Part shown: positions 1 through 64,000 of the stretch, piece by piece
Position numbering within the stretch: position 1 is the first letter of the stretch
Layout: every line of letters starts with the position of its first letter
Assembly: GCA_963714015.1 (NCBI GenBank)
Contig: OY970223.1
Coordinates: 2,624,001 to 2,688,000 of the forward strand
Source: Vulcanimicrobiota bacterium
GTDB lineage: Bacteria; Vulcanimicrobiota; Vulcanimicrobiia; Vulcanimicrobiales; Vulcanimicrobiaceae
DNA length: 64,000 nt
Direction of reading: 5' to 3'
Notes under the pieces: generated by a model
Databases searched by the model: none
The model's input: only the letters and a program-made list of their open reading frames with translations
What the model was told of the DNA's origin: nothing
Position numbers and translations under genes: made by a program

Positions 1-339
1 TATTTCGATGTCGAATGCCGCCTTGTCCGAAGCACCGAGCTTCGAAGCCAAGATGCAGGCGGTCGCGGGAAAGGGATAGTCCGGCGTAACTGTCGCGACG
101 ATATAGCAGTCGATGTCGGCCGGCGTCAGATCGGTCTTGCCCAGCGCCTTGTGCGCAGCAGCGATTGCCAGATCGCTCGTCGCCTCACCCGGAGAGGCGA
201 TGTGCCGGCGTTTCATGCCCGTCCGAGTAGTGATCCACTCGTCCGAGGTGTCCAGCACTTTCTCGAGGTCCTCGTTCGTCAGAATGCCGGCGGGCGCGTA
301 GTGGCCGACGGCGACAATCTTGACGCCGGTTTGGTTCAA
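1..339 (-). CDS. fabH: 3-oxoacyl-ACP synthase III, 5' part (truncated by window edge)
   Basis: Manual translation from TTG at 339: [48 protein letters not shown], the classic FabH N-terminus; lies downstream of rpmF. Confidence 0.95.
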
Positions 340-342
340 TTT

Positions 343-549
343 TTAGCCGTGCGTATGACCGGCGTGATCATCCTTTATTTCGATGACCTGACGCCCCGCG
401 TACGTCCCGCAATGCTCGCAGGCGAAATGCGGCCGTTTGGGCGCATGACACTGCGGACACTCAACTACCGTGACGGGGTTGAGCTTCCAGTTCGCCGCCC
501 GGCGGCTGCGCGTTTTGCTGCGCGGAGTCTTCCATTTCAAGTTGGCCAT
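343..549 (-). CDS. rpmF: 50S ribosomal protein L32 (CxxC zinc type)
   Basis: MANLKWKTPRSKTRSRRA...CPQC...PHFACEHCGTY; yceD-rpmF-fabH synteny. Confidence 0.97.
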   Translation of the reverse strand: MANLKWKTPRSKTRSRRAANWKLNPVTVVECPQCHAPKRPHFACEHCGTYAGRQVIEIKDDHAGHTHG

Positions 550-552
550 TGT

Positions 553-1026
553 TCAATCGTCCCCAGATTCTGTCGTACACGTGCACGCGCCCGTGTTCTT
601 GTTCTCTCCGCAGTTCGCGCAGATGCCCAAACAGTCGGCACTGCAGAGCACTCCCATCGGGAGCGAGCTTACCACGACCTGCGTCGCTAGATCTTTTACG
701 TCCAGACGGTCACCCGTCAACACGTTGCTCGGCCCGAACGGATCGTTTTGCGCTTCCGCTGCGGCGTCCAGTTCTTCGTCGACGTCGAAGTGCAATTGCC
801 GGTCGACGTCTACCAGGCACCTGTCGCACTCCCCCCGCATCCGCACGTCGACCGTGCCCCTCACTTCGAGCACGTCCCCCGACGCAGTCACGTTCAATCG
901 AACGCGAGCCGGCTCAGTGAAGCGAACCGCCTCGAACGGTTCAAGGGCAACCTGCTCGTCGAGCAGCAACTGCCTTCGTCCGCCGGCAAGCAGGCTGCTG
1001 ATGTCAACCTTATACGAAGAAGCCAT
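553..1026 (-). CDS. yceD: YceD/DUF177 family protein
   Basis: CDRCL and LPMGVLCSADCLGICANCGENKN motifs; directly upstream of rpmF. Confidence 0.93.
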   Translation of the reverse strand: MASSYKVDISSLLAGGRRQLLLDEQVALEPFEAVRFTEPARVRLNVTASGDVLEVRGTVDVRMRGECDRCLVDVDRQLHFDVDEELDAAAEAQNDPFGPSNVLTGDRLDVKDLATQVVVSSLPMGVLCSADCLGICANCGENKNTGACTCTTESGDD

Positions 1027-1142
1027 AACATAGAGGAAGGCCCCCGAGCGGAGCCTCCTGGACTCGGGTCATTGTAGACGCCTCAGGAGCGCCTTGTCAA
1101 ACGCGCCCGTCGGCGGTAATGACCGGCCGAAAGGAGACTCGC

Positions 1143-1460
1143 ATGGGCTTCAGCCTCGGCAACATTCTCAAAGGTGCCGTATCCGGCGTCGAAACGCTGG
1201 TAGAGACGGGAAATCCGCTCGCGGCAGCCGGCGCCGCAGCGGTCACCGCCGTTTCGGGCGGATCTTCAGGGGGATCCGGCCCAACCTTCGACCCGCTGCT
1301 GGACGAAATGAGCGCCTCGCTCAACCCCGGCAGCCCGCCGCAGCTCTACTCGTACTCCCAAATCGCCGGTTTGGACGGGAACGGCAATTCGACCCGCGGG
1401 CAAGTGCCCAGCCTGGGCTCGATCGTCGATGGCGACGACGACGGCGACTCCTCGGACTGA
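1143..1460 (+). CDS. Small Gly/Ser-rich hypothetical host protein
   Basis: AGGAG RBS before ATG 1143; MGFSLGNILKGAVSG...GNP start resembles the gene at 2702. Confidence 0.65.
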   Translation: MGFSLGNILKGAVSGVETLVETGNPLAAAGAAAVTAVSGGSSGGSGPTFDPLLDEMSASLNPGSPPQLYSYSQIAGLDGNGNSTRGQVPSLGSIVDGDDDGDSSD

Positions 1461-1558
1461 CTGCGACTAGCGATGCAATGGGCCCAAAGGCACTGTATTC
1501 ACTTTCGCTGCTGTTCTACGCTAAAAATCGCTTGCTTATTTTGCAGCTAAGGAGTCTT

Positions 1559-2581
1559 ATGTCGCTCTTACGTTTTACGGGCGCAGCAATCAGCGCGGCG
1601 GTCGCCGGCGCGGTGCTGGCGGCTTGCAGCAGCTCAGGCAGCCAAGTAACCCCCACTTCGCCGCTATCCGTGCGGCAAGGCCCCAGCATGGCCTCGCACA
1701 TGCTCCGCCACGTTTCGCCGACCGGTGCCCTCGAGTTGCCGCCGAACAGTCACCCGTTGCCGGTGTTTTCCTCGCAAAGCGAGGTCCCAGCCGGCACGGG
1801 CAAACTTTACGTTTCCGACTACAATGCCAACGATGTCCTGATCTATAACTCATACGGCCAGAACCAAAAGCCGACGGGGAAAATTACGAACGGCATTTCC
1901 GGCCCGCTGGGAACATTCGTCGGCCCAGCAGGGACACTCTACGTTACTAACCTCGGCAATAGCACGGTGACGGTGTATCCGGCCGGTCATCTGAAGCCCA
2001 GTGAGACGCTTACGGCCAGTGAGCCCATCAGTGTCGTCGTCGACTCCCAAGGCACGATGTACGTTTCCGAATATGCAAACAGCCAAGTCGTCGAGTTCGA
2101 CAAAGGCGCGACCTCGCCAACCCGCACAATCTCGATCAGCTCGCCGGAAGGCGTCTGGCTCGACAAATTTTTGAATCTGTACGTCTCGTACAACGACGCC
2201 AGCGACAACGGCCACGTCATGAAGTTCAAACACAAATCCACCTCCGGAACCGACCTCGGAATTAGCGAAGGTTTCGCAGGCGATGTAAAACTCGATCCCC
2301 AGGGCAACCTCCTGCTGGGAGACCAGACCAATCAGGTGATCAACATCTATGCGCGCGGAACAACCTCGCCGGCGCGCACCATCAGCACCTCGGGCTACGA
2401 TGCGTATAAGTTCTCGCTGAACAAGGCCGACACACGTGTCTACGACGCTCCGGGGGGCACAGCCACCGTACCGGTCTACAGTTACACTACCGGGGCGCTC
2501 GTGAACACAATCAGCAGCGGCCTCACGTCGGCTTACGGAGTGAGCAATTCTCCGCCGTCGGCGTTCGGCACGCCTTTCTAA
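1559..2581 (+). CDS. NHL-repeat beta-propeller lipoprotein
   Basis: AAGGAG RBS; lipobox LAAC; repeated P-x-G-x-x-x-D-x-x-G-x-L-Y-V units. Confidence 0.85.
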   Translation: MSLLRFTGAAISAAVAGAVLAACSSSGSQVTPTSPLSVRQGPSMASHMLRHVSPTGALELPPNSHPLPVFSSQSEVPAGTGKLYVSDYNANDVLIYNSYGQNQKPTGKITNGISGPLGTFVGPAGTLYVTNLGNSTVTVYPAGHLKPSETLTASEPISVVVDSQGTMYVSEYANSQVVEFDKGATSPTRTISISSPEGVWLDKFLNLYVSYNDASDNGHVMKFKHKSTSGTDLGISEGFAGDVKLDPQGNLLLGDQTNQVINIYARGTTSPARTISTSGYDAYKFSLNKADTRVYDAPGGTATVPVYSYTTGALVNTISSGLTSAYGVSNSPPSAFGTPF

Positions 2582-2603
2582 GCAACAAGCACCGGAATTT
2601 AGG

Positions 2604-2643
2604 GCGGAAAAGGGGGCGCAGCGGCGTCCCCTTCTTTTTTCCG
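2604..2643. terminator. Probable bidirectional intrinsic terminator
   Basis: GC stem (ggggcgc/gcgtcccc) flanked by A and T runs, right after the NHL gene stop. Confidence 0.65.
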
Positions 2644-2701
2644 TCCGCATCTTGACGAACCGGCCCGAATGCGTGATGGAACCGCGAATTAGGAGGACAA
2701 G

Positions 2702-3000
2702 ATGAACATCTTAAACGCGCTGGTAGGCGGCGCCGAAGGCTACCTGATGAGCGGCAATCCGGCGACCGGACTCGAAATGGGTGCCATGGGCGCGCTTGAC
2801 GGCGGCAGCTCGATCGACGGTTTGAGCGGCAGCCTTGGGAATCTGACCGGCTCGATCGGCAACGCCGGACTGGGAGCTCTCGACGCTCAGGATGAAGCGT
2901 TCCAACTCTCGATGTACGCCGAACAGATGCGCCATCAGGATCAAATGCAGCCTGCAGTCGCAAGCATTTGACGAGATGATGGACGAGAAGTCTGAGAACT
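2702..3000 (+). pseudogene. Host Gly-rich/coiled-coil gene, apparently interrupted by prophage integration
   Basis: Strong AGGAGG RBS. The frame shifts near 2950 (QDQMQ / LQSQAFDEMMDEKSEN) and the helical Met/Gln/Glu-rich composition ends abruptly at about 3000, where phage-like sequence begins. Confidence 0.5.
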
Positions 3001-3069
3001 TAAGCGCCTATCCTGGCATTACGCTCTGTCACCATTTGAGGGATAGCCGTAATGCCGAAATCCGCCTAA

Positions 3070-3258
3070 GTGCCTCGTCGCAAGCAGTACGCCACCGCGG
3101 CGGAGCGAATCCGGGCCAAGCGTAAGCGCCGCATTAAGCGCCTTCGGGAAGCCGGGCTCTGCATCGTCTGCGGTAACAATCCGGTTGGGCCGGATCGTAC
3201 GACCTGCGATACGTGTGTGGAAAAGGCGAATACCCGGCGGAAAAAACGGCGGAAATGA
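3070..3258 (+). CDS. Small basic Cys4 zinc-finger protein, probable DNA-binding
   Basis: Arg/Lys-rich helix plus GLCIVCG...TCDTC; paralog at 45305. Confidence 0.75.
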   Translation: MPRRKQYATAAERIRAKRKRRIKRLREAGLCIVCGNNPVGPDRTTCDTCVEKANTRRKKRRK

Positions 3259-3335
3259 CTCTGTCACCGTACCGCCGCTCGGCTGCGTCCACTACAATAG
3301 GAACCCCAGAGCGACCGCTTTAGAGAGGTGTCACA

Positions 3336-4304
3336 ATGCGTCGTATCGCCGTTCTTCTCGCAACCCTGGCCTTCGCAGCGTGCGGAGGCGGCGGCTCTTC
3401 ACCGATTCCTACCGTCACGCAACCGCCGACCACGCATAAGGTCAGCATCGGTGCGGGCTTTGCGAAGTCGAACATCAACCAGAGTCGCGGCCGCCGCACG
3501 GCGATGGACCGGGCACTCGATGTAAGCCTGCTCTCGCTGCCGCCGACGTATCAGATCGACGTTCCCGACCCGTACATCACCCAGCAGCCCGGCGAGACCG
3601 GTGCACCCTGGATATTCGTGTATCTGAACACCAGCGACGGGACCTTGGCTGGCCTCCCGAATCCGCTTCCGACTCCCGCATACGCGCAGACCGGACCCAG
3701 CATTCCGGTTTTGACGGTGAATCCGGCCCCGATGCCTACGCCCTCTACGGCTCCGGTGGAGCTCGGCTACGAGACGCTGGGACGGCCAACGCAGCCCGGC
3801 ATCATCGCAATCACTGCGTCGGCGCCGGTGAACGGCCAGACGCTGAGCGCGAACGTTACGATCGACGCGTACCCGGCCATGTGCATCATCGCGCCGAACA
3901 GCTATCAGAACGACGGTTGCGTTGCCGGCCTCTATTGGGACGCGGCCGGCGGCGAGCATACGACGACTGACACCACTCAAGCCGACGCGTACATGGTCCT
4001 CAACAGCGGCGGAACGACGTCGTTCGTTTTCAATAGCGGCGCGACGACGGTCGCCAGCTCAGACGGCCTCATTCCCATGACGAGCTGCCCGAGCGTCGCT
4101 GCAGGTCCCACGACGATTCCGAGCCTCGCGATCGATCAGACGGTCCCGGTTATCGCTTTCAAGACCGCAACCGGATTCTGCGTGAAATGGCAAGCCGACT
4201 CGTTCGATTCTGGCACCGGATCGGGCGGCGTGAACACCGGCAACATCGGCGAGGCGTACGGGATGTACCTCGTCTCGGATGCGAGCGGGAACTTCGCTTA
4301 CTAA
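3336..4304 (+). CDS. Secreted lipoprotein (moron)
   Basis: GAGG RBS; MRRIAVLLATLAFAAC lipobox followed by GGGGSS linker. Confidence 0.8.
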   Translation: MRRIAVLLATLAFAACGGGGSSPIPTVTQPPTTHKVSIGAGFAKSNINQSRGRRTAMDRALDVSLLSLPPTYQIDVPDPYITQQPGETGAPWIFVYLNTSDGTLAGLPNPLPTPAYAQTGPSIPVLTVNPAPMPTPSTAPVELGYETLGRPTQPGIIAITASAPVNGQTLSANVTIDAYPAMCIIAPNSYQNDGCVAGLYWDAAGGEHTTTDTTQADAYMVLNSGGTTSFVFNSGATTVASSDGLIPMTSCPSVAAGPTTIPSLAIDQTVPVIAFKTATGFCVKWQADSFDSGTGSGGVNTGNIGEAYGMYLVSDASGNFAY

Positions 4305-4367
4305 AACTTTCAAGACCGTGTGGTATAGTCGAAGAGCTCAATCGACCTTGGAATGTCAAGAGTCCCG

Positions 4368-4395
4368 AAGGGACCGGTTTCAGCCGGTCCCTTTT
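4368..4395. terminator. Intrinsic terminator between convergent genes
   Basis: Perfect 10-bp stem aagggaccgg/ccggtccctt followed by a T run. Confidence 0.8.
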
Positions 4396-4399
4396 CAGT

Positions 4400-5953
4400 T
4401 TACGGCGTCAGAATCGCTGCCGCCCCAGGGGCAACGGTCGTGACCGCCGGTCCCTTTACGTCGATGCTGCCGCCGTCTAAGACGTCTGATCCGCTGATGA
4501 CGAGCGAATGATTCAACCCACTCGCGTACTGAATCGGCACCGATGACGCTCCGGGATTGACGGCGACCGCGCAGTGTCCGACGTACACTTGCCAGGCGTA
4601 GCAGGCGTTATAAAAGCGTTCGTACGCGCCACCACTGTAGTGATAGTTCGATACGTCGGAAGCGCGGTACGCGGGCTGCAGCGCCACGAAACCGGTTTCC
4701 GGGAAAACCTTTACCGTGCTCTTCGTTTGCAGCCATTCTTGAAAGATCGTGAAGTTCGGATCGTACGTCAGGAGAAACGATGCGTAAACGAACATCCGCT
4801 GCGCAATCGCTGCCGGCGAATCGGCTTGCTGCGTCGACCACGAGCCATCGGCGTACGCCCAGAACGTTCGGCCAGCCGCAATCGTGCTGATCTCCGTGTC
4901 TTCCGTTGCGATCCAATTCTGCGCGCCGTCGACGTAAGAGGCTTCGTACTCGCCCCCCGTTTCGGTGGACGCTGCGAGGCCAGCGATCTGATTCTGATAG
5001 GTCACGCCCGGCGGCGGATCTTCGTACGATTCCGGGGTGGAGAGCGTGTTCAAATAGAGTTGCGCGCCGTGCGTATTGATCCGCGAGAGCACCGATACGA
5101 CGAGCGCCGTCCACTGCGCGGGCGAAACGTACGAACACGGCTGCGCGTTGGCCTGATAGAGATTGTTCGCGTTATCGAAGAAGATCGCGTCCGGCTGCGT
5201 TCCCAGATACGCGTCGCGCGTGTCGACGATCCATTGCACGTACGCCACGGCATCGGGCTTTGAGAGGTCGGCAAAGTACCCGGTTCCGTGGTAGGTTTGC
5301 ACGGTTTGGCCGGTGCACGTTTTGGCTTCAATGTCGGGAAATTTCTTGAGCGCTGCGATCTCGATCCAATCTCCGCCGTTGGGCTCGAATGGGTCCTCGT
5401 ACGCAACGGTTTTGATGCCGGCGTTGTGCGTCGGAACATACTGCCCGCTGCACGCATAGTCGAAGGTGAGATACGGTGCGAGCTGCGCGGCCGTCTGCGG
5501 ATCGCAGTAATCCGCGGTCTGCACGTGCATGGGTACGTGCGTTGGGAGCGGCGAGGGGGAAATCGTGGGAAGCGGTGTCGGCGTTGGATTCGCCGTTGGG
5601 ATCGGCGTTGCGCTAGGAGTTGGACTCGCTGTCGGTGTTGCAGTCGGCACCGGGGAAGTAGAAGGCTCGGGCGTGGGCGACGGACCGATCGCTGAGGGAG
5701 TCGCGCTGGGCGTACTCGTCGACCGCGGCGATGACGTCGGCGTAGGTAACGGGCTTCGCGTTGGGATCGGCGTGAAGGAAGGTTGTACCGTCGGTGGTGG
5801 TGACGATGAGCGTCTGGGAGTGGGCCATGCCGTGGGTTTCGGCGAGGGAGACGATGTTACTTCCGCCGTTGGAATCGGCGAAGGCGTCGGATTCCCACCG
5901 TGACCGCATGACGAAAAAAGCGCCAGTATCACGGCGCCGATGAAAGCCTTCAT
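4400..5953 (-). CDS. Lipoprotein with Pro/Thr linker and putative glycoside hydrolase (TIM-barrel-like) domain
   Basis: Lipobox LFSSC; about 110 aa PT-rich linker; DAIFFDN and GGEYE acidic motifs typical of GH barrels. Confidence 0.65.
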   Translation of the reverse strand: MKAFIGAVILALFSSCGHGGNPTPSPIPTAEVTSSPSPKPTAWPTPRRSSSPPPTVQPSFTPIPTRSPLPTPTSSPRSTSTPSATPSAIGPSPTPEPSTSPVPTATPTASPTPSATPIPTANPTPTPLPTISPSPLPTHVPMHVQTADYCDPQTAAQLAPYLTFDYACSGQYVPTHNAGIKTVAYEDPFEPNGGDWIEIAALKKFPDIEAKTCTGQTVQTYHGTGYFADLSKPDAVAYVQWIVDTRDAYLGTQPDAIFFDNANNLYQANAQPCSYVSPAQWTALVVSVLSRINTHGAQLYLNTLSTPESYEDPPPGVTYQNQIAGLAASTETGGEYEASYVDGAQNWIATEDTEISTIAAGRTFWAYADGSWSTQQADSPAAIAQRMFVYASFLLTYDPNFTIFQEWLQTKSTVKVFPETGFVALQPAYRASDVSNYHYSGGAYERFYNACYAWQVYVGHCAVAVNPGASSVPIQYASGLNHSLVISGSDVLDGGSIDVKGPAVTTVAPGAAAILTP

Positions 5954-5963
5954 GGATGCTCCT

Positions 5964-7400
5964 CTAGGGCGTCGCCCAGGCGTGGAATGCGTCGTAGCGC
6001 GGATCGTTCACCCACGAACCGCTCGCGATGGAACCGAGTCCAATCGCGCTAAAGGGACCCCCGCCGTCGTCGCCGTCCCAAATCGACGCGTTCACGATGC
6101 ATGCGATCTGCGGGTCTTGCAGCGCAACGCCGTACGCAGCGGAGAGATCGTGAGCGGCGACTTGCGGATCGAGTCCGTACGCGCTCGTATCGCTTGCAAA
6201 TCCGGTTTCCGTCAGACAGATCGGCGGACGCTCACCGTTCTGCGCAGCGATCGCCTCAACGCCTTTGTAGTTCAGCCATTGATTCTCGTAGGTCAATCCC
6301 CAAGAGACGGACGGCGGCATCTGCCAGGCGAAATTGTGAACCGAAAGACCGTCCCAGCAGGCGCCGATCTTGCAGCCGGAAGCGTAGATATTCGTAAGAT
6401 CGGTGAACAAGTTCGTGTGATTGCCGCCGCCGTTTGCGAGGCCGGGGCCGTAGACGGTCAGACTCGGATCCGCTGCTTTCACGGCGGGGTAGCCCGCTTT
6501 GAGAAACGCTGCGATGCCGGCGCCGGTGTCTGAATCCATGAACCAATAACTTTGGTTTGGCTCGTTCATCAGCTCGACTTGCGCAATCTGCGGGAGACTT
6601 TGCTGGGCCATCTGCGCGTTGTGCGCGACGATCCAACGCGTCACGGTCGCCGCATACGTTCCGTAATCGGTAGCGTTCGCGAAAGCTTTGTTCATGCCGA
6701 TTGTCTGCTGAATCCGCGAACCGCCGTACTGCAAGATGATCGGGAACATCGCAATGCCGTGCTGCGCTAAATGCGTTGCGATGTAGTCGTACGCCGTCCA
6801 GTTGGCGTCTAGGCCGTTGAGATTGCCTTGCAAGCCGCCCCAGATGAATGAAGCCTGAATCTCCACCCGTGCGCACGTTGCACCGGCGTTCGCCGCGGCT
6901 TGTTCCGCTGAATCGATGAGCGTATTGGCCGGAACGTTCGGAAGGTTCTGGCACGGGTTGTGCGAGCAGTCGCGGATCGTCTGCTCCTCGAGCGTCCAGG
7001 TATGGCCCATGACGCAGTAGCGACCCTTCGGCGCCGGCGGATGCGAGACGGGCGGCATATAGACTTGCGCGGGCGTCGTGACGGTAAACGTTGCGCCGTT
7101 CGAAGAGACGACGTACGCGACGCCTGGCGTGCGGCGCCAGCGAATCGCGACGCTGTTTGCGCCCACTCCGCCGTAAGCGTAGACGGTTGCGGCAGGCGAA
7201 ACGCTCGCACTCGTTTGAACGGGTCCTGCTGCGAAGCGAAGCACGAGCGGCGTATCGTACGGCATGGTGCCGCCGTTCTGTATCGGATAGCAGAGGGTCG
7301 GCGTAATCGTGGTGCAGGCCGACTGAATCGCCGGTGAAGATTGCGCGGCCGGATGAGCAAGGTGCAGCGCGGTCAAGAGCGCGATGAAGAGATGCTTCAT
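5964..7400 (-). CDS. Secreted clan GH-A glycoside hydrolase (GH5/GH39-like)
   Basis: Signal peptide; ELMNEPN acid/base, WDGLSVH and ICLTETGF nucleophile motifs. Confidence 0.8.
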   Translation of the reverse strand: MKHLFIALLTALHLAHPAAQSSPAIQSACTTITPTLCYPIQNGGTMPYDTPLVLRFAAGPVQTSASVSPAATVYAYGGVGANSVAIRWRRTPGVAYVVSSNGATFTVTTPAQVYMPPVSHPPAPKGRYCVMGHTWTLEEQTIRDCSHNPCQNLPNVPANTLIDSAEQAAANAGATCARVEIQASFIWGGLQGNLNGLDANWTAYDYIATHLAQHGIAMFPIILQYGGSRIQQTIGMNKAFANATDYGTYAATVTRWIVAHNAQMAQQSLPQIAQVELMNEPNQSYWFMDSDTGAGIAAFLKAGYPAVKAADPSLTVYGPGLANGGGNHTNLFTDLTNIYASGCKIGACWDGLSVHNFAWQMPPSVSWGLTYENQWLNYKGVEAIAAQNGERPPICLTETGFASDTSAYGLDPQVAAHDLSAAYGVALQDPQIACIVNASIWDGDDGGGPFSAIGLGSIASGSWVNDPRYDAFHAWATP

Positions 7401-8329
7401 TGACCGATTGCCGCTCCAATCGGACCCTGCAATCCGGTGCTTACGCTATAACGCGCTTGCGTTGAGAAGTTCTCCACAATGACATCACCCGCGCCGTTGT
7501 GGCCGTCGCCCATCTGCGGCAGCACCATTTCTCCGGCAGCATCGCGCGTTGCATACGCGACGTAAAAATCATGGTTATCCAAAACATGCAGCAACGTGTA
7601 GTTCGGCCCGCCATATTCGGCGACAGGAATCGGGCACGGACCCGCTGCGTACAGATTGCCCGCAGCGTCGACGCTGAGCGAGAAAACCTGAACGCTCGCA
7701 CGCGCGAAGATCGAGCGATGCGTTCCCAAGAACGCGCCTACGGGATACTCGTACACCTCTTCGACCGCTTCGCACATAACGTACGTCGGCCACGCATCGC
7801 CGATGCCGGAAATCGACACGAACACGTCACCGGCGCTATCGACCGCAATACCGCGCGGCGCGTATCCTGTCGGCGTGTTGACACTTTTCAGGTAGGTCCC
7901 GTTCGAAGAGTACTCGACGATCTGACCGCCGGACGTGCCGTGTTGCCAGGAATCCGCAACGTACACGGTGCCGTCGCTTCCGACCGCGACGTTCATCGAA
8001 TGATGCAAGTTCCACCAGAAGCGATGGATGACCCAACGCGCACCGGAGGCGTATTCCATGACGCCGTTCAGCGTTGCGACGTACACGTGTCCTGCGGTAT
8101 CCGTTGTGACCCCGCCGACATTCGGCAAGCCGCGCACCGCTCGAAGCGGCGCAGCGTCATTCTGCCCGGCCGGATAGACCAAAAGCGCGTTTTGCGGGCG
8201 GTCGGCGACGTAAAGGTAACGCGCAGCGGGAGCGTTATGGACCGATTGGACGGAAACGGGCGTCGGAATGGAGGCACTTGCGCATCCGGAAATGACAATG
8301 CACGCGAGCAATGCTAGGGCAGATCGCAT
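7397..8329 (-). CDS. NHL-repeat lipoprotein (moron)
   Basis: MRSALALLACIVISGC lipobox; YLYVAD, PRGIAVDSAGDVFV repeats; same family as the host gene at 1559. Confidence 0.8.
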   Translation of the reverse strand: MRSALALLACIVISGCASASIPTPVSVQSVHNAPAARYLYVADRPQNALLVYPAGQNDAAPLRAVRGLPNVGGVTTDTAGHVYVATLNGVMEYASGARWVIHRFWWNLHHSMNVAVGSDGTVYVADSWQHGTSGGQIVEYSSNGTYLKSVNTPTGYAPRGIAVDSAGDVFVSISGIGDAWPTYVMCEAVEEVYEYPVGAFLGTHRSIFARASVQVFSLSVDAAGNLYAAGPCPIPVAEYGGPNYTLLHVLDNHDFYVAYATRDAAGEMVLPQMGDGHNGAGDVIVENFSTQARYSVSTGLQGPIGAAIGQ

Positions 8330-8365
8330 AGGAAAAAACCTCGTAAAGCGAAGGTGTAAGAACAG

Positions 8366-8411
8366 AAAAAGCCCCGCCGCAGCCCAATCCTTTGGGCCGA
8401 AGCGGGGCTTT
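8366..8411 (-). terminator. Intrinsic terminator at end of lysis/late operon
   Basis: aagccccgc...gcggggctt stem followed by TTTTTCTGTT on the minus strand. Confidence 0.7.
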
Positions 8412-8445
8412 GGTACATCCATGTTATGCCAGAGGCATACGTGAT

Positions 8446-8755
8446 CTACGGCGGCGAGTTTTGCCTGAAGATTCTTCAGGAACGCGATGCCTGCGGCGAC
8501 GAAAGCCGGCGCGCCTTGGGAGAGCGCGGCAGCGAGATTCGCCTCTTCCGATTGCAGCGCGCTGCCGACGATCGGCGAGAGCCACGCCGGAACGATCTTC
8601 TCGAGCGCCGCGTTGACGTTCGCCTCGGAGGGCGATGACCCGACAGCAGGAGCAACCGCTTCAACTTCGGCGATGATCGTCGCCTCGTTGGCTTGCGCTT
8701 CATTGGCGACAAAGCCGACAACGGCGGCTTCCAGTTTTTGAATGAAAGAACTCAA
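8446..8755 (-). CDS. Amphipathic hypothetical protein in lysis cassette
   Basis: TTG start after AAAGG. The apparent read-through into the terminator is probably a 1-nt error near 8450. Confidence 0.5.
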
Positions 8756-8817
8756 GATATGACCTTTCTGCAGAAATGGCAGCGCTGACCGGGCTGCGCG
8801 CGGTTTGCGAAGCAAAA

Positions 8818-9474
8818 TTAAAAAGCCGCACTAGGCGGCGTCTTTCTGTTTGAGCGCGACGACGGTTCCGGGCGTCGGCGGTGGCGGGGTAGTTCGAACG
8901 GTGCGCGGCATACCAAAGTACGCGGCGAGCACGGCCAACACCACGGTCCCGAATATCCAGACGAGCGCACCGACGAGCTGCGCGATCGGCGTCGCATCAG
9001 CAGGCATGAATTGGTGATGCCTGAGGTGGGAGAACGACCAATACAGCGAGATGAGATATTCCGGCTGACTGAGGAGTTTGAAAAGCGCGGCGACGGCACT
9101 GCATACCGACACGGCACCCGCGGCAAGGCCGATAAATCCGCAGCGATAGGTATTGAGGTTTTGCAGCATATCGTCCCCACCATGCGGTAGATGCGCACGC
9201 GCGTTACGCCTGAAAAGCGCAGATCATCGCGCACGACCGGTGAAACGTCGACAAGGTGCCCCGTCCATAGCGCCGGACCGTAATCCTCAACGACGCACCA
9301 CGATTCTGCGCCGTTAGCATCGTTGACGATCTGAATCCGCGTCCCGAACGGCACCAAATGCCGGGTTGCGCAGATGCGAGCGGCCGGATTAAATGGACGA
9401 CCGTCCGCCATGGTGCCGGGCTGGTTGTACCAGCTGGCAATGCCCATGGCGACGAACGCCCAGACCGGCGTCAC
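8818..9474 (-). CDS. RlpA-like (double-psi beta-barrel) lytic transglycosylase; domain within about 9170-9474
   Basis: GIASWY...FNP...AT...PFGTRI...VEDYGP...VDVS motif pattern. Confidence 0.8.
   Translation of the reverse strand: MTPVWAFVAMGIASWYNQPGTMADGRPFNPAARICATRHLVPFGTRIQIVNDANGAESWCVVEDYGPALWTGHLVDVSPVVRDDLRFSGVTRVRIYRMVGTICCKTSIPIAADLSALPRVPCRYAVPSPRFSNSSVSRNISSRCIGRSPTSGITNSCLLMRRRSRSSSVRSSGYSGPWCWPCSPRTLVCRAPFELPRHRRRPEPSSRSNRKTPPSAAF
8831..9169 (-). CDS. Two-TM membrane protein, holin candidate
   Basis: Two hydrophobic segments and a charged C-terminus; adjacent to murein hydrolases. Confidence 0.55.
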   Translation of the reverse strand: MLQNLNTYRCGFIGLAAGAVSVCSAVAALFKLLSQPEYLISLYWSFSHLRHHQFMPADATPIAQLVGALVWIFGTVVLAVLAAYFGMPRTVRTTPPPPTPGTVVALKQKDAA

Positions 9475-10166
9475 GTCGTCGCGAGGCGACGCTCTATCTC
9501 TATTTTATAGGCGTGCTCGCGTTGGCGCAGGGCGTTTCCCATGATCGACGGATCGATGTTCGCGTTGCTCATTCCATCCGGCAGCGGTACTTCCGTCGCC
9601 CAGTCCCAACGCTCGCCGGTCACGTAATAGTTTGCGTACTGTGGCGGATTGCCCGGATGATTCGCCGCTTCACCATGCGAAAACGAAATATGCTCCCCGG
9701 CATACGGACCATCCGCGGCGGTGCCGCTTAGGTCAATGTCGTACGCGCACGCGACAGCAGCGACGCCGGAGCACATCCAATCGGTCGTCGCGAGGGTGAT
9801 CGGCTCTGGTCCAAAGTTGTGCTCGTCGGCGAACGCCATATCATCCGTCGCGAACCCGAATGCTCCCGTGTTTCGCATATACGTGTGCGAGTGCTCGTCG
9901 TTGTCGTTCACGCCGATGGCGTTGTCTTGTGGGTTGCCGCAAACGTCGAAATAGAAGTGGCCGTTCGCGAAACGCAGCGCACCATTGTAATCGTTGAAAT
10001 CTTGGCCGTAATGCCCAACCGTCCAATGCCGGTAAATGCGCTTCAACGTACCGGGCGGACACGGATACTTCGACTTGAGCAGTTTTGCGTACTCGACGGC
10101 AGCGACTATCGCCGCCTCGGTCAAAGGCGCGGCAGGGTCGAAAGTTCCGAGCGGATTGAAGTCCAT
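9471..10166 (-). CDS. N-acetylmuramoyl-L-alanine amidase-like endolysin
   Basis: RIYRHWT, HTYMRNTG and SHGE zinc-amidase-like motifs; GGAG RBS. Confidence 0.7.
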   Translation of the reverse strand: MDFNPLGTFDPAAPLTEAAIVAAVEYAKLLKSKYPCPPGTLKRIYRHWTVGHYGQDFNDYNGALRFANGHFYFDVCGNPQDNAIGVNDNDEHSHTYMRNTGAFGFATDDMAFADEHNFGPEPITLATTDWMCSGVAAVACAYDIDLSGTAADGPYAGEHISFSHGEAANHPGNPPQYANYYVTGERWDWATEVPLPDGMSNANIDPSIMGNALRQREHAYKIEIERRLATT

Positions 10167-10170
10167 GTGA

Positions 10171-10593
10171 TTACTCCCCAGGTCTATAAAAAGAGCCCCC
10201 TTGACGGAGGCTTTCTTGTAGTGCTTCTTCGAGTTCGGCCGGTATCGGTGGGAGTCCGGATTCACCGCCTCCGCTGCGCACGTGCCCAATGACTGATCCG
10301 ATGTAAACGATAGCCGAAGCGAATTGACGCTTCATACTCCGCATTTCGTCGCACATCTGCTCGACCGCCGCTTTCCAGCCCTCGGAACTCAATCGGTAGG
10401 CGTCAGCTGCTGCGCGTGCTTCTCGCTCGCGTTGCAGGGCGGAGTCGCGCTCGCTCAGTGCGATCGCTGCTTCGTGCGCAAGGTGAACCCTGTCGCGAAA
10501 TACGGGTATGCCGCGGATAACGCCATACATTGCCGTTAATGCGGCGACGAGTTCAGCAACGGCGGTAATGAGCGGCACGAGCTGAATGTGCAT
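10171..10593 (-). CDS. N-terminal TM plus coiled-coil protein (holin/spanin-like)
   Basis: One TM then a coiled coil; immediately upstream of the endolysin. Confidence 0.55.
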   Translation of the reverse strand: MHIQLVPLITAVAELVAALTAMYGVIRGIPVFRDRVHLAHEAAIALSERDSALQREREARAAADAYRLSSEGWKAAVEQMCDEMRSMKRQFASAIVYIGSVIGHVRSGGGESGLPPIPAELEEALQESLRQGGSFYRPGE

Positions 10594-10682
10594 GATTCCC
10601 CAGCGGTGGCGAGCAAGGTGCGTTTTGGAGGCGATCATCAAGAACTGATCCTCTTCTAGACGAGGAACACCCAGTAGCCTGT

Positions 10683-11507
10683 TTAGTTGGAAACCTCGAT
10701 GTGAGTGACGCGTCCGCCGGCCGAAACCGATCCGGTAGTCGGACCGAGGCAGCCATGGACGTTTTGGCTGTAGTACGAATAGTTGACGGTCTGGTATGCA
10801 ACCGCCGCGGCGACGTAGTAGACGCCCGACGAGGGAACGGTGCCCCCTTTGCTGGTCGGATTCCACTGATTCGTCGTCGTGTTCTGTTGTTCGATGACCT
10901 GACCGCCGCTCGCGTTGAGTAGTTCGATAGTCGTCGAACCGGTCGCCGTCGATGTCAGCCGCGTGGTACACGAACTCGTCGAGTAGTAGGTCGTCGAGGC
11001 CGTCTGCGGCTCGGAATCGAACGAGACCGTGACGTGTGTCCCGCCGATAATCGTGGCGCCGTCGTTTACCGCCTGCTCGATCGTAAAGCCGGATGTGGTT
11101 CCGTACGCGTCTTGCGCACCGCTCGGCGGCGAATTCGGGTCTTGCGTGGCGCTATAGGAAACCGAACCCGCCTGCACGGTCCAGTTGAGCGATCCCTGAA
11201 TCAGCCACGGATCGTCATCCGGTTGAATCGTCGTCGAGTTGACGGCGCAGGATTCAGCAGCGCTCAGGCCCATCATCGCATTCGACGGAGATCCCGAGCA
11301 CGCGCCGTTATTTTGAACGTACGTTTCGAAGTCGCTGACGGACACGGCTTGAAGCGAACCGTTCCACGATGACTGCGCACTGCTTTTCCACGTGAACAGC
11401 GAGCCGATGTGCGAGTAGACGTACCCGCGGCTAAAGCCCTGGTCTGACGCCAGCAGCGCGACCGCTGCGATCGCGCAAAGCAGCGCGCGCGCTAGCGGCG
11501 AACGCAT
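10683..11507 (-). CDS. Signal-peptide-bearing beta-rich protein at end of tail module
   Basis: MRSPLARALLCAIAAVALLA signal; Ser/Thr-rich mature part with 4 Cys; overlaps the fibre gene's stop. Confidence 0.7.
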   Translation of the reverse strand: MRSPLARALLCAIAAVALLASDQGFSRGYVYSHIGSLFTWKSSAQSSWNGSLQAVSVSDFETYVQNNGACSGSPSNAMMGLSAAESCAVNSTTIQPDDDPWLIQGSLNWTVQAGSVSYSATQDPNSPPSGAQDAYGTTSGFTIEQAVNDGATIIGGTHVTVSFDSEPQTASTTYYSTSSCTTRLTSTATGSTTIELLNASGGQVIEQQNTTTNQWNPTSKGGTVPSSGVYYVAAAVAYQTVNYSYYSQNVHGCLGPTTGSVSAGGRVTHIEVSN

Positions 11508-13654
11508 GAGGGAACCTTGCGGTTCTGCGGCAAGGCGCACAGGCCGCGAACCATCTTTACGAGTCCGTCGATCTCGCGTTGCTCCTTCAGAATTGCGAGC
11601 GCGTCGACGGTCGAGAGCGCGGCAGCATCGAAGTGATCGTGATGCGCACCGGAGAGCACCGAGGGCGTATCGTTGGCAATGAATCCGTAGCGCTCGGTCT
11701 TGCCGCCGTCGCCGTAGCCTTTCCGATACCGGTATTGTTTGAAGTCCGTCTTCATCAGCACGTCGAGCGGGTCGAACGTGATCGGCATAATGTCGTGTTT
11801 CCACTCACGCCGCGACGGGAAGAGGAAGTTCGAGGCATAGACGCTGCCGCCGACTCCGACGTTGCTCGAGTTATCGACACAGACGCGCCAGGCGATCGCA
11901 GACTGGGCGATTCCCGCGGTGGTGCAGGGAATGCCCTGAAGCGTTACCGCCGAGCCCGGGGCGCCGAACTGCGCAAGGCCGTTGACGACAAGATTGTTGT
12001 TGCCCAGAATGTTCAGCGGACCGTTCACGTTCGAACCCGTCGGACCGTAGGACGACGATCCGGCGACGACCGCGCCGCTGCTATTGAGCGTCAGGCCGCC
12101 GTTGATCGTTGCACTCGCCGGGCCGTACGTCGACGACCCCGCCAAATACGATCCTTGGATCTTCACGCTGCCGCCGTGCTGCAGTTGCACTTCGTTGACG
12201 CCGCCGACCTGATAGTCCGCGATGTCGCCCGTCGGCGAGGACGCGTTGCTGGCATTCCACGTGAACGGTACGGCTGAACCGGTTGCATTTGAGGCAATGG
12301 TTGCGCCGCTAGTGCTCGAAAACGCGAAGGGAGACGCAGCAGAAAACGTCTGCAGTCCGGCGAAGGTCTGAGGGCCGCTCGTCTGGGCGCACGCCCCGGA
12401 AATCGTTCCGAGCGATGACGTGGACGTCGCCTGCACGCAGAAGCCGTTCGTAAAGCCGCTGAACAGGTTCGTCAGCCCAGAGCCATTGCCGACGAAGGAC
12501 GCGGCCGTCACCGTTCCCGCGGGCGAGACGCTGAATTGCGTCGCACCATTGTACTGGAACTTCGAGTTGCCGCTACTATCGACGGCAAAGTTCCAGGTAT
12601 TCGTCTGCGGCGCGCTGCCCGTCCAAGACGACGACTGCAGTTGGAACCCGCCGACTGACCCGTAATTCTGAGACGACGTCGCAACGCCGGCTGGCGTGAT
12701 TTGACTGTTTCCCGCCCAGGCCGCGCTGTTGGCTGAAATCGATGTGAACGACGGCGTATGCGAAACGTCGACGACGTAGTTCGATCCCGAAGGCGTGACA
12801 CTGACGTTCGCGTCGCCCGCCGAGACCGTCGTCGGCGAACCGCCGGACGTGTTGCATCCGCCGCTCACAAGTTGCGCATTCGCATCGAAGAAGGCACAGG
12901 TCGCCGGCGAGACGCCCGCGTTCCCGATCTGTGCCCAGCCGTGGTTCCACCCGGGCGCCATCGTAATGTTCGAGGACGTGATGCTGGTCTGGCCGTTGGC
13001 GACCGCTACCCACCCGAGCGCGACATAGCCGCTATCCGCCGTCGGCTGCGTCGGTGATGTGCCGGCGGTTCCGGCTTTGGCGACGATCGAGATGAGATCT
13101 GACCGTTGCTGCGCGACGTTGAAGGGCGACGGATTGCCCAGGTTATCGAGAAAGGTGCGGCTCGCGAGATTGTGATCGAGTGGCGGCTGCACCTGCGCTT
13201 CGATGAGGTAGTACATCGAATAACCGGAGGTGGTCGGCGCCGTGAGCGGCCCGATCGGCGCGGTCGCCGAGCTGATGAAGGCCGGAACGGCGATCTTGGT
13301 TGGATCGGCGGGCAACGCGTCCGGGTCTGCCGTCGGTGTCGCTTGCGGCATCGGATTCGGATCGTCCGCAACCTGTTGATAAACTGCGCCGTTCGTTGAA
13401 CCGGCGGTAGGCGCAACCGTCACGTTCAGGCCGCTGCCGGGGCTTATCGTAAGATCCGCGTACGTGCCGGTTAAGCCGGCATGCAGCATCATGGTGCCGA
13501 TCAGAATGCGGGTGTCGCGCTCTTGCTGATTATAGTCCTGGTCGTTCGGCTGCAGACCCCAATAGTAGATCTGGCGATCGCCCGCGCGCGCCGGCAGCAT
13601 AACGAGTTGAGACAATAAAAACGCTGCAAGCACAGCGCATAGCACTCGACGCAT
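11492..13654 (-). CDS. Tail fibre with C-terminal peptidase S74 intramolecular chaperone and N-terminal signal peptide
   Basis: GGGAG RBS; fibre N-domain DRQIYY...APTTSGYSMYYLIEA...VANGQTSITSSNI; C-terminal PSRREWKHDI...YGFIAND. Confidence 0.85.
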   Translation of the reverse strand: MRRVLCAVLAAFLLSQLVMLPARAGDRQIYYWGLQPNDQDYNQQERDTRILIGTMMLHAGLTGTYADLTISPGSGLNVTVAPTAGSTNGAVYQQVADDPNPMPQATPTADPDALPADPTKIAVPAFISSATAPIGPLTAPTTSGYSMYYLIEAQVQPPLDHNLASRTFLDNLGNPSPFNVAQQRSDLISIVAKAGTAGTSPTQPTADSGYVALGWVAVANGQTSITSSNITMAPGWNHGWAQIGNAGVSPATCAFFDANAQLVSGGCNTSGGSPTTVSAGDANVSVTPSGSNYVVDVSHTPSFTSISANSAAWAGNSQITPAGVATSSQNYGSVGGFQLQSSSWTGSAPQTNTWNFAVDSSGNSKFQYNGATQFSVSPAGTVTAASFVGNGSGLTNLFSGFTNGFCVQATSTSSLGTISGACAQTSGPQTFAGLQTFSAASPFAFSSTSGATIASNATGSAVPFTWNASNASSPTGDIADYQVGGVNEVQLQHGGSVKIQGSYLAGSSTYGPASATINGGLTLNSSGAVVAGSSSYGPTGSNVNGPLNILGNNNLVVNGLAQFGAPGSAVTLQGIPCTTAGIAQSAIAWRVCVDNSSNVGVGGSVYASNFLFPSRREWKHDIMPITFDPLDVLMKTDFKQYRYRKGYGDGGKTERYGFIANDTPSVLSGAHHDHFDAAALSTVDALAILKEQREIDGLVKMVRGLCALPQNRKVPSCVRR

Positions 13655-13662
13655 GTTTCTCC

Positions 13663-15264
13663 CTAGCCCGGCTGCATCGCCGTGATGACGGCCTCGGAAA
13701 TGTTGTTGTTCGAATCGATCGGCGCCCAACCAAAGAGCGTAAGCGAACCGCCGTACGGGTTGGAACCACCCTCGCTTCCGAGATAGTAGGGCAGACCCAT
13801 CGAAGTCGGATTGTAGACCAGATCGACGGTCACTTCGCCCGCGGGCAGATTCGCGCCGACACTGTTCGAGTTTCCGCCTGCATTGCCGACGAAGGCGCCG
13901 TTGACGTACACGCCGACCGATGCAACGCCCAGAGCGTGGAACGTAATATTGGCTCCGGCAGCAAGCGTCAGAATCGTGCGATAGCCGATTGAGAAAGGCT
14001 CGCCGTAAACGGTGTCTGCGCCGATCTTGATGCTGCCGTCGAGCGAGAGGGACTTGCCCCAATTCGTACCATTCCCCGGACGCGCGTAGCCGCCGCCTGC
14101 AAGGAACGTCACCGTGAAGGGCATACTGCGCGGCGGCGGATTCTTCAGCGCTACGCTCGTCGTCGCGCCGTCGGTAACCTCGAAGTCCGTGGAGAAGTCG
14201 AGCTCGAGCGCGCCAGCATAGCCGTTGAGGGTGGTCACGCCCTCGTTATCAAACGCAAAAGTGCCCGACGAGACGCGACGCACGTGGACGCCATTGCCGT
14301 CCTCGAGCGTGAAGGCTTCCGGACCATCGCCGTTGATCGTCGCGGCCGCCGGAGGCGCCGGAACGTTAATCTTGATCGTTTGCGCGTCTTGCGATGTAAC
14401 CGCCGCAACACCGCCGCCCTCGATGACGACCGATCCGGATTTGCCGTTCACACTGGTTTGTGCTTGCGCCGGCGGGGCGTTGATCTGAATGGTGCCCGCT
14501 TCCGGCTCGGTTACGGTTACCTGGCCGTCACCCTGAAACGTGAAGATCGGGCCGTTCTGATTGTTGATGACCGTTTCCGGGACGGTAATGTCGATCTGCT
14601 CGGGATTCCCCGAATCGACCGCAACCGTGGCCGCGCCCTTGCCGGCGAGTAATACCGATCCGCCCACGCCGTTGAGCGACGTTACGGGCGAGCTATCCGT
14701 TCCGGTGATGCACTTGCGCACGTCGGGAAAGATCATCGTGATATCCGCTTGCGTGATACCGGTCGCATTCGCTGGAACGGTAATACGAGCGAGTTCCACG
14801 TAGCCGGCCGGCGGCGTTTCGCTGCCTTCGACGTACTGCAGTGTTATCGTGTTAGCGTCGAGCGGAATGACCTGATCGGTCTTCGACCCGTCGATAGCCT
14901 CGACTTCGCGTGTAATCGTATCGCCGTCCGGAACCTGCGGCGTCGCCTGGATCGCGATGGAATCAGTGCGTTGCGCCGGCCCCGAACCCGGGCACTGCAG
15001 TTGCGTTGCAGGACAGTTGTCGCACCAATTCCCCTCCACGAACACGCGTTGGTTCGCGCCGCCGACCGTGACCTGAAACGACCCGTTTGCCGTAATCTGC
15101 AGCGGATCCATGGCAGGCAGGGCATTCATAACGCCAAGGACCGCTGCGAGGATCTCTTGCGATCGGTTGCGCGCAGCCTGCGCTTCCGAGAGCATATCCG
15201 CAGACTGGACGAGCTCGCCGTCCTCGAATGCGACGTTCTCGGTGTTGGAAAAATCCGAACTCAT
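13663..15264 (-). CDS. Tail fibre/baseplate-attached fibre protein (no signal peptide)
   Basis: RTDSIAI and PPAGYVELARITVPANATGITQADI motifs; repeated V-T-S-x-N-G-x-x-G shaft units. Confidence 0.8.
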   Translation of the reverse strand: MSSDFSNTENVAFEDGELVQSADMLSEAQAARNRSQEILAAVLGVMNALPAMDPLQITANGSFQVTVGGANQRVFVEGNWCDNCPATQLQCPGSGPAQRTDSIAIQATPQVPDGDTITREVEAIDGSKTDQVIPLDANTITLQYVEGSETPPAGYVELARITVPANATGITQADITMIFPDVRKCITGTDSSPVTSLNGVGGSVLLAGKGAATVAVDSGNPEQIDITVPETVINNQNGPIFTFQGDGQVTVTEPEAGTIQINAPPAQAQTSVNGKSGSVVIEGGGVAAVTSQDAQTIKINVPAPPAAATINGDGPEAFTLEDGNGVHVRRVSSGTFAFDNEGVTTLNGYAGALELDFSTDFEVTDGATTSVALKNPPPRSMPFTVTFLAGGGYARPGNGTNWGKSLSLDGSIKIGADTVYGEPFSIGYRTILTLAAGANITFHALGVASVGVYVNGAFVGNAGGNSNSVGANLPAGEVTVDLVYNPTSMGLPYYLGSEGGSNPYGGSLTLFGWAPIDSNNNISEAVITAMQPG

Positions 15265-15273
15265 ACGTGTCCT

Positions 15274-16386
15274 TTAGGTGGAACGCAAGATGTAGACGGG
15301 GCGCACGCCGCCCGCTTTGATGCGACGCACAACGATGTCCAGGTTGGGGTCCGGCGCGGCTCCCGGCCCGAACTTGGTCGAGTCGAAGACCTGCGCCGCG
15401 TGGCCCAGGATCGTTTCCCGTCCAAGATGCGCAAAATCGGCATAGAACGCCGAGTCGTCAGTCGCCCACTCAATGACGATCGCGACCTGGCCGTAGGTAA
15501 TGTTGAACGCCGCGGCTGACGTCGGGTCGCTCTGCGTGTCGAACACGTAAATATTGGGGACAAGTAACTGCTCAGATGACGGTTGGAAGACGGCTAAACC
15601 GCCGCGCGTACCGATACCGCCCATCGTTCCGAGTGAAAGGTCTTGCAGCACCTTATTGGCCGTGACTGCCTCGGCCGCAAGATAGTAATTCACGGCGCCG
15701 GTGAGAATCGCTTGAAGCGTTTGCAGCTTCATCCCGAGCCGCTTGCGAATTCGCAGGGAATACGCAGCATCGTTCCCGGCTTCCGACGGCAACCGCTGCA
15801 TTTCCGTGCCGTAGATATCATTCGCGGTCAGGTCGAGGTTGTTATCGCTGCGAGTTGCCCAGCGCGTCTGGTTCTTCGTATACGGAATTTCGAGCGAGGC
15901 AATGTACCCAAAGCCGCTCGCAATACCGAACGCCATCGCGTACAGTAGCCCGGTCGTCGACGGATCGCCCGTATCGGTGCGCGCCGCATCGGTAAACCAC
16001 CGCTTTGGGATCAGCGCCATGATCCGCTGCGTAAATTCGGCTTGCGTGTACGGTAAAGGCGGCGGCGGCGGCGGCTCAACCGGCTGCTGCGTCTGCTCCT
16101 GAACGGGGACCAACACGCGAATCGTTTGATTCGTTCCCGTGCCGATGAAGGTGGTCGTTCCGGAGGGAGCGTTGGCGCCCGAAAACGTCACGTCGTACAG
16201 GACGTTTTGCCCGGCGTACATCTCGATCGTACCGCCGGCTGCGAGAATGGCGGTCTGAACGAACTCGTCGCCCTGCTGGATAATCGTCGCCGTCAGACCA
16301 GCCGCCAGCGGCGTACCGGTCTGATCGACGAAAGTCACTTCTACTTGCTGGGATACGCTTTCGCCAAGCAGCAAGAGAAGCGACAT
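15274..16386 (-). CDS. Baseplate wedge protein with N-terminal extra domain
   Basis: EFTQRIMALIPKRWF, LDLTANDIYG and AYSLRIR motifs; position between baseplate J and fibres. Confidence 0.65.
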   Translation of the reverse strand: MSLLLLLGESVSQQVEVTFVDQTGTPLAAGLTATIIQQGDEFVQTAILAAGGTIEMYAGQNVLYDVTFSGANAPSGTTTFIGTGTNQTIRVLVPVQEQTQQPVEPPPPPPLPYTQAEFTQRIMALIPKRWFTDAARTDTGDPSTTGLLYAMAFGIASGFGYIASLEIPYTKNQTRWATRSDNNLDLTANDIYGTEMQRLPSEAGNDAAYSLRIRKRLGMKLQTLQAILTGAVNYYLAAEAVTANKVLQDLSLGTMGGIGTRGGLAVFQPSSEQLLVPNIYVFDTQSDPTSAAAFNITYGQVAIVIEWATDDSAFYADFAHLGRETILGHAAQVFDSTKFGPGAAPDPNLDIVVRRIKAGGVRPVYILRST

Positions 16387-16400
16387 GTATGCTCCTTGGG

Positions 16401-19400
16401 CTAGTGAACGACGAGCAGGACTTGGCCGTCGTACAACACTTGCGAATTGCTGGTGATGTCCGAAAGCGACTTCGAGTAGTCGAACGTGCCGCCGTTCGGG
16501 ACGTCCTGACCGCTCGATCCGTTACAGACCGCAGCCGTTCCGTAGCCGAGTGATCCGCTCTGCGGCATCGCGTAGATCGGCGCACCGGACCCCGATCCCC
16601 AATAGGTCGAAAGCGGCGTGCACGGCACCAAGACGTGACCGAGACGCGAGTAGGTATGCGGCGCCCAGCCCGAAAGGTTCGAGGCACTGACGACTCGCGA
16701 TGCGCCAGATCCGTTGATGACAACGAGCAGCGGACCGCGGTCCTGAGCGCATGCGAACCACTGCCGCCGGTCGAATGCCGTGCAGCTGCCGCTTCCGGTC
16801 ACATCGAACACCCAGAGATGCTCGAACTCGAAGCAATACAGCCCGGTGATGCCGTTGCAGAGGATGTTCGAATCGTACGATCCGCCGACCGCGCACTTGA
16901 CGTTCGTACCGTTGTACGGAGACGAACCCTCGCCACACGGCTTCTGCCCAGAGGCGCCAGTCGGATCTGCCGGCATGGGCGTATCGCGTCCTGACGGCAT
17001 AACGAAATCGAATGGCCAGACGTCCATGCAGTTCGGGGAGAGTCCAGCGCTGCCGAAGCCGCACATATCCGAGAACTCGGATAACATAACGGGTGCGTCG
17101 TCCGAGAAAAGGCCAAGAATCGGGGCGTATTCCCACAGTTGATTCTGCTGGTGAATGCCGGTCCCGAGCGAACTCGTTGACGTCCCCTGAATCTCGTCCG
17201 ACTGATCGGCAAGGAACATCGCGGCGATCTGCGTGTTGATGCCGGTCTTGACCGTTTCTTGATAGAGCGCAGCGATATTGTTGATCGCGCTGTGCATCCC
17301 CTGATCGACGCCAATACCGCTCTTGAGTCTGCTGAGCGACCGGGCCGTTATAGGGCAGCGGTTGAGGCGTCGGGCACGTCACGCCGTCGCACCCAACGAG
17401 CGTTTCTTCGTCAACTCCGAAGCGCGTGTTCGCGTTTTGGTTGACCGCTTGCGAAGTGTTCTGCAACCCGTTATAGGTCACGTTCATCGCCGATCCGTTC
17501 TGATGCTGCAATCCACCAAGGAAAGCGGCCAGCGCGGTCTCGTACGACGTGTCAGACGGGAACGTCAGCGGTCTATCGTTGCTCGTCAGGAGCGTCGTGC
17601 GCGTGTGGTACGTGCCATTGAAAAACGCGCTCGGATTGAACGATGTGCCGCTCGCGCCAGAGGTTGGGTCTGCGTACGGAGATGACGAGCCGGTTCCGAA
17701 GTTTTTGCCGCCTTGGTACGACCCGTCCCATATATCCCAGCCCGCGGATTCCAGGCCGATGAAGGCGTTGTCTTTGAATACCGAGGCGATCGCGTCGAAC
17801 GGTTGGGTTGACGCATTGCTGTCGTGCTTGCAATTCGCAATCACGTCGTTCGTGAACGCGAGCAGGCTAGCCGATCCGAGGTTCAGGTAGAGGTAGTATC
17901 GAGACGATCCGTCGATTCCCCAGCCCATATAGTCGACGTTTCCGGTCGTGCCGCCGTTGACGTAGATAAACCAATTGTTCGCGCCGGTCGACGTGTAGTC
18001 GGGAATCGTGTACGGAGTTCCGGCCAGCGTGACGCTGGTTTGCTGATCCCAGAAGTTGCCGCTGCTGATCGTCGCCGCGGCGTCGCACGTGCGCGATCCG
18101 TTATTGAGATATGAGCCGTGGAACGGGAAGTCGACGTCGTGTCCGTTCGCGTCGGGTTGCCCCAAGCCGGACTCCATGTAGTATTCCCAGCCATTTGCAA
18201 AGTTCCAGCGGCCGGGGCCCGGGCACGTCGTGGGCCAGAGGTTGTTACTGTTCGCGGTCGATCCGATGCACAGATCGTCGTATTGCGCGATCTGCGCGGA
18301 CGTCGCGGTCATGTTCGAATTTACGCCCTCAGACGAGAGCTCGCCGAACCAGGCCATTTCATCGCGTAACGGCGGCGGTGTCGCCGCAGGTGGCGTCGGT
18401 GTGGGCGTCGGGGTGGGCGTCGGTGTCGGAGCCGGCGTCGGGGTTGCGTAAAACGAGCCCGAGAAGCGCGCGGTCTGCGACATGGTGATGAACTCGGATA
18501 AGCCGTTCGCATCGAAGATCCAGTCGCGATCGCATTTCGGGTAGTTCGACCAGGACTCGAATGTGCTGAAGACCTGCGTCTTCGGAAAGTCGAGCGGCAT
18601 GTACGTCATCGCATCGGAGTACCACTGCGCTTGCGTGTTCAGCCCGGCGACGTAGCCGGTGCAGTTCGGGTCCGCCGTGACGTTCGCGCTGTTTTCAGCA
18701 CTCTCGATCCAGCCCTCGGGGAGATCCGGGTACCGGCTGGTCATGTAATTGTAGTACACTCTGGTAGGTGTTCACGAGGCCGTTCGCGTTGCCGACGTCG
18801 TACTGATCGTCGCCGATCATGTCAACGTCGTACGACCCGTCGATAGGCGCTGCGCACTCGAGCACGTAGCAGGTTTTCGGAAAGAAATTCTCGGTAAGCG
18901 ACGGGTTGCCGCCGGTAGGATTCCACAGCCACATAATGTTCGTGGCCCCGTCGATGTAGACGGAACGATAGTAGACGTACTCGTACCAGGCTTGAAAGAG
19001 TTCGCCCTTTTGAGCGTCGGTCGGAGCCATGCCGGTCGCTGGCCAGATTGCGGGAAAGTCGTAGATGGAGTCGTTATTGCTGCACTTCGCTGAACTCAGG
19101 CACTGATCGAATTCGTGAAACGGTCGCGCGTAAATCGGACCCGGATAGGCTTTCATACGCTGCGCGAATGCGTCGATGTAGCTGTCCCACTTCTCGTAGC
19201 ACTGCGTAGACGAATTTGGATTCGTTGCGCACGATGGCGGCGGAGCGGGGAAGCCGAGCGACTCCGCAACCGCTGCCGGTAAATAGCTTGCGAGCGATTC
19301 TGCCGACGACGTCGGGAGCCCAGCACTCCAAGAGACAATCGGCGTACGCTTGAGGGCTATAGAAGCGATGATGCGCGGATCGATGGGAGCGCCGACCGGT

Positions 19401-19735
19401 CCCCAAACCTTTGAGCCCGAATTCACGAAGTAGGTGGGCGAGCCGTAAATGAGATCGATCGGCAGCGAATGCCCCACGAGCGTTTCGAGCGTCTCTTGGT
19501 TGTTCTCTTGGATCTGCGCACCGCTCAAGATCAGACCGGTGGGCTTCGGTGACGGGCTGGATGCCGCGCGGAAAAAGCCACCGACCAGAATTTGGCCCGA
19601 GGGGAGCGGCGTCGGGTGCGGGTACGGCGTCGGAGGGTGGCCGACGAATGGCCACGTGCCGTACGTTTGCTGCGCGCTAGCAATACCGCTCAAAGCGGCA
19701 AGCAAAAATACGGCCGCGAGGGCGCTTCGAAGCAT
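16401..19735 (-). CDS. About 1100-aa secreted two-domain glycanase (GH26-like plus second GH-like barrel), split by two frameshifts
   Basis: Signal MLRSALAAVFLLAALSGIASA; GH26-type ARPFHE, WLWNP, VDMIGDDQYD and WIES motifs; PT linker; second domain with SVFKDN. Frames join near 18765 and 17330. Confidence 0.7.
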
Positions 19736-19743
19736 TCCTACAC

Positions 19744-21356
19744 CTAACGTGAGCTGAATTGCGTGCCGATGATGTTGATGTTTATCGTCGCCACGGAGGC
19801 AGACGATCCGAAACAGAGCCCGTCGCCGATTACGGTGCGGAAGATCTCGCTGTTTGCCATGTGCAGCACGACGTTGCCTCCCGCGGGAACCAGGATCGGC
19901 GCGCCGATCGCGACGGCAACGCCTGAGCCGCCGCAATTCGCGCCGGTCCCCTCATAGGCTTGAACGGAGACTGCCGTCGCGCTGGTGTTGGACAAAGTGA
20001 GCGCCGAAACGCGCACTGCGGCGCCGGTTTGCTCGGTAACGCCTTTGATGCAGCTCGTCGTACTATTCAGCACGACCGGGCACATCGAGCCCTGGGAAAC
20101 GGACGTTGTGCACATCGACAAGCCGTTGTAATCGTTGTCCGCGAAGAGCCCGGCAACGTCCGGAGCGCCCATGGTGCCCTTGGAGTCGGCGAGGCCGGTT
20201 ACCGTGGGCGTGTTCTTGATCGCGGTCCAAGCATAGCCGTTACCGTAGCCAGAAAGCGGCGAGATGGACCATGCAACCGTCGGCGTTCCGGAAAGCGCTC
20301 CCGCTGCGCGCACGCGAATCCAGCCGGCACCGGTTACGTTGAGTTGGTAGACGCCGTTGGCGCTGGCAAAGTAGTTCGGGGTGTTCGACACGGGACTCTG
20401 CAACCCGAGCTGAATCCCAAAACCTGAGACCCAGCCGCCATTCGAGCCGTTCGTCGAATCGACGCTGCGTTCGTAGTAAAGATTTCCGGACGTCAGGCCG
20501 CTAATGCGCAGATCGACTTGACCGCACGCACCAGGGCAGTAAAACGCGGCGTACGAGTCTGCAGTCGGCGCCGTCGTATTGACGTTTCCATTGCCGAACA
20601 TCGCCGGACCGGCGCTGTCGGTAACCAAGATTTGCGCGCTCGAGGGAGCGGGACTCGCTTGGGCTACGAACTGATTGCCGGACGTGTCGCAGCGCGTAGA
20701 GTACGCTGTTCCGCCGTTGGCCGTGACGGGCGACGTCACGGTGGGGCAGTAAGGCTGCGTGTTGACGCCGTTGCCGGGATTAGACGTCGCGGCAGGTACG
20801 GGCGGAGGCGGCGTTATGACGGCAACGGGACCGTTCGACCCGTTGATGTTCACATTGACGTCGCCGGCCGGGTCGAACGAGAACGGCAGTCCGCCGCTAT
20901 AGCGCGGTGAGCAAAGGATCGTAATCGATCCGGTACCCACGTTCGTCACGCTCAGATCGAAATAGCGCGCGCCGTTGAGTGCAAAGATGTACTGTCCGTT
21001 CGCGGTGAGCGAACTTCCCACGGTGGGCCCCTGGACATAGATGCCATTTGCCGCTTGCGGTTTCGCGTTCAGCGAATCGAATGCCAGATACGACGTAACT
21101 GCCGTCGTTCCGTCGAAACCCTCCAGATCGCAGCCGAGTGCGTGTACGCATGGATTCCGCCGTCGAACGTGTACGAGTACGTGTTCGGCGCGGGCGTCGC
21201 GGTGGCGGGAAACGTCGTCGGGGTGGGCGCCGGAATGACGTGCTGCACCTGCGAGTACGTGGTCTGTGCCTGCGTCGGAGCCAAGAAACAAAACAGCGCC
21301 ACGAGGGCGCCGAACGTTCCGATTCCATACTTGAGTAGAGAGCGTTTTAACGCCAT
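19744..21356 (-). CDS. Secreted Cys-rich multi-beta-sandwich protein, one frameshift near 21140
   Basis: Signal ...GALVALFCFLAPTQA; an internal domain resembles the protein at 43706. Confidence 0.65.
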
Positions 21357-21838
21357 GCGACGAGCACTCCTTTTGTCGGGGCTGGACCTGCCAGGTTGAT
21401 GCAAAGCCCGGCGGGGACGCTCAGGCCGTCGTATTCGGCTCGGTCGCCAAGATTCGTAAAATTGCCGATGCACTGACCGCCGGCCGAGGTGGCGCCGTTG
21501 TAGACGCCGATCGTGTAGGCCGCCGGAGCACCTTCGAGGTTGCGGAGGTAGCCGATCTCGACGGCGCCGGCGATATCGGTGTCACCGAGTGCGTCGACGA
21601 TCGTGAACTTGAAGGGCGTATCCGCCGTTGCAACGGGATATCCACCCTGCATACCTTGCGTCGCAACGGCGCCATTCACCGGGGCGACGCCCGGCGCGGT
21701 GACGTCCGCTTTGCTGATCGTGCCGCCTTCTTCGCACGCGATCTCCATCAACTGCGCGTGGCATTGCTGCCCAGCCCACGTTCCGACATCGGTCGCGACG
21801 TCTTGGCCGCCCGTGAGCTGGATGAAACTTTGTCCCAT
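21347..21838 (-). CDS. Hypothetical virion-associated protein
   Basis: GAGAGAGG RBS; follows baseplate J. Confidence 0.6.
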   Translation of the reverse strand: MGQSFIQLTGGQDVATDVGTWAGQQCHAQLMEIACEEGGTISKADVTAPGVAPVNGAVATQGMQGGYPVATADTPFKFTIVDALGDTDIAGAVEIGYLRNLEGAPAAYTIGVYNGATSAGGQCIGNFTNLGDRAEYDGLSVPAGLCINLAGPAPTKGVLVAWR

Positions 21839-21853
21839 GGTACCTCTCTCGGT

Positions 21854-23071
21854 TTAGGAGATGGTGACGTGCGTAAGATCGGTGCGCGCGAGTTGAAAAT
21901 TGGTCAGTGGAATATCCTGATACGCGTTGTTAATTTGCAAGTTCGCGTAGCCCAGCAGTCCCTGGCCGGGCTGCGTTCCAACGAAACTCTCCACGAGTTG
22001 GATCAGTCCGATGAATGGCAGCTTGCCGGTTGGGTTAAGGCCGCCAGAGCCATACGTGGAACCGCCTGGACCGTTTGCGTTGACCCACGCAATAATCGCT
22101 TGCTGCAGCGCGAGCTGCACTTGCCCAAGCTGAAAGCCGGGCTGCGCTACGGTTCCACTGACGGTGACGGCAACGATCTCGTTTTGCGGTGGCACCACGT
22201 CGAAACCAATGCCGCCCGTTCGAATGGCCGAGATACTGCTTTTAATAGCTGCTATCGTGACGTTAGGGATGCTTCCCGATCCATCGTCAACGCAGATCGT
22301 ATAGTACGCGTCCTTCTCGTTGCCGTTCTGGTCGGTTAGGTCGTTGTAAGTGAAGGCGAGGCCGACTTGCGTGCCCGAGACGGCCGCGCAGATCCCGCGT
22401 TCGGTTCCATCGCCGCCGAGCGCCGCCATCCAATCGGTGAAGCGCTGCCAAAGCGGCCCGTCTTCTTCCGTGGGATTGCCATTACTGATCGCGTTCTGGT
22501 TCGTAACATTGTCCGCCGGAACGTTGGGGCTCGAAATGACGGTGAGCGTTCCCGCCTCGAGGTTGCCGATTGTTCCGGCCGTAAGACACCGCGCCGTGAC
22601 CGCAACGGTGAGGCCGTTTGCCGGAAAAATATAACCGCCCAGCACGGTGCTCGATGCTGGATTGTCGGGATCGGCGATGGCTTGGAACTGCACCGGCATT
22701 GCCGGCGGCTGAACGACATTCTGAACGATCGTATCGAACGGGATGACGCCCTGATTCGGATTCGGTTGATTGTTCGCAAACGTGAGCGTCGTCGTAGCGA
22801 ACGACGCACTGAGGCGTGGCGTAAAGCCCGATTCGACGAAATCGCCGACGTAGGAGTCGAGATCGGCGCCGGCGCACAGCTTGCCGCGCGAGAGCTCGGC
22901 GACGTCGAGATTTTGCTGCTGGACGAAGTCAAACTGTGTGGCCAGCGAGTATGTGAGGGCAGCTTCCGGGGTGTTATCACTGAAGTCGTCGATCTGATCG
23001 GTCTTAACGATAATGCCGGACTCGATGTCCTCCTGGAACTGCTCCGGAGTCTTGGTTTGCGGCTGAGGCAA
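21854..23071 (-). CDS. Baseplate J/gp47-like protein
   Basis: GADLDSY, AGTIGN, VTNQNAISNG..EEDG.L..RF and VDDGSG motifs. Confidence 0.9.
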   Translation of the reverse strand: MPQPQTKTPEQFQEDIESGIIVKTDQIDDFSDNTPEAALTYSLATQFDFVQQQNLDVAELSRGKLCAGADLDSYVGDFVESGFTPRLSASFATTTLTFANNQPNPNQGVIPFDTIVQNVVQPPAMPVQFQAIADPDNPASSTVLGGYIFPANGLTVAVTARCLTAGTIGNLEAGTLTVISSPNVPADNVTNQNAISNGNPTEEDGPLWQRFTDWMAALGGDGTERGICAAVSGTQVGLAFTYNDLTDQNGNEKDAYYTICVDDGSGSIPNVTIAAIKSSISAIRTGGIGFDVVPPQNEIVAVTVSGTVAQPGFQLGQVQLALQQAIIAWVNANGPGGSTYGSGGLNPTGKLPFIGLIQLVESFVGTQPGQGLLGYANLQINNAYQDIPLTNFQLARTDLTHVTIS

Positions 23072-23082
23072 AGCGCAATCTC

Positions 23083-23514
23083 CTACGTTGACGGAACAGT
23101 GAACGAAATGGCCCGCGGGCGGTTGCTAACCGCATCGTTATAGTAAATCGTGATGACCAAGCCACCTTGAACGCCGTCGACGTTGATTCGCGGCGTTGGG
23201 ACTTTCGCGATCTCGTCGATCGTCTGGCATCCTTCTTGAATGAGCGCCTTAATGTCCGTGAGGTCTTTGCTCGAGTACGAGTCGCCGACTTTACGACAAA
23301 GCCCGATGCCGAACGACGCGTTAAAAATGTAGTCCGCCGGCAGCACGCTGCCGTCCGGATTAACGATGCGCTGATTCGTAAGCAGCCAACGAACGAGTTT
23401 TTGCGCGGCGAGCGTCGAGCCGGAGCAGCAGAGGAGCGAACCGGTTGGCCCGACTTGAAAGTCGCCCCCTTGTCCGTTGAAGAGGTTTGGCCAGTTCAAA
23501 GATAGGCTGCTCAT
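23083..23514 (-). CDS. Baseplate wedge/sheath initiator (gp25/gp46-like)
   Basis: QKLVRWLLTN...DYIFN.SFGIGL motif; position. Confidence 0.75.
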   Translation of the reverse strand: MSSLSLNWPNLFNGQGGDFQVGPTGSLLCCSGSTLAAQKLVRWLLTNQRIVNPDGSVLPADYIFNASFGIGLCRKVGDSYSSKDLTDIKALIQEGCQTIDEIAKVPTPRINVDGVQGGLVITIYYNDAVSNRPRAISFTVPST

Positions 23515-24183
23515 TGCACGGCCTTCACTTTCGAGGATCCGGTGCTAGCGATTGCCGTGAGCGACGTCGGTCCAACGGCGTTGGAGCCGGCGCTCAGACT
23601 TTCAGTGGCCCATGTCGTCAGGTCGGTTTTGAGTCTGCGCCTGTTGCTGCGTGTACCACTGATCGAGATAACGTTTCGTGATGACGGCGTCTTCCGTGTC
23701 GTCGATGCCTTGCACATCGCCGAGCCACACTTTCGTCGTACCGTACAGGTAGGCAACGCCCGCCGCGAACAAACGGAGCGACTGATCGGCCATCCACTTG
23801 ACGAACGAACCGCTTTTGTGGACGATGTACCGTTCGCCGGGCTGCGCACCGAGCGACTTGTGGTCCTGGTCGAACGCCGCATCGAACGCGACGTAATCGT
23901 TTCCTTCGCGATCGACGCACAGGACGGCCACATGCATCCCCGGCTCGAGCCCAACTTCGTCGCCGTATTCGTCGCCGGCCCACGGCCGATAGTAAAGCAT
24001 CGGCCCAAGGTCTTGCGGCGTGTTTCCGCTGTAATCGGTCACCGTGATGAGGCCGGTATTGGGGTCGACGGTCTTGACCGCGCAGCTCTTGAACGGGAGC
24101 GGCGTGACGATGGCGCGTTTCGCGCGGGCCGTCAGCCGTTCGCCGAATTCGCGTATCTCCCGACGTCCATATGAATTCGACAT
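23511..24183 (-). CDS. Baseplate spike (gpV-like), frameshift near 23610
   Basis: OB-fold-like N-terminus, PGERYIVHKSGSFVK, and C-terminal STGSSKVKA in the adjacent frame. Confidence 0.7.
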
Positions 24184-24184
24184 A

Positions 24185-25306
24185 CTAATCGAGCTCCGCG
24201 CCTTCGTTCACTGGATTGAGGTTACCGACGACGAGATCCGCCAGCAGCGAGGGTTCCTTATTGCTCATATCGCACGTGAGCCGCGCGGAACGGACCGCAT
24301 ACGTCAGTTGATGCGACTGATCAACGTCGCCCCGGAGTGCAATCGAGAAGTTGGCGCCGTATTGCGAAATGAGTTGAAGCAGTTGCGTATCCGGTACGAT
24401 CTGCAAGCGGCCGGTGAATTCGCGGCGCGCGAGGTCGTAGTAGATTGCCTGGGCCTTCTGCTTGCACTGCGGACGGTTGAGACCCGGAATGAAGAACCGG
24501 AGCGTCTCGCCTTCCTGTGCGCTGGCATTCCCGTACGTCGCGATGATCTTGTAACTCGAGGACACGTGCCGCTGAATCGAGACAACCTGGATCTGCAGAT
24601 TGTGCGAACGGCGCGCGCCGTGGTCGATGTCGAGTGTCTTGCAGATACCGCCGCGCTGGGCCCACGTAATCGTTTTCGTCGGGGCGTTCGCGGCCGGCGG
24701 CCCGTAGTACCCAACGCCGTTGTGGACGGTCAGGATGAATCCGTCGTCGAGCGCCGCAGCGGACATCTCGTCCCACTCCGTACGATCGCGCGTCGAGGTG
24801 ATCTGCAGCGCGTCAGTGCTCGATTTACCGGAATTGACGGGCGAGGGGGCGCCGATGATGAGCGGGATGCCGTGCTGGGCGAAGTATTTTTGCGCGAGTT
24901 GAACGCCGGTGATGTTCCGGGGGAGCGCATCGCTGGTCCGGATGTCCTGAAAGATCGACGCTGAAGAACGCGCCGAAATTTCAATGCTTTGGTTCGTGTA
25001 GCTGTACTTGGCTTCGTCGACGTACCCTTGCTCGATGCCGATAATCGGCACGGGAGGGTCCGGAGTCGGCCCCGCCTCGTAGCCGGCCCGAACGGTGATC
25101 GGCAGCGGATTGACCTGCTGCATCATGGCGCTGATATCCGGCGCCTGGTAGACGACCGCGCGGCCCTTCTTCATCCGGCGCGGAAGGGTCACGTCGATCG
25201 TGGAATTCATGGAGAACGCGTTCACGTCGACCGTGAAGTCCAGGAACGGAAGGGATTGGGCGTTGATCAGAACGGCGCCGCTGCATCGAAACGAGCGTCC
25301 GGCCAT
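24185..25306 (-). CDS. Baseplate hub / late control D-like protein
   Basis: GYVDEAKYS...ISARS pattern; 373 aa; position after the LysM-type tail gene. Confidence 0.75.
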   Translation of the reverse strand: MAGRSFRCSGAVLINAQSLPFLDFTVDVNAFSMNSTIDVTLPRRMKKGRAVVYQAPDISAMMQQVNPLPITVRAGYEAGPTPDPPVPIIGIEQGYVDEAKYSYTNQSIEISARSSASIFQDIRTSDALPRNITGVQLAQKYFAQHGIPLIIGAPSPVNSGKSSTDALQITSTRDRTEWDEMSAAALDDGFILTVHNGVGYYGPPAANAPTKTITWAQRGGICKTLDIDHGARRSHNLQIQVVSIQRHVSSSYKIIATYGNASAQEGETLRFFIPGLNRPQCKQKAQAIYYDLARREFTGRLQIVPDTQLLQLISQYGANFSIALRGDVDQSHQLTYAVRSARLTCDMSNKEPSLLADLVVGNLNPVNEGAELD

Positions 25307-25528
25307 GCCCTCTCCTTACGGAATGATTTTAACGAAGAAGCCTCGGCAACCGGCTTGGAAAAAGAGCAAACCGGCGTCGATATCGTTCCAATCAATGGAA
25401 AGCGGCTGCAAGTAGCGCCGGTACCAAACGCCAATGTAGATTTGTTTAAACGGCAAAGAGAGCTGGGCTTCGAACGGCCCCAGCTTTATGTGGACGTGGA
25501 TATTAAGCTTCACGGCCATGCCCTCTCC
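25300..25528. repeat. 16-bp direct repeat CGGCCATGCCCTCTCC (25300-25315 and 25513-25528)
   Basis: Exact duplication of the RBS plus start codon. Confidence 0.9.
25316..25519 (-). CDS. AT-rich 67-aa moron
   Basis: GGAGAGGG RBS; low GC; flanked by a 16-bp direct repeat. Confidence 0.6.
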   Translation of the reverse strand: MAVKLNIHVHIKLGPFEAQLSLPFKQIYIGVWYRRYLQPLSIDWNDIDAGLLFFQAGCRGFFVKIIP

Positions 25529-25561
25529 CTGAAAAAGTCGCCTATATTATTGGTTAAGGGC

Positions 25562-26449
25562 CTACACGCGCGGGATCACGAGGTTCATCGATCCATTGAT
25601 GAACGGGTCTGTCAAGTCGTTCGCCGCCATGATCGCCGGGTAATTTGTCCAATCGCCCGTATAGTTTGCCGAAACCGCATAGACCGTCGTGTTCGAGACT
25701 CGTACCGTCGGCGTGTTGGCCGCCGCCCCGGTGTACGTCCCAAGCGTTCGATACGCGCTTCCTAGGGTGCCGTTCAGGCTTTCCAGCATCTGCACGATGT
25801 TCGATGTGCCCGACGTCTGCCGCAACGTGTTCAGTGAGTTCTGAACGGACGAGAGCGCGTTAAAAAGCGACTGCCCGAAGGATATCTGCTGCTGCACCGT
25901 AGCCAGCGAAATGGTCCCGATGCTCGAGCGCTGCGCCGAGACGATGTTGATGTTCGAGAGCACCGACGGGTCCAAGTTGGCCGGCGCCACAGCCGGAACT
26001 TGAGCGGCCAGCGCTTCAATTTGGTCGAGATTGCCTTCGAGCGCACCGCTGGCATCCTGCGCCGGCGAGGTCGCGCTTGCGCGGCGCTCGAGGAGCGGTT
26101 CCAGCGTGATGGTGAAGTTGATTTCACCGATCGAGACGTACTCGGGCTCAATGTGATCGATGATAACGTCGAACACCCGCGGTCCGCAGATGAACGGTAC
26201 GACCGCTTGCGCATCCTGCAGCGCTTCCAGGTTCCGGATGTCGTCGTCGGCGGTGGCGCCCAGGCACGTGCCTTCGAAGGTGATGGTGTCGGCGAACACG
26301 CCGAACGTCTGCGCTATCCGCTCGGCCGCGGAGTCGTCCGTTTGCGGAATGTCGTGATACGAGGCCAGGGTTCGGCGGGGGAATTTGACTTTTTCTCCGA
26401 CTTCCCAGCCGGTCAGGGTAACCGGACCGACCGAGAACGTCTGAGCCAT
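25562..26449 (-). CDS. Tail tube initiator with C-terminal LysM-like domain
   Basis: C-terminal TVYAVSANYTGDWTNYPAIMAANDLTDP...LVIP. Confidence 0.75.
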   Translation of the reverse strand: MAQTFSVGPVTLTGWEVGEKVKFPRRTLASYHDIPQTDDSAAERIAQTFGVFADTITFEGTCLGATADDDIRNLEALQDAQAVVPFICGPRVFDVIIDHIEPEYVSIGEINFTITLEPLLERRASATSPAQDASGALEGNLDQIEALAAQVPAVAPANLDPSVLSNINIVSAQRSSIGTISLATVQQQISFGQSLFNALSSVQNSLNTLRQTSGTSNIVQMLESLNGTLGSAYRTLGTYTGAAANTPTVRVSNTTVYAVSANYTGDWTNYPAIMAANDLTDPFINGSMNLVIPRV

Positions 26450-26452
26450 GGC

Positions 26453-28721
26453 CTAACTCATTCCCCCTACCAATTCGTATGAGCTGAATCCGGCGCCCAT
26501 GATGTTCGAGCCCGAACCGTCAAGGCGAAGCACCTTTGCGAACTTGTCGGCGATCTCAGCGGCAATTCTCCTTGCCGAACGCGTCGACGTATCGCCACTG
26601 ATGACGATGTCGCCGAAACTGAAGACGACCGATTGACCGTCGTTGCCCCGGCCGCGGCCGCGGGTTAGGGCATCGAGCCGTTTGGTCAGCGGCGCGTTTA
26701 CGACGAGTTCGCGTTTGTGCAGATACGCGAGGCCGTCGCTGCGCGTGTAGCCCCCCGATGCGAGGTGCGCAACCTTATGCGCTGGTGGATGCGCCCCGAC
26801 GGCATTCCAGCCGGCCTGAACGCCCCGCACGCCGTTCATGATCGATCCGCCGATCGACGAAAAGAACGAGCTTGCTCCATGCATCCAGACGCCTGGACCA
26901 CCCAAAATGAACTTCACCAGACTTCCAAAAAAGTTGGTGATGCCATTCCATGCGTACACCAGCCCATTGACGAGCAGATGCGCGCCTTCGCCGACCAGCT
27001 TGCCGATGCTGAACGAATGCGATCCGAGGAATTGTAGAATCTGAACAACGCCCAGAATCTCGCCGACAACGGGAATTGCCCGAAGCCCGAGTTTTGCGAG
27101 CGTTTCGCCCATGAGCAACAGTCCCGTTTTTGACACGAGCGCCTTCGCGCCCAGTTGGTCGAAGACGTATCCCAAGTCGCCAAGTGCGCCGCGTAGCGCG
27201 CCGGATTTTCCAGCACCAAGGCCGACGCCGAGCATCCCGCGCGTTTCGTTCATGCCGACGACGCCGCGGAGCCCGTTGCCCATGCCGAACGCTTTGAGAA
27301 CGCTGGAATGCGCTGCGACACCCTCCGCGCCGATACCCAGAACGCCGGCTGCAAGACGCAGCGGGCCGCGACGCAGCATCCATGGCGCGGCGTGCGCAAT
27401 ATACTCACCGCCGAGCTTCAGCGCAGCCCACGTACCGAGTCCCATAGCACCGGCAAGTCCGTATCCGGTCATGCGCGCCGCTTCAGGATGGCTATGCATC
27501 CACAGCGCGAGTTTTCCGGTTGCACCTGCAAGCCCGTGAACGAATTTTGTCATTCCGGGAAGCAGACTGCATCCCTATTTCCGTCGCGAGCGAATGAAAG
27601 TTCGACGTAAGCAGTTTCGTCTGATTGTTGAGCGTGCCCATCAGCTGCGCTTGAGCGGGGCCAAGGCTCGGCATATTCTTCTGCTGCGCTCGCAGTCGAT
27701 TAAGCTGCTCGATGCCGCCGGGCGTCGCAAGTGTTTGCAGTACATTCGCGGCGTTCGTATCGAACCCACGCGCCAGGTGACGGTTGAACGCAGCGCCACG
27801 GCCTGCAGTTTTCCAGGCCGCACCTTGTTGCTGAACGTACGAAATTAGGCCCATCAGATCGACCGCGCCGGTGCGCGAATTGACGAACCGACTGCTGCCG
27901 CTCGAATCATAAATGCCGAGCGCTTCCAGATTGCTCATCTTCACGTTGCCGGTTGGCGCCTGCAAGTTCTTGATGAGCATGTTGACGCCGGAACCACCGC
28001 GGCCTTGACCCAGGCCCATGCGGTCCAGCCACGCGCCGAGATCGAGAATCGTATCACGCGAGAGACCAGCGCTCATGCCCTTCGAGGCAAAGTACCGAAC
28101 CTGCGTAAAGATGCGCGCTATGCTGTCGGGCGAGCTCGCTCCCATCTTGTAGAGATGGTTGAGCACCGAGGTCATGGTCGCGGGATCGAAGACCTGGAGA
28201 TCATGCGAGAGTTTTGCGGCGAGGCGAACACTATCTTCGAACGGGACGTGGTCCTTCCCCAGATACTGCACGTCCGCATACTTTGCGATCGGCATGGCAA
28301 GCTTCGGCAGATCTTGCGGTTTGATACCGGAAGCGGCCATGATCCCGAGCAAGCCCATCGACTGGTCGACGCTCTGCGCCGTGCTCATCGACATCTTGAG
28401 CGCAAGCGTGTGAAACGATGACATATTGCGCATCGTGTCGCCGAACGTCTTGCCGAGTCTGCCGGTGCTGATTGCGGTGTTCACCATCGCATCTTGCAGT
28501 GCCGCGGCGCCTTTGACGCCGGTCGTGAACGTCTCGCCGGCTGCCAGGCCAACGGCAACGAGCGCACCGAGGCCAACGGTACGCAGATCCGCGAGCGTCT
28601 GATTAAGCTTCGAGACTTTTTGCGTTGTCTGGCCGACTTGGTTCCCTAAACGCGAAAAGGCCAGGGAGTTCCCCGAATTGGTGACCAGCCGAATACTGAT
28701 CGTCCAAGCCGCAACGGCCAT
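26453..28721 (-). CDS. Tape measure protein, frameshift near 27560
   Basis: Long Gly/Ala helical ORF with GLGQGRGGSGV core and C-terminal LASGG...YLHKRELVV motif. Confidence 0.85.
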
Positions 28722-28737
28722 TCGAGTCTCCCTGGCG

Positions 28738-29223
28738 CTAGAGGTTAAAGAGTATCGTTATGAACCGGTCGGCATAGAGCAAAAATGCCTCGTCGTTATG
28801 GTCGCGTGCGGTTGCTGCCATCGGCTCGCGCTTCGGCATACGCAGCGTTCCAAGTTCGAACCAGACCGCCTTTGGGTCGTCCGAACCGACACCCGATTCA
28901 CGCGTCGCGACGTTTCCATACGTAATCGATCGCTTGTATTTGCCGGTCCATTGCAGCGTCGAGTCTATCCCCGTGCCAGCCATCGGGATTTGAGCGTAGT
29001 AGCCTTTACGTTCGCTACGTGCTATCAGCGTTGCCGCGGCGAGCGTCGGCGGCAAAAGGGTAGGGTTACCGATCCGTTCCTGCAACTTCTTCGCGAAGAA
29101 ACCTGACGTCTCAAGACGAGCCTGCGTATCCGCCCGCAACTCGTTCAGCCGTACGTACCGCACAAATGCATGAAACGTCGCAAGATCGGGAAAGTAGCGG
29201 CTCTTGATTCCTGCCAGTCGCAT
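28738..29223 (-). CDS. HK97 gp10-like neck/tail completion protein
   Basis: LQWTGKY..SI and GSDDPKAVWFELGT.RMP.R motifs. Confidence 0.75.
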   Translation of the reverse strand: MRLAGIKSRYFPDLATFHAFVRYVRLNELRADTQARLETSGFFAKKLQERIGNPTLLPPTLAAATLIARSERKGYYAQIPMAGTGIDSTLQWTGKYKRSITYGNVATRESGVGSDDPKAVWFELGTLRMPKREPMAATARDHNDEAFLLYADRFITILFNL

Positions 29224-29224
29224 G

Positions 29225-29905
29225 TCACTTCTTCTTTACCGGCTTTTCAACGAAATCGCGCTTCGCCCAATCGAACCGGTACGTCCCTTCGTACTCAACG
29301 CACTGGATCACTAAGCCCATGCGCGTCTCGTCCGGAAGACTCCAGGCGAAGTCCCACGGCACGCCGTGGGCGCTGAGCATTAGGACTTGGCGGACCTTTG
29401 ACGACTCCGCGATTTTTTTGTGTGTGACAACCCCGCGTTCTTGGCGATCCGGTCGAGATCGTCAGGACTCAGGCCGGCACCGTCAGCCTCCTCGAGCGCT
29501 TCGAAGAGGGCGGGGTTCATTGCGACTTCCCACGCCAGACAGTACGTCTCGAAGTTCTCGTCGTAGTACTCGTCCGCAGCGAACATCTTTTGCACGCCCT
29601 TGAACTGCGCATCGCTGCGCGGTTGTTTGAACGTCTCGCCGTTGAATTCAATGATAGACGCGATCGCGCGATAGTACTTCTGCAAGCGCGGGTTCTCGCA
29701 TTGATTAGGGCCGAGGATGCGCGCGATTCTTTCGGCAGTTCCTCCCGGAGCGCGCCGAAAGCGCAACGAACAGAATCCATCGGGTGAATTCCACGTGAAG
29801 GTTTCCAGGCCGAGCGCTTCAGCCGACGGATCCTCGTCGGGCTCGACTTGAGGGTTACCCGATCCGCCCTTACGTAGCGCGTCGAGATCATTAAGCGTTG
29901 CCCAC
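29225..29905 (-). CDS. Tail assembly chaperone pair (short form ends 29380; -1 frameshift extension ends 29225)
   Basis: Lies between tube and tape measure; A7 slippery site at 29413-29419; the -1 frame reads ...HGVPWDFAWSL...FDW. Start is approximate. Confidence 0.7.
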
Positions 29906-29957
29906 CTGGGCGTTCTTACGAGTTTCGGACATAGTGAGGCGGCGGGTCCTTTCGAGA

Positions 29958-30443
29958 TTACAGAATGTTCGAGCTGTTCAGCGATGCCGGCGCGGTATTC
30001 GCGCCCATCTGCTTGGCTTTGTCGGAGAACTTCACTTTGAACGTGACGCCGTCGACGGCATCCGCGCCCTTGAAGGTGCCGAGGCTTTCCGGCACGATCG
30101 CGCCGCCCGAAAGGTTCCACATCGACACGCTGCCCTGATTGATGATCGTCTCGGTCGCGCTGATGACCGGTTCCGGGCCGTGCCCGTAATAGTTGTCGAC
30201 GAGGGCCGTGACGAGATCGTCGAAGTAGTCGTCCACGCGCGTGAGCGAGCAGTCGTACTCGTAGCCCGAGTACGTGGTGCGAAAGACGGGTTTCCCGTCG
30301 TTATTCGTCGGGATTTTTTCGAGCAGATGGGAATCGACTTTGCGCTCGGTGGACTCGAGCAGTCCGGGAATCTCCCACGTCTGTCCGTTGATGACGAACA
30401 GCATCGTCATCTCGGTGCCAATGTTGAAAACCTGCGACGACAC
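29958..30443 (-). CDS. Tail tube protein
   Basis: 161 aa directly after the sheath; AAGGAG RBS. Confidence 0.75.
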   Translation of the reverse strand: MSSQVFNIGTEMTMLFVINGQTWEIPGLLESTERKVDSHLLEKIPTNNDGKPVFRTTYSGYEYDCSLTRVDDYFDDLVTALVDNYYGHGPEPVISATETIINQGSVSMWNLSGGAIVPESLGTFKGADAVDGVTFKVKFSDKAKQMGANTAPASLNSSNIL

Positions 30444-30516
30444 GCTGGCATCTCCTTATCGGGCGCAAAAGCAAGGAGCGCCCTGCGAAGAGCGCTCCGA
30501 ATGGTCGAGTTACGGG

Positions 30517-32631
30517 TTACGAGGTAGCGGGCGAGACCTGTTGCGGTTGAATTGCGAGCACCGTTTGGCCACCGACCAGGCCGATGACGACCTTGTCGAT
30601 CACGCTCATGAACTCCACGATGCAATCGACGCGGAAGTAGCCGCGCGGAATCGAGTTGGTCGGGTCGTTATTGCGAAGATCGCATTGCACACTGTAGGTG
30701 TCGATGATCTCGTCTTTTTCAAGGCCGCCCAAGAAGCCGTTGAAGATCGCGCGCGCATTCGCGCGTTGCTTGTCACCCGGCTGCGTGCTCTGCGTCTGAC
30801 CGATGAGACCGGCGAGCAGGTTACTGTCGAACTCGACGGCCAGATACTGGATCATCGACGAGTAGGAGAGCAGACCGCGGTCCGGATCGTTGTTCATCGA
30901 GTTGACGTTGGTACGGATCATGGGGAAGTCTTCACCCGAGATCCCGCCCATCGTGATGAGGTTGATGCCGGCCGCTTCGAGATCGTCGATCTCGCTCGTC
31001 GGGTACGGTACGTTCTGCTGGGTTCCCGTGCGGTTGGTTCCCAGGACAACCGGGATGTTGAGGTTCATCGGCGAGCGCTGCGGCGGCGTAAGCGCCATCT
31101 GCGAGCTCGCGATGTCCGCCGGCGAGAGATACCGAATCAGGCCGCCGTTGGTCGTATCGTTGAACTCGCACCAATCGCCGGCCCAGACGCTCATCGTGTA
31201 GTCTTGCAATCCGTACGTCTGCTTGTCGTCGATCGCCGTGTCGCTATCGGTTCCGTTCGGGAACGCAATGGCCGTCTGCGCGTTTTGTGCTTTGCCGAAC
31301 GCAAGCAGAAGTGATCCGGCGGTTGCGACGTCGTCGCAGCCCACGAGCGTGAGTTTGTAGCCGCTGATCTGGCCGTCGAATGCGTACATTCCCGTGCCCG
31401 GATTCGAGGCGCCCGAGCCGAGCATATCGGCGGTCGTAATAGCCGTCGCGCCATCCGTTCCGAGCGATCCGTTCGCATCGATGGGCGTCGCGGTGTAGTA
31501 GTCGGCTTGACCGATCGGCGTGTTTTGAGTTGCGGGCACGGAGGCCAGCCACCAGCGCGAGGGGCGCGGCGCTTGGAATTGATTGTTCACACCGTACGGC
31601 TGACCGTTGACGGCTGCGATAGCTTGCGTTTGTTGCGTCAACCCGTCGAAGACCGGAGCGCCGGCCACGAGCTTCCATGCGGGGATGCGATCGTAGACTT
31701 CCGGAGTCGATATTCCGGGCACGACAAACACGAGTTTGACGGTGGGCTTCGCCGCTGTCGAGTCGCTGCCGGCCGCAACGAGGACTTGGGCGGATCTGCC
31801 GCTCGAGGGATTCAGGCGCGAGCCGGTCGAGGCGGCCGTGAGCAAGAGCCACGGCGCTGGCGGTTCCGTTACCGTGTGCGTCGGTTGGCCCGGTTGCGTG
31901 AGCACCGCGCCGTAGACGAGGTCGGAGCCCGGCGTGATGGTCTGTACGATGTTCTCGTTCGTACAGGTAACGACGGCCGACTTGATTTCGAGCTGCGCCG
32001 TCCATGCCGCACCGGTTGCCGGCGCACCGTTCGTCGAGAGCGAAAGCGTGGTGCCGCCCTGGTCGGTCGCTGCGGCAATTCCGGTCGAAAGCGCGCCGTT
32101 GTTCGTACGGTCCGTCGCGATCGCCGCGACGAGGCCGTCGACGAAATTCTGCAGCGTTCCGCCGGCGAGCGCCGTATACGAGGCCGCTTGCCCGACGATC
32201 ACGCCGTTATTGTAGAACGAGATGATGCCTTCGTCGCCGGTTGCCGGAGCGCCAGCGAGCACGAAGGTTGCCGTGGCCGGGCTGCTGTTGACAATGATCT
32301 CGCTCGAGCCGTTGTCCATCAGGACGCACTGCGCAGCAACGTCGGTGCCGTCGGTCACGCGCTTGCCCTTGAGCTTCGTATTGCCCATCAGCAGGTCGAC
32401 GTAGAGCGCCGTGGCGAGGTCGTGTTTGGCGACCGAGGGCGGCCCGAAATGGAGATTCAGATCGTCGAAGCTGCCGATGTCGGCCTGATCGCCCCACGTC
32501 CCGGTGCCAACGCGAGCAATGCCGTTTGTACTGACGATCGGGAGCGAGCCTGCATTGGGGGCCAGTACGTCGACAATGACGTCCGGCGGTCCGCTGAGCT
32601 GCGAGAGGTTGGTAATGTCTTGAACGATCAC
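30517..32631 (-). CDS. Contractile tail sheath protein
   Basis: GTGTWG, RVTDGTD, GTDGA, TGMYA and C-terminal CDLRNND..SI.RG sheath motifs. Confidence 0.9.
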   Translation of the reverse strand: MIVQDITNLSQLSGPPDVIVDVLAPNAGSLPIVSTNGIARVGTGTWGDQADIGSFDDLNLHFGPPSVAKHDLATALYVDLLMGNTKLKGKRVTDGTDVAAQCVLMDNGSSEIIVNSSPATATFVLAGAPATGDEGIISFYNNGVIVGQAASYTALAGGTLQNFVDGLVAAIATDRTNNGALSTGIAAATDQGGTTLSLSTNGAPATGAAWTAQLEIKSAVVTCTNENIVQTITPGSDLVYGAVLTQPGQPTHTVTEPPAPWLLLTAASTGSRLNPSSGRSAQVLVAAGSDSTAAKPTVKLVFVVPGISTPEVYDRIPAWKLVAGAPVFDGLTQQTQAIAAVNGQPYGVNNQFQAPRPSRWWLASVPATQNTPIGQADYYTATPIDANGSLGTDGATAITTADMLGSGASNPGTGMYAFDGQISGYKLTLVGCDDVATAGSLLLAFGKAQNAQTAIAFPNGTDSDTAIDDKQTYGLQDYTMSVWAGDWCEFNDTTNGGLIRYLSPADIASSQMALTPPQRSPMNLNIPVVLGTNRTGTQQNVPYPTSEIDDLEAAGINLITMGGISGEDFPMIRTNVNSMNNDPDRGLLSYSSMIQYLAVEFDSNLLAGLIGQTQSTQPGDKQRANARAIFNGFLGGLEKDEIIDTYSVQCDLRNNDPTNSIPRGYFRVDCIVEFMSVIDKVVIGLVGGQTVLAIQPQQVSPATS

Positions 32632-32904
32632 TTACTTCGCAGCCTCCATGGTCGGGGTCGAAACCGTCTTGGCCGGCGCCTTGGCCGGAATGGGCGCAGC
32701 CTCGGGCGGCTGATACCACGGATGCGAGTGGTGATTGCAAGTCTTCTCGCAGTTCACGCTCGAGTGCGGAATTCGCACCAGGGCGTGCGCGTGCGTTTTA
32801 CGCAGTTCCTCGCCGAGGTCGTGCGCAATGCGCGAACCACGCGCAAACGACACCCGCTGATCCCCGACTTTCGCCGAGATCGCGGACTTGGCCACGTAGG
32901 GCAT
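32632..32904 (-). CDS. Small hypothetical protein upstream of sheath
   Basis: AAGGAG RBS; tightly packed. Confidence 0.6.
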   Translation of the reverse strand: MPYVAKSAISAKVGDQRVSFARGSRIAHDLGEELRKTHAHALVRIPHSSVNCEKTCNHHSHPWYQPPEAAPIPAKAPAKTVSTPTMEAAK

Positions 32905-32919
32905 GTAGGCACTCCTTGC

Positions 32920-33858
32920 TTAGAGTTGCGAGGCAATCGGATCGGTATAGCCCGGGTTAACTCCGCCCGGGAAAACGCCGGCAAGCGTTGAGAACGTGGC
33001 GACGATCGTCGTCTTAGTGAACGTGACGACCGACGTAAAATCGATCACCCAGCGAACGCGCCGAATGAGCACGCCCTCGGCCGACTCTTGGTCGTGGTCG
33101 ATGGCGCCCGGAATATCCATGATGGTCGCGACCGTGCCGTCGACCATCGGTAGACGTTGACCGAGATCGTAGAGCGTCTCGATGTAGCGTCCGAAGAACT
33201 GCCGGTCGTACGGATTCGGCGTCCAGATGAGCGCATCGAAGAAGCGCCGGCGATACGAGACGGGGCGAATCCAGGTCGAGGTTGTTCCGAGGTTGACCTG
33301 CAGCGGTGGCGAGCTCGCCGGAACATTCACCGTGAATGAAGCGCCGTTCGTGGAGATCGGAAAGAAATTGTCGCCAACAGCGGCCGTTTGCAGCCCCGTC
33401 GCGATCCCCGCGAGCGTATCGCCCGCTTTGACGAGGTAGGAGGTGCTGGAATCGCCGCACTGCAGACCGATGACGTTGCCGGGCGTTACCACGCCGCTCA
33501 GCGTGACCGTGTCGCCGCTTTGCTCGGCATTTAGGGTGAGAGCGTCGTCGCCGACTTGCGTTTCCGGTTTATTGGTATACTGCTGGCGCGGAACGTCGTG
33601 ATTGCCGACTTCGATCGAAATGGACGCCTTGCCGGACGTCATTCGTTCGGTCAGTTGCGAGAGCATCGGACGCGAAGGAAAGATGGTGCAATTGGGAACC
33701 GTGCGCGTCTGCCCGTAGGCAAGCAGATCGGGCGTCGGTTGCACCGTGCCAGTGAGGTCGACGTACTCCGGCATCGCATAGGTCGTGCCGACGAGCGGAT
33801 TGACGACGTTGGCGATGTCAGCGACAATCTTGTACGCGATATCGTTGATTTCAGCCAC
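32920..33858 (-). CDS. Tail terminator / neck protein
   Basis: Position; IWTPNP..R and LPMVDGT motifs. Confidence 0.6.
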   Translation of the reverse strand: MAEINDIAYKIVADIANVVNPLVGTTYAMPEYVDLTGTVQPTPDLLAYGQTRTVPNCTIFPSRPMLSQLTERMTSGKASISIEVGNHDVPRQQYTNKPETQVGDDALTLNAEQSGDTVTLSGVVTPGNVIGLQCGDSSTSYLVKAGDTLAGIATGLQTAAVGDNFFPISTNGASFTVNVPASSPPLQVNLGTTSTWIRPVSYRRRFFDALIWTPNPYDRQFFGRYIETLYDLGQRLPMVDGTVATIMDIPGAIDHDQESAEGVLIRRVRWVIDFTSVVTFTKTTIVATFSTLAGVFPGGVNPGYTDPIASQL

Positions 33859-34217
33859 TACAGGATGCTCTTCATATCGCGCAGGGTGAGAACGTCGTCG
33901 TACGGTTTTTTGATGAACAGCGCGATGCCGATAGCCTCGAGTTGCCGCTTTACGGCGCCCACATTCAGGCCGCTGCAAGCCACGATCTTCGTCGGGCATT
34001 TGCTTGCCTTGAGATGCCTAGCGATCTCCAGGCCGCTCATCATCGGTAGATTGATGTCGAGGGTGCAGATCGTCGGCTCGTGCTTGAGAATAGCGGCAAG
34101 CCCCGAATCGCCCTTGTGCTCGATCTGTAAGACGGTGACGCCGACGCGCTTGAGGATGCCGGCGAGTTGGTTGGCTTCGAGCGGGCTGTCGTCGACGATT
34201 ACGGCCGTTACGCTCAC
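33858..34217 (-). CDS. Single-domain response regulator (CheY-like receiver)
   Basis: VIVDDS, LDINLPMMSGLE (phosphoacceptor Asp), CSG and IKKP all present; AGGAG RBS. Confidence 0.9.
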   Translation of the reverse strand: MSVTAVIVDDSPLEANQLAGILKRVGVTVLQIEHKGDSGLAAILKHEPTICTLDINLPMMSGLEIARHLKASKCPTKIVACSGLNVGAVKRQLEAIGIALFIKKPYDDVLTLRDMKSIL

Positions 34218-34513
34218 AGTCCGATCTCCTCGCGTAGTTTCCGGCACGTTTCCTGATAGTGTCGATTCAGGTCTGCGATATCGTCTTCGAGCTGCGCGGC
34301 AATTGCATCAACTTGCGGTTGCACAGCCATTGCCGCAAGGGCGAGCCCAAGGGCCCAATAGCGTCCGCCGGTTCGACCTTGCGCAGACCGGGCGACCGTC
34401 TCACGTCGCAGGAAGTCGGCTTCGCCTTCTAGGCGCTCTTGATCGCGGTCGTACTGTTCGCGAATCGGGGTAATGCGGCGGATGTACTCGGCGATTTTCT
34501 CGTCGTCGGTCAC
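34214..34513 (-). CDS. Helical hypothetical protein
   Basis: 99 aa; translationally coupled on both sides. Confidence 0.6.
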   Translation of the reverse strand: MTDDEKIAEYIRRITPIREQYDRDQERLEGEADFLRRETVARSAQGRTGGRYWALGLALAAMAVQPQVDAIAAQLEDDIADLNRHYQETCRKLREEIGL

Positions 34514-35274
34514 TAGTCGCGGCGCTTTTCACATCGCAGTATCTGGCCTTGAAATCCCGCAAACTGCGGGAACGGCATGTGCACGCGGTACTTGTCACCG
34601 TTCGCGCCGACAATGACGTCGTTCTCGATGATTACCGTGCCGTTTAGGAGCGGCACGTAAATGTCCCATTGCTGCATCCGCACGTCGTCGTACAGGCCGG
34701 TATCGCGTGGCGGATACTCGCCTTTACGCTCATTGCCCTGAATGCACATCGGGATAGTCGCAAACATGCCGCTATCAGGCTGGAAACTGAATAGGCCATC
34801 TTCGAGCGTGATGATGTAGTCGGAATCCGCCATTTGCGTCTGCATCGGTACCGCTCCGCTATCGATGCCGAGCGGATTGCGGTTCGGCCGGCGGATCGTT
34901 CCGTAAATCGGGGTGAAGACGAACAGCGGATCGTGAAGCGGCCGGTCGTAGGCCAGCGTAAAGACCGAAAGGTCCGGACGGACGGTGTCCGAGCGCTCGA
35001 CGAACACGTCGCCGATCTGGTACGGCCGAACGTCGATGTCCGCGCGGAAGACGAGGATCTTCCCCATGAGGTTGATCTCGATGTCTTTCGCTTTGGTCGT
35101 ACGTTCGAATACGACCGGCACATTCGCGGCGATCTGGTTTTGGGTGGAGACGACGCCGGTGCCGCTGCTGGTTGGGCCGACGCGGTAGACGTCGAATCCT
35201 TGTCCGAGGATGGAGGCGACGATGCCGCCGGCCTCTTGGAGAACGTCGTCGATATCCGGCAGAAACGACGTCAC
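34513..35274 (-). CDS. Head closure / neck protein
   Basis: Position; C-terminal W.IY.P...I.ENDVIVGANGDKYRV pattern. Confidence 0.65.
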   Translation of the reverse strand: MTSFLPDIDDVLQEAGGIVASILGQGFDVYRVGPTSSGTGVVSTQNQIAANVPVVFERTTKAKDIEINLMGKILVFRADIDVRPYQIGDVFVERSDTVRPDLSVFTLAYDRPLHDPLFVFTPIYGTIRRPNRNPLGIDSGAVPMQTQMADSDYIITLEDGLFSFQPDSGMFATIPMCIQGNERKGEYPPRDTGLYDDVRMQQWDIYVPLLNGTVIIENDVIVGANGDKYRVHMPFPQFAGFQGQILRCEKRRD

Positions 35275-35286
35275 GCTACCCTCCGG

Positions 35287-35784
35287 CTATCGAAAGCGAA
35301 ATAACCCTCGCCGGCGGCGCGGAAGAATGTCCGGATCGAGTGGCATGGCCAGCAACTTTGAAAGTTGCGACCGGAAATAGTTGTAGAGCGCGAGGCGGTC
35401 TTGCGGCTCGATCGCATTGAACTTCACCGATTTCGCTTCGGTAAACGTGCGAAAGCGGCGGATGTTCGGAATGTCACCCTCGAGCACGCGTAGCGTCGGG
35501 ATGTACCCGTTGTACGTCGTGTTCGTTGTCGGATCGGTCCAAGCGATACCGGGTGGCTTCGCGGCTCCGTACGTGCCCCAGAATGCGCTTTCTTGACCGA
35601 AGATCTGCACTTCGGCATCTTGGGAGAGCGTCTGGATGCGCTGCTGGAAGTAGCCGACCGGATCGAGGAACCGGAACGCCGATGCCAGGCTTGCGAGCGC
35701 GACGTTTGCTCCGACAGGCTGGCCGAGGTCCGGATAGCCCATGAAGCGCGAGAGTTCGTTTTGCTGGGTCGTAGTCAGCGCCAT
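35287..35784 (-). CDS. Head-tail adaptor
   Basis: LTTTQQNELSRFMGYP and N.IE..DRLALYNYFR.QL motifs. Confidence 0.7.
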   Translation of the reverse strand: MALTTTQQNELSRFMGYPDLGQPVGANVALASLASAFRFLDPVGYFQQRIQTLSQDAEVQIFGQESAFWGTYGAAKPPGIAWTDPTTNTTYNGYIPTLRVLEGDIPNIRRFRTFTEAKSVKFNAIEPQDRLALYNYFRSQLSKLLAMPLDPDILPRRRRGLFRFR

Positions 35785-35797
35785 GGCGCCCTACCCG

Positions 35798-36166
35798 TTA
35801 GCGCTTGATCGGCGCGAGCGGCCGCAGCGGAACGTCGTGATCCCGCGCGATGTCGTACTCCCGCGAGTCGGCTTGGACGATCTGTCCTTCGCGGAACGTG
35901 ACCGTCGAGCCCATCAGCTCGAACACGGTCTGCGTCTCGACGATGTACCGATCGGCATCCCTGATCGTTTTCTTCGGTTGCTCGAAGAGTTGCGGCTTTG
36001 CCGCCTTGTAAGCCTCGACAACTTCCGGTACATCGACGATCTCCACGTCGGGATGCGCCGAAAGAAACGCAACGGTGACGACTTCGGCATCGACGGGTTT
36101 TGCCGCGGTTATCGCGGCGGTCGCCACATTGCGGAACTCTGCGAGTTCCTCGGCGGTGCGTTCCAT
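35798..36166 (-). CDS. Hypothetical head-associated protein
   Basis: GAAAGG RBS; follows the MCP. Confidence 0.6.
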   Translation of the reverse strand: MERTAEELAEFRNVATAAITAAKPVDAEVVTVAFLSAHPDVEIVDVPEVVEAYKAAKPQLFEQPKKTIRDADRYIVETQTVFELMGSTVTFREGQIVQADSREYDIARDHDVPLRPLAPIKR

Positions 36167-36186
36167 GAAAAACCTTTCTCTGAAAT

Positions 36187-36210
36187 GCCGGGAGCCCGAA
36201 GGCCCCCGGC
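36187..36210 (-). terminator. Stem-loop after major capsid gene
   Basis: gccggggg cc ttcg ggc tcccggc hairpin with a UUCG loop. Confidence 0.55.
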
Positions 36211-36233
36211 GTTGCGTTCAGTTCGGCGACGCG

Positions 36234-37776
36234 TTAGACGCTGGCGCCGTGAGGCAAGAGGACCGCACGTTTGCGGCGCCCGCCGCCGGCGGTCAGAATC
36301 ACGTTAGAGTTGACCGTGACGTCGGTCGGCGCGATGATGTCGCGGATCGTGAGCCACGACATTTTGCACTTGCGACGCAGACGGTCGATCGGCGGCGTGA
36401 TAACCTGCGCGATGCCGTCTTGCATGGCAATGTACGCATCGTTGAACGAGCTGCGCGCCCAGTGCTCCATCCCCTCGTACCACGAGTCGATGAGCGCACC
36501 TTTACCGATGAGCATCGGCACGTGGACGTAACCGCCGCCCGGCAATGCGATGCGCGGAGCGTTGGTCGTGACCAGGAACGTGATGCCCAGGTAGTTGTCG
36601 ACGCGGCCTTTCTTGAACTCGGGCGAACGGCCGAGGGCCTGGAACGCCTGTTTGAAGTCTGCATCGCCGAAGAGGCCGCGGAACGAACGGGACGACCCGA
36701 TGCACAGGTACGTACCGTCGCTGAGCGGTTCCATCTTCTGGTCTTCCAGCCACGATTTACCGTCGAGCAGTTGCGACTGCGTCAACAGATTCGCCGCGGT
36801 CAGCTGCGACCAATGGATGTTGCCGGCACCGGCAAGGAATTGCCGCGGCGCGTCGATCGCAACGACGATGTCGCCGTTCGCCGGCGTTTTGCCGACGCCC
36901 GAGATCCCGATGGTTCCGAGCGCACCCAGACCCGCCGGCGCTCCGTACATCGAGAGCAGGCCCGACGCGCCGTTTGCGCGCGTCGGCGAGGCCGTAGCGC
37001 CGCCGGTCGGGGCCGGCGAACCAACGAGGTTCGTCAGCGTTTCGTTGACGGCGTCGGCCGCAGTGCCCACGACGACGACGTTGTATGCGCCCGCTTGCGA
37101 TCCGCCGGGGAACACGGTCGCAGCGAGCATGTAGTTCGCCGCATTTTGCGTCGACTGAACCTTACCATTGTAGATAATGGTGTCGAAGCCGCGGATGTCA
37201 TCCACTTCCCAGGTTGCGGCCGCACCGCCGACCGCAGCGAGCGCCGCGGAGGCAGCAGCTGTGCCCTTCGTGTCGCTGGTGAGGTAGCCGGAAAGCAATG
37301 TGTTGCGTGCGAGCAGGTCGCGCGACTGATACGACTGGATGACGTTGGTCTTGACGTTGTGTCCGAACCGGTCGACGATTGCGAAGTTCGTGCCGAGCAA
37401 GTCCAGATCCATGCCGTCTTCGTACGTCTCCGGCGTGATCGTGTATTGCTCGACGTTCACGTCCGAAGGCGTGATGCCGTTGTTCAATACACCGTCGTCG
37501 GCTGCCGTCGCGGCGTTGGTCATGATCTGAATGGGAGCCTTGAGGCCCGGACGCGTTTTCGTCAGCGTGGTACCGATGTGCTCGGCAAACGTGTCGAAAT
37601 CGCAGAGCGCTGCGTACTCGTTTTCGGGCTCGGCGAATTCCTCGAGTTTGCGCTCGAGATAGCCTTCCTGCAAGAGTGGCTGTCAGCTGCGCCGGCAACG
37701 CGGCGAGCGCGTCGTCGAAGAGAGCGACGACGAACGGCAGCGCCGCGATGGCGCAGCGCGCCTTCGTGGTTTTCAT
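36234..37776 (-). CDS. Major capsid protein, frameshift near 37678
   Basis: QEGYLER, IGTTLTKTRPGL, QSRDLLAR and PPIDRL..SW motifs; downstream of the scaffold. Confidence 0.85.
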
Positions 37777-37902
37777 GTAAACGTGTCCTTTACTCAGTGT
37801 GAGAAGAGGATCGTCCGCTGCCGACTCGTCCCGAGTCTTGCGGTTCTAATCCGTTAGTGCCGATCGCGTCACGCGTTCGGTTTCGAAACTGCCGCCTCGC
37901 GT

Positions 37903-38748
37903 TTAGCGAAGCGAACGTTTGTAGCGATCGAAGGCTTCGTCAGCGTTGACGTTCTTGTCCCGGAAGTTTGCGACTTTGAAGCCGCCCTCACCGTTTGCAG
38001 TCCCGCCGCCGTTCACCGAAGCTCCGGTCGCCGTCGCATTGCCGCGGTTGTCAGCACTGCCTTGACCGCTGCCCTGCCCGTTATTTTGTCCGGTGCCCTG
38101 TCCGGCGCCGTTCGCGCCGTTTGCACCGGTGGCTACACCGTTTTGACCGTTCGCTGCGCCGTTCTGGCCAGCGTTTTGTCCATCTCCCTGTCCGCCGGTT
38201 TGACCGTCGGCTGGTTTGAAGAAGACGGGCTTCGCCTCTTTGAACTTCGTAAGCGCATCGCTGACGCCAGTGACGTCGCCTGTTTGCTCGTCGATCTTGA
38301 TCCCCGCTCCCGCGTGTGCAAGGAAGAGATCCACAACGTCGCCGTCGATGACGCCGCTATTGCGGAGAGCCTCTCGCGCCTCGGCGCGGATCGCACGCTT
38401 GTCGACTAGTGACTGACGCGATTGGACGCCGTCGAGCGATGTCTTTAGTTCTCGGTTCTCGCGCCGGCGCTTGCCGTTTTCGTCGTTAAGCTCGCCGATG
38501 CGGCGATCTTGGTCGGAGATGATGCGGTGCGCCTCGGCCAGGTCCTGCGGTAGATCGCGCGCACGATTTCCGGCGTCGGCTCCGCGGGCGAATTGACCGC
38601 TAGCATTCCGGTTTACACCGGCCGCTCCGTTATTATTCTGGCCGGAACCATCGTTTTGGTTGCCGCCATTTTCCCCGCTGCCGTCGCCGTCATCGAAGAG
38701 GGCCACAGCAAAGGGCAGCGCCGCAAGGCGCGTCAGGGTTTGGTTCAC
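37903..38748 (-). CDS. Capsid scaffolding protein
   Basis: Low-complexity G/N/Q termini, coiled coil with ENGKRR, and K.AKPVFF motif. Confidence 0.85.
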   Translation of the reverse strand: MNQTLTRLAALPFAVALFDDGDGSGENGGNQNDGSGQNNNGAAGVNRNASGQFARGADAGNRARDLPQDLAEAHRIISDQDRRIGELNDENGKRRRENRELKTSLDGVQSRQSLVDKRAIRAEAREALRNSGVIDGDVVDLFLAHAGAGIKIDEQTGDVTGVSDALTKFKEAKPVFFKPADGQTGGQGDGQNAGQNGAANGQNGVATGANGANGAGQGTGQNNGQGSGQGSADNRGNATATGASVNGGGTANGEGGFKVANFRDKNVNADEAFDRYKRSLR

Positions 38749-38784
38749 GTGGAAGTCGCTTCCTTTCCGCGGCGCATCACGCGC

Positions 38785-40647
38785 CTATTCGGGTGTAACT
38801 TGATAGGCCGCCGTAATCTTCGCGTGGCTCTCAGCAATCGAGAGTTCGCGCTCTTCCGACGCGGCCGACTCGGCCTGAATGTCCGCCAGTTCTTGGTCCG
38901 GGTTGGCGACATCGAAGATGCCGGCACTGGCCGCAACGGCGGTTTCCTGGGTCACGATTTTTCCGTCGCGCGCACCGACGATTGCAGCGACTTCGGCCTG
39001 CTTTTCCGTACCCGTCAGCGTGTATGGTTGCGGCCATTTCGTTTCGATGTACGCATCGGATTTCGGCTGTGCCGCGCTGACATTGACGTCGATGTCTTTC
39101 GGCTCGACGGGCTCTGGCGGAGACGCCGCCGGCTGACCGTCTGCCTGTGTCGCCTGCCCCGCGCGGAACTGCTGGGTTTGCTGCAGTGTCTGCTGCTGGG
39201 CTTCCGCACGTGCGCGACGTTCGAGCAGCTCCGTGAGCATTGCTTCAAACGAAGGGAGTTGCACCTTCACTTTTTCGTACAGGCGCATCCCCAAGCGTAA
39301 CAGCGGCTCGATGCCGCGGTCTCCGTACGAGAGCTTGAGCACGCCAACCATACCGACCATCGCCTCGTTCAGGCGATACATCGCAGCGCCTGACAGTTCG
39401 CTTCCGGCCGTTTCCGGATCGATGCGCGAACCAGCACAGACTTCGCGCGCGATTTGGCGCAGCTTGTCGACGTACGTTTCGATCGCGACCTTAAGCCCCT
39501 CGCCGTGGATTTCGAGGAACTTTGCATCGCCGCCGGCTGGAATCTTGAGCGTATCGGATGCCGTCGCGCCCGGCGAGTCTTCCGGAGCATCCCAATCGCC
39601 GCCACCGTCTGCCGTGCTTCCGGTTGCGCCTTCGATTTCAGCGACTTGCGGGTCACCGGCGTAATCGAACGCCCGTCCCGTCTGCGAGAGCGTCCGGTCA
39701 ATGCGGAATTGAAAGTCGATGGCCGGCTCGAACGTGCACAACCCGTCCGGAAAGCATTCGTCGCGCTCGGGACCGTTAACGATCCAGATCGCGCACACTT
39801 CGCCGACGCTATGCGCGAACGATCGCCCGTTGTCGATGGGCCATTCCGTACGGTCGTTCCAATCGTCCGAATCATACAGCCACTTCGGAATTGGCTCGTA
39901 CCAGACTTCGGCGTTTTCTTCGAGGCGCAGGCGCATCGCCCACCAGAGCGAGGCTTGCGGCTGACCCGCGTTTGCCTGAGCCAGTGCTTTGAGCCGCTGC
40001 GCTTTCGCGGTGCGACCGTACTTGAACGCCTGCCATTTCTCTTCGAGCGCGTCGACGTCGTAGCCACGCGCACGCAGATTATCCGCTCTGACGAAGTAGG
40101 TGCGCTCGAGCGATTCGAGATCCGTCGGTGCCCACGGTTTGAAGACCGGGGAACACTCGACCGCGTCCCACACCTCGAGGAAGTACCGGCCCGGCGAGCT
40201 CTGCGTGGCGTTCGGGTCGCCGGACGTGAATGTGTTCTTCGCGAGCACGCGCAGCACGATCGCGACCGAACCGGACTGGCCGTGGAGCGCCGCCTTCCAG
40301 AGGTGCCACCACAAGTTCGTGTCTTTGATGAACGCCATGATCCAGGCGTTGGTCGCGTCATCGTTTCGAACGAACGGCACCGGCCGGTGACCCTCGCCGA
40401 AGAGCATGTTCGCGAAGCCGCGCGCAATGACGAGCGGCAGGCGGTCTTGCACCGATGCGCGCCGATCGTCGAGCGATATCCGGTCTTCGTTGACGCTATC
40501 TTTGAACTCGCGCGTGAACGGGTTCGCGATGTGCGCGTACAGTTTGCCGTCGAGCGCGAGGTCGCGCGCATTCAGCAGCCGCTGACGGTCCGACCATTTA
40601 CGGGGCTGCGCCGACTTGATGCGCTCGATGAACGCTTTGAAGTCCAA
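38785..40647 (-). CDS. Portal protein
   Basis: 620 aa between TerL and scaffold; MLFGEG..P, IDRTLSQ.GR...YAGDPQ and SGAAM motifs. Confidence 0.85.
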   Translation of the reverse strand: MDFKAFIERIKSAQPRKWSDRQRLLNARDLALDGKLYAHIANPFTREFKDSVNEDRISLDDRRASVQDRLPLVIARGFANMLFGEGHRPVPFVRNDDATNAWIMAFIKDTNLWWHLWKAALHGQSGSVAIVLRVLAKNTFTSGDPNATQSSPGRYFLEVWDAVECSPVFKPWAPTDLESLERTYFVRADNLRARGYDVDALEEKWQAFKYGRTAKAQRLKALAQANAGQPQASLWWAMRLRLEENAEVWYEPIPKWLYDSDDWNDRTEWPIDNGRSFAHSVGEVCAIWIVNGPERDECFPDGLCTFEPAIDFQFRIDRTLSQTGRAFDYAGDPQVAEIEGATGSTADGGGDWDAPEDSPGATASDTLKIPAGGDAKFLEIHGEGLKVAIETYVDKLRQIAREVCAGSRIDPETAGSELSGAAMYRLNEAMVGMVGVLKLSYGDRGIEPLLRLGMRLYEKVKVQLPSFEAMLTELLERRARAEAQQQTLQQTQQFRAGQATQADGQPAASPPEPVEPKDIDVNVSAAQPKSDAYIETKWPQPYTLTGTEKQAEVAAIVGARDGKIVTQETAVAASAGIFDVANPDQELADIQAESAASEERELSIAESHAKITAAYQVTPE

Positions 40648-40843
40648 GGCTAGCTCCTACAGGTCGACTACGCGAACGCGTGCTTGTGAAATGCCGTCTC
40701 GCCGACGAAATACGCCATATCGATGTCGCGCTGGAGTTTCTCCAGGCTCTGAATGAGACTTATATGCTCACCGCAGTACTCAACCCAGTGGGAGAAGGAA
40801 CCGGTGATAGTGTACGGCTGACCGTGCCAGTCCAAATGTTGCA

Positions 40844-42315
40844 TCATCGCCTGGGATCGGCTCCCTTCGCCGGCGCGCGCACCGGAAAGTCCTCAGCGAT
40901 CGGATACGAGAACGCGTCGCCAAAATGTGTGTTCGTGGCGCCGTCATCCGCCTTCTTGACAAGCGGCTCCGACGTGCCGGGTTTGTAAAACTGCGTATTC
41001 AAGTCGATCGCCAGGTACTTGCAGCGCGGATGAATCACCACGCCGATCTCGCCTAGGCCGTTGACGAGTTTGGCGTTCGTCGCATTGTACCGATTACGCC
41101 GTAGCGGCGCACCCTCCGGAATCCGCCGCGAGATCGCAAGTCCGTAGGCGACGAGCCCCTTACGCAGCGCAACCCAATCCGACTCGCCAGTCTGCCGGCT
41201 GCGCTGATTGCCAGCCGGGTCGCCATAGAGAACCAGGCCGTTGCGCTTTGCGATTTGCAGCGGCAACGGTTCGATTCGCCGAACTCCACCGCGGCATGCT
41301 CGATGCGCGCGTCGCGGATCCGCATTTCGTCCAGCACGTACATGACGATCGCCTGGAAGCCGTTAACCTTGAGGCGGCGCCACTGAAAGAGCACCGTACA
41401 CAGCGGATCGATGTTGAAATCTTGCGACCAGCAGACTTCGCTTTGCGGGTCCCACTCGAGCGCCGGGATTCCGTAATCGCTGGCCATCATCGGCGTCACG
41501 ACGTGCTTGCCACGGCTGAACGACCGCCAGATCTTGCCCTTGCCGATGTCGCCGAAGTTGCCTTTGAGTTCGATGTCGACGAGCTCGGGGTCCATCGTCT
41601 CGAGCAGGGAGCGGATGTACGCCTTCGGCAGAAATGGATTGTCGAAGGTGCTCGACGTGTAGAGTTTCATCGGCGGCGCTTTTGGAGCGTCCGGAGCGCC
41701 TGAGCGTTCGGTCTCCATCACACCGACCAGCGCCATCAAATCGTCGTCGGTCTCGTTCGCGGGCTTGGTCGTGAAGTCAACCAGCCAATGGTCTGTCGTG
41801 TGCGGCGGGTTCGCCGTGACCCACAGTTGCTGGCCGATCTCGCCGTAGATGTGGCGCGTACCGTCGTAACCGCGCAAGCGGCCGAGGAACGTAAGGAACG
41901 CCATCTTTGGCCAGACGTGACCCTCGTCGAGCCATCCGAAGTCGACTTCAAGCGACCGGAACAACTCCCAATCGTCAGCCGTCCAGCATTCGATCTTGGC
42001 GCGGACGAGCCGCGGGCCAACCCACTTCGAGACGATGACGTACTTTTCGCGAATGCGATCGACGTACTCGAAGCCCCAGTGCCGGCACCGGGCGAAGAAC
42101 GTCATCATCGTACCGCTCTTCAACTGTGCGAACGTGTTCGACAGGATGAAGAAACGCGCGAGCGGGTAGCGGATGACCTTCGCAAGCAGTTTGTCGCTGG
42201 CGACGTAGGTCTTACCGGTGCCGACTCCGCCGACATACGCCACGAGGCGGCTCTCGTCGTAGAAGAAATCTTCTTGGGCGGGCAGATGCTTGAGGTTGAT
42301 GACTTCCTGTCGCAT
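40844..42315 (-). CDS. Terminase large subunit, frameshift near 41270
   Basis: Walker A GGVGTGKT, Walker B WLDEG, TANP and DNPFLP; nuclease QDFNIDP, YGDPAG and HFGDAFSY. Confidence 0.93.
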
Positions 42316-42358
42316 CGCCGTCGCGGCACTCCGTGAGCATCACGCTCGGGAAAAATCG

Positions 42359-42733
42359 TTAGCGAGACATCAGGTGCGCAAGAGACCGCCGACGCATTGT
42401 GCGCCGTACTGGCGTGAGCGGCTTCATCTCGCGTTCGACCGATCCGCGCGCCATCTCGAATACGTCCGCCACGCTCACCCGAACAATCAGCGTCTCGATC
42501 TTGCTCGGCAGCACCGCTCCGGATGACTCATCCCGGAACGCCTCCCCGTAGAGCCGTCGGATAACGAGCCCTTCGCAGCCGCAATCGACGCCTTCCGTGA
42601 AGAGCATCGCAACGTCGACCCGTAAGGCCATCGTTTGTCGGCCGGCGGGAATCGCAAGTTCGATCGTGTTCAGCCCGCGCCGCTGCGCATCACGCGCTTT
42701 GCTGTAGGCCGTCTCCATCGTGTCGTACTGCAT
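42359..42733 (-). CDS. Hypothetical protein
   Basis: ORF packed between TerS and TerL. Confidence 0.5.
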   Translation of the reverse strand: MQYDTMETAYSKARDAQRRGLNTIELAIPAGRQTMALRVDVAMLFTEGVDCGCEGLVIRRLYGEAFRDESSGAVLPSKIETLIVRVSVADVFEMARGSVEREMKPLTPVRRTMRRRSLAHLMSR

Positions 42734-43043
42734 CGCGTCTTTCGATTGTGATAGCCGCCGGATATTTCTCGGCTAATTGCTCGAGCAGCAGCAAGACCTC
42801 GTCGACGATCGCCGCACACACCGGCAGATTGTCGCGCCAGGCAATCATGAACCGCGGCAGCTCGGCCGTCTGTTCCACCGCCTCGAGCGCCTCGAGCGCC
42901 TCGAGCACGTGCGCCAGCGTGCGGAGCACGAATGTCATGGCGATGCAGGCATCGCGATTCCACGCGTGGCCCGTCGCGGTAATCCGCCGGACCGGAAACC
43001 CGAAGTCCACCGAATCGACCCGCTCGAGAACGACGGTCGTCAC
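42690..43043 (-). CDS. Hypothetical protein
   Basis: Overlaps the TerS stop (GTGA coupling). Confidence 0.5.
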   Translation of the reverse strand: MTTVVLERVDSVDFGFPVRRITATGHAWNRDACIAMTFVLRTLAHVLEALEALEAVEQTAELPRFMIAWRDNLPVCAAIVDEVLLLLEQLAEKYPAAITIERRDAVRHDGDGLQQSA

Positions 43044-43666
43044 GACGCTTCCTTCGTGGCCATAACCTCGGCCCGATTCGCCGGCGCTATCCGTTCCGTC
43101 CGAATCACCACTTCGACCGGCTCGTTCGTATCGGCACCGTCCGTACTCGCCTCGCCGTTCCCCTTGCCGGCAATCATGCGATTCATCTTTGTCGCCCGTT
43201 CCGCTGCGCTCAGCAACGCGTTCAAAACGTCGGCCTCGGACTGATGCATCCCCGGCACGATCGCGCCGCGCATGTATCGCCGCAACCCGCGCCGCGCCGC
43301 CCGCTGGGCCATGACGCCGAGCTTCGTCTGCTCGAGCAACGGATCAATGTCTTGCTGCTCTTCGTCGATCGGCTCGTCCGGAATGTCACCCGGATCGGTG
43401 TCCGACTTGGGGCGACTTTGCCCGTCCCCCAAGTTCCGCTTTGGAGTGTGTCCACGGCGTTGCGAGAGGTCGATGACGTTTGTTTCTTGCGCGCGCGCGA
43501 TCTTAGGAAGCGGCCATGGATTGCCCGATTTTTGGTCGGCTTTGCGTCGATTGCGAATGGCCTGCTCGGTGGCGCCGTACTTTGCGCTGAGTTCCGCGAA
43601 GCTTCGCACGCGTCCTGACTGGATGTCCGCCCGCATGGCGGCCCAATCGTACCGATCCGTGGACAT
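43040..43666 (-). CDS. Terminase small subunit
   Basis: N-terminal HTH (DWAAMRAD...ELSAKYG..EQAIRNR); AGGAGG RBS; upstream of TerL. Confidence 0.75.
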   Translation of the reverse strand: MSTDRYDWAAMRADIQSGRVRSFAELSAKYGATEQAIRNRRKADQKSGNPWPLPKIARAQETNVIDLSQRRGHTPKRNLGDGQSRPKSDTDPGDIPDEPIDEEQQDIDPLLEQTKLGVMAQRAARRGLRRYMRGAIVPGMHQSEADVLNALLSAAERATKMNRMIAGKGNGEASTDGADTNEPVEVVIRTERIAPANRAEVMATKEAS

Positions 43667-43705
43667 CCCGTCCTCCTTGCGCCCGCGTCGCGCGAGCCTC
43701 CGTTC

Positions 43706-44065
43706 CTACCCTGCGTGAATCGTCACTTTCGGCGTACCGGCAGTGAGCGCAGAGCAGCGCGCCTGAATCATGACGTAACCGCTGACGTCTGCAACCCACA
43801 ACCCGACCGCTGATGCCGACGTAACGGCGGCACCGCCGCTGCTGGGCGTCATCGCAAGCGGATTCCAGTTCTGACCGCCGTCAATCGACACTTCGAACTC
43901 GAACGTGGCTGTGAAGGCGCCCCCGAATTGCTCGATCTGGATCGATGCCGTCTTGGCAAGGCCAGGAAGAGTAATGCCGACGACGGCCGTGGCCGGCGCG
44001 GGATTCGCACTGGCCGATGAAATGATGTCGGCGTAATCGCGAACCTTGTCGATCGCAAATCCCAT
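43706..44065 (-). CDS. Single beta-sandwich virion decoration-like protein
   Basis: FEVSIDGGQNW motif; resembles an internal domain of the 19744 gene. Confidence 0.6.
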   Translation of the reverse strand: MGFAIDKVRDYADIISSASANPAPATAVVGITLPGLAKTASIQIEQFGGAFTATFEFEVSIDGGQNWNPLAMTPSSGGAAVTSASAVGLWVADVSGYVMIQARCSALTAGTPKVTIHAG

Positions 44066-44066
44066 G

Positions 44067-44312
44067 CTATCCTTTCACGGCCGGGTAGAACCCGCAAAAC
44101 TGCCCGCGCGCCGCCAACTCTCGAGCGATCTTACGCTGGTCGCGCGTCTTCGGCCCGAGCAATACGCGGCCGTCAACGGCGTACACCTTCGTGAGGACGA
44201 CATAGGCGCCGTCGATGGGCGGAATGCTCTTCGCCTTCATGGCCTCGACAGCGGCCTCTATGTCGGATGCTCTCGCACTCTTTACTCTCGTCCCTGTGCG
44301 AAGTCTCGACAT
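44067..44312 (-). CDS. Hypothetical basic protein
   Basis: GAGGG RBS; abuts the next gene. Confidence 0.45.
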   Translation of the reverse strand: MSRLRTGTRVKSARASDIEAAVEAMKAKSIPPIDGAYVVLTKVYAVDGRVLLGPKTRDQRKIARELAARGQFCGFYPAVKG

Positions 44313-44483
44313 CCGGCCCTCAGTTTCATCGAAAGTAAAGCATACGCGGTTTCCCTTGGGCGCGTCCCTTCGGGACCGGGCTGTCGTGCCTTCGGCATCG
44401 AGCCCGCAAGCGGTCTCGCCCCTGCGGGCGTCCATCCCTCGCGCGCTCGCCAGCGCCGTCAAAAAAATCTTTTCGCCAGGTAC

Positions 44484-44535
44484 TTGACGGTAACTGTAAC
44501 ACGCGCTATAGTAACTGTAACAGGTAACTGTAACA
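44484..44535 (+). promoter_or_regulatory. Sigma70-type promoter overlapped by three 12-bp direct repeats GTAACTGTAACA
   Basis: TTGACG (44484-89), 17-bp spacer, TATAGT (44507-12); repeats at 44490, 44511 and 44524. Confidence 0.9.
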
Positions 44536-44553
44536 CCAGAAAGGACCGCCGCC

Positions 44554-44745
44554 ATGACCATCCAGATCGAAGTCCGCAACGTCTACGGCCAAATCAAAGT
44601 CTATCCGGCCTGCGAGAAAGCCCGCCACTTCGCCAAGATCGCCGGCACCACGACCCTCACGCACGCCACCCTCAGTGAAATCGAAGCCCTCGGCTACGAG
44701 ATCGTCAACGCCACCGAGTCGCTGAGCTGGAAGCACGCGGCCTAA
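44554..44745 (+). CDS. Small phage protein (63 aa), operon gene 1
   Basis: AAAGGA RBS; strongly biased codon usage. Confidence 0.8.
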   Translation: MTIQIEVRNVYGQIKVYPACEKARHFAKIAGTTTLTHATLSEIEALGYEIVNATESLSWKHAA

Positions 44746-44747
44746 TC

Positions 44748-45005
44748 ATGACGATAGCAAATGCAGTTCGCACCCTCGCCAAGCACGGCGAAGTCAAGCA
44801 CTACGGCGGCAACCCGGAAACGTGGAATGGATTCTGGTTCGTCGAGATCGGTACGGACGCCGTGGAAGTGTTCTCATGCGGCCAGGGACCAGACCGGGAA
44901 GCCGTGATTTCGGTCCGGAGCGCTACGCACGACGGCTGTGGCGCGACCTTCTTCCCCTCGCTGCGCTCAGCCATTCGGTGCGCCTCAAGGACGATGGCAT
45001 CATGA
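44748..45005 (+). CDS. Small phage protein (85 aa), operon gene 2
   Basis: Starts 2 nt after the previous stop. Confidence 0.7.
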   Translation: MTIANAVRTLAKHGEVKHYGGNPETWNGFWFVEIGTDAVEVFSCGQGPDREAVISVRSATHDGCGATFFPSLRSAIRCASRTMAS

Positions 45006-45142
45006 ACACGGTCACCGTAACGCTAACCAGCGCTCAGGCAGCCGCCCTAGCGGAAGCTGCTCAGATGGTCGTCGATGATCTCGACGAGGACGTCCAGGAA
45101 ACACTGAAAACCGCTATCGGCATACTTCAGGAGGCACTATGA
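45002..45142 (+). CDS. Small acidic protein (46 aa), operon gene 3
   Basis: ATGA coupling; MNTVTVTLTSAQAAALAEAAQMVVDDLDEDVQETL. Confidence 0.7.
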   Translation: MNTVTVTLTSAQAAALAEAAQMVVDDLDEDVQETLKTAIGILQEAL

Positions 45143-45324
45143 AACCGCGCGATCTCGCCGACCTTGAGACCATGGTTCACGCCGATGAACTGCGCCTCTC
45201 GCCCGCGTTCATGGCTGACGGCTCCGTCGTCTGGAGACTTATCGCCTACGACCGCTATAACGGCGGATGCTGGTCGGGGCTGCTCGTCGAAATGGGACGG
45301 ACGAATGGCTCTCACACCCGCTGA
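45139..45324 (+). CDS. Small phage protein (61 aa), operon gene 4
   Basis: AGGAGG RBS; ATGA coupling. Confidence 0.65.
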   Translation: MKPRDLADLETMVHADELRLSPAFMADGSVVWRLIAYDRYNGGCWSGLLVEMGRTNGSHTR

Positions 45325-45463
45325 AAAGATGCGCCGACGGCGACAGACGCTCCGAAACAAGGGGCTCTGTACCGTTTGCGGACGCCGTAAGGCCGTCAAG
45401 GGCACCGTCTGCAAGCAGTGTAACGATGAAGCGAAAGAGCGCGTCAAAAAGTCTCGCGCCTAG
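45305..45463 (+). CDS. Small basic Cys4 zinc-finger protein, operon gene 5
   Basis: MALTPAEKMRRRRQTLRNKGLCTVCG...VCKQC; paralog of 3070. Confidence 0.8.
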   Translation: MALTPAEKMRRRRQTLRNKGLCTVCGRRKAVKGTVCKQCNDEAKERVKKSRA

Positions 45464-45849
45464 TCTGCGTCTCGCAATCTGCGTCCGGTCGCCTCGATGA
45501 CTTTGCCCAGCATACTGATCGCCTCCGGCCTCGTCGCCATACTGAACATGTACTTGAGCTTGTCGTCGGAATCCTCAACAATGAGCACCGCGGGCTTACC
45601 CGCTCGAACCGCAGCGATCATCTTGTTGAGATAGGCTTCATCCTCGGGACCGAGCACCGTCGTACCCTGCTCTTTGGCCGTGAATTGGACTCCGGCCGAA
45701 ATCGACTTTAAGAGCTCGTCCGGGTTCGGCTTGTCCATTGGCGCCCTCACCGTTTGGGATAATGTTCGGACCATGTCAGCTCCGCAGCGCTGGCAATCGC
45801 GGCCCGCTGGCCCGATGTGAAAGCTACAGGGCTTCATCGCAGACTCCAA
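45460..45849 (-). CDS. Hypothetical protein (start uncertain)
   Basis: ORF converging on the small-gene operon. Confidence 0.45.
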   Translation of the reverse strand: MESAMKPCSFHIGPAGRDCQRCGADMVRTLSQTVRAPMDKPNPDELLKSISAGVQFTAKEQGTTVLGPEDEAYLNKMIAAVRAGKPAVLIVEDSDDKLKYMFSMATRPEAISMLGKVIEATGRRLRDAD

Positions 45850-45977
45850 AATTGCAGACGCCGCGGCGCGGAGGTGGACGCTGCGGCGTCATCTTCCGCA
45901 AGCGCAGATCGGGCGCCGACAAACCACACGCAGTGCCTGCCGTGGCCGCAGCCTATCGCCCCGCTCGCGAAACCTGC

Positions 45978-46346
45978 CTAGGTGTACGCGTCCTTGACGC
46001 GCACCAGCAACCGGTCTTTGAAGTAATCGCCGGTCACGCTGTTCTTGCCGTGGAACTCCACGACGAATAGTCCGCCGGTCGGCGGCGGGAATTCCGTGCC
46101 TTGCAGCGTCCAGAGCGCCTCGGTTCCATCTTGGCTCGGCGCACAGTTGTACCGATTGGGAGTACTCCCCGCGCCCGACTGCACCGAGTACGGCGCCACC
46201 AATACGTAGACCGACCATCCGGAATCGTTCAGATTGATCGACGGATCGCCAACCGGAAGACCGATGACCTTGCCGGCCTCACCGCAGTAGCACAAGACTG
46301 CGACGGGTTGGCCGTTAACCTCCCCGTACATAGCCGTCGTGCTCAT
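45978..46346 (-). CDS. Beta-rich virion accessory protein
   Basis: GAGG RBS; coupled to the repeat-fibre gene. Confidence 0.55.
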   Translation of the reverse strand: MSTTAMYGEVNGQPVAVLCYCGEAGKVIGLPVGDPSINLNDSGWSVYVLVAPYSVQSGAGSTPNRYNCAPSQDGTEALWTLQGTEFPPPTGGLFVVEFHGKNSVTGDYFKDRLLVRVKDAYT

Positions 46347-46350
46347 GCGA

Positions 46351-48282
46351 TTACCTCACCGGCGATGTCCGCAGCGTAACCTTCGATTGGAACCCGCTCC
46401 TGAGCGTCACGTGGGTTACGAACGACGTCGCTAAACGCGGGATATCGTTGATATTGAACGCAAAGGCAACGCCCGAAGCCGCAGAAACAAGTACTGCACC
46501 GCCTTGCTCAGCGCTGTACGACTGCCCAGCGGCCGCGTCGAACAGTGTCGCTGCACCGCGCGAAAGTATGAGACCGAAGCCGCGCGCCGCCGAGGCGAGC
46601 GCTGCTGCGCCACCGTTGAACCCATGACCAACACCGCTGGCCGCCGATTGCAATACGGCGCTTCCGCGCTGAACAATGACGTTCGCGCCTGCCGCTGCTG
46701 CGGCAAGAACGGCTGCGCCGCCCGAAACGCCCCAGGCGCTGCCGCTCGCATACGCGGCAAGCTCTGCAGCACCGGCAATCGCGTTGACAATGCCATGGCC
46801 GATCGCCGTCGCGGAGAGCACTGCCGCGCCGCGCGCGTGAATGAGATCGTAGCCGGCGGCATGCGACGCTAGGACCGCTGCGCCTTCGAACTGCGAGTTG
46901 GAAAACCCGTGCGCGTACGGCGCGAGCTCCGCTGCACCGGCGCTCAGAACGACGTCGGAACCCGATACAACCCACGACGAGAAGATGAGCGGGATCGAAA
47001 CCGCGCCGGAGTTCGGTAGAACCGCCCAGCCAGCCGAATAGACAATCGCGTGTCCGGCGCCCGCCGAAGCGAGCACCGCTGATCCGGAAGACTGTTGGAC
47101 GACGCCGCCCATGGCATGCGAAGCGAGTTGCGCTCCGCCGGTAGAATAGACGAGACCCCTGCCGGAGGCATTCGCCGCGAGCAACGCTGCGCCGGCACCA
47201 TTGACCTGCGCACCGCCGGATCCGTTCGATCCCAGGACGGCGTACGCCCCGCTATCGACGACGTTATGGCCGCCTGCACCGCTCGCGATCTGCGCCGCGC
47301 CATTCGAATTCCCGAACGCCTTGCCGCTTGCACTCGAAACGAGAACCGCGGCACCGTTTGAATTGCCGTGCGCGGAACCGGAGGCATGCGCAATAATCTG
47401 GGCTGCGCCGACACCGTCGACGATACCGTGGCCGACGGCCGCGTTCGCTAGCGATGCAGCGCCGTTGCTGTTGCCGCGATCGGTCCCCGATGCAGCCGAG
47501 GCGAGGACGGCCGCGCCCTTCGAGTTGCCGTGGTCCGTCCCGCTCGCTGCAGCCGCAAGGACCGCAGATCCTTTGGAGTTGCCGTGCGCGCTGCCGCTCG
47601 CATTTGATGCGAGAACCGCAGAGCCGCTCGATGATGCAACGGCGCCGCCGGGCGCGAGAAGCGCTATCGCTTCGTACGTCGAGTGCGAATGCGTCGCGCT
47701 CCACGTAACTTGCGCTGTGGCGGTTGCGCCAAGCGCGACCAAACTTCCGTCGTACTGCGTCTCGATTTGGCAGTGGCCTGAAGAGGATGCAGTCCCTAAA
47801 TCCGTCCAGCCCGAGCCAACGCCCGAAACCGTCTGGGTCGTATCGACGTCTGCAAACGCCGCAACGGCTTGCGCGTTCGCCGCTGTGCACGTGTTGCTCG
47901 TTATCGTCGCCGGATTGACCGTGCCGGCTTGATTCGCGATCTTCGACCCGGCATCCGGGGAAGAATTGTTGACGCCGCCCCACTCCTCAACGGACCATGC
48001 GGCGTACGACGAACCACCCCACGAGACGGTGCCGAGCGCGGTAGTATCGCCGCTCTGATTCGGACGCCAGTAGATCCCGAGATTGTTCGTCCCGCTCGCG
48101 ACCTTGATCGTCTTCCAGTTCGCATCGCTGAACGTAATCGTTTGCGAGGTCGCGTTGGAGATGAACAGGAACAGCAGGATGCCGTTGCCGAGCGTCGGCG
48201 TTTTGCCTGCGGTCAGGGTGAGCGAAGTGACGGCCGCGGCCGCACCATTCTTGAATGATCCTGGGACGAGGGCAATAGCCAT
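46351..48282 (-). CDS. Gly/Ala-rich repeat fibre-like protein
   Basis: N-terminal beta domain of about 210 aa, then many approximately 18-19 aa G-x-A-V-L-A-S-x-A-x-G repeats. Confidence 0.7.
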   Translation of the reverse strand: MAIALVPGSFKNGAAAAVTSLTLTAGKTPTLGNGILLFLFISNATSQTITFSDANWKTIKVASGTNNLGIYWRPNQSGDTTALGTVSWGGSSYAAWSVEEWGGVNNSSPDAGSKIANQAGTVNPATITSNTCTAANAQAVAAFADVDTTQTVSGVGSGWTDLGTASSSGHCQIETQYDGSLVALGATATAQVTWSATHSHSTYEAIALLAPGGAVASSSGSAVLASNASGSAHGNSKGSAVLAAAASGTDHGNSKGAAVLASAASGTDRGNSNGAASLANAAVGHGIVDGVGAAQIIAHASGSAHGNSNGAAVLVSSASGKAFGNSNGAAQIASGAGGHNVVDSGAYAVLGSNGSGGAQVNGAGAALLAANASGRGLVYSTGGAQLASHAMGGVVQQSSGSAVLASAGAGHAIVYSAGWAVLPNSGAVSIPLIFSSWVVSGSDVVLSAGAAELAPYAHGFSNSQFEGAAVLASHAAGYDLIHARGAAVLSATAIGHGIVNAIAGAAELAAYASGSAWGVSGGAAVLAAAAAGANVIVQRGSAVLQSAASGVGHGFNGGAAALASAARGFGLILSRGAATLFDAAAGQSYSAEQGGAVLVSAASGVAFAFNINDIPRLATSFVTHVTLRSGFQSKVTLRTSPVR

Positions 48283-48297
48283 GCTGCGATGCCCCCG

Positions 48298-48700
48298 TCA
48301 GAATACTACGGCGTGAGATCCTCGGTGAAGCTTGATGCCCGTGTTCGATCCGCCCTGCTGAACCGCTACGGCCGAACCAAACGTGCGATGGTACAAGCAG
48401 TTTCCGCCCGTTAGCGCATCGTAGATCGCGACTTCGGTGATGTTGATGGCCGCTCCGGAGTTCGCCGCGTTGATCGTTCCTGTGCATTGCAGCGTGTCGT
48501 TCGCGATGTTCAGGGTCGTGAGCGTCTTCGTCGCGGCCACGCGCGCATAGCCGGCGGTCGTGTCCTCGGTGAACAGTCCGGTATCGGTTGCACCGGCGGT
48601 TCCCGCTCCGGTTCCCCAGGCCAGATACAACGCGATGCCATCGAGATACGCAGCCAATTTGACCGCGCAGGTTTGCGTTACCGCCGCAGACTGCAGCCAT
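48298..48700 (-). CDS. Fibre-anchor-like structural protein (apparent frameshifts at both ends)
   Basis: WGTG...DTGL..E and NITEVAIYDALTGGNCL motifs; GAGGAG RBS at ATG 48700. Confidence 0.6.
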
Positions 48701-48839
48701 GAACTTCTCCTCTTCAGCCTAAAACCTAGACAAATCCGCCGGGCGGGTGATCTTCTGGTTCGCGCGCGAACGCGCCCATACGCTCGAGAATCTCTACAGC
48801 CAGCGCGACGAGCACAACGGCAAGAACGAACCAGCGCAT

Positions 48840-49025
48840 TTAGCACTCCTCGTCCGGATCGGCAACGTGCGGCAACGGCTTCGAATCACGACAGCTCACA
48901 AGCGCGATCGCCCAGCCCGCCGCAGTTCTTGTCCGGACGAGGTAGCCTTCCGACGTCCGGTCATACACCTGCCATCCCGCTCGCAAGGCTTCAGAAAGCG
49001 ACCTAAATACGAGAATCCCTGGCAT
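48840..49025 (-). CDS. Small hypothetical protein
   Basis: GAGG RBS; MPGILVFRSLSEALRAGWQVYDRTSEGYLVRTRT. Confidence 0.6.
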   Translation of the reverse strand: MPGILVFRSLSEALRAGWQVYDRTSEGYLVRTRTAAGWAIALVSCRDSKPLPHVADPDEEC

Positions 49026-49033
49026 TAGCAACC

Positions 49034-49522
49034 TCACGCTTTCGCGATGTGGAACCAACTGCTTCCGCGAATTATTTTGCGTAGGTGACCCGGAGAAAGC
49101 CCGTACAGTGACGCGATCTCAGCCGTCTTAACGGTCTTCGCTAAGTCACGAATTCGAGCGACGTCGGCGTCGCTGATCTTGGCGGTATGACAACGAGCAC
49201 CGTGTACGTGGCGCATTTTATCATTGCGATCTTTTGCGTTCACAAGAGCATCGCCAAGGAAAAGGTGGTCCGGATTAAGACACGGCGGATTATCGCATGT
49301 GTGGCATATCTCGAAGCCTGCAGTCTTAACCTCAGGGTTAGCCAAGGCAAACGCTATCCGATGAGCCTTGTACATCGAGCCACGGATCTTGACGGCTCCG
49401 TATCCGTTGCTAAATCGAGCCCCAGACCACTCCCAGCAGCCCGCAGTCTTTCCTACTTTCGACCAAAAGCGCGCGAGTTCGGCATCGTCAAGGAGCGGGC
49501 TCTCCTTCCCGGTTGCCGGCAT
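49034..49522 (-). CDS. HNH homing endonuclease-like protein
   Basis: CWEWSG, AHRIAF and CHTCDNPPCLNPDHL..G....N motifs plus C-terminal HTH. Confidence 0.92.
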   Translation of the reverse strand: MPATGKESPLLDDAELARFWSKVGKTAGCWEWSGARFSNGYGAVKIRGSMYKAHRIAFALANPEVKTAGFEICHTCDNPPCLNPDHLFLGDALVNAKDRNDKMRHVHGARCHTAKISDADVARIRDLAKTVKTAEIASLYGLSPGHLRKIIRGSSWFHIAKA

Positions 49523-49805
49523 ACCGTGCTCCTATAGAAAATCTGAAAAGTGCCAGCTTTGAGCGCGTCGGCGAGCGACTTGAAAACCAGTATCCCGGAC
49601 ATCGGAGCACCCCGCTAGCCGTTGGGCCAGACTTTGTGGATGATCTCTCTAAACACTTTGCCGATCGCTTGATTTTTGCGATCTTGCGTGCGGTAATACC
49701 GCTCGACGTGCGTTACCCGGTCCGACGTCGCCATGGAATGCAGCAGCGCACCGAGCGAAAAGACAAACGTGACGAGCAGGATCGCGACAAACGCCGGATC
49801 GACGC

Positions 49806-50192
49806 TCATATTGAAACTTTACGAGATTCTCGCTCCGCGGTCGCTCGTAACCGCGCGGCCAGCGATTCAAAGAACACGCGGGCTTCGATACCAGCGTTTT
49901 GGACGGCCTCAGACTGAAACGCGAGATACTCGCAGCCGGCCGCAAGAGCGCGAGCAGTGGCCGGATCCGTTGGAAAGGCAACATGAGGCAGCGCAGTGTC
50001 CGCCGGCGTGGACTGAACAATCGCGGGGCTTCGCTTTGGGCGCGCGAGAACCGCGCGGCCTTCGTCGCCACGCCGCTCGGCGCGTCCCGGATCGAATTCG
50101 GTCCAGGGGACGCCGCGATGCTTGACGCACGCGTGCACGCTCAGTGAATTTTCGCTTCCATAGCCGCGCCCGCAAATTCCGCAGATCAACAT
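49806..50192 (-). CDS. C2H2 zinc-finger protein
   Basis: CGICGRGYGSENSLSVHACVKH. Confidence 0.65.
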   Translation of the reverse strand: MLICGICGRGYGSENSLSVHACVKHRGVPWTEFDPGRAERRGDEGRAVLARPKRSPAIVQSTPADTALPHVAFPTDPATARALAAGCEYLAFQSEAVQNAGIEARVFFESLAARLRATAERESRKVSI

Positions 50193-50411
50193 GAGGCACG
50201 GCCTCTCAGCGCGGCGGCAGCGGCGCGCGCAATCTCCTCGACGGTCCGCGTATCGGCGCGTGGCTGTTGAGACGCCGGGACAACAGCATGCTCTTGGGCA
50301 GCCATAGCGGCCCGCGCATTCTCGCACTCGATGGCCTGATACGTCGATTGATTGCGGTAGTGATTCGCCCGCTCCCAACGTACGCGCGCCATAACTGCGA
50401 CTCCCGAAAGC

Positions 50412-50470
50412 AAAAACGCGCTCGGCGTTTCCGCCTGCGCGTTCCTGAATTTACGTATACGTTAAATCAA
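50412..50470 (-). promoter_or_regulatory. AT-rich palindrome followed by terminator-like hairpin
   Basis: ACGTATACGT at 50453-62; aacgcgc-ggcgGAAAcgcc-gcgcg TTTTT at 50412-43. Confidence 0.55.
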
Positions 50471-50518
50471 CCGATGACTCTTGACGCCCAAGATCGTATC
50501 ACACCGGAGATCGGTTGT

Positions 50519-51229
50519 CTAGGCCGCCGCTTTCTTTTCCGGAAGACCGAGTTTTTGGCGCGCGTTATCGAGCGTGAGTCCGTTTTGAATGGCAAAGCCG
50601 AGTTCATCGATGAGCGCTGCAACGCCAGGCGTTTTCAACCCCTCTTTTGCCGGCTCGCTCACGCGGAAGGCAATCGGTGAAGAACGCCCGTGGATTCCGT
50701 CGACGTCAATCCGCTTTCGCCGGCCGCGCTTCTGCTTGACGCCATCGCCGCCTACGCACGTGCAAAATTCCAGATGGCACTCCTCACAAACCGGAGATCC
50801 CATCTTCTCTTCGCGACCGCTACCGTTGCTGCCGCCATGAACGTCCAAGCCGCCTGGAACTTCCTGAATCATCTGTTGCCATTCTTCCGTGGTGCGCGGG
50901 TCGCGCCCGACCCGTTCCTCATCTCGCTCCACAACGCCGCGGAGCACGTCGTTCACTCCACCGGTCAGCCGATCGTCGTACTCGCTGTCTCGAGCGGTGC
51001 GCACGTCGGGATCCGGCCGAACTTGATTCTCGGGCAGATCGGCCATGTGGCCCGATTCTAAATTTCGACGCTTCGTGCTCGGGCAGCGAACGCATAGGGC
51101 GCCTTCGCACTGATGGTCTCTTTGGCCGTACCCATGAATGTCAGAAGCGAGCGTTTCATAACGCCCGTCGTTCGTGACTCCTGTTTTAACGGCATCAGCA
51201 TCGACTGCCGACTCGTATCGGTCTTGCAT
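50519..51229 (-). CDS. Hypothetical protein(s), C-terminal basic putative DNA-binding part
   Basis: ORF may fuse several small genes; C-terminal KRGRRKR...IAFRVSE. Confidence 0.4.
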   Translation of the reverse strand: MQDRYESAVDADAVKTGVTNDGRYETLASDIHGYGQRDHQCEGALCVRCPSTKRRNLESGHMADLPENQVRPDPDVRTARDSEYDDRLTGGVNDVLRGVVERDEERVGRDPRTTEEWQQMIQEVPGGLDVHGGSNGSGREEKMGSPVCEECHLEFCTCVGGDGVKQKRGRRKRIDVDGIHGRSSPIAFRVSEPAKEGLKTPGVAALIDELGFAIQNGLTLDNARQKLGLPEKKAAA

Positions 51230-51367
51230 CCGTCTGGCAACCCCGCAAGCGACCGTGTTTATTATTCATGAGTATACGGTATACTTTTTGTTATGCCTAC
51301 TAAAGGCATGATCTAATTTGCGGGTATTTTCTAAAACGAACGCAGTTTTGCGAACTGGTTTTCGTTT

Positions 51368-51967
51368 TTACGAACGCCGTTTCGATTCGCTGATGAGCGC
51401 GAGCGCTTCGGACGCCGGAACGATGAATCCATCGACGATCGCCATGCCCTCCGGGATCGGGCCGCCGGTATACCGCTGCGCCTTGGAATTCTTGGACTCG
51501 GCTATGCGTATCCGGTTATCTGCACTTTCGACCGATTTTGTCCGGGTATCGCGTTTCGGACGGTCGACGATCCGCACGTGCGCCGGCTCGTACAGCTTCG
51601 TCACGATGATGTTTACGCGGTGCGGTCCGGCGTCGTCATATCGGACGAGCATCTGCGAAGGATTGGCAAGGCGGTCATCGGACCAGACGCCGGCGGCGGT
51701 CAACGCGTCCCATTCCACTTTCGAAAGGTTCGACGCGTCGACGCGTGCACGCCGATTCAATACCCGAATGATGGTCGCCGAGCATTCGCATTCCGCAGTT
51801 ATCCAACCGGTGCGGAAGATCGCGTCTTCCGCCGCGCGCTTGACGAGATCGAAAACGGCCTTGTAGATCTCCGACTTGCGGGGATCGCGAAGGCCGCGGT
51901 TCCGATTGTTGACGGAGGCGTACTTGCCGTCCGGAAGTTCGATCGAGAGCGCTAAGACATCCGCCAC
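51368..51967 (-). CDS. RusA-like Holliday junction resolvase
   Basis: SVNN and DASNLSKVEWDALTAAGVWSDD motifs. Confidence 0.75.
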   Translation of the reverse strand: MADVLALSIELPDGKYASVNNRNRGLRDPRKSEIYKAVFDLVKRAAEDAIFRTGWITAECECSATIIRVLNRRARVDASNLSKVEWDALTAAGVWSDDRLANPSQMLVRYDDAGPHRVNIIVTKLYEPAHVRIVDRPKRDTRTKSVESADNRIRIAESKNSKAQRYTGGPIPEGMAIVDGFIVPASEALALISESKRRS

Positions 51968-52204
51968 GCGATCTATTCTATCACGACTGCCTTCTTGTAC
52001 GAGCCGCGCGTCGACGTAATCACCGTCGAGTAAGAACCCGATCTTCGGGGGACAGAAAGAGACCTTCGTTGCGCGCAATATTGCCGTAAAGCCAACCGGC
52101 CTGATACGCTGCGTTGAGAATCTCTCTCTTGTCATGGGGTCCGCCAACCAGACCTGCGTCAAAGCCGCGCTTCCATTCCTTGGGGTACTTGCGGTGCAGC
52201 TCCG

Positions 52205-52531
52205 CTATAAAATCGTCGAAATCATCTCGGTCAGACATTCCCGAAGAGCCTCCTCGTCGGTCGGCTCCATGTACGGCTCCGCCCACTTCGACGGCGGCGG
52301 CTCGTATTCGCCCACGACCATCGTTCCCAAGTCTTTGCGCTTGCCTTCGAGCAAGCACCGCTCGCAATTTGCGGCGTTCTCTCCGTGCTCGCAGCAGTAA
52401 ATGCAATGGTCGAACCCGTGAGAGATCCGCACGCATTGCCGGCACAGATGGTAGGGCTGGTCGGCGCCCGTCGCCTTAACCAGCCACTTTCCACCGAAGT
52501 AGAGGACCAGCCCGATTATCAGCAGTTCCAC
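52205..52531 (-). CDS. Membrane-anchored Cys-rich hypothetical protein
   Basis: N-terminal TM and three CxxC pairs. Confidence 0.55.
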   Translation of the reverse strand: MELLIIGLVLYFGGKWLVKATGADQPYHLCRQCVRISHGFDHCIYCCEHGENAANCERCLLEGKRKDLGTMVVGEYEPPPSKWAEPYMEPTDEEALRECLTEMISTIL

Positions 52532-52538
52532 CCCTCGA

Positions 52539-52928
52539 TTATACCTCGCTAGCGGCCGCCGCGGACGAAATCAAATCCGCCCGGAGTTCGTAGCAGAGAT
52601 ACCCCAGCGCTCGGGTGTAATTGCCCTCAGCCGTACACCTATAGTATGCAGCGATTTTCGTGTTCCGAATGTCGTCTACAAGACCCGGGCACTTTCCTGA
52701 GTTCACCGTTAGGCCGTATCCCACGTTAGACCGAATTTGCGCGTTCAAGGCATTGATTCGGTCAGGAATGCTGGGATTTCCGCATCGAACCCGCATTTCG
52801 ACGGGAATGTGATATGCGCGAAGAAATCGTTTTACCTCCGCATACGTCCAGCTCGAAGCGCTATCGCCGTAAATTTGGACGCCGTTCGCTCTAGCGATCT
52901 CTCCGAGTTCTCCTTCAAACGCTGACAC
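52539..52928 (-). CDS. Stand-alone fragment resembling terminase C-terminal nuclease domain
   Basis: IYGDSAS...NPSIPDRINALNA...KCPGLVDDI...ALGY parallels the TerL C-terminus. Confidence 0.6.
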   Translation of the reverse strand: MSAFEGELGEIARANGVQIYGDSASSWTYAEVKRFLRAYHIPVEMRVRCGNPSIPDRINALNAQIRSNVGYGLTVNSGKCPGLVDDIRNTKIAAYYRCTAEGNYTRALGYLCYELRADLISSAAAASEV

Positions 52929-53362
52929 GCTTGCGCCCGCGCTTTCGCATCTAAACTCGCGTAGGAAATGAACGACGGCGTGAGTGCCAAGACTATCGCG
53001 GCAACCGCACCACCCCGCGATCCGAGAATGGCCTGCCCCGCGCGATAGGTGAACGCCAGCGCCCCGAATGCGAACACCGCCGAGAGGGAACGGATGGCGA
53101 TGGCGCTCTCGCCGACGTGCAGCCACAGATGCAGCAAAACATAATAAAGCGCGAACACCGCATCGCGGCGATGAAACTCCATCCACAAGTCGTGCCAGGG
53201 TAACCTTGCCGCGGCGACCGAGAAGGCTTCGTCAACCCACAGGCTGCGCGCATTGATCGTTAGGGCGATAAGCGCGCCGGCGACCAAGAACGAGGGAACC
53301 AGGAAGAGGAACCGTGGGACGGAAGTGACCCGTTCGAGCTCGCGCCCACACACCTTGTGCAA
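52832..53362 (-). pseudogene. Truncated GT-C (PMT/GT39-like) glycosyltransferase N-terminal fragment
   Basis: SLWVDEAFS, LYYVLLHLW and IRSLS motifs with several TMs; ends after about 130 aa. Confidence 0.65.
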
Positions 53363-53482
53363 TCATGGTAATGGAAATCCGGCTTGGCCGAGCAAGCGCC
53401 CTTCGTCCACCTGGCCCAAAGATTTATAGCCTCAACGGCCCAGGTATCGGCTCGGGTCTGCATCCCCGATGTATCGACACAT

Positions 53483-53827
53483 TCACGCAGCTTCCCCATT
53501 CCTTACGAAGCCATGCCACGCGCACGGCGCATGTTGAAGCAAAACGCTCGCGGCAGCGGGGCCGATAAACGTAAGATCGTCAATCGTCGTTCCTGATGGT
53601 ACCCAGCGTCCCGGCAAGGGGCGCTCGTCCTCCGGCACGCCGCGATCTGCGAACCAGCAGATGACGCTATGCGTTCCGCGCTTGCCGCCGTTCGTCGCGT
53701 AACACGCCGGGCACAGAAACGAGACGCCCTGCGCGTCGTTAACCATATCGACGTGCCGATACACGGTTCGACCGTCCTCTTGCGCGATGCGAACAAGTTG
53801 CGCTTCAAGGTCACGCAGTCTGGGCAT
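53483..53827 (-). CDS. DUF6527-like Cys/His protein
   Basis: FLCPAC...H...W...LT...SV...C.WHGFVRNG pattern. Confidence 0.55.
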   Translation of the reverse strand: MPRLRDLEAQLVRIAQEDGRTVYRHVDMVNDAQGVSFLCPACYATNGGKRGTHSVICWFADRGVPEDERPLPGRWVPSGTTIDDLTFIGPAAASVLLQHAPCAWHGFVRNGEAA

Positions 53828-54522
53828 TTCCTATCTCCTTGCTCGACTCATCACACCATGCGGAAAACTCGCGCCACACCGCACCGTCTCTGCCGCCTTC
53901 GACGAGAATCTTTACCGCATCGCGCTTTAGCGCATCAAGTAGCCATCGCGGAACCTTGATCCGTGCGTGTGGATCGCTACGGTCGGATTGAAACGTGAAG
54001 AATCGCTTGAAGCGCCCGTTCTTAAATGTTTCGGAGCTGCGCGCCATAAGGGTAACGCAGTGAGCGTCCGCGTCGATAGCCACGACGACCTCCGACGCAT
54101 GTAACTGGGGTACTGTTTGCTTGTCGCTCAAAAGTGCATCCCTCCGGCGGCGCGATACGCTTTCCGCCATTTGCTTCGGGCATACGGCTTCATGTGATAG
54201 AGGCCGTGCGATAAGTGCATGTAGCGCGGTCGTGCATGGCGCTCAGGCGCGTGCTTTCGGGTCGAACTTGAAGAACCGCTCAACGGCAACGGGCAAGTGT
54301 CTCTGGCACGCCCAAATGCCGTGGCCTTGAATGGTCTCGACGCGATACTCCGCGAACGCTCCGCATTTCTCGAACTTCGCCAAGCAGCACGGCTCCTTGC
54401 AATCGAACGCAGCGAATACGCGTGCCACCATGCCGACGCGAAGGCGATCCCGTTTTTGCCGCTCAACATAGAGGCTTGTGACGCTCATGTCTATGCGAGA
54501 CCATTTAGGTAGATGCTGACTT

Positions 54523-55257
54523 TCACGATGCAAACAACTCCCCTTGCGCCAATCGACGCGCAGCTCGTTCGGCGTACTTCTCGTTAACCTCGAAGCCAAT
54601 AGCGCGCCGACCGGCGATACGTGCGGCAGCGAGGGTCGCCCCCGAACCAGCGAACATATCGAGCACGACGCCTTTCGGCGGGCACGCGTACTTTATTAGT
54701 GGGACCAGGATTTCGACGGGCTTCTCGGTGGGATGCAACGCCTTGCCGTGCATTGACGCGGCGTACATAACCGACGTGGCGAGAACGGGCCCACCATCAA
54801 CGGTTTCGTAAAACGTGCGCGATTCAGCTTTGCCAAACTGCGTCGGGCGGCTTTTACTGCGCACGGTTCTTTTTGTCGTGGTGTTCGTGTATTGCGGCTC
54901 ACGGTAGATGTCCGCCCATTCGCCACGGTAGAAGTGGATCGCGTGTTCGTGTACGCGCCGGAAACGGTCATTGTGAAAACCTGAACCGTTGTGCTTCTCC
55001 CAAACAATATCATGGCTTTGCTGCCAGCCAGCAGATTCAAACTCAGCCGCTCTGTCCATGAACATGCGCATGGAGCCAAAGCACCACATCGAAACGCCTG
55101 GCGCTTTCGCGGGCCAACCATCGGGCCAGCGGTCCCACTCGAGCGACGTTACTCCGTAAGGCGGGTCCGTAACGATGACATCGGCGCGCGGCAACGCTAC
55201 TTGCAGAGAGTCCGCAAGGTAGAGCGTTACGCATCCGTCGTCAAAGTACGGCTTCAT
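54523..55257 (-). CDS. DNA N4-cytosine/N6-adenine methyltransferase (beta class)
   Basis: TDPPY, HPTEKP and LDMFAGSG motifs. Confidence 0.93.
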   Translation of the reverse strand: MKPYFDDGCVTLYLADSLQVALPRADVIVTDPPYGVTSLEWDRWPDGWPAKAPGVSMWCFGSMRMFMDRAAEFESAGWQQSHDIVWEKHNGSGFHNDRFRRVHEHAIHFYRGEWADIYREPQYTNTTTKRTVRSKSRPTQFGKAESRTFYETVDGGPVLATSVMYAASMHGKALHPTEKPVEILVPLIKYACPPKGVVLDMFAGSGATLAAARIAGRRAIGFEVNEKYAERAARRLAQGELFAS

Positions 55258-55281
55258 TCGTCAGTAGTGCCCGATGCTGAC

Positions 55282-55563
55282 TTACGCGGCAGCTTCGACC
55301 GGCGAACCGTACCGCGCACCCAGGTACGCGATAACGCGGTCGTAGCCCGATTGATCCAGCTCCTCAATAGCGATCTCTGCGTCGAACAATCCAGCGGCCG
55401 CGTCGAGTAGGGCGCGCTCGCGATCAGCGGCGACCTCCGGTGCTGGTTTCGCGCGACGGCGATACGTCGTTTTGTGGCCAGCCTCTTTGTAGTGCTTGCG
55501 AAGCAGCCCGAGGCTCACGAATCCGTTTTTGCCGCAGGTCTTACATGAGAACGTTGTAGCCAT
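55282..55563 (-). CDS. C2H2 zinc-finger protein
   Basis: FSCKTCGKNGFVSLGLLRKHYKEAGH; AGGAG RBS. Confidence 0.7.
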   Translation of the reverse strand: MATTFSCKTCGKNGFVSLGLLRKHYKEAGHKTTYRRRAKPAPEVAADRERALLDAAAGLFDAEIAIEELDQSGYDRVIAYLGARYGSPVEAAA

Positions 55564-56146
55564 TAGTCTTTCTCCTGTTGTGGGTCAGAGTATCTTGGTT
55601 CTGCGTTACGCCGCGCCATTTCGGCCGCACGGCATGGCCCGTTGTGTCCGATGCCACCGCCGCGCTTGCGAACGCAGCCCACGCAAGAGCAGCGCCATTC
55701 CACCTTCGGCGCATCTAGTTTTCGCTTTGCGTTATTCACAGCCGAGCGCCTCGGTTACGATCCGCGTAACTTCAACCCACGACTCGATGCCCGGTCCACA
55801 TTCGTCGCCGGTGCTGACCTTCAGGACGGCTTCGAGCGCCGCTTTGTATTTGTCAGCATCTGCAGCATTGGTGTACGTTGCGCGCCGTAGCAGCGTAACA
55901 TGGGCGTCATATTTCGGCTCGATGACGACCGTGCTGCTGTCCCAGGTTTCGCGCATTGGGGACAGGCGTGGGTTCTTCGGCGTCACGGACTGGCTGAGCC
56001 ATGCGATCTCGATATTGTCGCCATCCGGCAGAACGTCCACAACAATAGCATCCCACCCGTCGCCCGGCAGTTCGCGATTTGGCTCCGGTAGATTGGGGTC
56101 AAGCGATATGCGAACAATGTCGCCAATTTGATACGTCATAACTATG

Positions 56147-56608
56147 TTATTCAGCACCGTGGGCATCCTCCGCGCAGCGCCAACCGTGCTCGAACATCTC
56201 GACGTTAAGATCGCGCGGCGTCGTGCCCTTGTATGTTTCCTCGTCGCCAAAGTACCGGCTAAACTCCGCGTCAACGTTCTCTTTCGGTGTTCGACGATAT
56301 GCTTGTTTTGGGACCTGAGCGCCGCAAACGTGTTCGCCTGCACGCAAGCAGTCTTTCCGATCCGGAAAATCGTCTGGATTCTCCGGGTCGATAATGCACG
56401 GCGCATCTTCCGGCTGCTCTGTCGCCTCAGATTCACGGATTCGTCGCAGAGTTGCCTGAAGTTCGCCAATGCGAATGTCGGGGCGTATGTCATCGACCTG
56501 AGCCGGATTTTGCCCGCAGTAGCGATGCAACTCGGCAATCCTCGCGCTGATGATTTTTGCCGCACTGTTTGGCAATACAGTCGTTTTTACGTCGCCGGCC
56601 ATGCCCAA
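56147..56608 (-). CDS. Hypothetical phage early protein
   Basis: Packed minus-strand ORF. Confidence 0.5.
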   Translation of the reverse strand: MGMAGDVKTTVLPNSAAKIISARIAELHRYCGQNPAQVDDIRPDIRIGELQATLRRIRESEATEQPEDAPCIIDPENPDDFPDRKDCLRAGEHVCGAQVPKQAYRRTPKENVDAEFSRYFGDEETYKGTTPRDLNVEMFEHGWRCAEDAHGAE

Positions 56609-57108
56609 TTCCCTTTGCCGTATTTTGCGTTCATGGTATCTATGTACTGGCGCGCCAAGCTCAGCAGCTCGCCGTAAGCCCTCACCCGATCGTCTTTTTC
56701 CTTTTCGCGGTAGCGTTGCACGGCAATACGGCGCTCGTTGCGTCTACGCATTTTGTCGGGCAGGCAGGGAACATTCGGGTGCCGAGCCATGTATTGCAAG
56801 TCCGTGAGGCACTCCGTACAGCGCAGCGAAAGCATCGACAGTTTGTGCGCGCCTAACACGGATACAGTCTCTTTCATTTCGGCCAGCAAATCCCGAACGC
56901 GAGCGCAAGCCAGCCGACCCGCAACGTGCGGTAGTTTGAAAACTCCGTGACACCGATATGCGGCGTAATCCATACGTCTTTCCATGACCACTCGGCCGTC
57001 AGGAGAAAGTGCGTCCCGGGAATCCAAGCGCACGGACCCGGCTTACGCTTGTAGCCGCTCGGGTCAGGTTCCCGAACCTGTGCCTCAGTATATGAGGTTG
57101 AGGTGCGA

Positions 57109-57492
57109 TCAGTCATTGAAGTGCAGCCACCGTTTTACGGATGTGCGCTTGCTCTCGGCTTGAGCGTGAATCGTCTCCTTGTTGAGGTCGCCCGCTTCGC
57201 ATAGGCGGATCATCGCGTGGCGAACGTCGCCCAACTCGTTTTCGAGCAGCCGTCGATTCGTCAGGCCGTCGTCAGTAATCGGGTTGTGGCTTTCGTATCC
57301 ATGCCGAAGGACTTTGCCGATAACATGGATCGCTTCGCCCATTTCCTCGGCAAGCAGTGCAAGACGCTCGTATTCGGCGGGGCTGAGTCCCACACGGTAC
57401 GTCGCTACCGTCGAAAACAACTCGCGCTCAGGAAGCGGCTCGCTGTTCCGAAGTTCGTGGTCTAACTGTTCCCGCTTCGATCCGCCGGGCAT
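57109..57492 (-). CDS. MazG-like nucleotide pyrophosphohydrolase
   Basis: LAEEMGE...ENELGDV acidic motif. Confidence 0.75.
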   Translation of the reverse strand: MPGGSKREQLDHELRNSEPLPERELFSTVATYRVGLSPAEYERLALLAEEMGEAIHVIGKVLRHGYESHNPITDDGLTNRRLLENELGDVRHAMIRLCEAGDLNKETIHAQAESKRTSVKRWLHFND

Positions 57493-57842
57493 TATATCGC
57501 CTCCAATTCGTGACCAAACATATTCATTAGGCCCCCGCGATCCCAAAGGACGCCCCATGCGGCGAAGCCTAGTCCGCGCTTCACAATGTATCCCATCCAA
57601 CCGCTGCGCTTGTCGCGAACGCGCTGTCCCACACGGAATGTATCTTTGGCGACCTGTTCAGCCATTAGCAATCTCCATCTCGCGGAACCTTGCGTAGTCG
57701 TGCGCTTGTCCCATGCAGGCGATATAACTCCGCAAGCACTCTATCTCGAAAGCCGCTCTACCGCATGTTGGACTCGGCCACGTCTTTTCTAGCATCCGCA
57801 GGTCGTCCACAATGTCAGTGTCCGCCGATATGGTCGAATCAG

Positions 57843-58905
57843 TCATGCGGCTTGCTCCCGTTCTGCGATTATCGCTTGTAGCATCGCCTTGCATACCGCT
57901 TTCGCCATGTACGCCGGCCAAGAGTTTGCTATCAATTGCCCGCGCTGCGTCTTGGTCGTCCCGGCCCAATCCCATGAATCGGCAAGGCTGTGCGCGCGCG
58001 CCATTTCGAGCAGCGAGGGATTGCGGCACCCTTCCGCTTGCGATAGGTCTGCGTGCCAACCGCTTGCGGTTAGTGATCGCATGAAGCCGTTGTCATCTAG
58101 CGGGATGGTTTCCGTCTTGGGCCAGTTACCGCGCATCCCAATCTTGAGCAATTTGCCGTTGCGAACGTCGTGGCCGTGCCAGACTATGTGCCGTCAGAGA
58201 GCCGAGCATTTCGTCGTCGTTGTAGTGGCCGTGATTGCCGGCCTTATGCAAACTTGGCGGAGCCATCGTAACGAACCCCGAAACGCCGCCTTTACCCGCC
58301 GTTAGGGAGCCCAGGAAGCCGTCGTCCGTCGCCGGATGCTTCTGCCCTTTCAGGCGCTTCCAAATCGCCCTCTCGTCGGCTCCAGGCTCGCGTATATCGT
58401 GAATGCGACGCGGCCCCGGCGTTTCGATGACGTGGAGTAGGTAGTTCGAGTAGAACCACCGCTCACGGGTCGTAACGTCACCAAAGTCTGAAGCGCACAG
58501 TTTCATGGCGAAGGGCGCATTTATCAGGCGCGAAGCGACGTTTTCCATGACCCACGCCGCACCTTCGGATAAGCGCAAGAAATCAGCGAGACAGCAACGC
58601 GGCGCTACGTATCCGCCGACGTTGCACTTACACTTCTTTTGGCCGGCTTGGCTATGGTCTTGGCACGGGGGACCGCCAATTACGATGTCGTGTGGCGGCA
58701 AATCTGCGCGCGTCAGTTTCTTCACGTCGGCCACCCGCGCCACGGGATGCCGTTGGTTGGCATTGTAAACCCGCACGGCCGGCCCCCAGGAGTCGATCGC
58801 GTCCACGACTTCAACCGGAACGCCTAACTCGTCTGCGGCCCAATAGAGCCCCAAGTCCGAACCGCCAATTCCACAGAAAAGCGAAACAACGCGAATCGGT
58901 TCCAC
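57843..58905 (-). CDS. DNA C5-cytosine methyltransferase, frameshift near 58160
   Basis: SLFCGIGG, GGPPCQ, MENV and RER motifs; motif X-like QLIANSWP in the adjacent frame. Confidence 0.85.
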
Positions 58906-59247
58906 GCTATGAATCGCCTTTCGGTGGAATGGTCGAACTCATAACACGCCTTCCAGTTCCTGGATCGCCATGCGCCGGCCAAAGCAGTGTTTGCACTCCG
59001 GTTTACAAGTGCAGGCCCCATTGAAGCCGCGCAGTATGTCGATACGCCGCTGGATGAACACTGAAGCCACAACATCGCTGTTCCCGATCTCGTCATCGGT
59101 GGGCTCATCTAAGACGGGTATGCTGCGGTTAGTCATGCTGGCACCGGAACAGGCTGCTCGACGGGCATCGGCTCAAACTTCTGCGGCAGCGGAAGTTCCT
59201 TCGGAGTCACAGTGATTTCGCGCAGCGGTTCGCCAATTTCGGCCATA

Positions 59248-59976
59248 TTATTTCCTCGCGTGCGGCGGAATGTATCCACCCATGAATGACTTAAACGGGT
59301 GGCGCATCGTCTTTGCCGCGAAGCCCTTCTCGCGCTTGTCAACGGGCGTATCCGCGCACGGATCAATGGTAAGCACCAATGCCTCGCGGATGTCGGCGTA
59401 CGAGCTAAACATCGTCACGTGGGCCTGACGCGCTCGCCCAGCTTCCTCGGCGCGCTCCTTCAATTCCACGACGAGCTCCATCGGCATTGGTGCAACCTCG
59501 CAACCGTACTGCTGACTCAGCGTGCGCAGCGTGCCGTGCATCTTTTCGTCGGCCTCGGGGTGGACAAAGAACACCTGCGGGTACGCATATTGCGAACGGT
59601 AGCCGCCTTCGTGCTCGATGATGCGGCCCCACAGCGCGACGCGGCCATAGACGTTCCCGCCATTCGGAATGTCCCGCACGCGCTTCATTGCGTAGAATCC
59701 GCACTTGCACCCATAATTCGGCGCTTCGTGGTGCTCGTCGTCATCTGGAATCGCCTTTGCGGGGTTCTGGGCACCGCCCATAGCCGTGTACATATCAAGC
59801 ATACCGGAAAAATACGAATCCGCATGATGGACACACGCAGCAGCGGGGGCGGCGAGGCGCGGCCACGCCTTCCTGCCGTCCCCGGTCGATTTCACTTGGC
59901 GGCATGATGCGGACACCGCCCAAGAGCGGTATGCAATAATCGGGCTATCGTTCACAAAGCCTCCTTGGTTCGACAT
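59248..59976 (-). CDS. Conserved-looking phage hypothetical protein
   Basis: H.AP..GCKCGFYA and GRVALWGRIIEH.GGYRS motifs. Confidence 0.65.
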   Translation of the reverse strand: MSNQGGFVNDSPIIAYRSWAVSASCRQVKSTGDGRKAWPRLAAPAAACVHHADSYFSGMLDMYTAMGGAQNPAKAIPDDDEHHEAPNYGCKCGFYAMKRVRDIPNGGNVYGRVALWGRIIEHEGGYRSQYAYPQVFFVHPEADEKMHGTLRTLSQQYGCEVAPMPMELVVELKERAEEAGRARQAHVTMFSSYADIREALVLTIDPCADTPVDKREKGFAAKTMRHPFKSFMGGYIPPHARK

Positions 59977-60206
59977 TTGTTGAGAATGCTCACGTTTAGT
60001 TGCCCTCGCCGGGTCCGCCGAACAGCGCCTTCACCCAATCGAACGCATACGCAATCAGCGCAGCAACCAGCACGACGGCGACGAGCAACGCCCCCAGCAG
60101 ATGGCGGTTCATTGCCACACCCAGCGAATCACTCGGTGCAGCGAGAGCGCACCCGGATACATCGGCTCCCAGCGCACGATGCGCACGAGTCTCAGCATCC
60201 CGCACA

Positions 60207-61052
60207 TCACAGACCCTCCGGCATCAGTACCTGTCCGCCGAGAGTCTTCGCAAACGCGTATTCAAGATGCGCGACGTGCAGCACATGGGAGGGCGTCGGC
60301 TCGTTCTCCGAGATCATCTTCTCCGCGCCTTCATCCCCGAAGTTGTAGGCCAGCGTGCTCACCGCGAACCGGTTCTTGTATACCGGATTCACCGTCGCGG
60401 GCAGCGTGGGAATCAGTTTGTCGGCAAAAGCCAACTCTTCACGCATCTTGTTCGCAAACCAAGGCACGGCTTTAGATGGATCGCAAAGGAACGCGTGCGC
60501 TGCGAACACGTCTTCGATCTCATTGCTTCCCAAGAGGTACCGGATCTTGCCTTGCGCTACGCCGACGTCGTAGCCGCACGGGTCCTTCGCCTTGTTCGAT
60601 CCGAGGAAGTTGCCGTTCTGGCATTGCACGTCGAATACCGATTCGATGCATAAGCACGCCAGCACATACTCGACGGTGAACCCGTCGACGGCTTCGGCTT
60701 TGACCCGATCGGCAACGGCCTGCCCCTGGGTTTCGTCGATCTTGTGGATGACGACGCCTTTTTCCGCGATAACGAGCTGGCCGTCGATGAACGACGTCTT
60801 CCAGTTCTGATCGAGAATCAGCTGCGTCAGGGGATCGGTATGCGCGACTACCGGAGCAGACTGCGCATTCGCAACCAGCGTTGCGGGCTCGACCGGATGC
60901 TCGTCGACAATGGTCAGATCGAGCGTCGCGTGGAACCGGTGATAAACGCGGTCTGCGATGCGTTCCCGCTCGCGATCGGTAAGGTGCACGAGCGCGTAGT
61001 TATGCTCGATGCCGTATTTGTCGAATTCCTGCCAGACTTCCAAAGTGCTCAT
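60207..61052 (-). CDS. Lysozyme-like / SLT-domain protein
   Basis: CIES (catalytic Glu), DVGVAQ, DP and LAYNFG motifs. Confidence 0.65.
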   Translation of the reverse strand: MSTLEVWQEFDKYGIEHNYALVHLTDRERERIADRVYHRFHATLDLTIVDEHPVEPATLVANAQSAPVVAHTDPLTQLILDQNWKTSFIDGQLVIAEKGVVIHKIDETQGQAVADRVKAEAVDGFTVEYVLACLCIESVFDVQCQNGNFLGSNKAKDPCGYDVGVAQGKIRYLLGSNEIEDVFAAHAFLCDPSKAVPWFANKMREELAFADKLIPTLPATVNPVYKNRFAVSTLAYNFGDEGAEKMISENEPTPSHVLHVAHLEYAFAKTLGGQVLMPEGL

Positions 61053-61567
61053 ACCGCCTCCGTTAAAACTTCCGAGCCCCATACGGTCCATCCGGATCGC
61101 GGCTCTCTCGCAAACATTTCAAGTCGCGGTCCAGGCGACACGCGCTCGATCGCGGCGTACGCTTCCGCCGGCTTCGCGCTATGACGTCCGCGCGGCGCGT
61201 GAACCACTGACGGCACGTTGCGGACTTCGGGTACCATCGCATCGCCGCGCACGCCGAATAAGCACAGCTCGTGCTGCCCGCGCAGGTACTGGCCGAGACC
61301 GATCTTGTCTTTGCACCAGACGAGATTCGTGACGTAGCGGAAACCGAGCGCCGACATCACGGTAAGACCGTCAGGTAAAAAATTGTTCGTTGTCCACAAC
61401 CAGAGGTGCGCGCTCTCGTCGATCGTCCAGACGTCGGCGCGCTGCACCGTGTAAATGATCGAGGCGATGTCCATCGTCGGATAATGCCGGTCGGCGCCGC
61501 GCTTGATCTGGCCGCCTCCGTGCTCCTGCCAGGGCGGGTCCATCGCGACCGTTTTGAACGCCGTCAT
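61049..61567 (-). CDS. MT-A70 family adenine methyltransferase
   Basis: MDPPW, LWLWTTN, HSAKP and LEMFAR motifs. Confidence 0.92.
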   Translation of the reverse strand: MTAFKTVAMDPPWQEHGGGQIKRGADRHYPTMDIASIIYTVQRADVWTIDESAHLWLWTTNNFLPDGLTVMSALGFRYVTNLVWCKDKIGLGQYLRGQHELCLFGVRGDAMVPEVRNVPSVVHAPRGRHSAKPAEAYAAIERVSPGPRLEMFAREPRSGWTVWGSEVLTEAV

Positions 61568-61848
61568 AGCGTCTCGCCGTAGCCAGCCTTCCGGCTGAGT
61601 AGATCGACGACCGTCCGAAGCATGCGTACGTGGGCATCGCGCGCCCCAGTCTTGACGTCTGCATTGATCTCGCACAGGCTCTTCGGCTCTTTGAAGACCG
61701 GCGTGGCTTCGAGAAGAGCGAGCAGCGCGCGGTCCGCCGGCGTAAAGAACAGCGTTCCGCGCCTCTTGGCGAGCTCCCGACGGATCTGCACGGCGTTACT
61801 CATCGCATGCGATCTCGGTAATGCGCAGCGGTAAGGCATCCGGCTGGA

Positions 61849-61878
61849 CCTGGGCTTTCCGTGCCTGGGCTTTCCGTG
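61849..61878. repeat. Tandem 15-bp duplication CCTGGGCTTTCCGTG
   Basis: Two exact adjacent copies. Confidence 0.9.
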
Positions 61879-62070
61879 CTGGAGATCGCCGATGCTTGCC
61901 CTATCTTCTCTGTAGAGGACATGCCCGGACTCCACCGTTTAGGGTCCGCGTATGAGCACGCTACGCTGGAAAAAGCCGGTTCAATCGGGAGGAGCCGCGT
62001 TGATTCTGGCACTTGCACGCGCAATGCCTCAATACGTACGATGCCCGCGGAAACCGCATAGGAGGTTCTT

Positions 62071-62187
62071 ATGAACAAGTGGGAATGGCTTACGCGAAGG
62101 CTCGACCGCTTCGCTTGGCTGTTTTCGACCGGAGCCCAGTGGCGGCGACTCACGCGGCTTCCTCGCCGTCTTGCGCAACGGGTTTGA
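62071..62187 (+). CDS. 38-aa Trp/Arg-rich peptide, antisense to the early operon
   Basis: AGGAGG RBS; MNKWEWLTRRLDRFAWLFSTGAQWRRLTRLPRRLAQRV; candidate promoter TTGCAC-18-TACGAT. Confidence 0.6.
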   Translation: MNKWEWLTRRLDRFAWLFSTGAQWRRLTRLPRRLAQRV

Positions 62188-62230
62188 TGTCGTACAGCGC
62201 CGCAGAACAGGTCGGCTACGAGGAGACGCT

Positions 62231-62503
62231 TCACGCGAAGAGCCCGTCTTCGGGAAGGACCGTCTCGGCAATTAAGTCGGGATCTTGGCCTTTCATGGCT
62301 TGGTCGTAGGCAGACTTCTCGAAGCCCGGCGTTACAACGCGGCCGCCGCGGATCTTCGGACGAAACTCATGCGAGGGGTCCTCGACCGTGTGGCCACGGC
62401 CCTTATTCACCAGACACGCACCGCAGTTGAGATTGTGCTCGCTGTTCAAATGCCCGCACGTTTCGACATCGCAAATCGCGTCATGCGGATACTGCGGATT
62501 CAT
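62231..62503 (-). CDS. Small Cys/His hypothetical protein
   Basis: C...CGH...H..CGAC pattern; coupled ORF. Confidence 0.5.
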   Translation of the reverse strand: MNPQYPHDAICDVETCGHLNSEHNLNCGACLVNKGRGHTVEDPSHEFRPKIRGGRVVTPGFEKSAYDQAMKGQDPDLIAETVLPEDGLFA

Positions 62504-63180
62504 TCGAGCACCAACTCATGCTCGGCGTAGGTTTGCGCGGGCCACAGATCGCGACGGCCCTTCGCGTTGACGAACACCGCAACTTCAGGCTTCGCGTCCG
62601 CTATCGCTTCGTCAATCGCCGAACACGAATGGTCGGCTCCCTTCGGATAGTTTTCATGGCAGAGCGGGCAATGCCGGTCGCCGAATCTTGTATCGCCACC
62701 ACACGGGACGCAACGGAAGTATGCCTCGCTCATCGATTGCTCCGTGCTGATGCGCTCTTGGCGCACGAATACGTTACGAGATAGTGGCCGGGATGGTTGA
62801 CGTCGAATCCAATGCTGGCAAGCTCCGCCTTTTGCCCAACCGGGCACAAAGGAGTTTGCGCCGGCGGCTTTCGCTCGACGACATACGCGAGCGCTAGCAA
62901 CGCAATCCCAAGCACGACGGCGCCGATCCGAAGGTAGACGTTCACTTCGCACCTCGCAGGAGCATCGCGCGCGGGAGCGCCTCGTTAATAAATCCGCCGG
63001 AGTAAACTTGCTGGCGAATGCCGCGAAGCCGTTCACGTAAATCGGCGAGGCTGTGCTCCTTCTCGTCAACTTGCGACCGTAGATCCTGAACCTCGCCAGA
63101 AAGCACGGTCATGTGCTCGGCGATGACGTCGCACAGCAGTAGGAGCTCGGAGTGAACCAGCGTCGGTTCGTTCGGTTCGA

Positions 63181-63414
63181 TCATGCAGCTTCACCCGGAA
63201 CCTTTTCGGTCAGTTGAATCGTGCGCGGGCAGCCGTCCTCGAGTTGCACGTAGCCCAAGCGGCGCAGAATCTTCACAACGCGATGCGCGTCCGAGACCGA
63301 CTTGTAGCCGGCGGCGTCGGCGATCTGCCGATAGGTGGGCGGAATACGCCTCGACGCCAAATGCGCAGCGATGGCTTGATAGACCCGCAGATGTTGCGAG
63401 GAAAGCCCATTCAT
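63181..63414 (-). CDS. LexA-type winged-helix DNA-binding domain only
   Basis: PPTYRQIADAAGYKSVS...L.RLGY......PRTI; no peptidase domain. Confidence 0.85.
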   Translation of the reverse strand: MNGLSSQHLRVYQAIAAHLASRRIPPTYRQIADAAGYKSVSDAHRVVKILRRLGYVQLEDGCPRTIQLTEKVPGEAA

Positions 63415-63731
63415 GCGGCTGGCTCCTCAATCGGCGCGCGCATCACTTTATTGAGCGCTCGCACCGCGCGCCGGCGCACCGAAAGAGTAAACTTTAACTC
63501 GTCGCGCTCTTGTCGATCGTGACAGGAACGGCAACCGGGGCGGCCGTTTTCGATGGGACACGCGTAGCGCGCTTTCGGTCCGATAAGACTGCGCGAAATA
63601 ACGTGCATCGCGTCCGTAGCGCCCTTCTTGCCGCAGAAGTGGCAGCACGATCCATGCGCTTTGAATACGGCGCGATGGAACGCCGCCGCTTCCACATCGC
63701 GTTTGGGATTCGCTATGAGTGGACGACTCAT
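63411..63731 (-). CDS. HNH/NinG-like zinc-binding protein
   Basis: CHFCG...DAMHVISRS...N...CRSCH. Confidence 0.65.
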   Translation of the reverse strand: MSRPLIANPKRDVEAAAFHRAVFKAHGSCCHFCGKKGATDAMHVISRSLIGPKARYACPIENGRPGCRSCHDRQERDELKFTLSVRRRAVRALNKVMRAPIEEPAA

Positions 63732-64000
63732 GCGGTGCACCGGTGGGAATAGCCAGTCAGCTCGACCTTGAGTGAGCACATTTCCATCAGCCGGTCGATC
63801 AGTTTGCGGCCAACATGCTCTTCCACACCGCTCTTCGCCCACTGCATCCCCAACTTCGAGAGACTCAGGTTCGACGTGACGACCATGCCGAGGTTGCGCT
63901 CGTATCGGCCGTTGATCAGGGCGTACAGCAGCCGTCCCGTATCCGGCGTGAAGTTTTCCGTCCCGACGTCATCCAAGGCCAGCAGTCGCACCGAGATCAG
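63728..64000 (-). CDS. DnaC/IstB-like AAA+ helicase loader, 3' part
   Basis: LLALDDVG, INGRY, VTSNL and DRL.EM motifs. Confidence 0.88.
   Translation of the reverse strand: MISVRLLALDDVGTENFTPDTGRLLYALINGRYERNLGMVVTSNLSLSKLGMQWAKSGVEEHVGRKLIDRLMEMCSLKVELTGYSHRCTA

What the first reader, a model, noticed from the sequence alone, without database searches (positions are those of the whole stretch)
10683..21356. Tail-module proteins with Sec signal peptides: candidate periplasmic folding and lysis-time loading of receptor-binding proteins
Seen: four genes inside the baseplate-to-lysis operon (starts 21356, 19735, 13654, 11507) begin with a basic n-region and hydrophobic h-region, three of them ending in an AxA-like cleavage site, and their mature parts carry multiple, often closely paired cysteines. 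The interleaved baseplate and fibre genes (21854, 15274, 13663) have no signal. Established: tailed-phage virions normally assemble in the cytoplasm and their structural proteins lack signal peptides. Inference: this phage exports fibre and glycanase components for oxidative folding and attaches them to virions at or after lysis, or deploys them as free or cell-surface factors.
Basis: partly seen in the sequence, partly recalled or inferred. Interest (0 to 1): 0.85.

Follow-up and report, generated by a model that had tools for sequence, protein, structure and literature searches.

The report
Phage tail fibre with export signal
A prophage with a contractile tail puts ordinary bacterial secretion signals on its tail fibre, a sugar-cutting enzyme and two other late proteins, so these parts probably mature outside the cytoplasm where tailed phages are normally built.

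Summary
Four minus-strand late genes (starts 21356, 19735, 13654, 11507) begin with a basic n-region, a hydrophobic core and a small-residue cut site. None of 23 other late genes does.

The key case is the 720-aa gene at 13654. It is a canonical myophage tail fibre with a Peptidase_S74 C-terminus. All 13 close relatives found carry a signal of the same kind. The predicted cut (ARA|GDR) aligns exactly with Met-1 of leaderless relatives (MDRQINYP…; Ralstonia phage Raharianne gp49, MTDR…).

All 10 full-length signal-bearing fibres have an even number of mature cysteines, mostly in close pairs. Three of 7 leaderless ones have an odd number. The host is diderm and has VKOR.

- The 19735 gene is a GH26 glycanase. 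It continues through two frame breaks to 16401.
- The 21356 gene also has a frame break.
- rpoB and rpoC are broken in the same way, so these are probably assembly errors.
- The B, C-D and H genes are additions special to this prophage.

Export is well supported. Loading onto virions is untested. This scan has noted the same theme on other DNA. I found no paper describing it.

The parts
11492..13654 (-). G: 720-aa tail fibre with an N-terminal Sec-type signal peptide, a conserved fibre N-domain (about residues 25-240), a variable shaft and a C-terminal Peptidase_S74 chaperone
   Evidence: (PF13884, 28.9 bits, cut-off 22)
13583..13654 (-). Signal-peptide coding part of G (24 codons, MRRVLCAVLAAFLLSQLVMLPARA, predicted cut before GDRQ). 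SD GGGAG lies 4 nt upstream. The public gene call instead starts at the internal ATG 13600
11654..11809 (-). Peptidase_S74 intramolecular chaperone domain of G (residues 616-667)
13663..15264 (-). F: 533-aa leaderless fibre-like protein. Its N-terminal ~180 residues are conserved in related phages and its C-terminus is variable. Its stop lies 8 nt before the start of G
15274..16386 (-). E: 370-aa baseplate wedge-type protein, no signal. It directly follows J in the related phages
   Evidence: (phrog_26379)
16401..19735 (-). C-D: one exported multidomain glycanase, read here as three ORFs. C is 18695-19735, D1 is about 17319-18759 and D2 is 16401-17297. The order is signal peptide, Pro-rich linker, GH26 catalytic domain spanning the C/D1 break, PT linker, then Cys-rich domains. 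Frame breaks lie near 18760-18800 and 17310-17378
19673..19735 (-). Signal-peptide coding part of C (21 codons, cut ASA|QQ). SD AGGTG lies upstream
19744..21356 (-). B: exported orphan protein of about 540 aa. It has a signal peptide, a short N-peptide, a PT-rich linker and beta-rich Cys-paired modules. A frame break lies between about 21130 and 21069
21267..21356 (-). Signal-peptide coding part of B (30 codons, cut TQA|Q). SD AGGAG lies upstream
21347..21838 (-). A: 163-aa protein without a signal. It is the first gene of the A-D block inserted between J and E
10683..11507 (-). H: 274-aa exported protein of unknown function (signal or signal-anchor, likely cut LLA|SDQ). It overlaps the end of G by 16 nt. 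Homologues lie in three related genomes, outside tail modules where the context is readable
21854..23071 (-). Baseplate J protein, no signal
8818..10593 (-). Lysis cassette: a 140-aa membrane/coiled-coil protein (10171-10593), a leaderless endolysin (9471-10166) and an RlpA-like protein (8818-9474)

Best explanation
SHOWN. The late operon of this myovirus-type prophage encodes four proteins with genuine Sec/signal-peptidase-I-type leaders.

G is the key one. It is an ordinary contractile-tail phage fibre, with an N-terminal domain shared with leaderless fibres of cultured phages and a C-terminal S74 self-cleaving chaperone. A cleavable leader has been grafted exactly onto its native N-terminus. 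It belongs to a clade of at least 13 such fibres. That clade was found only in prophages of one bacterial family and in uncultured viral or metagenome contigs.

INFERRED. During late expression G is threaded through Sec into the periplasm of its diderm host. The leader is cut before G/S/T-D/N-R. Four local disulfides form through the VKOR/Dsb-type pathway, and the protein trimerises and trims off its own chaperone domain.

INFERRED, least certain. The fibre meets the tail, which is built in the cytoplasm, only when the holin opens the inner membrane. It docks through the regenerated canonical N-terminus. Fibre addition is a spontaneous last assembly step in model phages (recalled, not from a call).

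B, C-D and H are additions special to this prophage that take the same export route. C-D is a GH26 glycanase with Cys-rich distal domains. They act either as extra fibre-bound depolymerase/adhesin parts or as free envelope-polysaccharide-clearing factors at lysis.

My odds: export of G and C-D about 0.85, of B about 0.75, of H about 0.7. Virion loading of G about 0.4-0.45.
For: 1. Conserved leaders. 13 of 13 close G relatives start with K/R, then a hydrophobic core, then AxA, although the leader sequences themselves differ. These are 8 database proteins, the window's own G, G182, two in G249 and one metagenome contig.
2. Exact graft. In the alignment the cut site falls exactly on Met-1 of 6 leaderless relatives (MDRQINYPG…). 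It also falls on Raharianne gp49 (MTDRVTTWPG…). tblastn aligns G residue 26 with codon 3 of gp49.
3. The leaderless relatives are tail fibres. 4 of 6 match PHROG tail-fibre families. gp49 lies after V-W-J-I in a cultured myophage.
4. Conserved gene order. W-J-E-F-G is kept in two viral contigs, and E-F-G in G182. G starts 0-10 nt after the F stop. An SD motif precedes the leader's start codon in 6 of 7 loci. This points to co-expression with structural genes.
5. Cysteine parity. Mature counts are even in 10 of 10 full-length signal-bearing fibres (4-18 Cys, mostly pairs within 25 residues). Counts are odd in 3 of 7 leaderless ones. Counts are also even in B, C, D1, D2 and H.
6. Host envelope. 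LpxC scores above its cut-off. A BamA-like gene is present but below the family cut-off. VKOR is above its cut-off.
7. The C family. A profile of it hits solved GH26 enzymes (2vi0, E = 8e-25). 7 of 9 fetched relatives carry signal or lipoprotein leaders.
8. Mosaic build. G's N-domain is conserved (42-49% identity) while its C-terminus is variable, the usual pattern of virion-bound receptor-binding proteins.
Against: - No dedicated signal-peptide predictor could be run. The hydropathy rule is my own.
- Nothing shows that G, B, C-D or H is in virions.
- By the same rule 7-11% of the host's long ORFs look exported, so 4 of 27 is not enriched.
- The A-D block and H are missing from all four related loci compared.
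- H homologues lie in non-tail contexts and B is an orphan. These three look more like cargo.
- Disulfides in phage tails can form without export (abstract of PMC13576161). Cysteine parity therefore does not prove a periplasmic route.
- The parity sample contains close kin (P0002/P0003; P0005/P0017/P0019), leaving about 6-7 independent cases.
- The window's G has an in-frame ATG at 13600, which the public gene call uses. It could give a leaderless isoform, although it has no SD.
- The assembly carries indel errors, so single positions are not fully reliable.
Confidence: 0.5

Rival explanations
1. The proteins are exported but never join virions. They act as free or cell-surface factors. G would be a secreted fibre-like lectin that masks or binds envelope receptors, giving superinfection exclusion or keeping progeny off debris. 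C-D and B would degrade or bind envelope or matrix polysaccharide to help release. H would be a mobile secreted cargo protein.
For: - The A-D block and H are absent from the related phages.
- H homologues stand alone in other genomes.
- C-family members are ordinary secreted or lipoprotein enzymes.
- No known tailed phage is reported to load exported parts. Searches found none.
- Leaderless F could be the sole virion fibre.
Against: - G keeps the canonical fibre N-terminus exactly at the cut site, and keeps a conserved proximal domain over 13 relatives. A free factor would not obviously need either.
- G is tightly coupled to F inside the structural operon, with no promoter-like site, so it is unlikely to be expressed in lysogens.
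- The C-termini of F and G are unrelated, so G would not mask F's receptor.
- No PADLOC defence family matches.
Confidence: 0.33
2. The hydrophobic N-termini are uncleaved signal-anchors. Alternatively, in some members the protein is made in two forms from alternative starts. A membrane-tethered or leaderless form would then serve assembly at the inner membrane, with no soluble periplasmic intermediate.
For: - H has a poor -3 residue (LLA|S).
- In-frame internal Met codons exist in the leaders of the window's G (ATG 13600), P0003 and P0017.
- The public model of G starts at 13600.
Against: - AxA-type sites are present in all 13 G-like leaders, followed by a conserved residue pattern.
- The internal starts are not conserved. 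P0002, P0019 and P0020 have no internal Met.
- The window's internal ATG has no SD, whereas 13654 has GGGAG.
- With a positive n-region the bulk of the protein would still face the periplasm.
Confidence: 0.1
3. The region is a decaying prophage. The frame breaks are real, the B and C-D genes are dead, and the signals are relics with no present function.
For: Three frame changes lie within 5 kb. A fourth probably lies in the tape-measure gene.
Against: - The essential host genes rpoB and rpoC are each split between frames in the same assembly. The breaks are therefore best read as assembly indels.
- G and H are intact.
- Third-position GC stays high across the breaks.
- The signal-bearing fibre clade is conserved in other genomes.
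Confidence: 0.05

Closest known systems
Leaderless tail fibres of cultured myophages: Ralstonia phage Raharianne gp49 (YP_010078173.1) and relatives (phages Hyacinthe and Albius; Komagataeibacter phage phiKX1); database proteins P0021-P0026
   Same: They share the N-terminal fibre domain (profile E = 3e-16 to 9e-11; tblastn 1e-11). Raharianne gp49 has the same place in the genome, after V-W-J-I. The first residues, (T)DR…Y/W-P/S-G, are the same.
   Different: They start at Met directly with no leader. 3 of 7 have odd cysteine counts and they have few close pairs. Among 50,697 GenBank phage records, only the four Ralstonia records matched G's N-domain, and the one read (gp49) is leaderless.
Receptor-binding protein pIII (and coat pVIII) of filamentous Ff phages (recalled, not from a call)
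   Same: A phage receptor-binding protein made with a cleavable Sec leader and disulfide-bonded in the periplasm before it joins the particle.
   Different: Ff phages assemble by extrusion through the envelope and have no cytoplasmic particle. Here the rest of the virion (terminase, portal, scaffold, sheath-type tail) is of the kind that assembles in the cytoplasm. There is no sequence relation.
Sec-exported phage lysis proteins: the signal-peptide endolysin Lys44 of Oenococcus phage fOg44 (passages of PMC8878798) and the T4 antiholin RI (title and abstract of PMC8385771)
   Same: Late phage proteins that use the host Sec system and a cleavable leader.
   Different: Those are lysis enzymes or regulators, not structural-type fibres. 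This prophage's own endolysin is leaderless.
Exported moron and exclusion proteins encoded in or beside tail-fibre regions: lambda Lom and Bor, T5 Llp (recalled)
   Same: Signal-bearing proteins encoded among tail genes. This is a possible model for B, C-D and H.
   Different: Those are small outer-membrane or lipoproteins with no fibre homology. G is a full-length fibre homologue.
PblA and PblB of Streptococcus mitis phage SM1 (recalled)
   Same: Tail-fibre-like phage proteins that act outside the cytoplasm, on the bacterial surface.
   Different: They have no leader. They are released by holin and lysin.
GH26 glycoside hydrolases, closest to the solved GH26 domain of 'Endoglucanase H' (PDB 2vi0, 2v3g)
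   Same: A profile of the C family matches over 282 positions, E = 8e-25. The RPFHEF motif is present in C.
   Different: Pfam's GH26 model does not reach E = 0.01 on C itself. The gene sits inside a phage baseplate module and carries about 770 further residues of unknown, Cys-rich domains.

Membership tests
Sec / signal peptidase I (type I) signal peptide | Positively charged n-region followed by a hydrophobic h-region of about 10-17 residues | tested here: met
   all four pass (net charge +1 to +3, best 12-residue hydropathy 2.5-2.95). 0 of 23 other late genes pass.
Sec / signal peptidase I (type I) signal peptide | c-region with small residues at -3 and -1 (AxA rule) | tested here: met
   B TQA|Q, C ASA|Q, G ARA|G. 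H only has LLA|S, which aligns with GAS|S and AFA|S in homologues. All 13 G-like leaders have such a site.
Sec / signal peptidase I (type I) signal peptide | Leader conserved in kind but not in sequence among homologues | tested here: met
   G: 13 of 13. H: 2 of 2 homologues with a readable N-terminus. C family: 7 of 9 with a signal or lipoprotein leader. B: no homologues.
Sec / signal peptidase I (type I) signal peptide | Score from a trained predictor, and experimental cleavage or export | not testable with these tools
   No SignalP-type tool was available and there are no wet data.
Myophage tail fibre (Raharianne gp49 type; phrog_863, 11518, 4209 relatives) | Homologous N-terminal proximal domain | tested here: met
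Myophage tail fibre (Raharianne gp49 type; phrog_863, 11518, 4209 relatives) | Gene located downstream of baseplate W-J-I genes in the late operon | tested here: met
Myophage tail fibre (Raharianne gp49 type; phrog_863, 11518, 4209 relatives) | Presence in the virion, attached to the baseplate | not testable with these tools
   No proteomics.
Peptidase_S74 intramolecular chaperone (PF13884) | Pfam match above the gathering score at the C-terminus | tested here: met
   28.9 bits against 22, residues 616-667 of G.
Peptidase_S74 intramolecular chaperone (PF13884) | Catalytic Ser-Lys dyad and self-cleavage | not tested
   The residues were not mapped.
Glycoside hydrolase family 26 | Sequence membership | tested here: inconclusive
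   C alone has no Pfam hit at E <= 0.01. Relatives P0010 and P0012 are above the PF02156 cut-off, and P0007 and P0011 are below it. The family profile hits solved GH26 enzymes at E = 8e-25.
Glycoside hydrolase family 26 | Two catalytic glutamates (acid/base in the HE motif, plus a nucleophile) | tested here: inconclusive
   RPFHEF is present in C. The nucleophile region (WIESAE) falls in D1, by alignment to P0007. Assigning these residues rests on my recall of GH26 motifs.
Tail-fibre assembly chaperone (Tfa), considered for H because of its position | Match to a Tfa family, and constant linkage to a fibre gene | tested here: not met
   No Pfam, PHROG or NCBIfam Tfa match. Homologues are not next to fibres. 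H is absent from the related phages.

The most novel reading that the evidence does not exclude
A clade of contractile-tailed phages assembles in two compartments. Head, tail and baseplate are built in the cytoplasm. The receptor-binding fibre is Sec-exported, leader-trimmed back to the canonical fibre N-terminus, and disulfide-locked in the periplasm. It docks on the baseplate only once the holin breaches the inner membrane. In this prophage an exported GH26 depolymerase and two further exported proteins would follow the same route.
Probability: 0.4. Interest if true: 0.9.

Novelty: new variant of a known kind. Interest (0 to 1): 0.75.

Why it matters
Textbook tailed phages build every virion part in the reducing cytoplasm. 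Their structural proteins lack leaders, and a paper on phage DGR targets uses exactly that absence as a mark of phage origin (passage of PMC6199706).

A conserved clade of true fibre homologues with precisely grafted, cleavable leaders and paired cysteines suggests a second biogenesis route for receptor-binding proteins. Several consequences would follow:
- Gene callers and annotators may be wrong about such genes. The public model of this gene starts 18 codons late and hides the leader.
- Filters that predict whether a gene is phage or host may misclassify them.
- Expression of such fibres and depolymerases for engineering would need an oxidising compartment.
- The timing of virion maturation relative to lysis would need rethinking.

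The idea is directly testable with reporter fusions and virion mass spectrometry.

Tried and rejected
There is therefore no fold, no fold search and no check of disulfide geometry.
- Complex prediction of F with G residues 25-260. The verdict was 'no answer' (score 0.02). It is no evidence either way.
- The look-up of sequencing runs on 11450-21400. No run was listed and no RNA holder was listed, so I could not check the frame breaks or expression with reads.
- DNA search of the 12.4-kb region in 60 relatives. It found only the PT-linker repeat and the 3' part of H in G001.
- Word-index protein search with C. It returned only the protein itself.
- Genome-contig scans with A1 and A4. Neither found a relative. 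Alignment A3 was too divergent for pattern scans.
- B2. No homologue beyond one weak hit in 300 genomes of the class. No Pfam, PHROG, NCBIfam, PADLOC or PDB match. The Atlas search gave only a lead to unnamed viral clusters, with XepA in 4 of 30 hits.
- H. Only sub-threshold T9SS-sorting-domain hits, which I do not accept. The Atlas gave nothing usable.
- PDB sequence searches for G, its N-domain profile, D1, D2 and H. None gave a match.
- Programmed -1 frameshift at the B1/B2 junction. I rejected it because there is no X XXY YYZ slippery site in frame and because rpoB and rpoC show the same kind of break.
- The internal ATG 13600 as the true start of G. I rejected it as the main start because it has no SD and the relatives keep the leader.
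- Promoter and terminator scan. Nothing above shuffled expectation sets off the A-D block or H as a separate unit.
- tRNA scan and repeat scan for att sites. Neither found anything.
- Tat or lipoprotein signals for the four. I rejected both by eye: there is no S/T-R-R-x-F-L-K motif and no lipobox Cys at +1.

Full report
SETTING

The window lies at G000:C1:2624001-2688000, in a 3.56-Mb single-contig genome with 60% G+C. The minus strand from about 8.8 kb to beyond 64 kb is a myovirus-type prophage. Pfam finds these parts:
- terminase (41056-42315)
- a weak portal match (38788-40647)
- scaffold (37906-38748)
- tape-measure (27495-28721)
- Baseplate_J (21857-23071)

Downstream of Baseplate_J lie, in order and all on the minus strand:
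- A, 21838-21347
- B, 21356-19744
- C, D1 and D2, 19735-16401
- E, 16386-15274
- F, 15264-13663
- G, 13654-11492
- H, 11507-10683
- a small membrane/coiled-coil protein, 10593-10171
- a leaderless endolysin, 10166-9471 (phrog_5867)
- an RlpA-like protein, 9474-8818

The host has LpxC above its family cut-off. It has a BamA-like gene with E = 3e-37, which is below that family's cut-off. It has VKOR above its cut-off. So it is a diderm with a route for periplasmic disulfide formation.

THE OBSERVATION

I took the best 12-residue hydropathy window in the N-terminus. B, C, G and H score 2.5-2.95, each with a positive n-region. The head, tail, baseplate and endolysin genes score 1.94 or less; the small membrane protein I scores 2.12 but has no positive n-region. 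With one fixed rule, exactly these 4 of 27 late genes pass.

SD motifs precede the starts of B (AGGAG), C (AGGTG) and G (GGGAG). H has only AAGG.

Mature cysteine counts are 10 (B), 6 (C), 8 (D1), 10 (D2), 8 (G) and 4 (H), all even. G has four pairs 11-16 residues apart.

The count alone is not remarkable. The same rule flags 7.0% of 2,124 long ORFs genome-wide when the first start is used. It flags 11.4% when any start within 60 codons is allowed. That gives P = 0.37 for 4 or more of 27. The weight of the finding comes from which proteins carry the signals and from comparison with relatives.

GENE MODELS

A third-position G+C frame plot shows the coding frame switching inside apparently continuous genes. 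Three switches lie in this region:
- near 21130-21069, between B1 and B2
- near 18800, between C and D1
- near 17378-17310, between D1 and D2

For C/D1 the continuity is proven. Relative P0007 aligns with C residues 182-324 through its own residues 124-263. It aligns with D1 residues 8-100 through its residues 271-355, at 42% identity and E = 3e-19. One catalytic domain therefore spans the break.

I found no slippery site at the B junction. The essential genes rpoB and rpoC of the same assembly are each split between frames. I therefore read all of these breaks as assembly indels, not as biology. Reads to check this could not be found.

THE FIBRE G

G has a Peptidase_S74 C-terminus. A first search gave four relatives, with 41-49% identity over the N-terminal third. 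All four have leaders. The database's own model of G (702 aa) starts at the internal ATG 13600 and so hides the leader. That ATG has no SD, whereas 13654 has GGGAG.

A profile of the N-domain, searched against longer proteins, gave 15 hits. They fall into two groups.
- Nine, including G, are close. Every one begins with K/R, a hydrophobic core and AxA, followed by G/A/S/T-D/N-R-x-x-x-Y.
- Six are distant (E = 3e-16 to 9e-11). They begin directly with M-D-R-Q-I-N-Y-P-G or similar.

Four more leader-bearing members came from G182, from G249 (two) and from a metagenome contig. That makes 13 of 13.

In a joint alignment the predicted cut lies exactly on Met-1 of the leaderless group. Four of the six leaderless proteins match PHROG tail-fibre families.

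Among 50,697 GenBank phage records, only leaderless relatives appear. In Ralstonia phage Raharianne the homologue gp49 starts MTDRVTTWPG and follows the V, W, J-like and I-like genes. The leader is therefore a precise add-on to a canonical fibre. Cutting it would regenerate the canonical N-terminus.

Ten of 10 full-length leader-bearing fibres have even mature cysteine counts (4-18), mostly in close pairs. Three of 7 leaderless ones have odd counts. Allowing for kinship, this amounts to about 6-7 independent cases.

GENE ORDER AROUND G

tblastn shows TMP-W-J-E-F-G in the two IMG/VR contigs (L010, L011) and E-F-G-I-K in G182 (L025). G starts 0-10 nt after the F stop. F keeps a conserved N-terminal ~180 residues and has a variable remainder. 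It shows a weak motif match to G's N-domain (E = 0.021).

In the phylum sample, 3 of 401 genomes hold the G N-domain, counting G000 itself. All three are in family f1.

THE OTHER THREE EXPORTED PROTEINS

A, B, C, D and H have no counterpart in L010, L011, L025 or Raharianne. In those, E follows J directly, and in L025 the membrane protein follows G directly. A-D and H are therefore additions special to this prophage.

C-D. A sensitive search gave 10 relatives besides the protein itself. Of the nine I fetched:
- four have signal peptides
- two have lipoprotein leaders
- one has a long signal-like N-terminus
- two look truncated at the N-terminus

Two of the nine pass Pfam's GH26 cut-off. A family profile hits solved GH26 enzymes at E = 8e-25. 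After the catalytic domain come a PT linker and about 670 residues of Cys-rich sequence with no known family.

B. It is an orphan. Protein-language-model features point to unnamed viral clusters, which is only a lead. The predicted mature ends of B and C are both short (QTTYSQ…, QQTYGT…) and are followed by Pro/Thr-rich linkers.

H. It has homologues in 3 of 300 other genomes of the class. The two with a readable N-terminus have leaders, and neither lies next to a fibre gene.

MECHANISM

What is shown:
- leader features, their conservation, and their exact register with the canonical fibre start
- tight coupling of G to structural genes
- paired cysteines
- a diderm host with VKOR

What is inferred:
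- Sec export, cleavage by signal peptidase I and disulfide formation in the periplasm. I give about 0.85 for G and C-D.
- Docking of G on particles after the holin fires. I give about 0.4-0.45, and nothing here tests it.

Fibre addition is a spontaneous last assembly step in model phages; this is recalled, not from a call. That makes late loading physically plausible.

The main rival, at about 0.33, is that the proteins are exported but act free. It fits B, C-D and H better than it fits G.

COMPARISON WITH WHAT IS KNOWN

In six full-text searches I found no report of a tailed-phage fibre with a Sec leader.
- A passage of PMC6199706 states that phage DGR target proteins lack signal peptides, unlike the bacterial ones.
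- Signal-peptide endolysins are known (passages of PMC8878798 and PMC8951688).
- The one occurrence of the term in PMC12923769 was in its reference list.
- I saw only the listing abstracts of PMC3357383 (P22 tailspike cysteines) and PMC13576161 (disulfides in a siphovirus tail). The second shows that virion disulfides need not imply export.

By mechanism the closest analogue is pIII of filamentous phages (recalled). By homology it is the leaderless fibres named above.

This scan has noted the same theme on other DNA. There are seven notes in at least five genomes, plus one on a crAss-like phage. They are AI notes that I did not test. None shares sequence with G.

VERDICT

This is a new variant of a known kind: a tail fibre and an accessory glycanase routed through Sec. 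Interest 0.75.

Noticed in passing
G000:C1:2035484-2038733 and 2063474-2066972 (outside the window): rpoB and rpoC are each split between reading frames. The assembly therefore carries indel errors, which may also explain its 89.6% marker completeness despite being a single contig.
   Followed up: partly
window 26453-28721 (-): The tape-measure gene appears as two overlapping ORFs, 27492-28721 and 26453-27553. Only the first matches PF10145, and related contigs have one ORF of 619-630 aa. This is probably another assembly frame break.
   Followed up: partly
window 4400-8350 (-): Three further exported-looking proteins lie downstream of the lysis cassette. One is an NHL/SBBP beta-propeller protein with a lipoprotein-type start (within 7397-8815). 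One is a 478-aa protein with a signal peptide (5964-7400). One is a 517-aa protein with a lipobox-like start (4400-5953). Whether they are prophage cargo or host genes is not settled.
   Followed up: partly
window 553-1026 (-) and L025 10552-11064: A YceD gene (Pfam, in the window) lies a few kb beyond the lysis end of the prophage. By eye, a YceD-like ORF followed by fab genes lies in the same position beside the related prophage of G182. This suggests a shared integration neighbourhood. It was not tested with a tool for L025.
   Followed up: no
window 46351-48846 (-): A PF23140 (podophage GP4 fibre I gp80-like) domain protein (48298-48846) is followed by a 643-aa protein made of GSAVLAS-type repeats (46351-48282). 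Both lie upstream of the terminase, far from the tail module. I saw no signal peptide on either.
   Followed up: partly
window 18370-18443: The Pro-Thr linker of D1 is the only part of the 12.4-kb region with DNA matches in most relatives. 47 of 61 genomes had some match, nearly all to this low-complexity stretch.
   Followed up: yes
window 58129-58905 (-): The C-5 cytosine methylase ORF matches only positions 1-111 of the 324-position Pfam model. It may be truncated by another frame break.
   Followed up: no

Follow-up and report, generated by a model that had tools for sequence, protein, structure and literature searches.

A tail fibre gene of a myovirus-type prophage encodes a precursor of 720 aa that very likely leaves the cytoplasm, since it opens with a Sec-type signal peptide whose predicted removal would expose the N-terminus with which leaderless relatives begin. 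The gene lies at positions 11492-13654, on the reverse strand, of the window, by which we mean the whole stretch of 64,000 nucleotides analysed here from a Vulcanimicrobiota bacterium. After the leader (aa 1-24) comes an N-terminal anchor domain, and a Peptidase_S74 chaperone forms the C-terminus; the protein also contains four local Cys pairs. A role of this fibre on the virion is fairly likely.

The fibre gene and its start codon

An earlier note, made from the letters of the window, had described the reading frame as an S74-chaperoned tail fibre with a good ribosome binding site, three Cys pairs and a Ser/Lys pair in PSRREWK, and the features it named were all recovered. The translation reads MRRVLCAVLAAFLLSQLVMLPARA followed by GDRQIYY. 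A Shine-Dalgarno-like GGGAG (13659..13663, reverse strand) stands before ATG 13654, and pairing at this motif is expected because the 3' end of the host 16S rRNA is CCTCC. The TAG stop of the upstream gene occupies 13665-13663, and its last base doubles as the first G of GGGAG. The spacer between GGGAG and the ATG, AAAC, is short at 4 nt.

The C-terminal domain (aa 614-720, 11495..11815, reverse strand) matches Pfam PF13884 Peptidase_S74 over aa 616-667 (E 1.4e-6, 28.9 bits where the cut-off is 22). The Ser and Lys of PSRREWK are S614 and K619, and when the C-ends of 10 relatives were aligned, 9 had the same S-x4-K spacing. Such a pair, separated by five residues where the domain begins, corresponds to the spacing of the catalytic dyad in work on endosialidases. 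The cleavage mechanism of S74 domains is known from endosialidase-type chaperones, and by analogy self-cleavage of the fibre is predicted at S614. Between the chaperone and the anchor lies a shaft and distal part rich in Ser, Ala, Gly and Thr (aa 236-613, 11816..12949, reverse strand), which contains the Cys pairs 253/267, 406/422 and 577/592. These are the pairs noted before as TCAF..GGC, FCVQ..GAC and PCTT..VC; a fourth, 706/717, had gone unlisted and belongs to the S74 domain, and a further cysteine, C6, is located inside the leader.

In the public annotation (P0002), the gene starts at Met19 and encodes 702 aa, and a crude GC3-based caller preferred Met19 too. If translation started there, or if the leader were otherwise unused, the product would be an ordinary cytoplasmic fibre. 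We regard this as very improbable. No purine-rich or SD-like motif can be read upstream of the internal ATG 13600, whereas GGGAG precedes ATG 13654; a Met equivalent to Met19 occurs in only 3 of 110 leader-bearing relatives, and 76 of them have no internal Met anywhere in the leader. The leader itself is kept across 110 clusters that are less than 50% identical to one another, and the cysteine parity described below is unexplained by a cytoplasmic fibre. The internal start was therefore rejected.

A Sec-type leader

The signal peptide (aa 1-24, 13583..13654, reverse strand) comprises an n-region MRR, an h-region VLCAVLAAFLLSQLVML and a c-region PARA. A positive n-region, an h-region within 10-17 residues and small residues at -3 and -1 are all present, as in a substrate of Sec and signal peptidase I, and the cut is predicted after A24 (A22-R-A24). 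With a Kyte-Doolittle 10-residue maximum of 3.05, the leader ranks first among the 30 ORFs scanned; leader calls here and among relatives were made by our own hydrophobicity measure and a small-x-small rule. The machinery and the compartment that such a route requires are also indicated in the host genome, which contains Omp85, VKOR and five S26 signal peptidase matches. A search of the host for Pfam DSBA found no match.

Other types of leader were considered. The lipoprotein reading was rejected because no Cys stands at +1; that residue is Gly25, and C6 is the sole cysteine of the leader. Export by the Tat route after folding in the cytoplasm would agree with the Arg-Arg at positions 2-3 of a leader starting MRR. 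The Tat motif is S/T-R-R-x-F-L-K, however, and this context is absent from the window leader apart from RR itself. Within the first 10 residues, RR occurs in just 9 of the 110 leader-bearing relatives, most of whose n-regions contain K, and the median leader is short at 24 aa. The paired cysteines, moreover, favour folding after export. Tat export was rejected on the incomplete consensus and the rarity of RR, and we give it very little probability.

Distribution of the leader among relatives

The comparison covered 158 relatives. An n-h-c leader ending in small-x-small beside a [DN]R motif was found in 110 of the 158 and an M-DR start without leader in 39, a ratio biased towards kin of the query because only the best 150 of 541 matches were drawn. 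In a search of 1.84 billion representatives, every match with E < 1e-12 aligned at an offset of 22-30 residues. Of the two outcomes that the earlier note had named as counting against its reading, initiation at the internal Met or homologs devoid of a hydrophobic segment upstream, neither was encountered. The fibres beginning MDR.I.Y that the note mentioned do exist, and the alignment of start sites it had proposed bears out its suggestion that cleavage after ARA would restore the usual N-terminus. One member of the leaderless group, gp49 of Ralstonia phage Raharianne, which starts MTDR, comes from a cultured myovirus. In many viral-contig copies of M-DR fibres, an in-frame stop lies 0-6 codons upstream of the start.

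The leaders are uniform in their design. Among the 110, position -1 is A in 83, S in 16 and G in 11, and two K/R residues fall within the first 8 in 85. All 110 have a small-x-small site, and in 106 its distance from the D/N is in the range -1..+2. After the predicted cut, exactly one residue would remain before [DN]R in 70 of the 110, equal in length to M-DR.

This register bears on a further possibility, namely that the leader stays uncleaved as an inner-membrane signal anchor or SAR-like tether and is released upon depolarisation at lysis. Phage SAR endolysins are a precedent for such release from the membrane, the arrangement would supply a built-in timing device, and cleavage is itself a prediction. 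SAR domains are rich in Gly, Ala and Ser, unlike the h-region of the window leader, which is strongly hydrophobic and rich in Leu, Val and Phe. A cleavage site present in every leader and in register with the DR motif in nearly all of them is a pattern that makes sense only if the site is used. The SAR-type reading was rejected on these motif grounds, and we consider an uncleaved tether improbable.

On a tree of 149 N-domains, the leader label changes 3 times, compared with a mean of 34.7 for shuffled labels, and 0 of 500 shuffles were as low. A single branch (SH-like support 100) separates 110 leader-bearing proteins and 2 others from 37 of the 39 leaderless ones. Judged from the alignments and this tree, the leader is a family trait with a single origin and not an artefact of start-codon assignment. 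No member of the leader clade was found among cultured phages in the phage collection searched.

Cysteine pairs and the site of folding

The suggestion that the cysteines are paired received independent support from their parity. In the mature part, the number of cysteines is even in 99 of 110 members of the leader clade (binomial p 7e-19; 11 have an odd count), compared with 17 of 38 in the leaderless clade. Median Cys content is 1.74% and 0.78%, respectively. Short and long gaps alternate along the leader-clade proteins, and one subclade has an invariant pair within the anchor domain (C155/C191, alignment A3 numbering). Even parity is what folding with disulfides in a compartment beyond the cytoplasm would leave behind. 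The window fibre would carry four putative disulfides. Because it combines an ordinary bacterial secretion signal with paired cysteines, its folding very probably takes place in the periplasm rather than the cytoplasm.

The anchor domain

The mature N-terminal anchor domain (about aa 25-235, 12950..13582, reverse strand) starts G-D-R-Q-I-Y-Y. It is shared by 143 of 157 relatives, whereas anything past aa 260 is shared by just 17 of 157; by this comparison, the N-domain is conserved and the remainder is swapped.

An AF2 model of the anchor has pLDDT mostly >90 over mature residues 1-210. In VIA-align, it matched the HFTV1 fibre, BPP-1 Mtd, the RBPs of phages 1358 and p2, SPP1 gp22 and the fibre of cyanophage A-1(L) at Z 8.7-7.1, and TssK at Z 5.6, values near the level that allows a claim of common arrangement only. 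Individual matches include 9h5b_BG (Z 8.7, 146 residues aligned, rmsd 6.4), 1yu0_A (Z 8.3, 102 residues, rmsd 2.7), 4l92 (Z 7.5) and 2wzp (Z 7.4). The top 11 rows are all phage RBP anchors or TssK, and the following rows have Z <= 3.7. The structural match extends over most of the domain, and the model points to a fold of the RBP 'shoulder' type. Foldseek of the model on PDB gave nothing at E <= 1e-3, and neither profile nor protein searches of PDB sequences matched any solved chain. Among BFVD structures, 11 matches at E <= 1e-3 were obtained, all of them phage proteins; the best score in an ESM Atlas search, 0.85, is a lead only.

Gene order and the role of the fibre

The fibre gene is packed head-to-tail with baseplate and fibre genes. 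The tail module is marked by a Baseplate J gene at 21854..23071 (reverse strand; PF04865 E 1.8e-17, phrog_6 baseplate wedge E 3e-26). A gpI-like baseplate wedge gene of 370 aa (15274..16386, reverse strand; phrog_26379), which adjoins Baseplate_J in related loci, matches L004 7426-8421 (BLASTP E 5e-20) and L053 8731-9891 (hhalign 99.9%). In all 8 leader-clade loci with context (the window, L004, L005, L048 and L051-L054), the fibre gene comes after baseplate genes; Baseplate_J was identified by Pfam in the window, L004 and L051-L054, with L005 and L048 outside the Pfam scan. Context searches yielded one locus in genome contigs and three in metagenome contigs, two of the latter being copies of L004 and L005; a sample of 200 further genomes belonging to the host's phylum gave no match. 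Roughly 100 clusters of the leader clade are known as proteins only.

Between the gpI-like gene and the fibre gene lies a leaderless fibre-like gene of 533 aa (13663..15264, reverse strand). Profile-profile comparison in hhalign identifies its N-domain (aa 7-177) as paralogous to the anchor domain (probability 97.9%, E 3.7e-13), a result that supersedes an earlier BLASTP and a first hhalign run, in which only a weak motif match was seen. Homologs of this paralog hold the same position in 4 of the 7 other loci (L004, L005, L048 and L051). It showed no similarity to Raharianne gp48, and its AF2 model, based on a 5-row alignment, has a pLDDT of 45. In L052-L054, the leader-bearing fibre gene comes immediately after the gpI-like gene, and the DNA examined there showed no leaderless paralog.

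The fibre might instead be exported and cleaved yet never join a particle, remaining free in the periplasm or on the cell surface. It could then mask receptors on lysing cells and debris, sparing the progeny, or serve as an adhesin or in exclusion. The T5 lipoprotein Llp protects progeny from loss by masking or occupying the receptor. What the leader and the Cys parity indicate does not go beyond export, the true virion fibre could be the upstream leaderless paralog, which has the same anchor, and further leader-bearing ORFs that are not fibre-like occur in the same module. Against this, the anchor is the most conserved part of the protein and its N-terminus would be restored to the residue, which a decoy would not need; the modelled anchor fold is that of baseplate anchors; the paralog was not found beside the gpI-like gene in L052-L054; and the gene is arranged head-to-tail with baseplate and fibre genes. 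A free protein is accordingly a rather unlikely alternative. We consider it probable that the product is a Sec-exported, disulfide-locked receptor-binding fibre which attaches to the baseplate after the inner membrane has been breached. It may sit beside its cytoplasmic paralog on the same baseplate wedge, by analogy with TssG and its two TssK trimers.

A possible assembly route

Export of a fibre poses a topological problem because the particle is built in the cytoplasm, and the problem is solved only by assuming that the fibre joins late. In the route that we propose, translation from ATG 13654 in a diderm host would yield a secretory precursor, and the 24-residue Sec leader would direct the chain across the inner membrane. 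Signal peptidase I would cut after Ala24, leaving G-D-R-Q-I-Y-Y, an N-terminus that matches the residues following Met1 in leaderless relatives. In the oxidising periplasm, the local disulfides 253-267, 406-422, 577-592 and 706-717 would form, and the chain would trimerise with the help of the C-terminal S74 chaperone, which would then cleave itself at Ser614. Through its shoulder-type N-domain, the trimer would attach to the baseplate wedge of cytoplasmically assembled particles, and it could do so only in the lysate or after the holin has opened the inner membrane. In this scheme, what we infer is export, the two cleavages, the disulfides and, most of all, when and where the fibre joins the particle.

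Taken for the whole clade, the proposal is that these tailed phages finish their virions outside the cytoplasm: fibre-less particles would meet Sec-exported, trimmed and disulfide-locked fibres when the holin opens the membrane, and the leader would have been added once before the old start and kept over more than 100 clusters less than 50% identical. For this combined statement, we hold the chances to be about evenly divided.

Comparison with known systems

A close comparison is provided by gp49 of Raharianne (NC_054955), annotated as a hypothetical protein. The anchors are homologous (BLASTP E 8e-13, with window D26 aligned to gp49 D3), both types of fibre are modular with a variable distal part, and gp49 too is encoded after baseplate V/J/I-type genes and before lysis genes. 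The fibres of the gp49 type form the sister clade of the window protein's clade on the tree, and they differ in having no leader, about half the Cys content and no parity. The window precursor is longer by 24 residues, and it would start at the DR motif only after the predicted cleavage. Raharianne is a myovirus by electron microscopy, as stated in PMC7940629.

Endosialidase-type tailspikes and fibres share the C-terminal PF13884 domain with the S-x4-K dyad, whereas in the window this domain is part of a leader-bearing protein and has its own Cys pair, 706/717. To our knowledge, the known S74 examples fold and cleave themselves in the cytoplasm. The RBPs of p2 and 1358, the HFTV1 fibre, BPP-1 Mtd and TssK share the N-domain fold with the modelled anchor and have no sequence match to it; we know of no shoulder-type RBP or TssK described with a leader.

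Among the coat proteins g3p and g8p of filamentous (Ff) phages, the host-recognition protein has a Sec leader and periplasmic disulfides. This combination resembles the one proposed for the window fibre; however, Ff phages assemble at the membrane during extrusion, have no cytoplasmic head or tail and show no homology to it. SAR endolysins, spanins and T5 Llp are encoded by late genes of tailed phages and rely on the host's Sec machinery. They differ from the window fibre in being lysis or exclusion proteins, which are not parts of the virion and have no fibre architecture.

In textbook accounts of assembly, tailed phages build all their parts in the cytoplasm. A full-text search of the literature found no description of leader-bearing or exported tail fibres; passages of PMC5723332, PMC3556154 (in which SAR endolysins are mentioned) and PMC13001222 deal with annotation methods, endolysins or spanins only. 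If the reading is correct, a receptor-binding fibre matured in the periplasm would extend tailed-phage assembly by one compartment and by a step of late joining. It would also explain how phages can employ fibres stabilised by disulfides, a property that may be of help in peat and harsh soils. For annotation, such leaders can be lost in gene calling, and the public record of this fibre gene is a case in point. For phage engineering, cytoplasmic expression of leader-clade fibres would be expected to misfold them. The leader-bearing and leaderless sister clades, with the same anchor and gene position, offer an unusually clean natural comparison, so that the question of export is directly testable.

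Other genes of the tail module

Further leader-bearing ORFs that are not fibre-like occur in the tail module, some of them between the J and gpI-like genes; the latter gave no Pfam match and no similarity to the 883-aa leader protein of L053. Changes of frame in several nearby ORFs, at about 21100, 18750 and 17300, may reflect a defective prophage or indel errors in the assembly. Directly downstream of the fibre gene, and with its ATG overlapping the fibre gene's end, is the Ser/Thr-rich gene P0160 (274 aa, 10683..11507, reverse strand), for which no Pfam family reached the cut-off. It has its own leader, MRSPLARALLCAIAAVALLA followed by SDQG, and its mature part contains 4 Cys. After the fibre genes, the lysis region opens with an endolysin-like gene at 9471..10265 (reverse strand; phrog_5867 endolysin E 6.4e-13), and in L004 a Phage_lysozyme gene comes after the leader-bearing fibre.

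The fibre gene and its leader

The fibre, 720 aa long, is encoded on the minus strand between ATG 13654 and a stop at 11492. The TAG of the upstream gene occupies 13665-13663, a GGGAG motif occupies 13663-13659, and the fibre ATG follows four bases on; the 3' end of the host 16S rRNA is CCTCC. The product begins with MRRVLCAVLAAFLLSQLVMLPARA, after which the predicted cut leaves GDRQIYY, so the reading frame, start and leader described in the earlier note were recovered as proposed. The Kyte-Doolittle mean over 10 residues reaches 3.05 in this fibre. No leader-like N-terminus was found among the 16 long ORFs from terminase to Baseplate_J, where the highest 10-residue mean was 2.40, at a doubtful GTG start.

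A cytoplasmic fibre could be translated from the internal ATG at 13600 (Met19), the alternative start that the note had singled out. This ATG has no GGGAG-like motif before it, and a Met is present at the equivalent position in 3 of 110 leader-bearing relatives. A cytoplasmic product starting at Met19 fits the data poorly and has hardly any probability. The public record of the window fibre (P0002; window 11492-13600, minus strand; 702 aa) starts at Met19 with the leader removed; automatic gene calls can conceal leader-bearing fibres. A 7-bp GC-rich hairpin followed by TTTTATT lies within the leader-coding region (13621-13638, minus strand), between ATG 13654 and Met19. It may be a chance occurrence (21 terminator-like sites were found in the region versus 15.5 expected), or it could damp fibre expression relative to the upstream gene.

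Distribution and origin of the leader

When the mature N-domain only (aa 25-260) was used to query a set of 1.84 billion representative proteins, 541 matches at E <= 1e-3 were obtained, including 116 at E <= 1e-10. Within the best 150 of the 541, nearly all matches with E < 1e-12 were offset by 22-30 residues, and weaker ones aligned from residue 2. These 150 were pooled with an earlier search and P0002 was dropped, giving 158 relatives. They were classed by a rule of our own, which called a leader when 14 or more residues preceded the D of the DR motif and the 10-residue Kyte-Doolittle mean reached 2.2 or more. Of the 158, 110 carry a classical n-h-c leader, an upstream hydrophobic segment of the kind that the note proposed to look for in homologs. 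Another 39 have the M-DR start named in the note, the motif being preceded by no more than 8 residues, and the remaining 9 are either fragmentary or extended by a different, non-hydrophobic segment.

The leaders have a median length of 24 aa (n=110), and position -1 is A in 83, S in 16 and G in 11. In 106/110, a small-x-small site is located within -1 to +2 residues of the D/N. Retention of the leader as an uncleaved membrane tether fits these data poorly and is very unlikely. The predicted cut leaves exactly one residue before [DN]R in 70/110, the same length as M-DR, as expected if cleavage would restore an M-DR-like N-terminus. The leaderless starts are real: many IMG/VR loci have an in-frame stop 0-6 codons before MDR and gp49 of the cultured Ralstonia phage Raharianne starts with MTDR after a non-coding gap. 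Judged from these alignments, the leader is a family trait. The sole relative in the genome collection was a Vulcanimicrobiota MAG with two leader-bearing fibre genes of the family on two contigs. The phage collection searched contained no cultured member of the leader clade.

A FastTree tree was built from 149 N-domains, 110 with and 39 without leader, the 9 others being left out. The leader label requires 3 changes on this tree versus a shuffled mean of 34.7, and none of 500 shuffles was as low. One branch with SH-like support of 100 splits the tree into two groups, all 110 leader proteins plus P0064 and P0075 on one side and the remaining 37 leaderless proteins on the other. P0064 and P0075 start with M directly before the motif and may represent late start calls or secondary losses. 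The tree thus points to one origin of the leader clade.

Cysteine parity as a sign of export

Paired cysteines of the kind seen here are a mark of folding in an oxidising compartment. In the window fibre, C6 belongs to the leader and the other Cys fall into four local pairs (253/267, 406/422, 577/592, 706/717), one more than the three that had been noticed. None of the 110 leader-clade proteins has a Cys-free mature part, and their Cys gaps alternate between short and long, as expected of sequential local pairs. The Cys count of the mature part is even in 99/110 (binomial p 7e-19) versus 17/38 leaderless proteins with any Cys (Fisher p 5e-8 for the contrast), and median Cys content is 1.74% versus 0.78% (Mann-Whitney p 3e-9), all of these p-values overstating the significance because the rows are related. 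The Cys, however, lie mostly in the distal parts, which the relatives do not share. The leader clade therefore differs from its leaderless sister clade in having both leader and paired Cys, where the latter has neither, and Cys parity is a sign of export independent of the leader. In one subclade, an invariant Cys pair lies inside the anchor domain (C155/C191 of the relative P0042, in an alignment of 12 leader-clade proteins); these positions are Ala or Val in the window fibre and the leaderless clade.

The host genome encodes Omp85, VKOR and signal peptidases of the S26 family, and it gave no match to Pfam DSBA. Peptidase_S26 (signal peptidase I) gave five matches in the same genome (C1:1291042-1292957 and 396434-396928), four of them clustered and one of those four with an in-frame TGA. 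Export, cleavage and oxidative folding of the fibre are, on this sequence evidence, highly probable. Export by Tat fits the data poorly and is extremely improbable. Searches of full text outside subscription journals revealed no account of tailed phages whose tail fibres are exported by Sec. What the family adds is the comparison of sister clades, which have the anchor domain, gene position and mature N-terminus length in common.

Evidence for a proposed virion role

In the AF2 model of mature residues 1-276, most of the stretch from 1 to 210 is predicted with pLDDT > 90. In VIA-align, for which Z near 8 is the tool's stated limit, the top matches were the HFTV1 tail fibre and baseplate (Z 8.7 and 8.3), followed by BPP-1 Mtd (8.3), the RBPs of lactococcal phages 1358 and p2 (7.5 and 7.4), SPP1 gp22 (7.3), a cyanophage fibre (7.1) and TssK (5.6 to 4.7), with unrelated rows from Z 3.7. 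Foldseek against PDB with the anchor model gave nothing at E <= 1e-3; in BFVD there were 11 matches, all to phage proteins. The N-domain is common to 143/157 relatives, and a match to the window fibre anywhere beyond aa 260 occurs in 17/157. A conserved anchor with swapped distal parts is typical of virion-bound receptor-binding proteins. At the distal end, Peptidase_S74 was assigned at aa 616-667 (Pfam; E 1.4e-6; 28.9 bits, cut-off 22), and PSRREWK holds the proposed Ser/Lys pair as Ser614 and Lys619, with S-x4-K spacing in 9/10 aligned relatives.

The fibre lies one to three genes after baseplate genes in 8/8 leader-clade loci with context (window, L004, L005, L048, L051-L054), Pfam Baseplate_J being confirmed in the window, L004 and L051-L054, with L005 and L048 outside the Pfam scan. 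Raharianne, described as a myovirus by electron microscopy in its published account (PMC7940629), has the leaderless version at the same gene position. Fold, modularity and position together point to the fibre being a virion part.

In the main alternative, the exported protein would stay free as a receptor mask, exclusion factor or adhesin, and the upstream leaderless paralog would be the true fibre. The window, L004, L005, L048 and L051 do have, between the gpI-like baseplate wedge gene and the leader-bearing fibre, a gene for a leaderless fibre-like protein of some 500 aa; hhalign identifies its N-domain as paralogous to the anchor (97.9%, E 3.7e-13). No gene intervenes between the gpI-like gene and the leader-bearing fibre in L052, L053 and L054, and a tblastn search of the available sequence did not detect a leaderless paralog there. 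A free role is possible but unlikely, and docking of an exported trimer on the baseplate is the somewhat favoured reading. Docking would take place after the holin breaches the inner membrane, or in the lysate. As T4 in-vitro complementation illustrates, finished particles can receive their fibres last, which makes such late docking physically plausible.

Neighbouring genes

The window contains a same-strand phage structural module with terminase, portal, scaffold, major head protein and tape measure, ending at Baseplate_J (21854-23071, minus strand). The module is a prophage, because the window lies inside a single 3.56-Mb contig. After the Baseplate_J region come, all on the minus strand, the gpI-like gene (15274-16386), the 533-aa fibre-like gene directly upstream of the fibre (13663-15264), the fibre, and the leader-bearing, Ser/Thr-rich P0160 of 274 aa (10683-11507), whose ATG overlaps the fibre's final codons. 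The mature part of P0160, which follows a leader of its own, contains 4 Cys; the sole match of the protein was a sub-threshold CHU_C, and L004 and L005 have no counterpart of it after the fibre. An endolysin-like gene comes after it. Beyond the lysis region, genes at 1559-2581 (+), 3336-4304 (+), 4400-5953 (-), 5964-7400 (-) and 7397-8815 (-) have lipoprotein-type or Sec-type N-termini, some with NHL/SBBP beta-propeller repeats, and are candidate prophage or host genes. The window has no tRNA gene.

Between Baseplate_J and the gpI-like gene (16401-21356, minus strand), two leader-bearing, Cys-rich reading frames start at 21356 (MALKRSLL...TQA/QT) and 19735 (MLRSAL...ASA/QQ), and no Pfam family was found in the frames of this interval. 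The coding frame (GC3) jumps at ~21100, ~18750 and ~17300, which suggests frameshifted genes, assembly indels or pseudogenes. Because of these frame changes, the prophage may be decaying or the assembly may contain indels; the host contig is closed, yet its completeness score is only 89.6%. On the viral contigs L053 (6080-8731) and L054 (5341-8628), the gene that immediately follows Baseplate_J and precedes the gpI-like gene encodes a very large leader-bearing protein (883 aa with 23 Cys in L053, 1095 aa with 32 Cys in L054), so leaders in such phages extend beyond a single fibre.

What the first reader, a model, noticed from the sequence alone, without database searches (positions are those of the whole stretch)
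44484..45463. Divergent five-small-gene operon with triple operator repeats and terminal Zn-finger gene (acr-aca-like architecture)
Seen: near-consensus promoter overlapped by three exact GTAACTGTAACA repeats, then coupled ORFs of 63, 85, 46 (acidic), 61 and 52 aa, opposite to the late genes near terS. Established: anti-CRISPR and other anti-defence operons have a strong promoter, small genes and a final autorepressor. Inference: an anti-defence or host-takeover cassette repressed by a non-HTH Cys4 regulator. If packaging starts near terS, the cassette could enter the cell early.
Basis: partly seen in the sequence, partly recalled or inferred. Interest (0 to 1): 0.7.

Follow-up and report, generated by a model that had tools for sequence, protein, structure and literature searches.

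The report
Self-repressed prophage small-gene operon, zinc-ribbon regulator
A prophage in an uncultured soil bacterium carries a five-gene mini-operon whose strong promoter is covered by repeated GTAAC sites and whose last gene, a tiny zinc-binding protein, is probably its own repressor, which resembles phage counter-defence operons but uses a type of regulator not yet described for them.

Summary
Window 44484-44512 is a TTGACG-17-TATAGT promoter overlapped by three exact GTAACTGTAACA sites, the only exact copies in the 3.56 Mb genome. Five coupled ORFs follow (63, 85, 46, 61, 52 aa), opposite to the packaging genes.

Comparative work found the same module elsewhere: G002 (contig cut short), L173, L174 and L181. 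Each has GT[A/T]AC-N-[G/C]TAAC sites in the promoter spacer and at -10/+1, an ORF1 homolog first and variable small genes in the middle. An ORF5-type zinc ribbon comes last in all four complete cassettes.

Among 97 loci encoding ORF1 relatives, the site and ORF5 co-occur perfectly. Four loci have both, truncated G002 has the site, and 92 have neither.

The same sites also precede ORF5 relatives that have no ORF1. One such operon begins with an ArdC-N anti-restriction domain inside an integrase-bearing island.

ORF1 belongs to a widespread phage family. It is often the first gene of an operon divergent from the terminase genes, sometimes with ArdA or Mom downstream.

Best reading: an acr-aca-like, self-repressed accessory operon with ORF5 as a non-HTH, non-RHH regulator. 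No cassette gene in the window matches a known counter-defence protein, so the payload function is inferred.

The parts
44484..44512 (+). sigma-70-type promoter TTGACG-17-TATAGT
   Evidence: 10 of 12 matches; the only site in 3 kb. The same -35, spacer and -10 register is kept in G002, L173, L174 and L181.
44490..44501 (+). operator site 1 (GTAACTGTAACA) in the spacer directly after the -35
   Evidence: This position is occupied by a GT[A/T]AC-N-[G/C]TAAC site in 5 of 5 related cassettes.
44511..44522 (+). operator site 2, overlapping the last 2 nt of the -10 and the expected transcription start
   Evidence: The same register (TATAGTAACnGTAACAG) is seen in L173 and L174.
44524..44535 (+). operator site 3, in the 5' leader
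   Evidence: G002 has a site at the equivalent place.
44554..44745 (+). ORF1, 63 aa: member of a widespread phage small-protein family of unknown function; conserved first gene of the module
   Evidence: 524 IMG/VR loci. AF2 model pLDDT 85. No PDB fold match.
44748..45005 (+). ORF2, 85 aa, variable payload gene
   Evidence: Homolog in L174 gene 3 (BLASTP E 2e-9 over 48 aa). No family hit.
45002..45142 (+). ORF3, 46 aa, acidic (pI 4.1), variable payload gene; the least certain ORF
   Evidence: No homolog found.
45011..45027 (+). candidate internal fourth site GTCAC-C-GTAAC-G-CTAAC at the 5' end of ORF3
   Evidence: The genome has only 13 GTAACNNTAAC matches in 3.56 Mb, and one of the ten outside the promoter falls inside the 0.9 kb cassette. 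It could also be a by-product of the TVTVTLT codons.
45139..45324 (+). ORF4, 61 aa, payload gene shared with G002
   Evidence: one other homolog in 5.8 billion proteins, plus the G002 fragment.
45305..45463 (+). ORF5, 52 aa, basic helix - Cys4 zinc knuckle - basic helix; proposed autorepressor that binds the GTAAC sites
   Evidence: family with 4 invariant Cys and a conserved MALTPAEK start; pLDDT 93; co-occurrence with the operator motif.
45460..45849 (-). convergent late-strand gene whose stop codon overlaps the ORF5 stop, leaving no room for a terminator
   Evidence: The same tight convergent junction is seen in L174 and L181 (4-nt overlap) and in L173 (17-nt gap).
44356..44480 (.). GC-rich stretch upstream of the promoter that travels with the cassette in G002
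   Evidence: about 76% identity although the upstream gene differs. No Rfam hit and no fold signal.

Best explanation
This is a self-contained, self-repressed accessory operon of a prophage in a Baltobacteraceae (Eremiobacterota) chromosome. It is built like an anti-CRISPR/aca or other counter-defence operon.

A near-consensus sigma-70 promoter drives five translationally coupled small genes. Three GTAAC-T-GTAAC-A sites fill the -35/-10 spacer, the -10/+1 region and the early leader. A protein bound there would exclude or block RNA polymerase.

The last gene, ORF5, is a 52-aa basic helix / Cys4 zinc knuckle / helix protein. I propose it is the cognate DNA-binding autorepressor. This is inferred from co-occurrence, position and charge, and has not been tested.

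The first gene, ORF1, is a conserved leader gene of a widespread phage family. It typically opens the operon that diverges from the terminase genes.

The middle genes (ORF2-4) are an exchangeable payload. They most likely act on the host early after DNA entry, as counter-defence or host take-over proteins. This is inferred by association only.

The operon ends head-on against a late gene with no terminator. Tight shut-off would therefore also protect late-gene expression from antisense transcription (inference).

My odds for the separate steps:
- The sites are a transcriptional operator: about 0.85.
- ORF5 is the binder: about 0.6.
- The payload is counter-defence or host take-over: about 0.4.
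For: 1. The repeats and the promoter are real, and the repeats are unique in the genome.

2. The module recurs:
- G002: 2 direct GTAACGCTAAC sites, ORF1 homolog, a different 55-aa CxxC protein, ORF4 homolog, then the contig ends.
- L173: inverted pair GTTACCGTTAC/GTAACGGTAAC, ORF1 homolog, two acidic genes, ORF5 homolog.
- L174: the same operator pair, ORF1 homolog, three genes including an ORF2 homolog, ORF5 homolog.
- L181: 2 GTTACAGTAAC sites, ORF1 homolog, a 117-aa gene, ORF5 homolog.

3. Site positions relative to the -35 and -10 are kept although the flanks diverge.

4. Among 97 loci with an ORF1 homolog, ORF5 homologs (profile E <= 1e-3) occur in 4. The motif GT[AT]AC-N-[GC]T[AT]AC within 250 bp upstream occurs in 5, each with at least 2 sites. 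These are the same 4 plus truncated G002. The other 92 have neither. Background is 13 hits in 774 kb.

5. With the motif fixed beforehand, it also precedes ORF5-type genes that have no ORF1:
- L186: a protein sharing only the N-terminal MAMTSAEKVRAYRERQ helix.
- G334:C11: 2 sites 34-48 bp before the ORF.
- G093:C147: 1 site before a Uma2-like gene followed by an ORF5 homolog.
- G314: sites in the spacer and after the -10, then ArdC-N (PF08401, E 6.6e-12), an HExxH protein and an ORF5 homolog, in an island with two integrases.

6. ORF5 is basic (17 K+R of 52) and folds confidently (pLDDT 93). Its module also occurs as tandem arrays, one ending in an HNH nuclease, and at the N-terminus of roughly 600-aa TPR/LuxR-type regulators.

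7. ORF1 relatives sit first in operons divergent from terminase genes in 6 of 21 viral loci scanned. The same holds in L020, in MW202496 and, 3.4 kb away, in L173. ArdA (2 of 7 genome loci), Mom and a Lar-like protein lie downstream.

8. Passages read in PMC13551039 report Aca14, an RHH protein, as a non-HTH Aca. They ask whether zinc-finger domains may also regulate acr operons.
Against: No binding or repression has been measured.

No protein of the window's cassette matches any known counter-defence, defence or regulator family. No anti-defence library (dbAPIS, AntiDefenseFinder) was at hand.

The ORF5 model has no informative structural neighbour: best Z 3.6, Foldseek E above 1. The only sequence-level neighbour with a solved structure is the rRNA-binding zinc ribbon of ribosomal protein eL37 (E 5e-4). 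That fits nucleic-acid binding but not specifically DNA.

Most stand-alone or fused ORF5 relatives in the host phylum have no such motif nearby: 29 of 32 distinct loci. L187 has none either.

The motif was derived from the five cassettes, so the 5-of-97 count is partly circular. Many of the 97 loci are near-duplicates, and some are cut short on one side.

L023 has a loosely similar site pair and an ORF1 of the L173 clade, but no ORF5 homolog within 6 kb.

Half-site orientation differs between loci, direct in the window and palindromic in L181. That is unusual for one binding mode.

Whether the cassette is expressed early or in the lysogen is unknown.
Confidence: 0.55

Rival explanations
1. The operator is bound by a repressor encoded elsewhere (the prophage's main repressor or a host factor). 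The cassette is then a moron-type module expressed from the lysogen, for example superinfection exclusion. ORF5 would be one more payload protein, for example an RNA- or DNA-binding effector.
For: The cassette has its own promoter, is inverted relative to the surrounding late genes, and sits on different sides of the 92-aa gene in the window and in G002. That mobility is moron-like. The host chromosome encodes ORF5 paralogs, for example window 3070-3258, and 80 of 401 phylum genomes have relatives. A LexA-like DNA-binding protein is encoded at 63181-63414 (recognised by eye, not tested).
Against: The site occurs nowhere else in the prophage. In the 3.56 Mb genome there are 13 GTAACNNTAAC matches against 22 for the control, with no second cluster. 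A regulator from elsewhere would therefore control only this promoter. The site follows ORF5-type genes into unrelated elements and hosts.
Confidence: 0.2
2. ORF1, the conserved first gene, is the site-specific regulator (Cro-like). ORF5 has another role.
For: ORF1 is present in all five cassettes. It has a helix-loop-helix segment (FAKIAGTxTLT plus a following helix). Window and G002 differ both in the operator (TG versus GC) and at three positions of that second helix. L023 has an ORF1 of the L173 clade, a loosely similar site pair and no ORF5 homolog.
Against: 92 other loci with ORF1 relatives lack the motif. The motif occurs with ORF5-type genes where ORF1 is absent: L186, G334:C11, G093 and G314. 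ORF1's putative recognition helix differs strongly between the window and L173/L174 while the GTAAC half-site is unchanged, whereas the ORF5 helices are conserved. The loop between the ORF1 helices is longer than a classical HTH turn, and no HTH family or fold matches it.
Confidence: 0.1
3. The repeats are a packaging signal, that is, terminase small-subunit binding sites like the R sites of lambda cosB, placed upstream of the packaging genes. They would not be a transcriptional operator.
For: The repeats lie 0.8 kb upstream of the presumed terS, and the module is often next to terminase genes. The terS-like proteins of the window and of L181 are weakly similar (E 0.002).
Against: The sites keep a fixed register with the -35 and -10 hexamers in five loci. 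They also occur in a non-phage integrative island and before ORF5-type genes with no terminase nearby.
Confidence: 0.04

Closest known systems
acr-aca operons (anti-CRISPR genes followed by an autorepressor: Aca1-13 with HTH, Aca14 with RHH)
   Same: A strong promoter whose repeats overlap the -35/-10/+1 region, short variable upstream genes, and a conserved small DNA-binding-type gene in the last position. The regulator family also appears in other anti-defence operons, here ArdC-N in G314. For Aca14 and the open question on zinc fingers I read passages of PMC13551039. For Aca1, Aca2 and Aca10 I saw only the search listing.
   Different: No known Acr or other counter-defence gene is in the window's cassette. 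The candidate regulator is a Cys4 zinc ribbon, neither HTH nor RHH. The sites are tandem GTAAC half-sites, direct in the window, rather than the usual inverted repeats. There is a second conserved anchor, ORF1, at the front.
Anti-restriction leading or early regions of mobile elements (ArdA, ArdC)
   Same: Small genes at the end of the element next to the entry or packaging functions. ArdA lies downstream of ORF1 relatives (L020, L021) and ArdC-N lies in an ORF5-terminated operon.
   Different: The window's own genes match neither ArdA nor ArdC. That leading regions carry anti-defence genes is taken from a passage of the preprint 10.1101/2024.10.15.618418.
Small phage zinc-finger regulators (P2 Ogr / P4 Delta, Mu Com, lambda-type TraR/DksA-like, Lar)
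   Same: Proteins of 50-75 aa with a CxxC...CxxC zinc site that regulate phage genes or relieve restriction (recalled, not from a call).
   Different: A scan of ORF5 against all of Pfam-A gave only DZR_2 below its cut-off (18.8 against 27 bits). None of these families appeared at E <= 0.1.
Phage morons
   Same: An independent promoter, opposite orientation within the late region, and a different insertion side in a sister prophage.
   Different: Morons usually carry their own terminator (recalled). Here the operon abuts a convergent late gene with overlapping stop codons.

Membership tests
acr-aca operon | at least one gene with demonstrated or homology-based anti-CRISPR or counter-defence activity | tested here: inconclusive
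   No hit for ORF1-5 in Pfam, PHROGs, NCBIfam or PADLOC. No Acr or anti-defence library was available.
acr-aca operon | terminal gene encodes an HTH (Aca1-13) or RHH (Aca14) regulator | tested here: not met
   ORF5 has no HTH or RHH family hit. Its model is helix / Cys4 knuckle / helix.
acr-aca operon | repeats overlapping the operon promoter | tested here: met
   Three exact 12-mers lie in the spacer, at -10/+1 and in the leader. This is conserved in four relatives.
acr-aca operon | the terminal protein binds the repeats and represses the promoter | not testable with these tools
   Only co-occurrence is available.
ORF1 small-protein family (unnamed, phage) | conserved core VYG..YP...A..FA.IAGT.T...L..LGY | tested here: met
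   18 proteins aligned; 11 invariant columns. 524 IMG/VR loci.
ORF5 zinc-ribbon family (unnamed) | four invariant Cys (CxxC-x10-12-CxxC) between two basic helices, N-terminal M-A-[LM]-T-x-AEK | tested here: met
   173 hits at E <= 1e-3. 17 single-unit members aligned, with all four Cys invariant.
Pfam DZR_2 (PF18912, double zinc ribbon) | score at or above the gathering threshold (27 bits) | tested here: not met
   18.8 bits, E 0.0014.
HNH endonuclease | HNH catalytic motif | tested here: not met
   Only weak PHROG hits (E about 0.06) over the zinc ribbon. ORF5 ends 12 residues after the second CxxC. An HNH tail is present only in a multi-repeat relative, P0022.
terminase small subunit (for the 208-aa neighbour 43040-43666) | match to a terS family | tested here: not met
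   No Pfam, PHROG or NCBIfam hit. The assignment is by position, two genes upstream of TerL.

The most novel reading that the evidence does not exclude
The ORF5-type Cys4 zinc ribbon would be a third structural class of Aca-like autorepressor, after HTH and RHH. It would recognise tandem GTAAC half-sites through its conserved N-terminal basic helix. It would be portable between prophage cassettes and integrative islands in Eremiobacterota and related soil phages.

Together with the ORF1 leader gene, which marks the operon next to the terminase genes in hundreds of phages, it would give two new guilt-by-association anchors. These could be used to find counter-defence genes in lineages where no Acr or Aca is known.
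Probability: 0.3. Interest if true: 0.8.

Novelty: new variant of a known kind. Interest (0 to 1): 0.66.

Why it matters
Counter-defence genes are mostly found through their conserved regulators. Until 2026 these regulators were all HTH proteins. The paper that added an RHH regulator (PMC13551039, passages read) asks outright whether zinc-finger domains do the same job.

This locus offers a concrete candidate that can be tested cheaply. It comprises a 52-aa protein, a defined 11-13 bp site, five natural operator variants and an exchangeable payload. It comes from a phylum (Eremiobacterota) with no cultured phage-host system.

If ORF5 is the regulator, its relatives and the ORF1 leader family point to many unexplored small genes that may act on host immunity. 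If it is not, the module is still a well-delimited example of a mobile, tightly controlled small-gene cassette.

Tried and rejected
- DNA similarity to 50,697 phage records: none, by megablast of 38000-50000 or blastn of 44300-45600.
- Rfam on 43500-46500: no match at E <= 1. tRNA and tmRNA scan of the window: none.
- Folding of the GC-rich stretch 44345-44480: not better than shuffles (z -0.3 on plus, -1.5 on minus). I dropped the structured-RNA idea.
- TTGACGGTAACNNTAACAC in IMG/VR: 28 loci. None shows a -10 hexamer, a second site or an ORF1 start in the 140 nt printed downstream. Most are one conserved coding stretch of low-GC contigs.
- TAAC-N1-3-TAAC as a general ORF1-family operator: rejected. 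There were 36 hits in 724 kb, and only G002 and L023 have one at the promoter.
- ORF1 fold: no PDB neighbour (Foldseek E >= 0.45; best Z 3.5). BFVD gives only uncharacterised phage proteins. A profile search of solved structures found nothing below E 0.16.
- ORF5 fold: nothing informative.
- Word-index search for ORF5: no candidate. The full HMMER scan was needed.
- ORF4: one homolog only. In IMG/VR only a 12-residue fragment match.
- ORF1 as a single query in JGI metagenomes: none.
- Atlas look-ups for ORF1 and ORF2: only unnamed viral clusters, or scores below 0.8.
- Sequencing runs holding 43900-45900: none was listed, and no RNA holder was listed.
- Earlier findings of this scan: nothing by place or by sequence.
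- Literature search for a zinc or non-HTH Aca: 1 unrelated paper.
- L185 from the ORF5 pattern scan has no separately called ORF5-type gene. The match lies where a 136-aa and a 904-aa minus-strand ORF meet, and I read it as spurious.
- Complex prediction was not used, because no protein-protein claim is made.
Full report
**Setting**

The window is G000:C1:2624001-2688000 of a single-contig 3.56 Mb genome with about 60% G+C. The closest relative with a public name is a contig labelled Candidatus Baltobacteraceae, phylum Eremiobacterota/Vulcanimicrobiota.

Most of the window is a prophage read on the minus strand:
- DNA methylase (61049-61675) and a RusA-like resolvase (51368-52162).
- TerL (41053-42315), portal (38785-40647) and major head protein (36234-37673).
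- Tape measure, baseplate and endolysin (9471-10289).

The finding lies between an unannotated group of minus-strand genes (48846 down to 45460) and the packaging genes.

**Observation**

- TTGACG-17-TATAGT at 44484-44512 is the only sigma-70-like site in 3 kb.
- GTAACTGTAACA occurs exactly three times, at 44490, 44511 and 44524. It occurs exactly nowhere else in the genome.
- The looser GTAACNNTAAC has 13 matches in the genome against 22 for the reversed control, so the host has no regulon of such sites.
- Site 1 fills the spacer directly after the -35. Site 2 overlaps the end of the -10 and the expected start point. Site 3 lies in the leader, ahead of an AAGGA ribosome site and the ATG at 44554.
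- Five ORFs follow with a 2-nt gap, two ATGA overlaps and a 20-nt overlap.
- The ORF5 stop codon overlaps the stop of a convergent minus-strand gene, so there is no terminator.

**The two conserved genes: ORF1**

ORF1 has no Pfam, PHROG or NCBIfam hit, but it belongs to a real family:
- 18 clusters among 5.8 billion proteins.
- 8 loci in the species-representative genomes, spread over several phyla.
- 524 loci in IMG/VR.
- Three phage records, including Roseobacter phage CRP-1 and Pelagibacter phage HTVC024P. In those two linear records it lies 1.7 and 0.4 kb from the record's first base, in a run of same-strand genes annotated as hypothetical.

It is rare in the host family: 2 of 201 genomes searched. 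The AlphaFold model is confident (pLDDT 85; strand-strand-helix-helix-strand) but has no solved neighbour.

**The two conserved genes: ORF5**

ORF5 was missed by the word-index search. A full HMMER scan gave 173 hits at E <= 1e-3. They fall into three groups:
- Single-unit proteins of 52-111 aa, 46-63% identical, with the same start (MALTPAEK) and four invariant Cys.
- Tandem arrays of 3-7 units, one ending in an HNH nuclease motif.
- In the host phylum, the N-terminus of roughly 600-aa TPR/LuxR-type regulators.

Relatives were found in 80 of 401 phylum genomes searched. That tally includes four genomes flagged unpublished (G178, G046, G157, G069). The 14-of-41 tally includes G021 and G023.

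The model is a basic helix, a Cys4 knuckle and a second basic helix (pLDDT 93). There is no informative structural match. There is a weak profile match to the rRNA-binding zinc ribbon of eL37 (E 5e-4).

**The module recurs**

| Locus | Source | Operator sites | Genes in order |
|---|---|---|---|
| G002 | same genus | two direct GGTAACGCTAACAC: one in the spacer, one after the -10 | ORF1 (81% identical), a different 55-aa CxxC protein, an ORF4 homolog, then the contig ends |
| L173 | IMG/VR | inverted pair GTTACCGTTAC (spacer) and GTAACGGTAAC; second site in the same TATAGTAAC register as window site 2 | ORF1 homolog, two unrelated acidic genes of 68 and 58 aa, ORF5 homolog |
| L174 | JGI metagenome | same pair and register as L173 | ORF1 homolog, three genes including an ORF2 homolog (E 2e-9), ORF5 homolog |
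| L181 | IMG/VR | two GTTACAGTAAC in the same two positions | ORF1 homolog, a 117-aa gene, ORF5 homolog with a Lys-rich tail |

In all four complete cassettes the ORF5-type gene is last and abuts a convergent, non-homologous gene. The overlap is 4 nt in the window, L174 and L181. In L173 there is a 17-nt gap.

The window and G002 place the cassette on opposite sides of the same 92-aa gene. The module has therefore moved as a unit, together with about 130 bp upstream of its -35.

**Who binds the sites?**

I compared 97 loci that encode an ORF1 relative: the window, 8 genome loci, 80 IMG/VR loci, L173, L174, L181-L183 and three phage records.
- A profile of the ORF5 family finds a match in four: the window, L173, L174 and L181.
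- The motif GT[AT]AC-N-[GC]T[AT]AC within 250 bp upstream of ORF1 is found in five, always at least twice. These are the same four plus truncated G002. The other 92 have none.

This count is partly circular, because the motif came from these loci. Many of the 92 are near-duplicates or are cut short. On a poorly resolved ORF1 tree, L173, L174 and L181 (with L023) form one supported clade, and the window and G002 lie elsewhere.

Less circular evidence comes from loci scored after the motif was fixed:
- L186. Its first gene shares only the N-terminal helix of the ORF5 family and has no zinc ribbon. It has TTGACA followed by GTTACTGTAACCGTAAC 25-40 bp before its ATG.
- Stand-alone ORF5 relatives of the host phylum. 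The motif lies in the upstream region of the ORF5 operon in 3 of 32 distinct loci:
  - G334:C11 has two sites 34-48 bp before the ORF.
  - G093:C147 has one site before a Uma2-like gene that precedes the ORF5 homolog.
  - G314 is described next.
- G314. The arrangement is TTGATT, then GTCACAGTAAC in the spacer, then TATACT, then GTTACAGTAAC. The genes that follow are an ArdC-N anti-restriction domain (PF08401, 46 bits against a 22.6-bit cut-off), an HExxH protein and, last, the ORF5 homolog. All of this lies in an island with two tyrosine integrases and an excisionase-type HTH. The GTCAC variant in the spacer was seen by eye and with a widened expression, not with the fixed motif.

None of these loci has an ORF1 relative.

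Against the link:
- 29 of the 32 host-phylum loci have no motif.
- L187 has no motif.
- L023 has a loosely similar site pair without any ORF5 relative.

**What the cassette is for**

Nothing in the window's cassette matches a known function. The case for an early, counter-defence type of operon rests on association:
1. The architecture itself.
2. The ArdC-N operon in G314 uses the same operator and the same terminal gene.
3. ORF1 relatives are often the first gene after a strong promoter, for example in L024, L033, L044, L089 and L102.
4. That operon diverges from terminase genes in 6 of the 21 viral loci whose neighbours I scanned: L026, L032, L039, L044, L061 and L072. Only the first 150 of 230 neighbour proteins of 90 aa or more, from 21 of 29 representative loci, were scanned. 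The same divergent arrangement holds in L020 and in MW202496. In L173 a TerL-like frame lies 3.4 kb away.
5. Downstream genes include ArdA in L020 and L021 (2 of 7 genome loci), Mom (L061), a C5 methylase (L034) and a Lar-like protein below its cut-off (L033).

A moron-type module expressed in the lysogen remains possible.

**Comparison with what is known**

The closest known system is the acr-aca operon. For membership:
- Repeats at the promoter: met.
- The regulator fold defined so far (HTH, or RHH for Aca14): tested and not met.
- A known Acr in the operon: not found.
- Autorepression: untestable with these tools.

I therefore do not file the locus as an acr-aca operon. I read it as working like one. 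Passages of PMC13551039 describe Aca14 as the first RHH Aca. They raise the question whether zinc-finger domains also regulate acr operons. For the other Aca papers I saw only the search listing. My only literature search for a zinc or non-HTH Aca found one unrelated paper, so I cannot say that none is in print.

**Verdict**

- Observation: confirmed.
- Interpretation: partly supported.
- Best reading: a mobile, self-repressed small-gene operon with a zinc-ribbon autorepressor and an exchangeable payload. Overall confidence is 0.55.

The remaining steps are ordinary bench tests.

Noticed in passing
window 40844-42315 (-): The large terminase gene appears split into two overlapping frames (41053-42315, 420 aa with an arginine-rich tail; 40844-41266, 140 aa). 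This could be a frameshifted pseudogene, an assembly indel or a programmed shift. Only the first ORF was scanned; it gives Terminase_3/6N and phrog_2.
   Followed up: partly
window 3070-3258 (+): A second, more distant ORF5-type zinc-ribbon gene (62 aa) lies about 6 kb beyond the endolysin gene (9471-10289), the leftmost phage-family hit. The profile E-value is 2e-9.
   Followed up: partly
window 45460-45849 (-), and G000:C1:517048-517166: The last 120 nt or so of the convergent 92/129-aa gene are conserved at DNA level (73-82%) in 13 of 24 other genomes of the family. A second copy exists in this genome. The protein has no family hit.
   Followed up: no
window 46351-48282 (-): A 643-aa Ala/Gly/Ser-rich protein with many short repeats (...GSAVLASxASG...) and no Pfam, PHROG or NCBIfam hit. 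It sits between the early region and the packaging genes.
   Followed up: no
window 44356-44480: A GC-rich stretch with several small hairpins lies upstream of the promoter. It is about 76% identical in G002 although the neighbouring gene differs. There is no Rfam hit, and folding is not better than shuffles.
   Followed up: yes
L136 (G093:C147) 4273-4434 and 11561-11722: Two nearly identical 53-aa ORF5-type genes lie 7.3 kb apart. Between them are an 815-aa protein, several small genes and a Uma2-like nuclease gene. The arrangement looks like an inserted island bracketed by a duplicated gene.
   Followed up: partly
L112 (G140:C9) 1-1692 (-) and about ten similar loci: Proteins of roughly 570-700 aa carry an N-terminal ORF5-type zinc ribbon. 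In the one I read, this is followed by a long helical (TPR-like) middle and a LuxR/GerE-type C-terminus recognised by eye. They are common in this bacterial family.
   Followed up: partly
L188 (G314:C1) 10339-15903 (-): A 1854-aa DEAD/Helicase_C protein with an MrfA-type zinc-binding domain lies directly beside the ArdC-N/ORF5 operon, in an island with two integrases. It may be a defence gene next to a counter-defence operon.
   Followed up: no
L020 1443-3947 (-): The large terminase of this Bacteroidota-binned phage carries a LAGLIDADG domain, which suggests an intein or homing endonuclease insertion.
   Followed up: no
L177 (MW202496) 5218-5544: In this circular phage genome the ORF1 relative is followed by a gene annotated as MqsA-like (annotation as deposited). 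This hints that other regulators take the ORF5 role in other lineages.
   Followed up: no
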